Shown: positions 1-35,041 of the stretch, piece after piece
How the letters are laid out: every line of letters starts with the position of its first letter
Position numbering within the stretch: the first letter of the stretch is position 1
DNA from: Obrimoposthia wandeli
Taxonomy: Eukaryota
Assembly (NCBI GenBank): GCA_977020255.1
Contig: CDROCS010002597.1
Coordinates: 372,001 to 407,041 of the forward strand
Direction: 5' to 3'
Length of the DNA stretch: 35,041 nucleotides
The notes under the pieces: generated by a model
What the model was told of the DNA's origin: nothing
Databases searched by the model: none
What the model saw: only the letters and a program-made list of their open reading frames with translations
Position numbers and translations under genes: made by a program

Positions 1-305
1 TTCTGTGGGCCCCCAGGCCCTTTTACTATTTATATTATCCCCAAGGATGATAATTCTTCAGAATTATCCATAAATACTGTAATAGAAAATAGAAAAAGAA
101 AAATAACACAATAATCAAAAATTTTTAAATAAAACCGTTTAAGTAACAAAAAATGTTAGTACTATTATGTAAATCTAAATTAATTAGAAATAGAATAAAA
201 ATTTGATATATATATTTTTAAAGACGATTTAATGAAATAATATTAAAATAAAATCACCAGGAAACGCATCCTGAAATTTAATAATGGTTATTTTTAGATA
301 TAAAA

Positions 306-702
306 ATGAACAGATTGGCAAAAACTTGTAAAAAATGCAAAAAATTAGAGAAAAAGATTCGAGATGTTTCCAGACAGCATGACGACTACTATATAAAGAT
401 CACAACTCAAAATGAATCACTGAAACAGTTAATAAAACAAAGTGTGGAAAAAAAAATTGAATAATGATTTAACAATTGACGAACTAGAAGGGAGATTGGC
501 ACATAGTTTTGGCAGAATAGACAATTTAATACAACAAACTTTAAGTCAACGATCAACTATAGCCTCATTAAGAAGACAAATGATGACCTATAGCGACATG
601 ATAAACTTTTATTTGACCATTAATCCTACTATCCCAACTAATACAACACTTGATGATGGATATGACTCGGATATAAACATTGGTGAACAAAATTCTGGTT
701 AA
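306..702 (+). CDS. Putative ~131-aa coiled-coil protein, split by a 1-nt frameshift at an A9 run
   Basis: ATG at 306 reads MNRLAKTCKKCKKLEKKIRDVSRQHDDYYIKITTQNESLKQLIKQSVEKK. Removing one A from the A9 run (448-456) joins it to ORF 442-702 (LNNDLTIDELEGRLAHSFGRIDNLIQQTL...). Helical, heptad-like composition; no family recognised. Confidence 0.45.
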
Positions 703-869
703 ACTATAATCATACATCCTTCTTTTGTACAAATTGTATAACTTTTGTTAATAAGTTTATTTTCATGACAAATCCCACATACTGCATGGATAAGACTGAT
801 ATTTTTATAACTTTAAGACTGTGAAATAATTATATTATTTTATTCAACTAACAAATCTATTAAAGCAGA

Positions 870-2039
870 ATGGATAACAATCACCTGGATACGACTCCAG
901 ACCAGCTCACTCGGTCAGATCAAACAAAAAGCACAGCAAAGATAGAAAGAGGAAAAACGGAAAATATGCCAGAAAGGTGGTTTTTAGCAAAATTCTTGTA
1001 TCAAAACATGCGTCAGTTTAGCAGTGCATACTTTAGAAACAACGGAGGAAGAAAAATGTTTTCAAATCAAACATTTCTTCCTAATAAGTTAAAAATTACC
1101 ACAGAAGAAAGAACTAGCGCACTTATTTTTACCAATGAAAAAAGACCAACCCATATGGCTCTCAGTGAAATATTCCCCAACATTAATTGTGAAAAAATAG
1201 ATATTCACGTGGCACTAGGAGTAGCCCATTTAAAAACCAAATCAGATAAGACATTAAATTTTCTGATGATAGGAAATCACACCTACACCTTACAAGCAGC
1301 TCAATTAGAAAATCAATATAGCATAAAAATAGGAAGAGGACCAAATCTATTATTTATAGAAAACATAAGAAAAGCAGAAGAACCTCAACAAATAACCCTT
1401 TTTGAATTAAAAAACGCACAGAAACCAGCAATTTTATTCCTCGATTGCGAAATGGTGATATCAGTAGATAAACAGCCAGTTTTAGCAAGTGTTTCTATTA
1501 TAAATTACATAGGTAACGTAATTATAGATACACTGTGCGTAACTAGAGACAGAGTAAGAAATTACGTTACTAGAATAACTGGACTGTCAGATAGAAAGTT
1601 ACAAGGATGTAGAGATGCTGATGAAGTAATTGAGGAAGTAAAAAACATTGTGTATGGTAACATCATCGTAGGTGTGGGACTAACAAACGATTTAAAAGCT
1701 TTACGCCTACAGAAATGGATGTTATTCAACATTGTTGATTTAGGAATATCCAAAAGCATAAAATCAGAACTAAATCACAATCACCCAAATATTGGACTCG
1801 CCAACATGGTGCGGAAATACTTAAATATAGAAACACAAAAAGGAGTCCACACTAGCATGGAAGATGCAAATCACACCCGAAAAATTTTCATAATGAAGGA
1901 GGAAATGTTGATTAGAGAGTTTGATTTGACCGAGGTGATGAATCCACCATCTTGCGAGAACAACCCCAGTTCATCCTTCTCGCATAAGACCGGAAACTCG
2001 GAGTCCGGTACACAAAACTCCCTGATTTTGTTGGATTAA
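870..2039 (+). CDS. Intronless DEDDh 3'-5' exonuclease (REX4/ISG20-like domain) with an unrecognised ~185-aa N-terminal region
   Basis: 389-aa ORF. ExoI LFLDCEMV (D192, E194), VRNYVTRITGL, ExoII GVGLTNDL (D274) and ExoIII HTSMEDA (H327, D332) are all present. AATAAA at 2120-2125. Confidence 0.85.
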   Translation: MDNNHLDTTPDQLTRSDQTKSTAKIERGKTENMPERWFLAKFLYQNMRQFSSAYFRNNGGRKMFSNQTFLPNKLKITTEERTSALIFTNEKRPTHMALSEIFPNINCEKIDIHVALGVAHLKTKSDKTLNFLMIGNHTYTLQAAQLENQYSIKIGRGPNLLFIENIRKAEEPQQITLFELKNAQKPAILFLDCEMVISVDKQPVLASVSIINYIGNVIIDTLCVTRDRVRNYVTRITGLSDRKLQGCRDADEVIEEVKNIVYGNIIVGVGLTNDLKALRLQKWMLFNIVDLGISKSIKSELNHNHPNIGLANMVRKYLNIETQKGVHTSMEDANHTRKIFIMKEEMLIREFDLTEVMNPPSCENNPSSSFSHKTGNSESGTQNSLILLD

Positions 2040-2431
2040 GGTAGTATTGTTATTATTTTATTTCTGTTTTCATTTTTGTCTAAATTTTTAACGATATTTA
2101 ACCAGACATGATTGTGATTAATAAAACATTGATCAGTTGTAACATACAAACAACACTAGGTAACAATAGGAACAAGACAAAATAGTTTAACTAATAATTA
2201 AGATATAAATTATGATTCTGAGGACAGAGACTTTTATGACCCGGAGGATTGTTGGGAAAATATATTAAATAATTGTTTTAAAAAAGAAAAAGAAAAATAT
2301 AAAATTTTTAAAGAAATAAAAGAAAAAAGAGAATTAATTAATTAAAAATTAATTGGGAACTTTCCTTAATTAGGGAAAAGTTCCGATTTTTAGAATTGTG
2401 CACTTTGGCATTTTAGTCAATAGAGTGATCA

Positions 2432-2483
2432 ATCTCCGACGGGAAAAAAGCCCGTTTCGCCCTGCCGGGCTCATCAGGGAGAT
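2432..2483 (-). ncRNA. Type I hammerhead ribozyme (HHR1), intact core
   Basis: Minus strand: AUCUCC-CUGAUGA-GCCC(GGCA)GGGC-GAAA-CGGG(CUUUUUU)CCCG-UC-GGAGAU. It has a 6-bp stem I, 4-bp stem II, stem III and a GUC triplet. Predicted cleavage between 2438 and 2437. Confidence 0.9.
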
Positions 2484-2488
2484 GGCGT

Positions 2489-3042
2489 GTTATCTCTAAC
2501 TTCGCGGTGGATTCCGCGAAGCCAGAGATAACAATAATAAAGCCAGGGAAAAGATTTCCCTTTCATGTGCCGACGAATATCGTCGACATGTGGTGTTAGT
2601 GTGCGCAAGTGCACCATTCACACACACACACACTCACTCAACATTAACACATCACTCAACTCACTCATTCACTCTCACTACTCACTCAATCGCTCACACA
2701 ATCCCTTGCTCACTCACTCCCTACTCACCTATTCTTTGTGCATGTGTGTGTTTAATTTGGCATTTTACACCTGCCCAGAATTTTGAATGACGGTGAAATT
2801 TCCCGGCTGCACATGTGTGTGTGTGTGCAGAGCCGGGAAATGCCAGTTTCCTCTACCCAGGTCTTTTCCTAATGACGGTGAAATTTCCCGGCTGCACATG
2901 TGTGTGTGTGCAGAGCCGGGAAATGCCAGTTCTGGTGGTGTTTCGGGCAGGCAACGAGGATTGATAACTGCCGGTTTTCCCACCTGCCCATCTGCTTATA
3001 TCGAATCTATGCAGTCGAATTGCAGATATATAGACGGGCAGG
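2489..3042. other. GC-rich cluster of nested hairpins, including a 63/61-bp direct repeat
   Basis: Paired arms: GTTATCTCT 2489/AGAGATAAC 2532 enclosing CTTCGCGG/CCGCGAAG; GGGAAA/TTTCCC 2546-2560; CATGT-CGACGA/TCGTCG-ACATG 2564-2590; CCTGCCC 2770/GGGCAGG 2951; CCTGCCC-ATCTGC 2983/GCAGAT-GGGCAGG 3042. Direct repeats at 2786-2848 and 2871-2931 each fold via ATTTCCCGGCT/AGCCGGGAAAT. Confidence 0.75.
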
Positions 3043-3130
3043 AAAGAAATTGCTATATAATTTTACAATTGATAGAAACAAAAATTATTATGAAATTACC
3101 AAAAACACGAAACTATTATATTTAATTCAG

Positions 3131-3826
3131 ACAATTTTTGGGATCGTGATTTTGAATTGGAACACAAGTTGTGATTTTATGAAAATTTAAATATTATTGA
3201 AACTACAATTTTTGGGATCGTGATTTTGAATTGGAACACAAGTTGTGATTTTATGAAAATTTAAATATTATTGAAACTACAATTTTTGGGATCGTGATTT
3301 TGAATTGGAACACAAGTTGTGATTTTATGAAAATTTAAATATTATTGAAACTACAATTTTTGGGATCGTGATTTTGAATTGGAACACAAGTTGTGATTTT
3401 ATGAAAATTTAAATATTATTGAAACTACAATTTTTGGGATCGTGATTTTGAATTGGAACACAAGTTGTGATTTTATGAAAATTTAAATATTATTGAAACT
3501 ACAATTTTTGGGATCGTGATTTTGAATTGGAACACAAGTTGTGATTTTATGAAAATTTAAATATTATTGAAACTACAATTTTTGGGATCGTGATTTTGAA
3601 TTGGAACACAAGTTGTGATTTTATGAAAATTTAAATATTATTGAAACTACAATTTTTGGGATCGTGATTTTGAATGGGAACACAAGTTGTGATTTTATGA
3701 AAATTTAAATATTATTGAAACTACAATTTTTGGGATCGTGACTTTGAATTGGAACACAAGTTGTGATTTTATGAAAATTTAAATATTATTGAAACTACAA
3801 TTTTTGGGATCGTGATTTTTGAATTG
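3131..3826. repeat. 74-bp tandem satellite, ~9.4 near-identical units
   Basis: GGGATC recurs at 3140, 3214, 3288, 3362, 3436, 3510, 3584, 3658, 3732 and 3806, an exact 74-bp period. The unit contains the CACAA-G-TTGTG palindrome. Confidence 0.95.
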
Positions 3827-4183
3827 AATAAAAGTTATTTGCAAGTTATTGGACTTTTAACACAAAGACCAAAATAGAAAACCTCATCTCTGTAAAATCT
3901 AAGAGTAAAAATCAATATTTTCGTGCACACAAGATATGTATTAAAGATAAGATAGCCAAATGATGAGTTCTTCATGAATGCATGTGTCGAGATTAACAAT
4001 AGAATTGTGAACTCTGGATTTTTAAACATTTAATTATTAAAAAATTGTAATTATAATTAATTTTAAAATTTGATGTTTAATTATAGAATTGATGGAGAGA
4101 TTGTTAATTGGGATGTTGTTAATTAGAATTTAATAAATGCACTTTGATATTTTGTTTTTTTTATAAAAAAGAAAATTTTAACT

Positions 4184-4227
4184 CCAGACCGGCTAAGCCA
4201 GTTTCGCCTGGCTAGGCTCGTCAGTGA
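4184..4227 (-). ncRNA. Type I hammerhead ribozyme (HHR2), intact core, short stem I
   Basis: Minus strand: UCA-CUGACGA-GCCU(AGCC)AGGC-GAAA-CUGGC(UUA)GCCGG-UC-UGG, with a GUC triplet. Predicted cleavage between 4187 and 4186. Confidence 0.85.
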
Positions 4228-5710
4228 TGGGGCGAATATATAATGTATTTATCCAGAAATTCTGCCCAAGGAGGCAGAACAGCCAGAACAAGCGGTTTGG
4301 AGGACCGTTTCACTCTCCTCCGATATTCTCTTTTCACTGTGGCCTTCCTCTAACTGTAGTAGGGACAATCTTCTTTGCCAGTTCTACACAGCATCCCACT
4401 GGCGCCACTGTCGCTTCAATTCTGATGCTGCTACTTATCACAGCGGCAACAACAACAGCAGGCCGACATTTTTGTGTATATGCTCAGATACATGCAGAAT
4501 ACACCACACACGCACAATCTGTAACACAATGCATAATATCTTCCTATTCTCACTCCTCAACATCCTCTTACTGTCCTTCCTCTCTCAGACACAATTTTGT
4601 GTCATTGTGCCTGTATTTGGTAAATTGTATGCGTGTGTATATGGATCTCTGTGCTACATCGACAACATTGACTAGCAACAAACTTTGCTTGTCGGTTTAT
4701 CTCTCTCCTCAATTCCTCAACAGCTCGGACCAGCAATGCAATAACAGCAGTATCTATCTTTCTGGTTCAATCTAATTGTAACAATTTCAGATTCCATGTC
4801 ACAATTCTGTCTCTCCCTGTCTTATCTCTCATCTTTTGTGTGTGTGGAGAGGATGCATTCTGACAAACCTTTGATATGTGTTCGTCCATTACCGTCTGTT
4901 GCCACGCGGATGGAGGGGTTAACCATAGCCAGATGAAATTATGAGCCAAAACAGACAATTTCCCCCTCTCTTGGTCTTGGCAGCCAACAGCGCTACTTTC
5001 TTCACCAGTCCGTTCACAACAGCTTGAGTGCAGCCTTGGTACCAATAAAATTCTCTCTAATCGATATAAAACAGCAGTCATGCTGTTAATATCTTTCCAA
5101 ATTTGCCCAATAAATATAATTTATCAAGCATTATTTTTGAAATTAACTGTTATTTTATTCAACTATTTGAAACATCAAATGCTCATTTCTATTATTGTTA
5201 GATTAAAGGAAAGCTAAATTAAAACTAAATAATACATTTATATATAACGAATATTTAACCTCAAAATATTGAAAGTTAAAAATAAAATAATTAAAGAATA
5301 TGTTTTTTAAATAAATTAGAATAAGTTCTTTTAGATAAAGTGAGATCTTGGAGAGGTCTTTAAAATGTGTATAAAAATAAAAGTGTAAAAACACAGAAGA
5401 AAATTGAGACATAGAATTAAGGCAATCATTAAGAAAACGAGAAAGATTCTATAATCAGAATTCACAGTCCATTCGCGGAAGAAGAATCGTGACTGCTACA
5501 TTCCGATCAGCGACATCACGAACGACAACAATTTCTTACGATAACGCAGAAAATGCAATTAAAGCAGAAACGTCAAGTCTAACTGAAGGACTACAGAGAA
5601 GTCAATTTTACTTGAAGAAAAGCGTGAATACCAGGATATCGCATCAAAATGACAACGAAAATCGGTGAGGGAGAACGAAATTAAAACACATTTAAACTTA
5701 ATTGTTTTAA

Positions 5711-5820
5711 AGTAAAATCAAACTAGAAGTAAATTGATTTGAAGTAAAATCAAAGAAGAAGTAAATTGATTTGATGTAAAATCAAAGAGTAAATTGATTT
5801 TGAAGTAAATTTGAAATAGA
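5711..5820. repeat. Degenerate ~32-bp tandem repeat (3-4 units)
   Basis: AGTAAATTGATTTGA(A/T)GTAAAATCAAAG recurs, with an internal TTGATTT/AAATCAA inverted pair. Confidence 0.7.
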
Positions 5821-8800
5821 GCAAATTTATTTTGAAATGAGCATTTTCTTGTCGTGTAATTTAGTAATCAGTAAAGTTATAAAGCTTCGCCTTGCTGTTG
5901 TGTAAAGTTTTAGATTGTGACATAGATTACTGAGAAGACTCCATACCTGTGTTTCAAAATAAATATAGTTTAAAATTAAAATAACTACACGAATTTCCTT
6001 TTTGGTATTAACCATTCTTTAAATATCCTTCAGAGCAACTAGAAGATCGTTCAGCCGATAGCTAACCAACGAGACAGTAATCTAAGCCTTGATACATTCA
6101 TCAATGTCGATTAATTCCGGTTTAATTTTACCTATTTTTAGTCTTGGTTTCTGCAACTGATAACATTTACAGTAAAAGGTTAAAGAAAGTGATCAATTCG
6201 ATACTTAATTTGTTATATGTTCTCAAAAAACTTTCCAAAAAATTATTATTTCACACAATGAAAACACACATACACATTGACACTCACACATTCAAATGCA
6301 GGAGCATGCAATGTTGCAGAAGGAATATCTAGCATGTGAAATGTTATATTTCCATAAAGACACAACATCGGAAATATTTATTGACATATTTCGCATACAA
6401 TTCTTCCTCATACATCTCATTACTCACGCCAACACAGTTCGTGTGATAATGGTCTTTCTTAAAAAACCTTTTTAATATAGTTGGGTAGGCCAATTTGGAC
6501 CAACACCTTGACTCACTCGCAATCAAGAATACGTCATGTGACAATGCTTACGATTATTGTACATAAAATACGTAACTTAGCTGAGTTGTAAGATTCAATC
6601 ACTTTCTTGTAAATCTACTGGCGTCAATAAATCAACTTTCCAGCGATCAATTTGATCAATATGACAATTAAATTGTAGTTTTGTTATCAAATTTACTGGT
6701 TTCTTTATAAAATATACGAAAATTAGATTGTACTATTGTGAATTTCCACTCATTTTTTCAACTGGCAAGAATTTATGGCACTTGTTATCATGTAACAAAA
6801 TGAACAACTAACAAATCGGTTATCTCTTAATGAGCAAAAAACTGACAGCAAGTAATTTATTTTTAGAAATAAATAAAACCTAAGCTCATGGATAACAGTG
6901 ATGTATGTGTTGAGGTTTAGAATCAGACGAATTAAAATGAAAAAAAAATTAAATGGCTTTATTTATAGTCCTGGCCAAGAACATTTTGAAACCCTGAATA
7001 TTAAAATAAATTAAAAAATTAATAAAAAAGTTGACAAAATACATAAATTAATTATTCCCCAGAAATAATGAAAATTAATAAATCGCATGTGACTGCTGAT
7101 TCAACTGCATAAATACAAGTTCCATGAGACACTACAACAGTGGATTTGTCCTCAGCACATAAGCAGTAGAAACTGTATCAGAAAATCAGCAAAGACATTT
7201 TTGGAAATTCCAAGTTATCTCGTCGCTAATTTGACGAGAGAATATATAAAAAAGAGGAGCAGCCGATTTTGGAAATAAGAGGACAAGTACTGAACGAAGA
7301 AGGACGACTCAACGGATAGCAGTGAGGACCGACTTATTCATGTTATTTTATCATACTTTATTGTAAAACTCATTATAAAATCATGACTTGGTTAAAAATA
7401 AATAAATTGTTTATCAAGAAATTTCAACTATACTGTAAACGGACATTATTGTTTTAATATCAAATTCGGGGTAAACTTCTAAACTTGAAAGAGCCCAAGC
7501 CTTTCATAAACTCAATCCATTTTCATCGAAAATAAAATCAACCTGTAACCGGCAAAATATTAGTTGAAAACCAGACACATCTGGAACAGTTGGACCCATT
7601 ATAGCTGACATTATTGAACGCATTTTTATTACTTGTATTTGTACTAACGTGTTCGTATTATAATTCGCGTATCATTTTTTGTTGTAAATAAACGAAGACA
7701 TGTTCACCTAGAGAATAGCCCCACGCGTAAGCCACACACATATTTTTCTAGGATAATCAACATTTAATTGAGGCATAAAAATAAATTAACCTTCATATAA
7801 TTTTTGAGACTAAAAAGGATAGGCCGTCCATACAAGACCTATCACTCTAAAGAACTCACGCATCAAAGGCTTCTCTAAGAACTATTTCAACTCTGGTCCC
7901 ACATATGTCGTATATGTTAATTTGAATAATTCTCATAGGTATTTTCATTCATTTAAAGTCCTTACACCGTATCAAATTGAATATAATGGTATAAAAATAT
8001 CAAAGAATAATATAAAAAAGTATGCAAACACACAAAAGTAACACAGTTTTCTCATTTTTGAAATGTTTTTGATCTATACGAAATGGAGCAAAAAATAAAG
8101 TTCTATTATTTTCTTCTCAAAAAAAAATCTGATGACGTTTATAATGGAATCTAAGGTCTTTTTAATTTTCTTATCAGCTCTACTTCTACTAAACCTGTTA
8201 TGTCAACGCAGTTTATATGAGAGCTTTTTCTAAGATGTGGCACTGTTTTCACTCTGGATCCAATTTGCAATATAGATAATGGCAGGTTTCCATCGATCTT
8301 TCCATATCATTCACAGAAATTTTTTATTTACATTAAAATTTTAACCTTTAATTGATTTTTTAAAATGATTTTTTTTTACAATATAAAACTATTTAAAGTA
8401 CCTAATAGTATTTTGAAATCATCTATAACGCCTTAGAAGACTTTAAAAAAATCTTTATTCGGTATGTGTTTGTTTATATATACTGCACAAGATTTATTGA
8501 TGAATTTCTAAAGTGGAATTATACACTTATTTAAATTATGCTAACAAAACATTCCAGCACGTATAGATTTTTAGTAAAAATTAGAATATCGATTTATATA
8601 TATTCTACGTAACACATGCAAAAAGTGTTATTTATTTATAAAGATAAAAATATATCAAATAGTGAATTTCTCTTTTGTAGGATCTCTCCGAACATTGTAT
8701 AAAATACAACAAAATTACAAAAAAAATACAAGCCTTCGTCATACTCATCACTTAAAGTTTCTGGAAAACGTATGAATGGGAATTAAAACAGCAGTTTTCG

Positions 8801-9144
8801 ACACCCGAGATAATCTTTACAAATTGCTTCATTAAACAACTTTTTGTGGAGAGGTAAAATTTTGTTTCATTTCATTTGGCCAACTTAATAAATTTGTGAA
8901 ACAATTACGACAGAAAAACATGAACCATGCTATATGTTGATCTCCAATCGCACATGGAAATACTTTAAATGTGCTTCTGTAAGTTAATATTATTATAATT
9001 GAATATAAAAACAAGGATTTCTTTATTGTACATATTATGTTATGCAATTTCAAAGTGAATTAAAATAACTTTTATAAAATCAATTAACTTAAAAGCTTAT
9101 ATGGTGGAAGAAATTCAAGAGCTTAATTGAAATGATCGTAAGAT

Positions 9145-9275
9145 CGGGATTTAGAAAATTATTTTCAAGATGTTACTGAAATGGAAAGTCGATACCAAAG
9201 GCAATGTAATTATAATATTGCAGCTGATTACAGCTCGAATTTAATACAAGATGTTTCTCGACCAGACTACACAGA
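9145..9275 (+). mobile_element. Possible C-terminal remnant of a CMC/Chapaev-type transposase
   Basis: Frame reads LENYFQDVTEMESRYQRQCNYNIAADY, resembling the remembered motif ERFHQDIxxMExRYQGxWxxNMxADY. Short match only. Confidence 0.35.
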
Positions 9276-9752
9276 CAATCTCTAACTAATTAAAATGTTT
9301 GTATCTTTTATAACATATTGTATTGTATAAATAGGTTGTGCATTGTGAGAGAAAAGGAGTTGTGATACAAATTTACGAGGGGTTTTATTCGAATCAACAT
9401 CAAACATACTACAAACCAAATGGAAAATATCGAATCAGGGTTGGAAAATATGTCTTGAACCATACAATAATAGATCTAAAAAAGAAAGCTATATGAGCAA
9501 ACAGTCTGATTGAAAATAGCTTACATTTACAACATTTTAATGTTAAAATTTCTATAAATTTTCTTCAGGACTGTAGACATATTTAGAAAAAAGAACATTG
9601 ACTCCTTGTAACCTCACTCTAATTTATTGTTTAAATTTAATTAAATACATTTCAAATAGTAAAATTGAATGAAATCAAAAATATGATTCTGCAAACGTTT
9701 AATTCCAATACAATAAAAGTACAAAAACTATTATATATTTATTTTAAAAATG

Positions 9753-9980
9753 CTAAACATCACCTTTCTTTGACAAATAATAAGAATTCATACACGTTTT
9801 AAATGATTTCAACTGATCTTGACATTTTCGCCAATCTCGATTATCACCCATACATTCCATTACAGCATAATGCATTTCAAGACATCCGGATTTCTTTATT
9901 GCTTCTTCAACCATATCTGTTTCTTCATCATCATCTTTAGGTTTCGGAACTGTAAAATTATGTCCTTTCATTTCTGACAT
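9753..9980 (-). CDS. COA4: Cytochrome c oxidase assembly factor 4 (CHCHD8), 75 aa
   Basis: MSEMKGHNFTVPKPKDDDEETDMVEEAIKKSGCLEMHYAVMECMGDNRDWRKCQDQLKSFKTCM: twin CX9C motifs plus DDDEE-x-D, SGC...H-x-AV-x-ECM and DWRxCQ, typical of COA4. ATG at 9980, TAG at 9753. Confidence 0.9.
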   Translation of the reverse strand: MSEMKGHNFTVPKPKDDDEETDMVEEAIKKSGCLEMHYAVMECMGDNRDWRKCQDQLKSFKTCMNSYYLSKKGDV

Positions 9981-10930
9981 AGTGAAAATGAAAATATTAA
10001 TCAACTTTTAATTGACTAACAACTTAATATTTTATGTGGAACAATCACATGAAATTATAATAAAGTTTATCATATATTTACAGTAGTTGTAATTGCAATA
10101 TAACTATAAAATCATTTAAAATTTTTAAATAGTCTTTAGGTTATTTTAATTATGTGAAAAATTTAATATTTAAACTAAGACTAGAAAAAATTATGCCCAA
10201 AAGTCGTAATTGGATGATAACGACAAAAGCAGGATTTTTAAATTATGGATAAAAAACCTTTCGTACAGAAAATTTGAAAAAAATTCCCTACTATTTTCAT
10301 GATTTTTTATTCAATGTTCACTGGGATAATATGTCTAATAGGAACACAAGCATGAATTATATGCTAGAACAGAAATGTCTATGACTCTATAAAGATTGAT
10401 TAAAACAATCACATACAGGCATGATTAATAGAAAATAGTTCCTCGCCTTTATGAAATCCATAAATGAATGAGAATTAAATTTAATAATAGAGCACAAAAT
10501 TGGTGATACTAATTTTTGTCTTATAATAATTTTGACGTATTAAAATTATTGACATGATCTATGGATTGATCCTACTATTTTCTCCTGTTCAAAATTCAAC
10601 TCCGCTCTTATGAGCTATCACCCCGAATGACTTCAGTCTTTTGGTATTAGAAGATAATACAATTAATTATAAAAATTCAAAGTGATTATTAAATGAAGCT
10701 CATTTAAATAATTCTTCAATGTTAAACTTCTTAAACAGAAACAATGTCAAAGAACTCTTGAATATATTAATATTTTTCAATTTCTTAGTCAAAGGAGCAA
10801 CTGATTAGATATTTTTGCAAAAAATTTAAGTAAATGATATTCTGAACTTTTCACAAAAATGTATTGGGAATCTTAGCAAAACGAATCTATGCTGTAAAAC
10901 CCAAATATAATTTAATTGGTGGGTTCAAAG

Positions 10931-11242
10931 TATTGAGATTTCATTTTAAACTTAGAATCTTCGTAAGGAGACCCCCAACATGAGTTCTGTAGAGAAAAGG
11001 GTTACATGTGGATAAAGCTGACCTACCCTAGTATCTGATGGTTTATCTGTTGTGTTAAATAGTTTGTGTTCAGGATAACGTGAAGTACCCTAAAACTATT
11101 GTTATGTTGTGTGGAACTGAATAATAAGCCGGTTAAGCCAAATTGATTTTAGTTTCAAAAATATTCTGACCAAAACCAAGACCAGAAATAAACAAAAACT
11201 AAGCCGGTCTATATCAACGTCAACGGTAACCCTCTGAATATC
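10931..11242 (-). repeat. Diverged copy of the non-coding module at 15344-15686
   Basis: Colinear blocks by eye: GATAT..CAG..GG....CGTT..CGTTGAT, GGCTTAGTTTTTG, ACAATAGTTTTAG, GTTATCC.GAAC, ATCCA.ATGTAA.CC, CTACAGAACT...GTTGGGG. Confidence 0.7.
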
Positions 11243-12040
11243 TCAGGCCTCGGGTTAGCGTCTCGTTGGTTAATTCTGGTGAAAGTTTAAATTCTCTAGA
11301 CTGGTGATGCTCCAAAAGCTTGTTGTGATACTAGAGATGGTGTTATTAAAAGTCTTAATCGTTTGAGTTGGAAAATATTTAGTTATATTCTAAACTTTAA
11401 CACCCATAAACTGTTACAATTTAAATCCGTAAGTTTTAAAGAATTTAAACATTTTGGAATTTTACATTCCTGATTATGTATATGAAGGAAATAGTTTCCA
11501 GCTTGAAATTGATCCCAGTCTGGCTTTTAAATATGATCTAGGATATTTGATTACTCCAATTCTAGATGAAGAACAATGGAATATCTCAATACGTCTCAAT
11601 GGATAATTTGCTGATGACGGGAAAATGCAGCCTCTTTGGACTTTGAAGCTATAAGATGTTTTATGATATGATGTTTTATTATAAGCCAATATGATGTTTT
11701 ATGTTTAATAAATGTTTTGAAAATAATTTTGACTCGTATTTTGTTTTACTCCTCTAAATTATATAGATCTGACCTAATTTTTCTCTTATAAATCTGACCT
11801 AAATATTTAACTAAAACATGTAGTAATCTCAAATCTTTCTTAAAAATAGTAGTAATATATTCACATATTATTTTAAATCTCGTCTGCGATAAGCCGATGG
11901 GGTCAATATGGATTCCCGTGGTCTTCTCTAATCACCTTTGAGATTCGTGGTAAATTTCAAAGTAAAATAAAAAATATGTGGGAGGAGGACCCCCCCTCCT
12001 ATTCGATGCTTTTTCAATTTTTCAAAAAAAAAATTTCCCT

Positions 12041-12145
12041 ACACACATACACGAAAATTCACTCCACACACATGCACGGTTTTAAAGGACAGTGGTAGCA
12101 ACCCCGGGGGAAGGGGGTGGATTAGACCGGAAACATCCACCTACT
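12041..12145 (-). mobile_element. Maverick/Polinton terminal inverted repeat end (5'-AGTAG on the - strand)
   Basis: Matches the reverse complement of 26775-26860 (CACTCCACACACATGCACGGTTTTAAAGGACAG...GTGGATTAGACCGG...CATCCACCTACT). Mavericks typically end in 5'-AG...CT-3', often AGTAG. Confidence 0.7.
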
Positions 12146-12516
12146 AGCTTATATTGAAAAAAATACTGAGTCATGATTAATATTATGTTTTTTTAATAAT
12201 GTACTAACATGTTTATTATAAAACTACTTTCCATTATCCGTTTGGAAATTTGTTGGTTTTATTTCTTTAATCAAAAGCTACACTGGCTCTAAAACATCAG
12301 TACTGGACTTATATTTTAATGAATAGCTCGTGCAAATCTACTAGAGACAACAATACAAGTTAAAATATATTGATGTCCACCGTTAATACTTACATACGGT
12401 ATCATTTCCATCAAATTTGCTTGGCATAAATCATTCGGGCCAGTCGTTTTGTATGATCTCGATGGGAACCGACGTCTCAACGGTTTGTTTAAGCTGTAAG
12501 CTAATTGATTTCTCAA
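12146..12516 (-). pseudogene. Maverick/Polinton retroviral-like (rve) integrase remnant
   Basis: RRRFPSRSYKTTGPNDLCQANLMEMIPYVSINGGHQYILTCIVVSSRFARAI, then after frameshifts KPTNFQTDNGK*FYNKHVSTLLKKHNINH. Truncated before the catalytic Glu. Confidence 0.8.
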
Positions 12517-12759
12517 CTACGTCTGAGTTTCCTTTTTCCCTTTCTTTGTCTCTTTTGCTAATTTTGAAACTCCTGTGTAACCAACGGGATGACTTGGATC
12601 GAACCATATTTTCTCTATTACAACAAGACGATTTGATTTTTATATTTATTTTAGGAATAGATGGAAGTGATCCCATATATAAAACTCATATTATTGATTC
12701 GAATTTATGTTTATAATCATCGTTTTATTAGTCTACTAACAATTGATACAAGAAATCCT

Positions 12760-13050
12760 AAAATCCACCAATTTGCTTATACAGCAACTAACGTTTACTG
12801 ACTCGTTTTTTGGCACGAAACAAAACAAGTAGAGGTCTTTTATGTCGGTTCACTTTAACATTAACAGTTACTTACCAGAAACTATTTTCTGTACCATATT
12901 AAGTAAATCATCTATTACAAAAGTAAGAAATGATTTAAGAATAGTTGGACGACGAATAGCAGGTGTACGCATTAGAGAATTGAAATAGGCAATCCTCCTA
13001 GATTTCATATTAACAATTATTTTCTTATTTGATTTTTGAGCAACCATTTT
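12760..13050 (-). pseudogene. Maverick small conserved ORF remnant (basic region ending QIGGF)
   Basis: MVAQKSNKKIIVNMKSRRIAYFNSLMRTPAIRRPTILK... and, frameshifted, AKKRVSKR*LLYKQIGGF. It resembles the basic 'QxGGF' ORF of Mavericks and lies between the ATPase and integrase remnants. Confidence 0.45.
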
Positions 13051-13139
13051 CCTTGCACTTAAAACTCATTTAATCACTTTTTTAACTTCAGGTTTAATAA
13101 TTTACATTTTAAAATTAATCTTCGAGAAACTGGTTTCTT

Positions 13140-13373
13140 TGATTGTTTATAGATGATAATTTCTGATGGATTGAATATATCGGTTCTAAATCTTATGTCA
13201 TCAGGACAATCTTGAGTAAAATCAATAAAAATGTATCCATGAGGAATAATAGTTGCATCTTGAAATGAATTAATTAGGAAATTTATATTATTCAGGTAAT
13301 TTGGACTTGAAACAAAATCAGCACCCGTCTGAATACGTGAATTCTTGAAGAGAACAAAGTAATGTACATTTAA
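13140..13373 (-). pseudogene. Maverick/Polinton packaging ATPase, C-terminal remnant
   Basis: LNVHYFVLFKNSR...FQDATIIPHGYIFIDFTQDCPDDIRFRTDIF matches the LNxxYxxLFKNPRD...DATxxPHGYLxIDxxQxTPxxxRxRTNIF pattern. Confidence 0.8.
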
Positions 13374-15203
13374 ATTACGAGTTCTATGATTATCTCCTTG
13401 ATGAAATAGATTTGTGATAACTTCTGATAACTTGTGATAACTTCTTTTATCTTCACTTCATCAATAGTTTCTTCTCTTCTAATCGCTGTTGGTGGTGATG
13501 TTGTTGGTAATGTTGCTGCTGCTGATGATGTTGCCACTGATGTAATTTTCTCCATTTTTCAGTTCAGAGTTGAAGGTTTTACTCTTATATACTAATCGAG
13601 GTTTGATTTCATTAGAGCATCAGTTTCATCATAACTGCATGATTTAATTGGAGTATTATTCAAATTTTTAATTTTACTTAACATCTCATGTAAATGTAGT
13701 TGATGATGTAACCTAAATATAGAGTTAAATTAACTACTAATAAAAATGACTTATTATTATTTTTCTTAATTAAAGCACCGAGAATAACTCATGCAAGATC
13801 TTGTAATGCATCCTGCACCTCTTTACAATCAATAACTTCATCCATTTATGATAAAGCAAATAAAATATTGTTTATAACTCAGAAAACAAAGAAAAATCTA
13901 TTTTAATAAGTGTTGAATTTCACCAGTATTACTGATTAAGTATGGAATTAAATAAGTAGTATTGATAAAGTATTGAATTAAATTGAGAGTTAATCCATTC
14001 TAGAGTGTCACCCTATTGTTGTGTAACGTTGTATTAATAATTTTTAAAATAAATATAGTTAAAATAAAGTCGCAAGACAAAATTCCATTTTAATATTGAC
14101 TACCCCTTGCATAATATTCGGATTAACTAACCTATAGGTCAGCTGAGTATTAACTCACGTGGCGGTGATCCAAACCCTGGTGTACTCAGAGGATAACTAA
14201 GCCCCGATGTTAAATTATTTGATTAGGATAAAATTTGTCTCATGTTCGTTAGATATCATAGCAAATGGTAAAACTGTTATATGAAAAAACGGAATCCAAA
14301 TTGTTATTTTCTAAAAATGTTCAATATCCAAAATTAAATTCGTGTCTACCAAAAATTGTGTCATTAACAATACTGTCTTTACTGCAGACATATCTGCGAA
14401 TATTCACAATGCCAACTACTGCAAACAGGGACACACATAGGGACATGATAACGTCCAACAATGATAGCAGCAGAACACTAGCACAGTTTTAGTATACATT
14501 TACGATGATATTAGAGATTAAATTGTGCTGACACAGAACGAGAAGAAAACAATGGGAAATAGCACAGAAGAGATTGTCAGGTTGAGAAATTTGACGTATC
14601 TCGATAGTGAAAAATACTGCGGCAACACCGCTATGAGATGGAGAAAAGATAGAAGGCTGCACATGGATGTGGTCTGTACGGAGGAATATGTTCGTTAGGT
14701 CATAGAGGGAGAGTGTTATACCATGGAGAAAAGAAACAGCTCCACCTGATGGAGAAATACAGGGAAAGAGGCGGCTTTAGGAGAGATATAATCAGTTGAC
14801 CACTGCCAGCTAAAAACGCTGTCCAACTGATCCGTAACTCATGTACCGAGAATGTATACCACCGCGAAATTGTTGTTGCTGTTGGGTATAGAAGGAAATC
14901 GATTGAAACACCGATTGGCAGGAGAGATGGAACTGCATTAGGCACAACACAAACGACTGCAGACAAGTGGATCACATATGTCTCTCCATGTACCGGCTCG
15001 ACTAGCGGAAGCAGCAGACTGTCATCCACAGCCGACCGATTTGGATGACAGAGGAAGATTGTGAGAAGGACGGTGGAGGAGGACGATGTAGAAGAAACCG
15101 GGACCACTAGAGATTGGTTTGTGAGGCTGCTGTTGCTGGGCGGAAAAGTATTTGTTGTCAAACCACTTTATCTTGTTAGATTTATCTCTGACATTATGTG
15201 CCC

Positions 15204-15254
15204 CCTCCCTGACGAGCCTGGCAAGCCAAAACGGGGGTTTTCCCCCATCAGAGG
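15204..15254 (+). ncRNA. Degenerate hammerhead ribozyme (HHR3), probably inactive
   Basis: CCUCC-CUGACGA-GCCU(GGCA)AGCC-AAAA-CGGGGG(UUUU)CCCCC-AUC-AGAGG. Lesions: stem II mismatch (15226), G12>A (15228), C-A mismatch in stem III (15247) and a stem I mismatch. Flanks match HHR2 (ACATTAT..GCCCC upstream; GAG(G)TTAAAATT downstream). Confidence 0.7.
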
Positions 15255-15343
15255 TTAAAATTGTTTTCTTCCCTGATTGTGGTCACCTCAGTCAAATATC
15301 AATTTAAATGATTTGACATAAATAAATTTTAAATCCCAACACT

Positions 15344-15686
15344 GATATACCAGCGGACTATCGTTAGCGTTGATTGGTTGTGGCTTAGTTTTTGCCGATT
15401 TTAGGTCTTGTGTATCACAGACAATTTTTAACTAAACTATAAATTGGCCCAACTGTCTTAGTTTATCAACACCACACGACACAACAATAGTTTTAGAGCC
15501 CCTCTTGTTATCCAGAACTCAATTTATATACACAACACAAGCAACACAATTAGAAACATTCAGATAAGTGAGACAAACCTTCAGAGAATTTAGTATAGGT
15601 AGGCTACATCCATATGTAAGCCCTATCGCTACAGAACTAACGTTGGGGTCCTTCGTACGAGGATCTAGTTTGTTAGAAACCCCAAC
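15344..15686 (+). repeat. Non-coding module downstream of HHR3, homologous to 10931-11242 (-)
   Basis: Same colinear blocks as the 10931-11242 copy. Ends in a GTTGGGGT...ACCCCAAC stem enclosing an inner hairpin. Confidence 0.7.
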
Positions 15687-16144
15687 ACATATACACTGAG
15701 AGTATATGTAGAAATGATGAACTTTTAAAGTAAATTTGTAAGGACTTTTAACTTTTAAAAAATTTGAACATATTTCTTTCTCAAAAGGTTTGCTTTTGTA
15801 TTTATGTTAAAAATACAAAAAGTACGTTCTTAGATAATTTTGAAAGTGTTTACAATACGGATTATTTAATGAAGAAAATGTACATTTTCAAAAAGACACT
15901 CTTTTTTTTAAGATGCAAAACATCAATTATTTCTTATTTGTTGATATCAGTTTTATAATTCATTTTAGTTGTTATAATAAAAAGTATAATTAATTTTCTA
16001 TTAGTTGTTTTAAAATATGAAACTATAAGAACATAGCAAATAAAAATTCAAATCATTTTGAAATACGTTAACAAATTTTTAAAGTAATTAAAATATATTT
16101 TTTGTTGATAATTTGAAAATTATTTAATACCATTATTCTGCATA

Positions 16145-19100
16145 ATGAGTGTAGAGAATGCAGGTTGGAAAATCAATCCTGGATACAGTACAAACGTACT
16201 GATAAATAATTGGTTTGAAGAACGATTACAAGTGAGAGTGTTTTAGTTGATAATTATATATTTTATTGTGTGTTCAGTATGACAAAGAGCTGCAGAATCA
16301 CTCTACCACCTATCGTACTAGTTTCAATCGCGGTTCGAATCCCTTTCCTGATGTCATAAATCGTCGACGGAATTGGCTGAGAAGTGACGGAGTGGGCCCA
16401 GACTTTTTGTTGAAGCACCACGGTCACGTGTATGAAGATTCGCGAATCACCTGGTACGACCAGGACTTCAACAAGCGGGAGCGACGAGGCAGGAATATTC
16501 TGCCTCCTCTACGCCAGTGGGATAGCAGCACTATGCACTGGATCCCAGAGAAATCAGACTTTCCCATTTACGGTGCGAGCAATCGATATTTCATCATCAC
16601 ATTCACCTTCATAATTGGGAAACGCAGTTTAGACATCGATCCCAACTTGTAGGTCAAATTTCATGAGTGTGGACGGATATAGAAAATATATTTTTCTGTT
16701 GCAGAAATGTTGAAACCCAGGCGGCGTCAGCTTTAAGTTGAAATATATCCCAAATTTCTGGAGATATGTAAATGAAACTTTGCATATTTAATATAGACAT
16801 CGATCAAAACTTGCACCCTAAATTACGTCATCTTTTCCAAACGGGATTCAGTCGGGATTCAACAAAAACAATTTTTCACTGAGTAATAAAATTCTGATGG
16901 AACTGAAATTTGGCAAGCAACTTGTGATCGATGTCTGGCCTCCATTTCCAAAGTTTCGTTCAGAAATATTTATTCCTTCTGGAGATATTCTCCCGCAAAG
17001 CCGGTTTGACCCGCATTTATACATTTCTGAAAGTACATTATTAAGGGAATTCATAAATAATAAACCATCAAATTATCTATGTGATCACGGAGTCTTTTGG
17101 AGTGATTTTCAAAAAGGTTAAAAATGATTTTATCGCTTTGACCATTACCGACAAATAATACTTCGTTCATTGTTAATATTTTATTTAAATAACATTTTCA
17201 AAATATCTTGTTCTCGGTATGATTTAAGAATCGTTTTATTTACATTTTCCTTTCTTAGCTATTTAGGATTATTATTTTTTCAACAAATTATAGCTTCATT
17301 TTACATGCATTTTGAAAGTTGTTTTAATTAATAGTAAACATAACAACATTTTTAAACTCATTTTAAACAATTTATTTACGCAACAATTTATCAAACATGG
17401 ATCGGAAAATTATTTTGTTTTTGTTTTTGTTACTGGTAGTCAATAATTTTGTTTTGTTTGTTAGATATTTAGCTTCAGAAATGTATAAATGCTGGTCAAA
17501 CCGGCTTTGCGGGAGAATATCTGCGGAGGAATAAATATTTTTGAATGAAACTTTGGAAATGGTGGCCAGGCATCGATCACAAGTTGCTTGCCAAATTTCA
17601 GTTCTATCAGAATTTTATTACTCAGTGAAAAATTGTTTTTGTTGAATCCCGGCTGAATCCCAGATGGAAAAGATGACGTCCAAAATTTGGGTTTAGACTG
17701 ATTGTTTATCTCAGTAAAATTAACTTGAAAATATGATATGAAAGTTTGGGCCACGGTGAAAAATCAGATGAAACCGGAGCTGTGTAGTCACTACCCAAAA
17801 TCCGACTCCAACTCCAAGAAAACTCCGAATCCACAGTCGCTTCCACTTTTAAGCTACATAATCAAATGTCCTCCTATACATACATACGCTACTCTACTGT
17901 ATATTTAGAGCAATTTGAGAATTTGCCTAATAATAGTACACATCTCCACTTCATTGAAGCAGCAATACCATCTACAATTGGCCCCTTTCTTTGGGACAGT
18001 TGAAATTTATGGTTCTTCGACTCTTTCAAGAAAATTCCTGGTGTTAAATCATCAGATTGAAATATTTTAGTCTGCAATTGAGTGATGAATCAGCTCTGCC
18101 AATTCAGACCTCTTTGTCCATTGAGGCTCGGCCATATCCACAGGAAAATGATTCGGGCCCAGCAAGCGCTGACTCATTAAGTAGGTACTTCTCCAGCGTA
18201 AAGTTTGATCCGTCATTGAGCTCTTCCCAGCGCCTCTTTTAACAAATAATCCAGTTTTGGTGTTCTGGCAGCGGGACTACATTTCTTGTCAATCAGATCT
18301 GTAAAATAAAAATAGTGACGAAAAATCATCTCTCACATTCTGTAGTTTTCAGGGTTTCTTCGGTTGTATACTAATATATTTTGCAAAGATGGAATGGCTC
18401 TTAAACGGTAATTTAAACACACCTTTCGAAATTGCGCCTGCTAGTTGTTACGGTCTTATTATGGATGTCACATTATAGTTGCATTACTTTTGTGAAGTTT
18501 TTATATTTTAGGGTCGGAGTTTATTCGGCGCTGGGCAAGGGTTATGACCGAGAATTTTTTCTCACACAGAAACTTTTTATCTGTAGTAATTTTCAAACAA
18601 TTAATTTAATTAACAAAATGAATAGGACATAGGGAAATATACGATAAGATTATAAGTAAAGAATACAAATACATCCGTGGCTATTACCAGAATCAAGTAA
18701 AAATATAAATGAGTGCAAATGATCAAAATTGTCTATCTACATTTTCCCTTTCTTCGCGGCTCAGCTTTCAAACATGAACAAACTCTCAGAGGACATTTGC
18801 AGTAACGTTGTCTTTGGCAGGAGTCCCTTCTCCAAGGCTATATGATCCGGTTCTTGTTCAACTTGAATTTTGCTGCAGCGTTCCAATAGCACAATTCGAT
18901 ACATCGCCTGCGGTCACAGCTCCCATAACATTTGCTAATATCACTCAATATCCCCAGTATCACACCGGTCACTGTTCACACTGCGCTGGTTCCCCCAGGA
19001 GCATAATTTGAGATTTGCAAAAATAGGCGCTGAGGGAGATTTACACTTTTAGGGAACTTAAAAATTAAATGGTAAACTGAACTCTTTAACTGGAAAACTC

Positions 19101-22100
19101 CTTCATAACGTCTTACTTTTCTTTCTATCCTCCTCTTCAATCCATAGAGTCCTTTTGAAAAGGAAATGATCAAGACGACTCGACAAATCAGAGTACAAAA
19201 GCTCGTCTTTGAAACGTTGCTGTCACGCACCAATGACCTAAGTTTCAGTGCCATATCACCAATACCTCTTTCAACACATCGCTGACTTTGCAGCTGTCTG
19301 AAATGTCCCTTAATCCGGATGAAGTTTGTAAAATTGATGCCAACTTCTGGAAATGTTAGAAAATGATATCAGACCTTAAAAGTCTTTCTAGTATCGTTCA
19401 GCATTTCAAAACAGCAATAATTATATTCGATTTCGTATTACAAAGTCCAAGGAAACTTGCAATTATCTCTACCATTTTAATTTTTTAGAAAAATATTTAG
19501 AGACCTTATATTTTTATTTTCTGAATAGCAAAGTCTTCAGCTGCTTCTTGAATTTTTCAATATTGTTTTAGTTTTTATTATGTTATTTGAGTTTTTTGAC
19601 TAATCTGCTGTTATTATCGTTGCTTCTAAAATGCTTATACATGTTTGCTGCACCAGGCTCGAGAAGATTTTAAAAATATTTGAGATTTTGTGAGAGAATA
19701 CATTTTTTGATAAAAAGTAATTTATTGAAATGAATTCTGACATTGATCGGTAGCCAATAAAGCTTCATCAAATTTTCACTTCTGCTAGCACTTTTCTTTA
19801 GTTAATTTAAAATCACAATATTAGACTGTTGTAACACTAAAAGTAAGAATACGGACTCGAATATATTAATCTAACTCCCAAATCCAATATGTCGTCAATT
19901 CAGATCTGCATGTTCTTCGCTTTACTACTTATTTGGCGACATCAAGTCGTGAGAAATAAAGGTGTTCAATACTGTTTGACGCGCCTTGATTTGGATTGAA
20001 TGTCAGTTCAAAAAGTGTGGTGGCAAATGTGAGTAAAGTTTTGTCGACGAATAACCGAGTGCATGAAGGAACGGATTCTTATGTCGATGACATCGTGGTC
20101 AAGGAGGTTCGAAACCTTTTAGATGAATACGGTTTTGAATCAAAGCAAGCGGAACCATTGTCTGGAGTACTCGTGCTTGGGTTGCGTGTGTTTCTAGAAG
20201 CTAACCTTATGTCATGGATAATGGACAATATGTTGACGGGCTTTGAAAGCGCAATTACTTGCAGAACACATTTTTCCTTGTGTGGTATGTTGTTAGGTCA
20301 TTTCCCTGACACAGGATGGCTGAGGCCGGAAACAAGTTACATAAAACGATTGACAAATGGAATGAAGTGGAATAATGTTGTTGATGCAAATGTAATGGTG
20401 TTAGTAGAAGAGATGTGGGCGCGTGTTATAAAGAATGATCCGTACATGGAATATGGTCATTTTCAAATACATGCGCAGGGACTGTTTGGTGTGATCCGAG
20501 TTGTCTGGCGATCGGTGTTGTGGTCGACATCGGAGGGGATGTCGTGTAAGATTTCAATTAGTTGCGGAAAGTTAATGACGGGTCACATATTAACCCTGCC
20601 GAGTTGGAGTCCGTCATTAAAGGATTGAATTGTGCCATCAAGTGGGGTTTGTCTCAAATCACTGTGATGACAGATTCTTCAACTATGTACGGGTGGTTGA
20701 ATGTTAAAACAACTGGTCCATATATAAAGTGAAAACTCATGGTTTAGGAGAAGCTTTGGCACATAGACGAATGTCCATGGCGAAAGATTTGATAAGTGAA
20801 TGTCGTCCTGGTGTAGTCGTGTGGTTTGTTAAGTCAGCACAAAATGAAGCAGATGAACTTACCCATGTTCCACATAGTTGGTTAGCAAAGCGCTGCATTG
20901 CAAACATAGCGCGTAGCGGGACATCAAACGCGTGAAGCCCATACGCAAGTTGAATCATTTTAGTATTTATAAGACGTTGTTTGTGGTGAACCACCAATAT
21001 CCCGACTTAAAAGTAATGCGTGGGGAAATTAAATCCATTGCACAGAACATTGAAAGATGCTTGCATGTCGATCCTTCTCAGTTAAATGGAAACATGGAGA
21101 GTTGGCTGTAGAAAGAAGTTGGAGTCGTTTGGCATGTGACGTGGCACATTATCTTGAGAAACGTCACCTGACAATTATTGACTGTGGTCCTAGCTGTTTA
21201 TGTGTGAGGAAGTTGTTAAAAGACGAAACGAAGTTGGAAGTGTCCAGTGCAATGGCGGATGTTTTCAGGGAGCATGGACTACCGGATGAGCTGTTATTCG
21301 ATAATGGTGCAACTCTCCGTTCCCATATGTTTGGCGAATTGTGTAGCAAAATGAAGGTGAAGGTTTATTTATCGCAGTACATATCGACCGTCGGGAAATG
21401 GCATTGTGGAGTGGGTACACCGTACTGTGAAGCAGATGGCGGCTAGAAGGGATGTGGATGTACGAGACATGGCTTAATGGTTAAAAATAACCCCGCGTGA
21501 TGAAACAAAAATTGAATCAGTACCCGTGAATGTGTTGTACAAGTATGAGTGGCGGTATCTGAATGTTGTTGGCATTGCATTCTCTGTTGCTGCAACATCG
21601 AATTAATTTGTCGTTGGGTCCAAGGTTTTCGTTAAACCACCAGGGATGCGATGTATAACACATTGGCCGAAAGGAACCGTCACTGGAAGTGAACGGCATC
21701 TCGAGGCACGTGTCTGGTTTGAGGTTGATTCCTGATACAATGGATGAGGTGGATCGAAACGTTGAGACGACTCATGCGGAGATATTTGACGAAGAGGTTC
21801 AACCTGATGAAGTGATGATCGGGGAGGAAAGCGGCGCTGGGGTGACAGATGCAAACAAAGTTCCCGGCGCGAGCGGTAGACCTGCTAGGCAAACGAGACG
21901 ACCAGCGTTTCTAACAGATTACATCGAATAATGATCTTGAGATCATGTGTGGCTTTTCTATTTATTTAAACAAATCGCCAATCACAACTGTGACATCTAA
22001 AAGTAACAATTATACATTTTGTAATTTATGTATGTAATTTTACTTAAAACTTTGATTTATATTATATTTTTAGATTTATTACGATGAAACAGCAATCAAC

Positions 22101-24096
22101 AACTGATAAAGAAAATATATTAGTCATTGTGAAAATAAGTTAAAGCTTTAGAGAAATACGACATATCAACCACAGAAGTCACGTAACAATCAAGAGTTTA
22201 ATCGATAAATTTAATAAAAATAATGGCACTACTAACAACTTATTAGAAGGTAGCAAAAAAAGGATAAATCAATTTAAAATTTTGTGTACTAATATCTATC
22301 TGCTTTAGATGAGCTAGTATGCTGCACGATATCAAGTAAAAGAAAGCCAGTAGAAACAAAATTATTTAGTCAGTGTACACCCAATTCTCTTTTTTAAACT
22401 GTTTTGAAATAACACGGTTCACAAAAGTGTAATTATTTCTTTATACACGTTTTTTGCACGGTTATTTTACTTACGGTCAGTAATTTTAGCAAAGTTCATC
22501 TACAAATACATCCGTAAATCGTTCTAGTTAAATGGAAACTAGAGGCCAAAATACACACACAATTATCTTAGAAGGATTCCAAGAAGCATGTATGTATGAA
22601 AAATCTTATGATGAAATTTATTTATGAATGAGATGCAATATTCATTAGATAACTGTTTTGTTTCATAGTATGCACCTATAATTGACCGGAACGCCAATTA
22701 TAGAATTGTTTTGGCTTTTTGTAATGATATTGGAGAATATATTGGATATTCTAAAAGAAAGTAATTGCATGGCAATAAAACTTTCCAATGCCTTTTTAGG
22801 TAATTTAATTGCATACATCTTTCGGCTATTTAAACCAGAGTTTTGTTTAAAATAAAAATAATTATTTTATATTCCGTTAAGAATAAAAACCTGATGTTTT
22901 TAGCTCGGTTTATATATATTTCTTTCGATTTTCACGTTTTTGAAAGTTATGGAACGTATCTCCTATTTTATTATGGAGTCTATAACTTTTTGACATGGTT
23001 TTCTGTGGAAGATATCTATCGTGTAAACAGAAAATTAGGTGTATTTTTAATTTTTTGTTGTAAAATTCATAAATTTTTTTTCAAAATAATAATTAATTTT
23101 AAGTTATATTAGACAGATTTGGCATTGTCTATTAAAAATCTAAATTAAAAGATATTAATAATGTATTATTTACTACATTTATTTATAATAAATAAATTTA
23201 TGACTTAAATTTTTAATGCATTTTTAAGAGCATATTTTTGAAAAGATGAACAAGAACAATATAAAAATCTTATTATTTTATCTTTAACTTTAATAATAAA
23301 ATCAAAGTTATTTTTGAAATTTTCCAAAAATTAGCAAATTAACTTAATTATTCTAAAACTCTTTATAACTGCTCACTATAGGATGAACTTAACAATTGGA
23401 CAATATATTCTTTCTTGATTGGTTATATTTTTTCTTAATTTTACTGCTTTAGTATCACGTTCATCTTATTGTACGTGCTAGCAGATGTAATTTTCATTTA
23501 TGTCAAGACGTGATTTCAAAATTTTATTTTTAAAACTGAATATTTAAACAATTATTTTAAATCTCAATTGTGAAAAATTTCAATTTGCACTTGTTCAAAT
23601 TTTCTTCGGAGAAAACCGACTCTTCAATTGTATATCCACGTATATAAAACAGAAATTTATAAATATAATTCGATTTATTTTACTTGGATATTGTTATAAT
23701 CCTTTATTAATCTATTTTAAATTTTAATTATTCAATTTTGATTTAAAATATATCCTAACTGTACGAATGCCCCAAATTTCCGCTTTAAAATTCCTTAAGT
23801 AATCCGTTCGTAGGGCGAGTGTATCGTTGAGTTTGTGATTTGAATTTTTTTATTGAAATATTATCACAATTGCGACTACGTCAATATTAAGTAGTTGCTG
23901 TTGACTAATATTCCACACTGGTACAGATTCACCGACTAATTGGGGCCTGGCCGAGAGCAAGCAGCGCCGATGGGGCAGCCAGTTTGCAGATATGCTGAAG
24001 CCGGACCTGATGACGACATACACAAACAGCTTCCACAGCCCTGAGCGCAGCGCCTATTCACGACCAAAGCCGATCAAGCCGATGGACAATGTGTGA
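16145..24096 (+). CDS. CFAP107: Cilia- and flagella-associated protein 107 (C1orf158), three exons, 183 aa: 16145-16231, 16278-16572, 23927-24096
   Basis: Exon 1 MSVENAGWKINPGYSTNVLINNWFEER; exon 2 ...LPPLRQWDSSTMHWIPEKSDFPIY; exon 3 (D)SPTNWGLAESKQRR...TTYTNSF. These track human YSTKVLTGNWMEER...LPPLRTWNGQKLLWLPEKSDFPLLAPPTNYGL...STYTSSY as remembered. GT-AG introns of 46 nt (phase 0) and 7,354 nt (phase 1); branch-like GACTAAT at 23903-23909; frame closes on TGA at 24096. Confidence 0.88.
16825..17679. mobile_element. Foldback/MITE-like element: ~205-bp inverted arms (16825-17031, 17474-17679) around a ~440-bp AT-rich spacer
   Basis: The arms are reverse complements with few mismatches, e.g. 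GATTCAACAAAAACAATTTTTCACTGAGTAATAAAATTCTGAT versus its reverse complement near 17605-17648. No TSD identified. Confidence 0.8.
17885..18300 (-). pseudogene. hAT transposase remnant
   Basis: Frames read AARTPKLDYLLK, TDQTLRWRSTYLMSQRLL (the hAT TRWxSTxxM motif) and FQSDDLTPGIFLKE...IVDGIAASMK. A TCCGACTCCAACTCC subterminal-type motif lies nearby at ~17800. Confidence 0.75.
19510..19810 (-). mobile_element. LINE (CR1/L2-like) 3'-end remnant
   Basis: Minus frame IEKFKKQLKTLLFR resembles the FKxxLKTxLF terminus of ORF2. A homologous copy lies at 25140-25420. Confidence 0.5.
19975..21931 (+). mobile_element. LTR retrotransposon pol remnant in RT-RNaseH-integrase order (Ty3/Gypsy-like), frameshifted
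   Basis: GTDSYVDDI (RT), VLGLRV, FSLCGxLLGHFP..GWLRP, LACDVAHY...IDCGPS, PDELLFDNG (integrase) and a C-terminal RQTRRPAFLTDY. No LTRs found. Confidence 0.85.
22083..22800 (+). mobile_element. Possible Tc1/mariner transposase remnant
   Basis: MKQQSTTDKENIL..SFREIRHINHRSHVTIKSLIDKFNK (HTH-like), followed by scattered RPKYT and TPIIELFW fragments resembling DNDPKH and LNPIExLW. Heavily decayed. Confidence 0.35.
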
Positions 24097-25139
24097 AACA
24101 ATGATCTGCTAGCATGATTATGATGTCAACCTCATTATCATACTTCAGTGGTTTTATCTTTACTATTACTTTTGTATTGTCAACATTGATAAAGGGGTTT
24201 TGTTTAGTATAATCATGAATATAAATCTGATCGATTTGAATATTTAACATTAAAATAAAGATGTTTTATTTTAGTAAATACTTTATGTTAAAGAATAACA
24301 TCTAAATAAGATGAATTATTCAATATAAAAAAATTTCTAAAAACAGTTTTGTATTTTTAATGTAAAATACGGATTTTGAGGAAAAAATCCCAATTGGGCA
24401 ACTCTGAATTTTAAAATAATCAATTTTAAATAAAGTCAAATATTTATAAAATGTTATTTTTTGTCATTCATAACTACTGAATACCTGTATAAACGGAGAA
24501 AATTTGAAAATCATAATATTAATTTGTTTAAATTTTTTTAAATAGTCAAATTTCAAACGAAACTTGTTTTGAATGAATTGTTTTCTACAATTATGACTGT
24601 ATTTAATAAATACGTTTTACTATTTTTTTCATATAAATTAAACTAACATTAATAATATTTATGCTTTTGAATTATTGTGAACTTCAAATTCGTATTTGTA
24701 ACCAATATTTTAACTTTTAAAATAGTATCTGTTAAAACTCAACATTATATTTATTTAAAATATAATAAACTTAAAGCAAGACTTTCTATAATTTTTTTAT
24801 TACAAAGTTACTTTTGATGTATATATTTTTAGAAAATATTCACAATCAATTTAATATTTTTTGCCTATTAAATAAAAAAATGATTAAGATTGAAGGAAAT
24901 TGCTTGAAATTAATCCTATGTAAGTGGTCTAAAATATACGTAATTATGTTTACATTTTTTAGAAAATTTATTTAACTTCTTCTATTTATAAAAATAAACC
25001 AATAAAATATATAAATTATAAAAAATTCTTTAAATGTGGACTTTTAACATTTGATTAAACTAAATTATAAGAATAGCAATAATGTAGCCTAATATGTAAA
25101 AACATTATTATTTATTACTCAAAAGTGCTTCGTGCTTTC

Positions 25140-25420
25140 CAAAATTTATTCTGAATAGTAAAGTCTTCAGCTGCTTCTTGAATTTTTCAATATTAATTTT
25201 CATTCATTGTTGTAAAGATTCAAAGCTCTAAATATAAATATTTCATAACTCATTTTGTTATTTGAGATATTTTGATTAATCTGCGGTAATAATCGTTTCT
25301 CTTAAGATGCGCGAGGCTCGAGAATATCATATAAATATTTGGGCTTTTGTATGAAAATACATATTTCTGGCATTGATTGGTAGGTAAATTCTCACTTGTA
25401 CTCGAATTTTTCTTTAATTT
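25140..25420 (-). mobile_element. LINE (CR1/L2-like) 3'-end remnant, second copy
   Basis: Shares CTGAATAG(C/T)AAAGTCTTCAGCTGCTTCTTGAATTTTTCAATATT with the 19.5-kb copy. Minus frames read FRALNLYN and IEKFKKQLKTLLFR. Confidence 0.5.
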
Positions 25421-26983
25421 GAATACAATTCTAATTGTTAGGGGCTTTGTTAAATATTTTTAAAAATGATTTAATTTATAAGTTGGAATATTAAACTAAA
25501 AGAATTCTGAAAATCAAGTCTTGGTGTAATAATGTGATAGCGTAGATCTCAGCAGTAAGATTTATTTTATTTGTTGATAAATATTTTCCTTTAAACATTT
25601 GACAATTGATTGTAATGTTTTCATTGATTTCATGACCAATGTTCTTTATTTTAGATTTTAAATTTATAATAATTTTCGTGACATGTACAAAACTTCTTTT
25701 TTTAAATGGTTTGTCTATTTCTTAGACCAAAATAATAAGGCCTCAGTTTTATTTTCACCAATCTTCAATTATATTGATTTCATCTATATACATATTTCCA
25801 TCATAGAATCTATTAAAAATATATATTGACAACATTATTTAAAATAAATTACTGTAGCCAACATTTAACTACTTCCTGATCAATGTAACACACTGTAAAT
25901 GAAGACATAAACATTAAGTGAACGACAAGTTAAACAACTTTGGATTTAGCACTAGTGACATTAAAAGTAAAGTGTTTTTCTTTGATCAATATATTAATTG
26001 AAATCAGCCAAATGGAAGTCACGACATTTTTACAAACTCAATAAGTTTTTGTATAACCCATAAGATCCCCTAATATATTGAAAATATTGTTGATAATTAA
26101 TTATATACTGAAGAATTCTCTAACATTGCTACATGATTTTGATGATAATATCACACATTTTCAAGTGCAAATCTTTTGATAAGGAAAACCTTTTGAAAAT
26201 TCATTAGTAACGTAAAGTGTACTTTTTCAAACTAGAAATAAGAAAATAGAACAACATGCAAAAAGTATTGTGTGCTGTACTCGTTTTATATTGGCCGTTT
26301 TAAGTGTCCAACACATTATAGCAGAAAGTCGTCTTGTTTTGTATTTTTAGAAAAGCACACTTTAGACTACTATATATGGAATTTTGTAGTCGGGAGTACC
26401 CAATTTCTGTGCTTGAGTCGAAACATATCTGAAACAAGGGCCCGCAAGTAGAAATCAGGATTAGTGCTCTAATCTATTTTTGATATTGGAAACACTTCAT
26501 CACTCCTATGAGCTTAGAAATACTGATATGGTTACCGAGTTATAATTTTGGTTTAACGACTATTGTTTTGAGATTGAATCAATGTGCATGAAACCATTTA
26601 AACCTCAATGTTATTCAAGTTAATTATAAGTGGAAGTACTTCAACCCATTTTTAGTACCGATCGCCGTAAAGTAGCAATCAGTCTCTTAATGTCCTATTA
26701 AATTGTTCTACTACCGTGGCCTTAGTAAAGGGATGTCTGTCTTTCAGGACAAAGTCTTCCGATCACTCATCCTGAGTAGGTGGATGAGTCCGGTCTAATC
26801 CACACCCCTGTCCTTTAAAACCGTGCATGTGTGTGGAGTGGAATTTTGTGTAGGTGTGTGGAGTGAAATTTTGCTCCACACACATGCACGGTTTTAAAAG
26901 ACAGGGGGGTCCCAAAAAAAGGCTCGGGATGGGTGTATATCATAGACTTCCTTGGGTGTTGGGTGTTGGAGGGTGGGTGTAAA

Positions 26984-27399
26984 TCGATGGGTGTTGGGTG
27001 AAAGTCGATGGGTGTTGGGTGAAAGTCGATGGGTGTTGGGTGAAAGTCGATGGGTGTTGGGTGATGGGTGAAAGTCGATGGGTGTTGGGTGAAAGTCGAT
27101 GGGTGTTGGGTGAAAGTCGTTGGGTGTTGGGTGAAAGTCGATGGGTGTTGGGTGAAAGTCGATGGGTGTTGGGTGAAAGTCGTTGGGTGTTGGGTGAAAG
27201 TCAATGGGTGTTGGGTGAAAGTCGGTGGGTGTTGGGTGAAAGTCGATGGGTGTTGGGTGAAAGTCGATGGGTGATGGGTGAAAGTCGGTGGGTGTTGGGT
27301 GAAAGTCTATGGGTGATGGGTGAAAGTCGATGGGTGATGAGTGAAAGTCTGTGGGGGATGGGTGAAAGTCTGTGGGTGTTGGGTGAAAGTCGTTGGGTG
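26984..27399 (+). repeat. 21-bp G-rich minisatellite (GATGGGTGTTGGGTGAAAGTC)n, ~20 units
   Basis: Read directly from the sequence. The repetitive ORFs at 26815-27549 are translations of this array. Confidence 0.95.
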
Positions 27400-28040
27400 A
27401 GGGGTGTAAGTTGGTGGGCGTTGGGCCGGTGGTGGTTCACCACCAACACTACACCACACAACACCACATCACACCACACCACAAACAACACCACACCACA
27501 CCACACCACAAACAACACCACCCACCGAAACACTCCGCCCGCCCCATAGGGGCGGGCTTCATTCTCGCGAAAATAACTACAAAAACATGCGCTACAGTAT
27601 TTTTCTTTAACTTTACCTCTCACAACTACACATGTAGACAACCCGTGTCACACCCCAGCCCCAAACATACACCGCACACCGCCCGCCCCTTCGGGGCGGG
27701 CTTCATTCTTGATCTTTAGGCACGAAAAACATTACAAAAAATAAATGATTTGAATCAGACGCAATTTTTTGCGCCAAATTTAAAATTTTCAAAATGGCTT
27801 TAAAACAAAAAAATAAAATATTAAAATTTAAAAAGAAAAAATCTTAAAATTTTACACATAATTTTTTACAATAATTTTTATAGTTTAAAAATATAATTTT
27901 ACACAGAACTTTTATACTTTAGAATTAAAATTTTAAACTTAGAAAAAGACAAAGACGAATTGGATACAAATATTTATTAAACAAAAGAGAAAAATTAGGT
28001 ACAATAAATTTGTGACATAAATTCAAACATACAAAAACAA

Positions 28041-28439
28041 TTATTCAAGTGAAAAAACATCTGGATATCTGTGATGTCCGTAGACAACTGACCGGTTTTT
28101 CTCTACCCATTTTCTCTTATCGTCATTGCTATTCAATGCGATCTTACTCATATTTACGGTATAGAGCTGGTGATTAATTGAACTAATGCGTTGTTGTCGC
28201 ACTTGTTCACTAACCCCACTCTCATATGCAGCTAAATAATTCGCATGGCGTAGCGCAGTCTGCTTAAGGCTAATTCCCTTTGCTCTCATCTGGGACTTTC
28301 CGTCTATAGTTTCTAAGCTATATGATTTGGGGCGTAAAAATACCCATTGCTTATATCTACATTGCTTACTCTCATCCTTAAACTTGCCTATCGCAGTATT
28401 GGCTAAAGGATGGTTTATAGAAAATTTTGATGTGTCCAT
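28041..28439 (-). pseudogene. Protein-primed B-family DNA polymerase (Maverick pPolB), C-terminal 132-aa fragment
   Basis: DTS..HPL...IGKFKDE...FLRPKSYS...RAKGI...RISSINHQLYT..KIALNSNDDKR...YGH. The catalytic N-terminal part is absent, and the frame is closed just upstream. Confidence 0.85.
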
Positions 28440-29929
28440 CTGAAATCATTGCTGACAACAGTGTAGCTTGCACGTCTACATTATGACACTTTAGAAAAAA
28501 ATTCTAATTTGGATATAAAAAGTTCGATTTTTAATCATTTTATGTTTATATTTATGGATTTTAGAATACATTTTTTCGTGTATATTTCAGAATAATGTAA
28601 ATTAAGATGCAAAGCTGAATCTTAGATCATTTATAATGCTTTTAGTTGACAAATGAATGAATTTACTGTGTAATTTTTCTGAATAATGTAAATCTCAAAG
28701 TAGAAAGTTCGATTTTCAGTCAATTTATAGATTAGAAGATAAATTTACCATGGATTTTTAGAATAATGCAAATTATAATGCAAATAATTGATCATTTTTC
28801 AATGAATTTACCCATATTTCAATAAATTTCCTTTGATTTTAGTTTAAGGACAAAATTACTTTCAGAATAAATAAGTTGTATTTCCTGACGATTCTTATGT
28901 GCCACCGCGTCAATAAAGTTTTCATGGTTTCTTATATGGTAGATGCACTAATTGGATTTCTCTTCAACATATTTAAAGTATTCCTCAGTGTAATAAAGAT
29001 ATAATTTGAAGAGATTATATAATGATCAATAATGGGGAGTTTATTACGGACAATAATACGGATAGGTAGAGAGATTACTATGATCAATTAGTCAATTTAC
29101 GATCAAGAGTATATTATTAATTTTAATCTGCATCTTTAACTAAGAATTTTATTAAATTTCAAACTGATTCATTAATTAAATCTAAAATGTTATCTACTTT
29201 CTTTTAAAAAGTTTTTATTTGTAAAAGAATCTGTAAAAGTTTTGTTACTAAAAAATGATTAGTTTACATTTCTATTTTTTGTTTCAAAGAATATTGTTTG
29301 AAGATTAGCTTATTTAAGGAAATTAATCTATGTAATAAATAAGTAATTAATTAAATTATCACTAGTAAACATCGGATATCAATATTATATTGGAACATTT
29401 TGTTTAGAAATTATTACATCAGGACTAGAAATGGATTAAATTATATTCTCTCTTTCGATTCATTTAAACCTAAAATTATTATTTTCAAGTATCATTTATT
29501 GATATAATTTATTCAATAATGTTTAGAGTATGTATTTATCTCAGTCATAATTTATTCATATTACTTGAGTCTATTGATAACTATATTCTCAAAAAATAAT
29601 TTTTCATTGATCGATATATCAAACAAGAAAATTCTTACAAAACTCTACAAGCTTATTGATTCATTGATGTTATCAATATTATGGAAACTTATTTTCAAAC
29701 ATCAACAACCAGTCGATTTATTACTTCAAATAAATTATGATCGGTCTAGTAAAGAAATTATACATAAAAGGTTCTATAAGAGAAATTAACAAGATGCATG
29801 AGATTTGTTACATTTAGATGATATATGACATGGGTGTTTATAAGGTTTAAGAATAGAAAATAATGGATAGAGTTTTACAAGAGAAACTTACGATTTGTTC
29901 AAAAGGTTCTCTAGAAGAGTAATTAATAC

Positions 29930-30790
29930 ATAGAAGATTAAAGATAATAAAATAAGTAGCGGTTCAGAGGAGAAATTAACGATACTTTTAGGAGGTATCA
30001 AAAGAAAAAATATAGCCTAGATTGGATTATGAAGTGAAATTGATGTGATTTATTTAAGAGATTTAGGAATGGAATTTAATGGGATGTTTAGAAGTTCAAA
30101 GAAGAAAATTACAAAGTATTTAGGAAGTTTATAAAATAATTTATTACATAGAAGAGTTCAAAGAAATTTATAAAATAATTTATTACATAGAAGAGTTCAA
30201 AGATAATTTATTACATAGAAGAGTTCAACGAGGTATTTAGAAGGTTATAGAAGAAATATTAATGCATAGAATGATTATAAAAGACAAATTGAAAAAGTGT
30301 TCAAGAGGTTTCAGAAGAAAGATTATAGATTTGAAGGGTTTAGAAGGTATTTAGCAGGAATGTTTAGGAGGTATCAGAAAATATAGCCTTAAAAGGCGTT
30401 TAGAGAAGTATTTAAAAGGAGTATTTAGGAAGTTTCAGACAAAAGAAATTAAAACCTAAAATTGGTTCATAGGGGCAATTAAAGCCTAAAGTGTTCAAAG
30501 GAAGATTTAAATGAGGATTTCAAGAGGTTTCAAAAGAAGAAATTAGATGAATTTAGAGGGAAATTTAACGATGATTCAGATGGTTCAGAAGAAAGATTAA
30601 AGCTTTGAAGGGTTTAGAAGGGATTTAACAGGAATGTTTAGGAGGTTTTGGTAAAAAAATAGCCTAGATAGCTAGATTGAATGAAAATAAAAGCGATGTA
30701 TATAAGGTTATTAGGATTCAGAAGAAAAAATATAGGATATATTTGACATTGAAAGGAAATTTAATGTGATTTAGAAGATATTTATGATAT
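29930..30790. repeat. Purine-rich low-complexity region with internal duplications
   Basis: TTATTACATAGAAGAGTTCAA occurs three times (30138-30228). TTTAGGAGGT..AAAATATAGCC-like blocks occur at ~29986, 30362 and 30636. Confidence 0.6.
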
Positions 30791-31779
30791 TTAGAAGGGA
30801 AATAAGACTACTGTTCTAAAACTATAGTGAAATCGTATTTTATCAATATTCCGGTCATTTCATTTAAGATTATGATATAAGCAATCATATTGAATTTCAG
30901 CTTTATAGTGCTTCAAAGCGAGTTATACCAAAAATTAATCATAATATAAGTATTTTACTCATATTTCGGTCATAACGAAGACAATTATTACAAAAGCAGA
31001 GATATTATTCAAACTTTTACCATCTTCTTGTAAATGTTTCGCATATATTTTGGAAAATGATAATCCACAATAGTGTTAGAGGATATAATTAGAATTAGAA
31101 TATTAGAATTAGAGTATTAGCAGTTATAGGTTTAGGTTAGATATTGTGTAATAACGATTAGTGTGCATATTCCCAATTATTGATTTTATAGTTGAAAATA
31201 ATCAATGATGTTGTAAATAGCTGCTTATAAGTCAATATGTATTAAGGAAAACTTAAAGAAACAACTTCTGAGTATTGATAAAGTCATCATATATTTATAA
31301 AAAATCGGGTAAAATCTTTATGATTACTATTAATAGTTTTGGTTCATATAAATGGTTTCCTGAACCAATGTTGATCTGTCTTCATTAGACATTAAAAAAT
31401 ACTTTAAATCAATTAATATTAATTCATCAATATTATAACAGTTATCGTAAGCTTTAAAGTCCTATATAAAACCTTGAAAGACATATGGTGATTATTGAAA
31501 GTTGTACTTAAATTATCAATATTTTACTATTATTTCAATATAGTAAGTCATATTCAAGTTTTCCATATATTTCTTCTACTCATCAAGTTATACACAGTCA
31601 TTAAATACTTCAATTAAATCACGAGGTTAAGTGTGAAGTAATAATAGTAGAAGAATTACGGTCTATTTAAGAGCTTTAAGAAAATAAAGTGAACCATATT
31701 GGTTATTTTCTCAAGAAACGTATACTACGTCAATATCATGATCAAATAATCAATTATGATTTTATATAATCTTTAAGAG

Positions 31780-31915
31780 AACGCTTACTACTACATCAGT
31801 TTCTATATGGACTAAACGATAAAATCATAAATCACCCAGCAGTACTAGAAGTAGAAAATTTTCAACAAGCCATAAATAAAGCACAACTTGTAGAAGTAGT
31901 GAGAAGTGATGACTT
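31780..31915 (+). pseudogene. Possible retrotransposon gag remnant
   Basis: LRERLLLHQFLYGLNDKI...FQQAINKAQLVE resembles the QFxxGL...FxxAVxxA pattern of LTR-retrotransposon Gag. Confidence 0.4.
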
Positions 31916-33343
31916 ATTTTGTATAATTGAATCTACTTTTATTTGTGAGTAGAAAACGTTTTTGTAATCTTAAGCTATTTATTACACATTTTTAAACCTA
32001 TGAGTTAAACAAGTAAATAGAGATAGTAAAGAATAATTTTTATTAAAGATACATACATTGTTATACCATCATCTCTTGACAATATCATAATCTTCATTAC
32101 TTCGATCCATCTTCATTACACAATCCTTCTTCTCATCAAAGCAATCACTCATCTTCATCCTTCATTATCACAATCTCTCATTCATTTTCATTATCACAAT
32201 TAATTAAAATAATCAATACATTTTTAAATATACATTTTAAAATATGTAGAGAAATATAAATATATATATTATGTATTGATTTATACATGTTCAGAGATGG
32301 AATTTAACAAGGTGTTTACAGAGGAAAATTCTTCGAGAAAAGATATTTAGTGATATTATTTAATTGTTTATCCTTTGAAGTCCAATTCCAATTGATTGAT
32401 AATGTTGTTTATGTAAATCGCTTCGTATTAGTCATATCATTGAAGGGCTCACGTTCTTCGGTTACGCGTGTGGGTCTTGTTATTGTTTCAGTTACTGGAT
32501 TAATATTTTCTCTATGATTATTTCTATTATAATCCATATTAGCATATAAATTACTACCAGAACCAATATATGTGCTTGCTCTATCTTGATTATCCATTTT
32601 CAATAAAAATCAATATCGGAATATTGTTTATAGAGATAATTTGTAATCTAAAAATAGATTTTCAAATAATATATAAGAATTAGTTTATATTAATCAGTTT
32701 ATAATAATCAGAAATGTTACTTCATAATATCAAATTTGTGAATATTAATTACAAGGGAATGGTTGTAAGCAATATTCAACACTTACCATTTCGAAGACAC
32801 ATCAGTACCGTCACAAATGTGATAGTTATACTATTATATTTTTCAAATCTGGTAATTTATTTTACATTTAAGTTTTAATATAATTAGGAACATGTCGAAT
32901 CATGGGGTGTAAAGCTGCGCTAGATGAAAGCACTCTTCCGTTCAAAATCAAAATCGAGAGAATTCAATCAATCAGTGTCAGTACTTAGTACTTAGAAAAA
33001 CCAATAAACCTGAGCAAGATGAGCAAGAGTTTGAGAGTGGAAGCAGTTTACGATCCAAAATTTTTTTCCAGGGCTACGTTATATCAAATACAATCCTCTG
33101 TGCGTGAACATTTTTTTGCGAGCGGGTAGGTGATGATACTTGGCGTTAAGATCCTAGAATATGAATATCTTGTTGAATGTATTTTATTTAATATACATCT
33201 TCAAACTTGTGTTCTTTCCTAAACAAAGATATTACTTGCAAAAAGATGCAAAGTTGCAAAAAGTTGTAATGTTACTAAAAATAGATTTCCCTTGTTTTCT
33301 GAATTATAAACAATACTCTTATAGCTTTAAATTTGTCAATAAA

Positions 33344-33994
33344 ATGGAAAAACTCGGTGAACCATCATCAGCAGCAGCAGAGAAAAATGAAGAAATTATT
33401 GAAGATACTGATAAAGAAGAAAATAAGCGATTGAATTTCTTAAATGCTCTGACTTTTAAAGAACCCGTAATAGCTAATGCTTCCAATATGGAAATGTCTC
33501 AGATGACCCACCTTTTTGATAGTTTGTTTAGAGCTAGATTTAACCAACTTAGTGTGGAAAAATTAAACAAAACCCCAATGAGCGAGATTTTAGTAAATCA
33601 ATTATATATTGGAAATTATCGTGACGGGTTTGATGAAACTGAGCTTCTAAAATCGAAATTCACACATGTAATCAATACATCTCCAGTGGATAAGATATCT
33701 TATAAGGAATTAAAGTATACATCAATCTTTGTAAATACGAAATTAGGAGAAACAATATTACAATATTATAAACAGACTAATAATATAATTAAAGAAACCA
33801 TCAAAAATGGAGGAAAGGTTCTAGTATGTGGTCATTATGGAGGTTTACATGCTGTTTGTATTGTTATTGCATTTTTATCTCTTTCAATGAGTGTTAGTTC
33901 TGCATGGAATCTTGTTAAAGCTAAACGCAGTATTGCAGCGCTTAATACAACTTTGCTTAATCAAATACATATTTTTAATCATTATCATACATAA
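33344..33994 (+). CDS. Intronless dual-specificity phosphatase-fold protein, predicted pseudophosphatase (216 aa from MEKLG)
   Basis: PMSEILVNQLYIGNY...FTHVINTS...NGGKVLVCGHYGGLHAVCIVIAFL...AWNLVKAKRS...LNTTLLNQI is the DSP fold. The HCx5R loop is replaced. The upstream 61 codons of the listed ORF look like AT-rich non-coding sequence. Confidence 0.8.
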   Translation: MEKLGEPSSAAAEKNEEIIEDTDKEENKRLNFLNALTFKEPVIANASNMEMSQMTHLFDSLFRARFNQLSVEKLNKTPMSEILVNQLYIGNYRDGFDETELLKSKFTHVINTSPVDKISYKELKYTSIFVNTKLGETILQYYKQTNNIIKETIKNGGKVLVCGHYGGLHAVCIVIAFLSLSMSVSSAWNLVKAKRSIAALNTTLLNQIHIFNHYHT

Positions 33995-34156
33995 ATTGTA
34001 TTTATCATGTTTCTACCATTATCCAATCAGATTTTAGTTGTATATAAACAGTCAACGGTTTGACCATACTTCATTATAATGTCTACTCATAATTATTTCA
34101 AACAACATGTTGATTATATATGTTCAATATGTCAAACAAACCAGGTATAATTCATA

Positions 34157-35041
34157 AAATACTCCTCTAAACGCCTTTTAAGGTTATATTTTCTGATACC
34201 TCCTAAACACTCCTGCTAAACCCCTTCTTAACCCTTCAAATCTATAATCTTTCTTCTGAAACCTCTTGAACGCTTTTTCAATTTGTCTTTTATAATTATT
34301 TAGCTGCATATGAGAGTGGGGTTAGTGAACGAGTGCAACAACAACGCATTAGTTCAATTAATAACCAGCTCTATACCGCAAATATGAGTAAGATCGCATT
34401 GAGTAGCAATGACGATAAGAGAAAATGGGTAGAGAAAAACCGGTCAGTTGTCTACGGACATCACAGATATCCAGATGTTTTTTCACTTGAATAATTGTTT
34501 TTGTATGTTTGAATTTATATGTCACAAATTTATTGTACCTAATTTTTCTCTTTGGTTTAATAAATATTTGTATCCAATTCGTCTTTGTCTTTTCCTAAGT
34601 TTAAAATTTTAAGTCTAAAGTATAAAAATTCTGTGTAAAATTTTAATTCTAAAGTATAAAAGTTCTGTGTAAAATTATATTTTTAAACTATAAAAATTTT
34701 ATAAACAATTTTATTTTCTGTTAAAATTTTTTTTTGAATTTTTTTGAATTTTTTTTAAAAGCCATTTTGAAAATTTTAAATTTGGCACAAAAAAATGCGT
34801 CTTATTCAAATAAATAATTTTTTTGTAGTTATTTTCACGCCTGGAGATTGAGAATAAAGCAAGCCCCGAAGGGGCGGGCGTTGTTTTTGGGGCTGGGGTG
34901 TGACACGTGTCGTCTACATGTGTAGTTGCCATGGTGAGAGGTAGATGGGTAAAGTGATTGAAAAAAGTACTGTAGTTATTTTCGTGAGAATAGAGCTCGT
35001 CCCGAAGGGGCGGGCTGTGGGCGGCGGTGTGTTCGATGAGT
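34157..35041. repeat. Inverted arm: reverse complement of 30270-30413 fused to reverse complement of ~27520-28241
   Basis: 34157-34300 matches 30270-30413. From 34294 the sequence matches 28241 downward, including the last ~64 pPolB codons (34301-34494, +) and the GC hairpins at 34863 and 34995. Runs off the window end. Confidence 0.85.

What the first reader, a model, noticed from the sequence alone, without database searches (positions are those of the whole stretch)
306..5080. Candidate ribozyme-bearing mobile element carrying a coiled-coil ORF and an intact DEDDh exonuclease
Seen: two intronless + strand ORFs (coiled-coil, DEDDh nuclease) sit directly next to two - strand hammerheads, a hairpin cluster and a satellite. 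A third family hammerhead at 15.2 kb suggests the module is dispersed. Known: type I hammerheads mark Penelope-like elements and retrozymes, and the giant Terminon elements of bdelloid rotifers combine hammerheads with coiled-coil ORFs and DEDD(y) exonucleases. Inference: this may be one end of a Terminon-like or new ribozyme-delimited element that uses a DEDDh nuclease, with its ORFs antisense to the ribozymes. Any RT would have to lie left of the window.
Basis: partly seen in the sequence, partly recalled or inferred. Interest (0 to 1): 0.85.

Follow-up and report, generated by a model that had tools for sequence, protein, structure and literature searches.

The report
Retroelement exonuclease gene beside stray hammerhead ribozymes
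The intact exonuclease gene looks like an accessory gene at the tail end of a virus-like (gypsy-type) retrotransposon, a kind of accessory gene I found no report of, while the neighbouring hammerhead ribozymes are old copies of a separate repeat and not part of a Terminon-like element.

Summary
The sequence features are largely real. ORF 870-2039 (+) is an intact 389-aa protein: a cupin-like N-domain plus an ISG20/REXO4-type DEDDh exonuclease. The "coiled-coil ORF" is two pieces (306-464, 442-702) split by a 1-nt frame change in an A9 run. HH1 (2432-2483, -) is a convincing type I hammerhead. HH2 (4187-4224, -) keeps the core but has a weak helix I. HH3 (15.2 kb, + strand) is mutated. The hairpins and the 74-bp satellite are confirmed.

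The Terminon reading fails. The exonuclease sits in a distinct clade whose members, wherever the contig is long enough, lie just downstream of gag-env-PR-RT-RNaseH-IN polyproteins of Ty3/gypsy, Burro-like/GAG-ENV-POL elements. These often carry small coiled-coil-looking ORFs. None of ten related contigs holds a hammerhead. HH3 has no linked exonuclease. The ribozymes are antisense to the ORFs, have a stable helix III, and lack adjacent telomeric repeats.

Best reading: window 1-~2350 is the 3' accessory-gene block of an LTR-type retroelement whose pol lies left of the window. It abuts a repeat-rich stretch with decayed copies of a dispersed hammerhead repeat. The exonuclease as a retroelement gene appears undescribed: a new variant of a known kind, of moderate interest.

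The parts
1..114 (+). Open frame reaching the left edge of the window (37 codons, then a stop). Possibly the C-terminal end of the upstream retroelement ORF.
   Evidence: Read from the sequence. Too short to test. The + strand is A-rich like the ORFs that follow.
306..464 (+). First piece (52 aa) of the small helical, coiled-coil-like ORF. It ends at TAA just after the A9 run (448-456).
   Evidence: Heptad contrast was reached by 9 of 200 shuffles.
442..702 (+). Second piece (86 aa) of the same ORF, in the +1 frame. It has no ATG near its start, so it needs a 1-nt frame change in the A9 run to be made.
   Evidence: AlphaFold gives a single helix over residues 12-60 with pLDDT above 90. Weak Pfam SlyX hit, E 0.003.
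870..2039 (+). Intact 389-aa ORF with two domains. The cupin-like beta-barrel N-domain covers about residues 60-167 (nt 1047-1370). The ISG20/REXO4-type DEDDh 3'-5' exonuclease domain covers about residues 186-346 (nt 1425-1907).
2202..2343 (+). Acidic then K/E-rich open stretch of 47 codons without an ATG. It may be a remnant of the small ORF that follows the exonuclease in relatives. Low confidence.
   Evidence: Read from the sequence. Relatives carry 79-89-aa ORFs 90-370 nt after the exonuclease. No sequence similarity was found.
2385..2491 (-). Hammerhead repeat copy 1. HH1 proper is 2432-2483, with C17 at 2438 and predicted cleavage between 2438 and 2437. An AT-rich tail follows.
2488..2533 (.). 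Stem-loop with 20-nt arms (90% complementary at DNA level; all positions pair in the RNA fold), directly 5' of HH1 in ribozyme sense.
2615..2728 (+). Degenerate (TCAC)n/(CACTCA)n microsatellite-like tract, C-rich on the + strand.
2786..2924 (.). Two 85-nt direct repeats, each forming an 11-bp GC-rich hairpin around a (TG)n core.
   Evidence: (family D9).
3131..3826 (.). 74-bp satellite, 9.4 copies, 99% matches between copies.
4132..4238 (-). Hammerhead repeat copy 2. The HH2 core is 4187-4224 with C17 at 4187. Catalytic core and helices II and III are intact; helix I is weak.
4239..5090 (.). GC-richer (about 44%) non-coding stretch 5' of HH2 in ribozyme sense. The ORFs here (4224-4775 +, 4767-5081 -) have no family match.
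   Evidence: There is a weak, low-complexity similarity to 2610-2757.
15195..15314 (+). Hammerhead repeat copy 3 (core about 15194-15246), mutated at G12 and in helix II. No exonuclease or coiled-coil ORF lies nearby.

Best explanation
Two unrelated things lie side by side.

(A) Window 1 to about 2350, + strand, is the 3'-terminal accessory-gene block of an env-carrying Ty3/gypsy retroelement of the Burro-like / GAG-ENV-POL errantivirus-like type. Its gag-env-pol lies left of the window. The block encodes a small helical, coiled-coil-like protein, here broken by a 1-nt frame change in an A9 run. It also encodes an intact two-domain protein: a cupin-like N-domain plus an ISG20/REXO4-type DEDDh 3'-5' exonuclease.

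Inferred mechanism: the protein is made from the retroelement transcript and trims 3' ends of RNA. The substrate could be the element's own RNA or primer (3'-end processing). Alternatively it could be host small or double-stranded RNAs, as a counter-defence. The activity and the substrate are inferred, not shown.

(B) From about 2350 to 5090 lies a repeat-rich stretch holding two decayed, same-orientation (- strand) copies of a dispersed hammerhead-bearing repeat, plus hairpins, a microsatellite and a young 74-bp satellite. HH1 probably still self-cleaves in - strand transcripts. HH2 is doubtful and HH3 (15.2 kb) is dead. The ribozymes are not a component of the exonuclease-bearing element.
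For: Exonuclease clade:
- The exhaustive protein search gave 1930 hits, but only a few share the N-domain.
- In a tree of 86 exonuclease domains, the window protein falls in a 21-member clade (SH-aLRT 100). This clade is separate from 65 cellular REXO4/ISG20-like sequences, including Mesocestoides REXO4 and a JGI 'RNA exonuclease 4'.

Contexts of clade members:
- L003, L007/L008/L102 and L009: the exonuclease ORF lies 100-360 nt downstream, on the same strand, of polyproteins with Retrotrans_gag, Monjiviricetes-type fusion glycoprotein, aspartic protease, RVT_1, RT_RNaseH and integrase.
- L001: it follows an integrase C-terminus/transmembrane ORF.
- L006: it is preceded by two coiled-coil-looking ORFs and followed 2.1 kb later by gag with a zinc knuckle.
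- This architecture matches published Burro elements (PMC6431247, section 7) and GAG-ENV-POL errantiviruses (PMC13524379).

Composition:
- The + strand of 1-2040 is A-rich (A 0.40-0.46, AT skew 0.17-0.27), like the relatives' exonuclease and pol ORFs and unlike the host CFAP107 exon.
- The A-rich block ends near 2400.

Exonuclease identity:
- Pfam RNase_T.
- PDB sequence hits to ISG20 and ISG20L2.
- Foldseek TM 0.80-0.81 to ISG20/ISG20L2, and cupin hits for the N-domain.

Hammerheads separate from the element:
- They are antisense to the ORFs.
- No hammerhead was found in the eight related contigs scanned (L001-L004, L006-L009).
- There are only three copies in the window, sharing about 110-150 nt.
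- HH3 has no exonuclease nearby.
Against: - No pol, gag, env or LTR is visible in the window itself, so the assignment rests on the contexts of 30-35%-identical relatives.
- Five of the ten related contigs are too short to show neighbours.
- No LTR pair could be shown even in the 13.5-kb relative L102.
- The 3' boundary of the element in the window is not defined. There is no clear polypurine tract followed by TG.
- The exonuclease ORF is intact while the neighbouring small ORF is broken. That pattern would also fit a domesticated gene.
- HH1 lies only 393 nt past the stop codon. At 3 copies per 35 kb, I estimate the chance of such proximity at roughly 5-10%, which is low but not negligible.
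- The host species is unknown.
Confidence: 0.6

Rival explanations
1. The block from about 2350 to 5090 (or part of it) is the 3' LTR, or LTR-derived sequence, of the same retroelement. The hammerheads would then be physically part of the element, encoded antisense in its LTR. HH3 with its GC-richer flank would be a solo LTR of a related family.
For: - Burro-type elements have kilobase-sized LTRs and tandem repeats (PMC6431247).
- The GC-richer island 2400-5090 starts right where the A-rich coding block ends.
- All three hammerhead copies have 0.6-0.85 kb of GC-richer sequence on the same side.
- Copies 1 and 2 share TTAATTGGGA about 135 nt from the cleavage site, next to purine-rich runs.
- Possible 5-nt flanking repeats exist: TTAAT at 2349, 4104 and 5088, and ACACT at 14475 and 15339.
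- Weak similarity between 2610-2757 and 4493-4626, z 4.8.
Against: - None of the eight related contigs scanned has a hammerhead 3' of the exonuclease, nor a comparable satellite.
- The termini do not give a canonical TG...CA.
- TTAAT occurs about 4 times per kb in this window, and ACACT is expected by chance in the interval searched.
- The flanks of the three copies are otherwise not alignable.
- The two copies are about 70% identical, not what LTR-internal duplicates of one insertion would show.
Confidence: 0.15
2. The exonuclease is now a host gene. It would be a retroelement-derived (or independently retroposed) intronless gene kept by the host, no longer part of a mobile element.
For: - The ORF is intact and keeps every family-invariant residue, while the adjacent small ORF is frameshifted.
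- No pol is visible.
- An AATAAA lies about 80 nt after the stop codon.
- Two relatives (L004/L005 and L104) have no long ORF in the 0.5-1.2 kb upstream.
Against: - It belongs to a clade whose informative members are all retroelement-linked.
- It has retroelement-like A-rich composition.
- The frame change is in a homopolymer and may be an assembly error.
- Only 870 nt of upstream sequence is available.
Confidence: 0.15
3. One reading: one end of a Terminon-like or new ribozyme-delimited element in which hammerheads, the coiled-coil ORF and the exonuclease form one dispersed module.
For: - Hammerheads, a helical ORF and a DEDD-family nuclease do lie within 5 kb of each other.
- Terminons combine such parts (PMC6431247).
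- A C-rich (TCAC)n-like tract lies about 130 nt from HH1 on the ORF strand.
Against: - The ribozymes are on the opposite strand from the ORFs.
- The nuclease is DEDDh, not DEDDy.
- Elements carrying its relatives have gypsy-type RT and integrase, not Athena RT.
- HH1 has a stable 5-bp helix III, unlike the minimal PLE/Terminon hammerheads (PMC7761336).
- No (ACACCC)n or (TCACCC)n lies directly downstream of a hammerhead in ribozyme sense.
- No hammerhead was found in the eight related loci scanned.
- HH3 has no linked ORFs.
- No RT or GIY-YIG match was found in pieces flanking the ribozymes.
Confidence: 0.04
4. On the - strand, HH2 and HH1 delimit a 1.75-kb retrozyme-like non-coding unit (4186 down to 2438). 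This unit would be excised by double self-cleavage and possibly circularised.
For: - Two same-orientation hammerheads with intact catalytic cores lie 1749 nt apart.
- The interval is non-coding and highly structured near HH1.
- The helix III of HH1 is stable, as in monomer-active invertebrate retrozyme ribozymes (PMC7761336).
Against: - Metazoan retrozymes are tandem units of 150-300 bp (PMC7761336). Here the units are not tandem and the flanks are only about 70% alike.
- Helix I of HH2 is weak and Rfam does not score it.
- 700 nt of the interval is a young satellite expansion.
Confidence: 0.1

Closest known systems
Burro giant gypsy-like LTR retrotransposons of planarians, and GAG-ENV-POL errantiviruses of Platyhelminthes, Nematoda and Bryozoa (PMC6431247; PMC13524379)
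   Same: Relatives of the window's exonuclease sit at the 3' end of elements with the same unusual layout. The layout is gag (+ zinc knuckle), a mononegavirus-type fusion glycoprotein in frame between gag and pol, then PR-RT-RNaseH-IN. One relative adds ubiquitin-like and ankyrin domains, and there are extra accessory ORFs.
   Different: Neither paper mentions an exonuclease ORF in these elements. 'Exonuclease' is absent from PMC13524379 and is used only for Terminons in PMC6431247. The window shows only the accessory block; no pol or LTR is visible.
DEDDy exonuclease ORF3 of bdelloid rotifer LTR retrotransposons (Juno, Vesta) and Athena/Terminons (PMC5408684)
   Same: A stand-alone DEDD-superfamily 3'-5' exonuclease ORF placed downstream of pol in an LTR retroelement, sometimes alongside coiled-coil ORFs. 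The function is unknown; 3'-end processing has been proposed.
   Different: Those are RNase D/WRN-like DEDDy enzymes. This one is an RNase T/ISG20/REXO4-like DEDDh enzyme (H-x4-D) with an added cupin-like N-domain, in a different retroelement lineage.
ISG20, ISG20L2 and REXO4 cellular DEDDh RNA exonucleases
   Same: Best sequence and structure matches for the C-terminal domain. All five catalytic residues are present.
   Different: The window protein belongs to a separate, well-supported clade. It carries an N-terminal cupin-like domain absent from those proteins, and it is retroelement-linked.
Type I hammerheads of metazoan non-LTR retrozymes, and Schistosoma Sm-alpha-type repeats (PMC7761336)
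   Same: HH1 is type I (open helix I) with a canonical core and a stable helix III. It is dispersed as a short repeat in an AT-rich invertebrate-like genome.
   Different: The copies are not in 150-300-bp tandem arrays, they are solitary and about 70% alike, and no circular RNA evidence exists.
Terminons / Athena Penelope-like elements
   Same: A loose co-occurrence of hammerhead, coiled-coil ORF and DEDD nuclease.
   Different: The defining features that could be tested were all not met (see Membership tests).

Membership tests
Terminon / Athena (endonuclease-deficient Penelope-like element) | Athena-type PLE reverse transcriptase as the polymerising ORF | tested here: not met
   No RT is in the window. 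The elements carrying the closest relatives of the exonuclease have RVT_1 + RT_RNaseH + integrase, i.e. Ty3/gypsy type. ORF pieces around the ribozymes have no RT or GIY-YIG hit. The sequence left of the window is unseen.
Terminon / Athena (endonuclease-deficient Penelope-like element) | Sense-strand hammerhead at the 3' end, followed immediately by reverse-complement telomeric repeats (ACACCC)n or (TCACCC)n (PMC6431247) | tested here: not met
   The hammerheads are antisense to the ORFs. In ribozyme sense they are followed by an AT-rich tail. A (TCAC)n-like tract lies on the other strand, about 130 nt away.
Terminon / Athena (endonuclease-deficient Penelope-like element) | Minimal type I hammerhead lacking a stable helix III (PMC7761336) | tested here: not met
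   HH1 has a 5-bp helix III and HH2 a 6-bp helix III, each with a closing loop.
Terminon / Athena (endonuclease-deficient Penelope-like element) | DEDDy-type exonuclease accessory ORF | tested here: not met
   The ExoIII motif is H327-x4-D332, which is DEDDh. The Pfam RNase_T score is above its cut-off, while DNA_pol_A_exo1 is just below its cut-off.
Env-carrying Ty3/gypsy retroelement (Burro-like / GAG-ENV-POL errantivirus-like) | gag - fusion glycoprotein - PR - RT - RNaseH - IN upstream on the same strand | not testable with these tools
   This would lie left of the window. It is met in relatives L003, L007/L008/L102 and L009, and partly in L001 and L006.
Env-carrying Ty3/gypsy retroelement (Burro-like / GAG-ENV-POL errantivirus-like) | Long terminal repeats with a polypurine tract and target-site duplication | tested here: inconclusive
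   The 5' LTR is outside the window. Purine-rich runs lie at 2281-2333, but there is no clear TG...CA boundary. The candidate 5-nt flanking repeats may be chance. No terminal repeat was found in L102.
Env-carrying Ty3/gypsy retroelement (Burro-like / GAG-ENV-POL errantivirus-like) | The exonuclease groups with the retroelement-linked clade rather than with cellular exonucleases | tested here: met
   The 21-row clade has SH-aLRT 100 and holds the window protein plus P0002-5, 7, 10-12, 19 and 40. The N-domain is shared.
DEDDh (RNase T / ISG20 / REXO4) 3'-5' exonuclease | ExoI D-x-E, ExoII D, ExoIII H-x4-D all present | tested here: met
   D192, E194, D274, H327 and D332 are present.
DEDDh (RNase T / ISG20 / REXO4) 3'-5' exonuclease | Profile and fold match | tested here: met
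   Pfam RNase_T scores 31.1 bits against a cut-off of 24. ISG20 matches at E 3.5e-9. Foldseek TM is 0.80-0.81 to ISG20L2/ISG20, on a model of pLDDT 68.6.
DEDDh (RNase T / ISG20 / REXO4) 3'-5' exonuclease | Metal-dependent 3'-5' nuclease activity | not testable with these tools
   Needs a biochemical assay.
Hammerhead ribozyme, type I | Conserved core CUGANGA...GAAA...H17 with helices I-III, helix I open | tested here: met
   HH1 meets every element, and its minimum-energy fold is the hammerhead. HH2 has the core and helices II and III, but helix I is only about 3 bp. HH3 fails at G12 (G to A) and has a helix II mismatch.
Hammerhead ribozyme, type I | Rfam RF00163 gathering score (34 bits) | tested here: inconclusive
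   HH1 scores 32.4 bits, just under the threshold. It was not reported at gathering level. HH2 and HH3 were not reported.
Hammerhead ribozyme, type I | Self-cleavage | not testable with these tools
   Needs an in vitro transcription and cleavage assay.
Metazoan non-LTR retrozyme | Tandem 150-300-bp repeats, each with a type I hammerhead, expressed as circular RNA | tested here: not met
   Copies lie 1.75 kb and 11 kb apart, are not tandem, and are about 70% alike over about 110-150 nt. Circular RNA cannot be tested here.

The most novel reading that the evidence does not exclude
The cupin-plus-DEDDh (ISG20/REXO4-like) exonuclease is a conserved, so far undescribed accessory gene of flatworm-type env-carrying gypsy retroelements, often paired with small coiled-coil ORFs. 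It would be a DEDDh counterpart of the DEDDy ORF3 of rotifer retroelements. It may act as a counter-defence nuclease that degrades host small or double-stranded RNAs, as ERI-1/SDN-type and arenavirus/coronavirus DEDDh nucleases do (this comparison is from my own knowledge). Alternatively it may process the 3' end of the element's RNA.
Probability: 0.35. Interest if true: 0.65.

Novelty: new variant of a known kind. Interest (0 to 1): 0.45.

Why it matters
- Retroelements that capture host-type nucleases show how mobile elements extend their toolkits. Until now the documented case was the DEDDy nuclease of rotifer LTR elements and Terminons.
- A second, independent capture would suggest that 3'-end RNA trimming gives retroelements a recurrent advantage. 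Here it is an ISG20/REXO4-type DEDDh RNA exonuclease with its own N-terminal domain, in a different retroelement lineage and probably a different phylum.
- Because ISG20-type enzymes are antiviral in vertebrates, a retroelement-encoded relative is a testable candidate for counter-defence against small-RNA silencing.
- The hammerhead part is ordinary. Dispersed type I hammerhead relics are common in invertebrate genomes.

Tried and rejected
- Rfam at gathering thresholds on the whole window gave nothing. Only a local, permissive search recovered HH1.
- A word-based protein search with the ORF and with a family alignment found almost nothing. The exhaustive search was needed.
- Exact look-ups of eleven window ORFs in the protein collection found none, so the source genome is not indexed.
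- A CFAP107 search for the host taxon returned only one unnamed ENA protein. Sample accessions are not cited in any held paper.
- tblastn of relatives' pol and env against the window gave no hit.
- There is no second exonuclease or coiled-coil copy in the window.
- Pfam scans of ORF pieces 5' of each hammerhead found no RT, GIY-YIG or other domain.
- A metagenome scan with a hammerhead helix II pattern gave 92 loci. All that matched were generic GC-rich hammerheads without the family tail, so they say nothing about the repeat's identity.
- No LTR pair was found in L102, L009 or L006.
- No satellite lies 3' of the exonuclease in relatives.
- Small ORFs next to the exonuclease in different loci share no detectable sequence similarity.
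- The Terminon primary paper could not be read. Its features were taken from reviews (PMC6431247, PMC8557442, PMC7761336).

Full report
**What is in the sequence**

- The window is AT-rich (about 30% GC).
- ORF 870-2039 (+) is an uninterrupted 389-codon ORF. With about 7% stop codons expected from the local composition (my arithmetic), this is not chance.
- It matches Pfam RNase_T above the curated cut-off (31.1 vs 24 bits). It carries all five DEDDh residues: D192, E194, D274, H327, D332.
- The 'coiled-coil ORF' upstream is two pieces, 306-464 and 442-702, in different frames. They join only through a 1-nt change in the A9 run at 448-456.
- The second piece has no early ATG, so it cannot be translated on its own.
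- AlphaFold gives the second piece one confident 49-residue helix. A crude heptad test is only weakly positive. So it is helical and coiled-coil-like, but not proven.

**The ribozymes**

- A loose core pattern finds 10 matches against 1.7 expected. Only two of them have paired helices.
- HH1 (2432-2483, -) scores 32.4 bits on Rfam Hammerhead_1, where the gathering score is 34, with E 1e-5 in a 1.9-kb search. It folds into the canonical junction with a 6-bp helix I, 4-bp helix II and 5-bp helix III.
- A stem with 20-nt arms sits directly 5' of HH1 (z -5.4).
- HH2 (core 4187-4224, -) has an intact core and helices II and III, but only about 3 contiguous pairs in helix I. Rfam does not report it and its minimum-energy fold is different.
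- HH3 (about 15194-15246) is on the + strand. It has lost G12 (CAAAAC) and has a helix II mismatch. It is most likely inactive (established knowledge of the hammerhead core).
- A covariance model of the three copies finds no further copy in the window.
- Their similarity covers the ribozyme plus a tail of about 60-135 nt, roughly 70% identity.
- The hairpin cluster, the (TCAC)n-like tract and the 74-bp x 9.4 satellite are confirmed.

**What the exonuclease is**

- An exhaustive search of 1.84 billion representatives gave 1930 hits. Most match only the nuclease domain.
- A handful share the N-terminal 150 residues too: P0002-P0005, P0007 and P0019.
- In a maximum-likelihood tree of 86 nuclease domains, the window protein lies in a 21-member clade with SH-aLRT 100. 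That clade is separate from 65 cellular REXO4/ISG20-like sequences, including Mesocestoides REXO4 and a JGI 'RNA exonuclease 4'.
- The closest solved structures by sequence are ISG20, ISG20L2 and SDN1.
- An AlphaFold model from the 6-sequence family alignment (pLDDT 68.6) superposes on ISG20/ISG20L2 at TM 0.80-0.81. It also shows a beta-rich N-domain (residues about 60-167) whose matches are cupins at E 1e-4 to 1e-5.

**Where its relatives live**

I fetched the contigs of ten clade members.

- Retroelement context on the same strand (five members):
  - L003 carries a polyprotein of more than 3299 aa: ubiquitin-like, Monjiviricetes-type fusion glycoprotein, ankyrin, PR, RT, RNaseH, IN. The exonuclease follows 100 nt later.
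  - L007/L008/L102 carry gag, fusion glycoprotein, PR, RT, RNaseH and IN in 2871 aa. The exonuclease and then an 88-aa ORF follow.
  - L009 has the same order with a decayed pol.
  - L001 has an integrase C-terminus/transmembrane ORF followed by the exonuclease.
  - L006 has two coiled-coil-looking ORFs, the exonuclease, a small ORF and, 1.5 kb after that small ORF, gag with zinc knuckles.
- Uninformative (five members):
  - L002, L004/L005, L103, L104 and P0005's contig are contigs of about 2-4 kb.
  - None shows a host-gene-like context.

This gag-env-pol order, with a mononegavirus-type fusion protein in frame, is the published signature of two groups. One is planarian Burro elements (PMC6431247, section 7). 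The other is GAG-ENV-POL errantiviruses of flatworms, nematodes and bryozoans (PMC13524379). Neither paper mentions an exonuclease. Four further literature searches found none either. The nearest precedent is the DEDDy ORF3 of bdelloid LTR retrotransposons (PMC5408684).

**Evidence from the window itself**

- The + strand of 1-2040 is A-rich (A 0.40-0.46, AT skew 0.17-0.27).
- The relatives' exonuclease and pol ORFs are A-rich too (A 0.36-0.41). The host CFAP107 exon at 16.3 kb is not (A 0.27).
- The A-rich block ends near 2400, where GC jumps to 44-54%.
- An open frame reaches the left edge (1-114), consistent with an upstream ORF.
- No pol, env or LTR is in the window.

**Why the ribozymes are not part of it**

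- They are antisense to the ORFs.
- No hammerhead was found in the related contigs that were scanned, including 1-5.6 kb downstream of the exonuclease.
- HH3 has no exonuclease or coiled-coil ORF nearby.
- The stable helix III of HH1 is unlike the minimal PLE/Terminon ribozymes (PMC7761336).
- No telomeric reverse-complement repeat follows a hammerhead (PMC6431247).
- ORF pieces 5' of each ribozyme have no RT or endonuclease match.

**What remains open**

- The junction between the A-rich block and the hammerhead unit lies at about 2345-2385. This leaves no obvious room for a 3' LTR, unless the GC-richer 2350-5090 block is LTR-derived.
- Some hints point that way:
  - Burro LTRs are kilobase-sized and the elements carry tandem repeats.
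  - All three hammerhead copies have GC-richer sequence on the same side.
  - Copies 1 and 2 share TTAATTGGGA and purine runs.
  - Possible 5-nt flanking repeats exist.
  - There is a weak low-complexity alignment.
- These hints could all be chance, so I give this rival 0.15.
- The host species could not be identified. The 30% GC, a roughly 44-nt intron and a cilia gene fit a flatworm or similar ciliated invertebrate.

**Verdict**

- The Terminon reading is not supported, but 'one end of a retroelement with the RT to the left' probably is.
- The exonuclease as a retroelement accessory gene is a new variant of a known kind and of moderate interest.
- The hammerheads are ordinary relics, one of them probably still active.

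Noticed in passing
window 27520-28241 and 34294-35032: Long inverted repeats (225 nt at 98%, further arms at 77-95%) bracket about 6 kb. The bracketed stretch contains an intact intronless 277-aa dual-specificity phosphatase ORF (33161-33994). This looks like a terminal-inverted-repeat or foldback element carrying a captured gene.
   Followed up: partly
window 26974-27425 and 27438-27533: A 21-bp minisatellite (TGGGTGAAAGTCGATGGGTGT, about 21 copies) is followed by a CACCA-rich tract. The overlapping ORFs on both strands there are repeat artefacts.
   Followed up: no
window 26799-26911 and 12028-12096: A near-perfect hairpin with 45-nt arms scores on several microRNA models but far below their thresholds. 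A related copy (84-88% identity) lies 14.7 kb away. It is probably a small hairpin or MITE-like repeat.
   Followed up: no
window 19996-21446: Fragments of another retroelement on the + strand (DUF7047 and an integrase core) lie in a strongly G-skewed 20-22 kb stretch. They are not similar to the pol of the exonuclease-bearing relatives.
   Followed up: partly
window 16139-16652: A host gene for cilia- and flagella-associated protein 107, with an intron of about 44 nt. Its only database relative is an unnamed ENA protein at 71% identity.
   Followed up: partly
window 16825-17038 and 17467-17679: Inverted repeat with arms of 153 and 61 nt (90-94% complementary) just downstream of the CFAP107 gene. 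It may be a foldback or MITE.
   Followed up: no
window 448-456: An A9 homopolymer lies exactly at the frame change that splits the small helical ORF. It could be an assembly error, a real mutation or a slippage site.
   Followed up: partly
L003:1-9900 and L102:2060-10675: The related retroelements encode single giant polyproteins (more than 4057 aa and 2871 aa). The viral-type fusion glycoprotein lies between gag and protease. L003 also has ubiquitin-like and ankyrin domains, as described for planarian Burro elements.
   Followed up: partly
window 19475-19569 and 24949-25199: Short direct repeats (51 nt at 94%, 42 nt at 71%) lie about 5.5-5.6 kb apart. They might mark the ends of another repeat unit.
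   Followed up: no

Follow-up and report, generated by a model that had tools for sequence, protein, structure and literature searches.

A predicted type I hammerhead ribozyme lies antisense in both LTRs of a coding Ty3/gypsy element of Obrimoposthia wandeli

Why should a hammerhead ribozyme lie behind an exonuclease gene, on the strand opposite to it? What the numerous hammerheads of animal genomes do has long been an open question. In the published cases covered, as far as the accessible text describes them, the ribozyme frees or circularises the RNA of the element that carries it. The hammerhead analysed here contrasts with these cases: it is antisense, and its carrier, an LTR element present in thousands of young copies, is autonomous and enveloped. 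It is located in a window of 35,041 nucleotides from the A+T-rich genome of Obrimoposthia wandeli (contig CDROCS010002597.1; Table 1). The earlier note on this DNA had tied it to the exonuclease gene. Strand and distance are as given there, the ribozyme being antisense and 393 nt past the end of the open reading frame (ORF), but the motif is a feature of the LTR and is also present in the 5' LTR; it is near the exonuclease because that ORF is the last one before the 3' LTR.

On the minus strand, from 2483 to 2432, the core is intact, i.e. CUGAUGA (2477-2471), GAAA (2458-2455) and GUC with C17 at 2438 are all present. Stem I is formed by AUCUCC (2483-2478) and GGAGAU (2437-2432), stem II by GCCC and GGGC (2470-2467 and 2462-2459) with the loop GGCA, and stem III has a 7-nt loop. 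The layout is that of type I, with the core CUGANGA, GAAA and UH around three stems and stem I open. All three stems are present in the minimum free energy (MFE) fold. In the fold of the fragment 2425-2545 (z -5.5) the three-way junction is joined by a 20-bp hairpin. Stem probabilities are 0.4-0.8 in four of five folding contexts, stem I reaching only about 0.13 in the context 2380-2545. A hammerhead scan of the window gives two matches, and 300 local shuffles give 0.03 loose matches per window, never one in which every stem reaches at least 4 bp. Thus, direct base-by-base reading, the MFE fold and the shuffle controls bear out the claim of the earlier note that the core nucleotides and all three stems are intact, and C17 at 2438 agrees with the strand and the 5'-OH end at 2437 that it had predicted. 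Its term "textbook hammerhead" holds for the complete type I core and stems, but not for the Rfam comparison that it had proposed: the best match, a partial one to Hammerhead_3, has 23.8 bits (E 0.73) where the gathering score is 48.5, and at E<=1 no other hammerhead model, type I included, is matched, leaving the motif outside every Rfam family. Altogether, the motif is almost certainly a type I hammerhead, and the element that carries it almost certainly a Ty3/gypsy element.

From its sequence the motif is predicted to self-cleave, and monomeric self-cleavage is likely, since the modelled stem III is stable. Additionally, the GCC directly 5' of the ribozyme and the GGC of loop II can pair in 96% of cells in 33 variants, without compensatory change. 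The same GCC/GGCA arrangement is found in several unrelated GC-rich hammerhead matches from metagenomes. Stem I-II pseudoknots are common in other hammerheads and are described as necessary for fast cleavage (PMC3088659).

Table 1. Features at the locus. Positions are those of the window, except for the 5' LTR, which lies beyond it.
Feature	Position	Strand	Basis or remark
Type I hammerhead ribozyme	2432..2483	-	stems 6/4/5 bp; predicted cut C2438/G2437
5' GCC, predicted pseudoknot partner of loop II GGC (2466-2464)	2484..2486	-	pairing in variants
20-bp hairpin directly 5' of the ribozyme	2488..2533	-	fold of 2425-2545; some subfamilies lack the hairpin
Second hammerhead of the same lineage, more decayed, outside the element, in an apparent older related LTR	4184..4227	-	
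Third hammerhead relic of the same lineage, core broken (CAAA for GAAA)	15199..15262	+	
End of accessory ORF, no assigned function	1..111	+	gag, fusion glycoprotein and pol further upstream (L022)
Small accessory ORF, 88 aa, possibly coiled-coil	436..702	+	SlyX match sub-threshold
Accessory ORF, 391 aa stop to stop	864..2039	+	N-terminal half without assignment, then DEDDh 3'-5' exonuclease
Short purine run in polypurine-tract position	2243..2249	+	precedes 3' LTR
3' LTR, 1613 nt, TGTT...AACA	2250..3862	+	direct-repeat comparison
74-bp tandem repeat in LTR, 9.4 copies, then AATAAA 36 nt from LTR end	3131..3826	+	
4-bp target-site duplication CAAA	3863..3866	+	same CAAA directly before 5' LTR
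5' LTR, 1156 nt	G000:C2597:361287-362442 (L021 7287-8442)	+	direct-repeat comparison

The element is 14,576 bp long and the ribozyme is antisense to all of its genes. It occupies nucleotides 183-234 of the 3' LTR, and an identical ribozyme is located in the 5' LTR, 12,974 bp upstream. Both LTRs start with TGTTGG and finish with TTAACA, with six substitutions over 1156 aligned nt. The primer site after the 5' LTR is complementary to the 3' end of a genomic tRNA-Trp. The plus strand carries, in this order, a gag-like ORF, a fusion glycoprotein, an aspartyl protease (PR), RNase H (RH), an integrase (IN), two unassigned ORFs, a small ORF and the exonuclease. PR, RH and IN have Pfam matches in that order, and the fusion glycoprotein between gag and PR is of the Monjiviricetes type (PF24664 in three pieces, E 6e-29 to 2e-10). 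Gag has no Pfam match and is named from its position and from C-x2-C-x4-H-x4-C-like motifs. TG...CA direct LTRs with a target duplication, a tRNA primer-binding site (PBS), a purine tract and this domain order are the features of Metaviridae.

In the copy at the locus the env and pol frames are broken, which may reflect decay or assembly indels, and the reverse transcriptase (RT) core lies in broken short frames; an RT-RH-IN relative, P0003, matches the family with its residues 2-631. The nearest pol relatives are five proteins with 48-51% identity. Other pol matches in the genome have open frames of up to 2547 aa, which exceeds pol alone and fits a gag-env-pol polyprotein. Although the two LTRs differ by just six substitutions, the 74-bp array of the 5' LTR is about six units shorter than that of the 3' LTR, and unequal LTR lengths are also found in other elements of the lineage. 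Elsewhere in the genome, at G000:C5734:143176-151119 (L164), the tRNA that serves as the element's primer, tRNA-Trp, forms a tandem array of more than 30 units with a 207-bp period.

The product of the last ORF is, by sequence, a DEDDh exonuclease of the ISG20/REX4/SDN1-like type, with predicted activity. PF00929 matches with 31 bits (cut-off 24), the closest solved structures are ISG20, ISG20L2 and SDN1, and the DEDDh motifs are kept as DCE, D and H...EDA (ExoI D-x-E, ExoII D, ExoIII H-x(4)-D). A word-based homolog search returned no homolog of the exonuclease; a full HMMER scan gave two near-full-length relatives, P0105 and P0106, with 31-35% identity. Between subfamilies the exonuclease is about 40% identical versus about 90% for RH-IN. 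This fast divergence may be that of a protein in a conflict, and module exchange is another explanation.

The ribozyme is widespread in the genome. Its core pattern has 6,202 matches in 1.35 Gb and the reversed control has 0. A 241-nt query around the motif gave 40 scored matches with 99-100% identity in its own genome, several of them same-strand pairs about 13 kb apart, one of which includes the locus. Among the first 30 of the 6,202 loci the match lies 115-224 nt inside an LTR start in 28, and the remaining two have, by eye, a variant LTR start. A sample chosen independently of the ribozyme gives the same picture: a pol protein located 70 places in the genome, and at the first 40 of them the stretch expected to hold the 3' LTR was read; an LTR start was present in 37. 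All 37 contain the antisense motif, 116-227 nt inside the LTR, and 34 of them pass the core and stem checks. Moreover, in nine of nine additional hammerhead pairs the ribozymes are antisense and enclose gag and exonuclease (eight full elements, one internally deleted). Both ends were present in 11 of the 13 elements whose ends were examined, with a 4-bp duplication in 10 of these 11. The LTRs of elements with both ends differ by 0-7 substitutions, and therefore the spread is recent. A search with a pol relative yielded only this lineage among the six of 70 matches that were compared.

Outside this genome, the ribozyme pattern has 0 matches in viral contigs and matches 34 metagenome stretches (GC 0.45-0.71). 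None of these 34 matches gag, env, RH-IN or the exonuclease in tblastn and they are thus regarded as unrelated hammerheads. A separate hammerhead family with shorter stems (81 + 176 matches) was set aside, as its members, among the matches listed, mostly look like decayed copies.

Several derivatives of the lineage were encountered. About 200 nt to the right of the element begins an older, related LTR, whose hammerhead is decayed (4070-4330); this stretch has a 99% identical copy at G000:C2343, perhaps an allele or a duplication. At G000:C46:6215-12948 (L077) a 6.7-kb internally deleted derivative has lost env and pol and keeps both ribozymes, part of gag, one accessory ORF and the exonuclease; a second hammerhead pair of the same spacing is found at C46:30313-37050. 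Five copies of the hammerhead pattern with a spacing of about 2.65 kb at G000:C1071:123305-133916 possibly result from tandem amplification of an LTR-containing unit.

As the copies are young, intactness of the ribozyme alone is to be expected. Other features suggest more than that. The searches gave 88 distinct variants, 65 of them from this genome, and 33 of these 65 were aligned; the alignment leaves out the metagenome matches and most matches of a search built for stem II mismatches. In the 33 variants 96.8% of cells are paired (slid controls, 22-51%). Double changes occur in 7 of 18 pairs, among them five of the six pairs of stem I, which was fixed by no search pattern; the rows are related, so that these counts reflect a handful of independent subfamily events. 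In 500 shuffles the paired fraction and the covariation score were never reached, and the number of pairs with double changes was reached in 32. The stems covary between subfamilies whose remaining LTR sequence is unalignable. Moreover, wobbles favour the antisense strand, with 21 G-U cells versus 5 A-C cells. In the 28 pairs that can be formed from eight LTRs the ribozyme has a mean identity of 81%, the preceding 60 nt 70% and the sequence that follows 49-52%. Thus, the ribozyme appears to be kept by selection, judging from these substitutions, on a strand that the element uses neither for coding nor for priming.

The same LTRs also differ in their composition. Elements whose interiors are about 98% identical, and whose LTRs agree throughout the first 600 nt, are unrelated in the 3' halves of the LTRs and the starts of the leaders (window 2850-3862 and G000:C2597:362442-363017 compared with L023-L034). 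Hence, a module of promoter, R, U5 and leader seems to be swapped between subfamilies, the ribozyme travelling with the coding module.

Which RNA, then, is the ribozyme likely to cut? Being on the opposite strand, it cannot process the sense genomic RNA. Element-end processing, which the earlier note had proposed, is thus right in that the motif is part of the LTR, but the genomic RNA is not what could be processed. We speculate, with a probability of roughly 0.45, that the ribozyme cuts antisense transcripts off their capped 5' part and thereby blunts silencing by piRNAs or dsRNA. Such transcripts could stem from divergent firing of the LTR promoter or from host read-through, e.g. within an intron or a piRNA cluster. 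Judging from its position, the ribozyme would lie in U3, left of the LTR promoter, and this place near the left end of the LTR would allow it to catch divergent and read-through antisense RNA alike. The cut would separate the element-complementary RNA from the capped 5' portion and leave a 5'-OH end. PIWI loading requires a 5' phosphate. A 5'-OH RNA may therefore be poorly suited to normal maturation and to loading as piRNA, which would finally result in fewer antisense piRNAs or less dsRNA against the element. In a planarian, transposon piRNAs are described as mostly antisense, with LTR elements as the main SMEDWI-2 targets (PMC8532177); the link to planarians is made through the likeness of the element to Burro. 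A cleaving ribozyme predicts a sharp break in antisense RNA at one nucleotide in every LTR.

The adjoining ISG20/SDN1-like exonuclease, which evolves fast, would suit the role of a second component of anti-silencing. In such a two-part counter-silencing kit the LTR ribozyme would decapitate antisense transcripts entering the provirus and the exonuclease would clear small or cleaved RNAs; this combination is a tentative proposal, possible rather than probable. If it were true, insertion of the element into a piRNA cluster would no longer immunise the host, and neither an autonomous LTR retroelement with a hammerhead nor a ribozyme directed against piRNA defence would have been known before.

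The main rival to anti-silencing, and a serious one, is an antisense RNA of unit length that could be circularised. Cutting of antisense RNA at both LTRs would release a 12,974-nt monomer, with 5'-OH and cyclic-phosphate ends, that RtcB could circularise, as in retrozymes, and that could act as copy-number regulator or as an intermediate of the element itself. Two identical ribozymes in direct repeat agree with this scheme, the stable stem III and the likely pseudoknot suit monomeric cleavage, and RtcB is reported to circularise hammerhead-cut retrozyme monomers (PMC7229834). In human cells, according to the accessible text, ribozyme cleavage leaves a stable 5'-OH downstream product and does not terminate Pol II (PMC6938672; PMC2702688). 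Therefore, the cut may stabilise the antisense RNA, which favours the antisense monomer; torpedo termination by the ribozyme is contradicted by the same work (PMC6938672). However, retrozyme units are non-coding and 0.17-1 kb long, whereas the antisense unit here would have 13 kb and no correctly oriented primer site, as a PBS is found only on the strand opposite to the ribozyme (4 of 30; same strand, 0 of 30). Moreover, host silencing should profit from a stable antisense RNA of the full element. On balance, we consider an antisense monomer unlikely.

Less probable still is a local role, in which the ribozyme would trim a short LTR-internal antisense RNA that acts on the LTR promoter, or would shield host neighbours from capped antisense RNA of the 5' LTR. 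In favour of it, the 20-bp hairpin directly 5' of the ribozyme contains two G-U pairs on the minus strand, which are A-C mismatches on the plus strand, and in 12 of 12 LTRs the sequence past the cut is A/U-rich and contains palindromes. However, the hairpin and the upstream LTR are wholly different between subfamilies, and the 12 LTRs have no conserved antisense TATA-like motif or ORF. An LTR-encoded peptide was likewise ruled out, as no ORF on either strand is common to the 12 LTRs.

A neutral passenger, i.e. a hammerhead captured from a Penelope element or a retrozyme and having no function in the LTR, would also appear intact in young copies, and animal repeats often contain type I hammerheads (PMC3088659, PMC7229834). 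Nevertheless, the double changes in stem I, the strand-biased wobbles and the retention of the ribozyme beside LTR sequence whose identity has fallen to background make this reading very improbable. Finally, dedicated antisense control of the exonuclease gene, as the earlier note had considered, is hardly credible: a 5'-OH product from the 3' LTR would indeed enter the exonuclease ORF first, but in 5' LTRs, and at LTR starts beside unrelated DNA throughout the genome, this motif faces host sequence, and no mark of an RNA end is found beyond the exonuclease ORF.

The anatomy of the element differs from that of known ribozyme carriers. Plant LTR retrozymes share with it a hammerhead in each LTR, a Ty3/gypsy-type PBS and polypurine tract (PPT) (PMC4918200) and a 4-bp target duplication (PMC6765202, 10.64898/2026.07.22.740005). 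However, as described in the accessible text, they are non-coding, about 1-1.5 kb long, use a tRNA-Met primer and have a type III ribozyme on the accumulating strand (PMC4918200), whereas the element is coding and, with 14.6 kb, ten times larger, uses a tRNA-Trp primer and has a type I ribozyme on the strand opposite to genes, PBS and PPT. As it contains gag, env, pol and accessory ORFs, it is not a small, non-coding, non-autonomous LTR retrozyme. The presence of an LTR hammerhead in a coding gypsy element bears on the origin of plant LTR retrozymes.

Planarian Burro/GYPSM1 resembles the element in having a mononegavirus-like fusion glycoprotein between gag and protease, accessory ORFs and thousands of copies, but Burro exceeds 30 kb and carries BIR, BCL2, MATH, ankyrin and dUTPase as cargo (PMC6431247), none of which was matched in 12 ORF pieces of the element. 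The accessible account of Burro mentions neither ribozyme nor exonuclease (PMC6431247). Bdelloid Juno/Vesta elements also have a 3'-5' DEDD exonuclease as accessory ORF after pol, but their ORF3 is of the DEDDy/DEED type and that of the element DEDDh and ISG20-like (PMC5408684); the words hammerhead and ribozyme are absent from the main text of that report. By the features compared, the element thus belongs neither to Burro (length, cargo) nor to Juno/Vesta (exonuclease type).

Type I hammerheads in a terminal repeat are also known from Penelope-like elements, Terminons and animal non-LTR retrozymes, and Terminons additionally carry DEDD exonucleases; these groups have Penelope-like (PLE) reverse transcriptases and pseudo-LTRs or tandem repeats in the available descriptions (PMC6765202, PMC6431247, PMC7229834). 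In contrast, the element has true LTRs, gypsy PR, RH and IN, a PBS, a PPT and a target duplication; integrase, RNase H, aspartyl protease and true LTRs rule out a Penelope or Terminon context. Anakin is a BEL/Pao-type element. Like the element described here it is an LTR element with an envelope gene of the same broad virus class, and its description, as accessible, mentions no ribozyme. The literature covered, including the available text of PMC6765202, PMC10886601, PMC12440569, PMC6431247 and 10.64898/2026.07.22.740005, contains no hammerhead in an autonomous LTR element, and supplementary lists could include the family. We found no published description of the arrangement seen here, i.e. 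of a hammerhead antisense in both LTRs of a coding gypsy element.

The remainder of the window contains host genes and other repeats. A small CHCH-domain protein is encoded at 9753-10007 (-) and CFAP107, with a short predicted first intron, at 16146-16575 (+). A glutaredoxin encoded nearby matches proteins of various animals, which point to no single taxon. Two of four sequencing runs cross a predicted host-gene intron unspliced and thus look like DNA; the other two gave no aligned reads. Fragments of an unrelated retrotransposon (DUF7047, a weak integrase match) are located at 19990-21931. The ORF pieces 13074-13457 and 28041-28445 resemble the ends of a Polinton-type ATPase and DNA polymerase B, a likeness to which Pfam adds no support for these two pieces. 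At 26802-26910 a palindrome with 45-bp arms adjoins a 21-bp tandem array of about 21 copies (26974-27425); Rfam miRNA matches at 26.8 kb are below threshold and were rejected, the palindrome being their source. Long inverted repeats (27520-28241 and 34294-35032) enclose a dual-specificity phosphatase ORF at 33158-33994.

What the first reader, a model, noticed from the sequence alone, without database searches (positions are those of the whole stretch)
2438..4186. 1,749-nt RNA cassette excisable by two co-oriented hammerheads (retrozyme-like circle candidate)
HHR2 and HHR1 are on the same strand, so double cleavage would give a unit from 4186 to 2438 with a 5'-OH and a 2',3'-cyclic phosphate. 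RtcB-type ligases circularise such ends in retrozymes. The ribozymes also share diverged downstream sequence (CAAAGTGCA...AATTCTA...CCCAATTAA), like old pseudo-LTRs. Unlike described retrozymes, the two repeats are strongly diverged and the cargo is a satellite plus a hairpin cluster.
Basis: partly seen in the sequence, partly recalled or inferred. Interest (0 to 1): 0.75.

Follow-up and report, generated by a model that had tools for sequence, protein, structure and literature searches.

The report
Scattered hammerhead ribozyme relics, not a circle
The two self-cutting RNA motifs are real and on the same strand, but they are two of three scattered copies of one short ribozyme-bearing repeat, only one of them looks able to cut, and the 1.75 kb between them is unrelated repeat DNA, so this is ordinary transposon debris, not a new circular RNA.

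Summary
The cleavage sites, after C4187 and C2438, are 1,749 nt apart. A structural descriptor finds exactly these two motifs in the window and none in 500 shuffled windows.

- **HHR1 (2432-2483)** is a canonical type I hammerhead. It scores 32.4 bits on Rfam RF00163, against a threshold of 34, and the hammerhead fold is its minimum-energy fold.
- **HHR2 (4182-4230)** has a complete core and complete helices II and III. Helix I has only three contiguous pairs, Rfam's type I model does not match it, and a rival hairpin is about 11 kcal/mol more stable.
- **HHR3 (15194-15260, plus strand)** is a third, decayed copy.

So this is a dispersed family whose shared unit is only about 65-85 nt. The "pseudo-LTR" similarity downstream is no better than chance (119 of 1,000 shuffles score as high). 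The interval holds a young 74-nt satellite, a GC-rich palindrome cluster and a microsatellite, with no protein domain.

**Best reading:** relics of a hammerhead-bearing non-autonomous retroelement (retrozyme monomer or Penelope-like 3' end). Only HHR1 would plausibly cut a minus-strand transcript. A 1.75-kb excised circle is not excluded but is unlikely (about 5%).

The parts
2438..4186 (-). It is a composite of unrelated repeats, not a demonstrable unit.
   Evidence: Sequence. GC 32.5% and 57% of bases paired in the minimum-energy fold. Excess structure sits only in 2438-3045.
2432..2483 (-). HHR1: canonical type I hammerhead. It has a complete core, helix I of 6 bp, helix II of 4 bp and helix III of 5 bp. 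Predicted cleavage is after C2438.
   Evidence: Rfam RF00163, 32.4 bits against a threshold of 34, E 1.5e-5. The minimum-energy fold is the hammerhead fold at -19.9 kcal/mol, with an ensemble share of about 0.41. Descriptor hit.
4182..4230 (-). HHR2: hammerhead-like copy with a complete core and complete helices II and III, but a weak helix I (three contiguous pairs). Predicted cleavage is after C4187. Probably impaired.
   Evidence: No Hammerhead_1 match at E <= 10. Hammerhead fold -9.1 to -9.7 kcal/mol against -20.6 for the minimum-energy fold; ensemble share about 1e-8. Homologous to the other copies.
15194..15260 (+). HHR3: third, decayed copy of the same motif on the opposite strand. It carries one substitution in the invariant core and four stem positions that cannot pair (counts only).
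   Evidence: blastn to HHR1: 75% over 57 nt, E 3.9e-6. blastn to HHR2: 70% over 76 nt, E 1.3e-6. Sequence, no Rfam match, pair counts.
3131..3826 (.). 74-nt tandem satellite, 9.4 copies; young.
   Evidence: TRF reports 99% matches. Nine full monomers have mean pairwise identity 98.2%. As RNA it is less structured than shuffles, z +2.1.
2760..3045 (-). GC-rich palindrome or hairpin cluster, including an exact duplication with an 83-85-nt period (2786-2931).
   Evidence: Repeat families D12 and D14. Fold z -5.2. Structure shown.
2615..2728 (.). Degenerate (TCAC)n / (GAGT)n-type microsatellite, purine-rich on the hammerhead strand.
   Evidence: TRF rows; sequence.
2488..2533 (-). 20-bp hairpin four bases upstream of HHR1. 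It contains two G-U pairs on the hammerhead strand.
   Evidence: Minus strand -33.4 kcal/mol with 20 pairs; plus strand -28.1 kcal/mol with 18 pairs.
3827..4181 (-). AT-rich stretch downstream of HHR2. It holds the quoted words CAAAGTGCA, AATTCTA and CCCAATTAA.
   Evidence: GC 23%, fold z -0.7. Similarity to HHR1's tail is not above chance.

Best explanation
The window carries three diverged copies of one short hammerhead-bearing repeat: HHR1 and HHR2 on the minus strand and HHR3 on the plus strand. They are most likely relics of a non-autonomous, hammerhead-carrying retroelement family. That could be dispersed monomers of animal-type non-LTR retrozymes, or 3'-end (pseudo-LTR) fragments of Penelope-like elements.

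Only HHR1 keeps a fully canonical type I hammerhead. If the minus strand is transcribed, HHR1 should cut between 2438 and 2437, leaving a 2',3'-cyclic phosphate upstream and a 5'-OH downstream. HHR2 is predicted to be trapped in a rival hairpin and to cut poorly or not at all. HHR3 is dead.

The 1.75 kb between HHR2 and HHR1 is filler of separate origin (young satellite, palindrome cluster, microsatellite), not the cargo of a mobile unit.

Shown: the motifs, their homology, their folds, the lack of flank homology and the lack of coding capacity. Inferred: the retroelement origin and the cleavage itself.
For: - Motifs far above chance: 2 hits against 0 in 500 shuffled windows.
- HHR1 is canonical.
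- A third copy was found by blastn and read. A custom covariance model run with filters off finds these three and nothing else in the window.
- The copies covary: 4 base pairs change on both sides and 86.7% of cells pair, against 31-49% when partners are slid. The family therefore evolved as a working hammerhead.
- Homology is confined to about 65-85 nt. Upstream and downstream 150-nt flanks are not above shuffles. The 900-nt upstream blocks share neither significant DNA nor protein similarity.
- HHR2 misfolds by about 11 kcal/mol and is missed by Rfam's type I model.
- The satellite is young, while the hammerhead copies are 60-75% alike.
- No Pfam domain in any ORF of 75 aa or more inside or beside the interval.
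- Literature: most Penelope-type hammerheads occur as single dispersed motifs from truncated elements (PMC4209133). Retrozyme monomers are spread evenly along chromosomes (bioRxiv 10.64898/2026.07.22.740005).
Against: - No reverse transcriptase, no target-site duplication and no shared element body were found, so the retroelement origin is an inference.
- The source genome was not available, so copy number and genome-wide spacing are unknown.
- Helix III is long (5-6 bp). That differs from the minimal Penelope-type hammerheads, and resembles the bacterial-type or fungal and protist variants.
- The hammerhead region is much better conserved than its flanks. This could also mean selection on the ribozyme itself.
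- Thermodynamic prediction cannot exclude some cleavage by HHR2. Natural hammerheads with a 2-bp helix I are described (PMC4209133).
Confidence: 0.6

Rival explanations
1. A minus-strand transcript is cut by both ribozymes, releasing a 1,749-nt RNA with 5'-OH and 2',3'-cyclic phosphate ends. An RtcB-type ligase then circularises it. This would be an unusually long retrozyme-like circle carrying a satellite.
For: Both motifs are co-oriented, with complete invariant cores and intact helices II and III. HHR1 is canonical. The 600 nt upstream of HHR1 is highly structured, z -5.1. RtcB circularises retrozyme RNAs in vitro (PMC7229834).
Against: - HHR2 has a helix I of three pairs, no Hammerhead_1 match and an active-fold share of about 1e-8.
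- There is no significant repeat homology around the two ribozymes.
- A third copy on the other strand shows a scattered family.
- The spacing is set by a young satellite.
- Only 57% of bases pair, and the satellite is less structured than chance.
- The size is 4-10 times that of animal retrozyme circles of 170-400 nt (PMC7229834).
Confidence: 0.06
2. HHR2 and HHR1 are the two pseudo-LTR hammerheads of one old Penelope-like element whose coding interior has been lost and overwritten by repeats.
For: Penelope-like elements carry a hammerhead in each flanking repeat, and co-oriented pairs about 3 kb apart flank their RT ORF (PMC4209133). The two copies here are co-oriented at 1.75 kb.
Against: - No RT or GIY-YIG trace in any ORF of 75 aa or more in or beside the interval.
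- No detectable pseudo-LTR homology.
- Helix III is 5-6 bp, not the 1-2 bp of the minimal Penelope-type motif (PMC4209133).
- The interior consists of a satellite and palindromes.
Confidence: 0.1
3. HHR1, and perhaps the others earlier in their history, is a host-kept cis-acting ribozyme. It would trim the 3' end of a structured non-coding RNA made from the GC-rich block 2438-3045.
For: - The ribozyme is much better conserved than its flanks.
- Each copy lies at the 3' edge of a GC-richer block of 0.5-0.8 kb (43-56% GC), followed by more AT-rich sequence (16-30% GC after HHR1 and HHR2, 28-39% after HHR3).
- The block before HHR1 is strongly structured, z -5.1.
- A 20-bp hairpin beside HHR1 has G-U pairs that work only on the hammerhead strand.
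Against: - The three upstream blocks share no sequence, and their excess structure falls from z -5.1 to -2.7 to -1.4.
- One copy is dead and one is impaired.
- The strand asymmetry is small.
- No expression or cross-species data are available.
Confidence: 0.12
4. The motifs are chance matches to a short consensus in AT-rich DNA.
For: A loose pattern gives many overlapping matches, with 9 expected by chance. HHR2 and HHR3 fail Rfam.
Against: The structural descriptor finds 2 motifs against 0 in 500 shuffled windows. Pairwise blastn E-values are about 1e-6 within the window. The stems covary.
Confidence: 0.01

Closest known systems
Animal non-LTR retrozymes (type I hammerhead in short tandem repeats; Cervera and de la Pena 2020, PMC7229834)
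   Same: Type I hammerhead. Low GC (32.5%). No LTR and no coding capacity. Dispersed single copies are also known for these families (bioRxiv 10.64898/2026.07.22.740005). Invertebrate copies have a fairly stable helix III and cut as monomers.
   Different: Here there is no tandem array of a 150-450 bp monomer. The two co-oriented copies are 1,749 nt apart with unrelated sequence between them. Homology is limited to about 65-85 nt. One copy is impaired and one is dead.
Hammerheads in the pseudo-LTRs or 3' ends of Penelope-like elements and their truncated solo copies (PMC4209133, PMC8557442)
   Same: Hammerheads occur mostly as scattered single motifs, sometimes as co-oriented pairs a few kb apart or as nearby copies on opposite strands. 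They are associated with repeat-rich DNA and microsatellites.
   Different: No RT or GIY-YIG ORF was found and no pseudo-LTR homology. The metazoan Penelope-type motif is minimal (helix III 1-2 bp, helix II 6-8 bp), whereas these have helix II of 4 bp and helix III of 5-6 bp. That is closer to the variants reported for fungal and protist elements and for bacteria.
Plant LTR retrozymes (PMC4918200)
   Same: Two co-oriented hammerheads bracket a non-coding interior. A purine-rich tract lies upstream of the 3' ribozyme.
   Different: Plant retrozymes have type III hammerheads, about 350-bp LTRs, a PBS and PPT, 600-1,000-nt circles and GC above 55%. None of these is seen here.
Bacterial and phage type I hammerheads
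   Same: Same architecture, and in a few cases the very same helix II and loop letters as HHR1 (L005, L006).
   Different: That match was forced by the search pattern. Helices I and III and the flanks differ, and scores are 41-48 bits against 77-84 for the window's own copies, which match the model by construction. This is a likeness of form, not evidence of kinship.

Membership tests
Hammerhead ribozyme, type I (Rfam RF00163) | Invariant core (CUGANGA ... GAAA) and a cleavage triplet NUH | tested here: met
   HHR1 and HHR2 have the complete core and a GUC site. HHR3 has one core substitution.
Hammerhead ribozyme, type I (Rfam RF00163) | Three helices around the core, with helix I open | tested here: met
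   HHR1 has helices of 6, 4 and 5 bp, and this is its minimum-energy fold. HHR2 has helices II and III but only three contiguous pairs in helix I. The stems covary among the copies.
Hammerhead ribozyme, type I (Rfam RF00163) | Score at or above Rfam's gathering threshold | tested here: not met
   HHR1 scores 32.4 bits against 34, E 1.5e-5. HHR2 and HHR3 get no Hammerhead_1 match at E <= 10. No match reached threshold anywhere in the window.
Hammerhead ribozyme, type I (Rfam RF00163) | Self-cleavage, and loop-loop tertiary contacts between helices I and II | not testable with these tools
   This needs RNA end mapping or structure data. No loop 1 could be defined from the sequence.
Animal non-LTR retrozyme | Type I hammerhead within tandem repeats of a 150-450 bp monomer (dimer to multimer) | tested here: not met
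   The spacing is 1,749 nt. Sequences upstream and downstream of the two ribozymes are not homologous. The only tandem array in the interval is an unrelated 74-nt satellite.
Animal non-LTR retrozyme | Low GC (below 45-50%), no LTR, PBS or PPT, no coding capacity | tested here: met
   GC 32.5%. No repeat homology. No Pfam domain. PBS was not tested.
Animal non-LTR retrozyme | Expressed as small (170-400 nt), highly self-paired circular RNA | not testable with these tools
   No RNA data. The predicted 1,749-nt RNA is 57% paired, with structure confined to one third of it.
Penelope-like element | ORF with RT and GIY-YIG endonuclease between the flanking repeats | tested here: not met
   No Pfam match in any ORF of 75 aa or more within or next to the interval or next to HHR3.
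Penelope-like element | Pseudo-LTR direct repeats, each with a hammerhead | tested here: not met
   Hammerheads are present, but flank similarity is at chance level.
Plant LTR retrozyme | Type III hammerheads in about 350-bp LTRs, unit of 600-1,000 nt, GC above 55% | tested here: not met
   Type I architecture, no LTRs, 1,749 nt and GC 32.5%.
Plant LTR retrozyme | Primer binding site for tRNA-Met and a polypurine tract | not tested
No tRNA gene lies in the window.

The most novel reading that the evidence does not exclude
Despite its weak helix I, HHR2 may cut during transcription. HHR1 and HHR2 together would then release a 1.75-kb, satellite-carrying RNA that the cell's tRNA ligase closes into a circle. 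That would be a retrozyme-like circle several times larger than any described in animals, with tandem-repeat cargo.
Probability: 0.05. Interest if true: 0.6.

Novelty: new member of a known kind. Interest (0 to 1): 0.25.

Why it matters
Hammerhead ribozymes scattered through eukaryotic genomes are well known, as solo copies, in tandem retrozymes and in Penelope-like elements. This locus adds one more family, in an unidentified AT-rich eukaryote.

Its modest points of interest:
- The family has a long helix III (5-6 bp), unlike the minimal Penelope-type animal motifs.
- The ribozyme is far better preserved than anything around it.

The practical lesson for the scan is that two co-oriented hammerheads do not define an excisable unit. 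That needs both to be fold-competent and their flanks to be homologous.

Tried and rejected
- **Alternative genetic code.** Ciliate and other codes gave no coherent long ORFs, so the standard code was kept.
- **Naming the organism.** The three protein word searches gave only distant or unnamed hits: REX4-like ORF 30%, CFAP107 exon 71% to an 861-nt ENA contig and 42% to axolotl, DUF7047 ORF 39%. Three exact look-ups gave no source organism. The host stays unidentified.
- **Family-specific pattern in metagenomes.** One hit, L001, a GC-rich phage-like contig with an unrelated hammerhead-like motif. The same pattern found nothing in viral contigs.
- **Core plus helix II pattern in bacterial genomes and viral contigs.** 17 loci with generic bacterial or phage hammerheads, similar by construction only.
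- **phages near search** with the region found nothing.
- **Literature search** for the helix II strings found no paper.
- **Antisense ORFs** running away from HHR2 and HHR3 are not similar to each other and have no Pfam match.
- **Upstream GC-rich blocks.** No significant DNA or protein homology apart from low-complexity purine-rich stretches.
- **Whole-window Rfam scan at E <= 1.** It lists the HHR1 locus only as a weak Hammerhead_3 match, so the stricter filters on more sequence lose the Hammerhead_1 match seen. No other ribozyme class appears.
- **One script timed out** without output and was rerun in smaller pieces.
Full report
**1. What is at the coordinates**

On the minus strand there are two hammerhead-like motifs. 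HHR1 spans 2432-2483 with predicted cleavage after C2438. HHR2 spans about 4182-4230 with predicted cleavage after C4187.

I wrote a structural descriptor requiring the invariant core, helix II of at least 4 bp, helix III of at least 5 bp including the A-U pair, a non-G base at the cleavage site, and helix I of at least 3 bp. It finds exactly these two motifs in the window and none in 500 dinucleotide-preserving shuffles of it. The motifs are therefore not chance.

**2. HHR1 is a good ribozyme candidate; HHR2 is not**

HHR1:
- It matches Rfam Hammerhead_1 over the whole model at 32.4 bits, 1.6 bits under the curated threshold, with E 1.5e-5 in a 2.7-kb search. For that reason nothing appears in the threshold-level scan of the window.
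- Its minimum-energy fold is the hammerhead itself, with helices of 6, 4 and 5 bp at -19.9 kcal/mol. That fold holds about 41% of the ensemble.

HHR2:
- It has the full core and complete helices II and III, but helix I has only three contiguous pairs.
- Hammerhead_1 does not match it at E <= 10, even in a 121-nt search.
- Its minimum-energy fold is a rival hairpin in which the 3' strand of helix II pairs with the 5' strand of helix III. That fold is at -20.6 kcal/mol, against -9.1 to -9.7 for the hammerhead fold, which gives the hammerhead an ensemble share of about 1e-8.
- The rival hairpin's strands are transcribed before the 3' strand of helix III. By inference, co-transcriptional folding would also favour it.
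- Natural hammerheads with very short helix I exist (PMC4209133), so cleavage is not excluded. It is not what the sequence predicts.

**3. A third copy changes the picture**

A sensitive self-comparison found a third copy, HHR3, on the plus strand at 15194-15260.
- It is 75% identical to HHR1 over 57 nt (E 3.9e-6) and 70% identical to HHR2 over 76 nt (E 1.3e-6).
- It carries one substitution in the invariant core and four stem positions that cannot pair (counts). No Rfam family matches it.
- A covariance model built from the three copies, run over the whole window with filters off, finds these three and nothing else above noise.
- Across the three copies, 86.7% of stem cells pair, against 31-49% when partners are slid. 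Four base pairs change on both sides. With only three sequences this is modest evidence. It does fit a family that diverged while the hammerhead fold was under selection.

Two of three copies sharing a strand and lying 1.75 kb apart is unremarkable for a family this dense.

**4. The 'pseudo-LTR' similarity is not above chance**

- Local alignment of the 150-nt downstream flanks of HHR1 and HHR2 scores 21.5, against 17.7 +/- 2.8 for shuffles; 119 of 1,000 shuffles reach the observed score.
- For HHR2-HHR3 the figure is 105 of 1,000, and for HHR1-HHR3 it is 870 of 1,000. All three upstream comparisons are at chance.
- HHR2's tail aligns as well or better to several unrelated AT-rich stretches of the window.
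- Detectable homology is confined to about 65-85 nt around the ribozyme.
- 900-nt upstream blocks share only low-complexity purine-rich stretches and no protein-level similarity.

**5. Anatomy of the interval, read 5' to 3' on the minus strand**

| Coordinates | Content | Evidence |
|---|---|---|
| 4181-3827 | AT-rich stretch, GC 23%, no excess structure | |
| 3826-3131 | 74-nt satellite, 9.4 copies; monomers 98.2% alike on average; as RNA less structured than chance (z +2.1) | |
| 3045-2760 | GC-rich palindrome cluster with an exact 83-85-nt-period duplication (z -5.2) | |
| 2728-2615 | Degenerate microsatellite | |
| 2615-2484 | Three hairpins, the last a 20-bp stem four bases from HHR1 | |

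- The whole RNA would be 32.5% GC and 57% paired. Its excess structure sits in the 600 nt next to HHR1.
- The satellite is far younger than the divergence of the ribozyme copies, so the 1,749-nt spacing is a recent product of array size.
- No ORF of 75 aa or more in or beside the interval, or beside HHR3, has a Pfam match.

**6. Context**

The window is 32% GC, uses the standard code and is gene-poor. It holds:
- a REX4-like exonuclease ORF at 870-2039;
- a CHCH ORF;
- a CFAP107 exon at 16254-16649, which points to a ciliated or flagellated eukaryote;
- a dual-specificity phosphatase ORF;
- an LTR-retroelement remnant.

The organism could not be named.

Each hammerhead lies at the 3' edge of a GC-richer block of 0.5-0.8 kb (43-56% GC). 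The sequence after HHR1 and HHR2 is AT-rich (16-30% GC); after HHR3 it is 28-39% GC. This would fit 5'-truncated insertions of an element that carries the ribozyme near its 3' end, but that is inference.

**7. Sequences from elsewhere**

- A family-specific pattern found one unrelated phage-like contig in metagenomes and nothing in viral contigs.
- A core plus helix II pattern found 17 bacterial and phage loci with generic type I hammerheads. Two carry the same helix II letters as HHR1 but different helices I and III and different flanks. That likeness was imposed by the pattern.

**8. Comparison with known systems**

- **Animal non-LTR retrozymes** are type I hammerheads in tandem repeats of 150-450 bp, expressed as circles of 170-400 nt (PMC7229834). 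Family consensus lengths of 51-972 bp and evenly dispersed monomers have been reported (bioRxiv 10.64898/2026.07.22.740005).
- **Penelope-like elements** carry a hammerhead in each flanking repeat. Most such motifs are found as single scattered copies of truncated elements, some as pairs about 3 kb apart around the RT ORF, and some as nearby copies on opposite strands (PMC4209133).
- **The present copies** share the type I architecture, the low GC, the lack of coding capacity and the scattered, partly decayed distribution.
- **They fail** the tandem-monomer test, the pseudo-LTR test and the RT-ORF test. Their long helix III differs from the minimal metazoan Penelope-type motif.
- **Plant LTR retrozymes** differ in nearly every defining feature.

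**9. Mechanism and verdict**

Most likely (0.6): these are relics of a hammerhead-bearing non-autonomous retroelement family.
- HHR1 would still cut a minus-strand transcript at 2438/2437.
- HHR2 would cut poorly or not at all.
- HHR3 would not cut.
- The interval is filler, not cargo.

| Rival reading | Confidence |
|---|---|
| Host-kept 3'-end-trimming ribozyme for a structured RNA | 0.12 |
| Gutted Penelope-like element | 0.10 |
| Chance | 0.01 |

The finding is a new member of a known kind and of low to moderate interest.

**10. Record of conduct**

- The covariance-model tool printed a consensus line by itself.
- Slip: my first notebook entry spells out the kind and place of the defects of the third copy. 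I wrote it before I decided to treat the family as a retroelement-like entity under the operators' added rule. I have left it as written, flagged it in a later note and give counts only here.
- No repaired, consensus or ancestral sequence was built.

Noticed in passing
window 27520-28241 and 34294-35032: Inverted repeats of about 720 nt (up to 98% complementary) bound a unit of about 7.5 kb. The unit contains a dual-specificity phosphatase ORF (33161-33994). The arms carry GC-rich hairpins of the GCCCGCCCC...GGGGCGGGC type. It looks like a large DNA-transposon-like element with a captured or resident gene.
   Followed up: no
window 26974-27533: A 21-nt minisatellite of about 21 copies (26974-27425) is followed by a (CACCA)n-like tract (27438-27533), in a GC-rich, GC-skewed stretch.
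   Followed up: no
window 26799-26913 and 12028-12145: A near-perfect palindrome of about 115 nt draws sub-threshold microRNA-precursor matches on both strands, i.e. a generic long hairpin. Related copies lie 14.7 kb away in inverted orientation.
   Followed up: no
window 16825-17038 and 17467-17679: A MITE-like inverted repeat (arms of about 215 nt, 90-94% complementary) lies immediately downstream of the CFAP107 exon at 16254-16649.
   Followed up: no
window 19475-25199: An LTR-retroelement remnant. It has a DUF7047 ORF (19990-20625) and an integrase-core ORF (21054-21443, below the Pfam threshold), in a 42-45% GC, GC-skewed block. Short direct repeats lie at 19475-19569 and 24949-25199.
   Followed up: partly
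window 4231-5095, 2484-3045, about 14400-15203: Each hammerhead copy sits at the 3' edge of a GC-richer (43-56%) block of 0.5-0.8 kb that shares no sequence with the other two. More AT-rich DNA follows (16-30% GC after HHR1 and HHR2, 28-39% after HHR3). The cause of this repeated layout is unexplained.
   Followed up: partly
L003 and L008 (contig CAXXBX010000061.1, Dehalococcoidia MAG): At least ten co-oriented hammerhead-like motifs lie at roughly 0.5-1 kb spacing along one bacterial contig. This is an array of ribozymes unrelated to the finding.
   Followed up: no
window 870-2039: An intronless 389-aa ORF with an RNase T / REX4-type exonuclease domain has almost no relatives in the word search (one hit, 30% identity). 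The source organism is poorly represented in public protein sets.
   Followed up: partly
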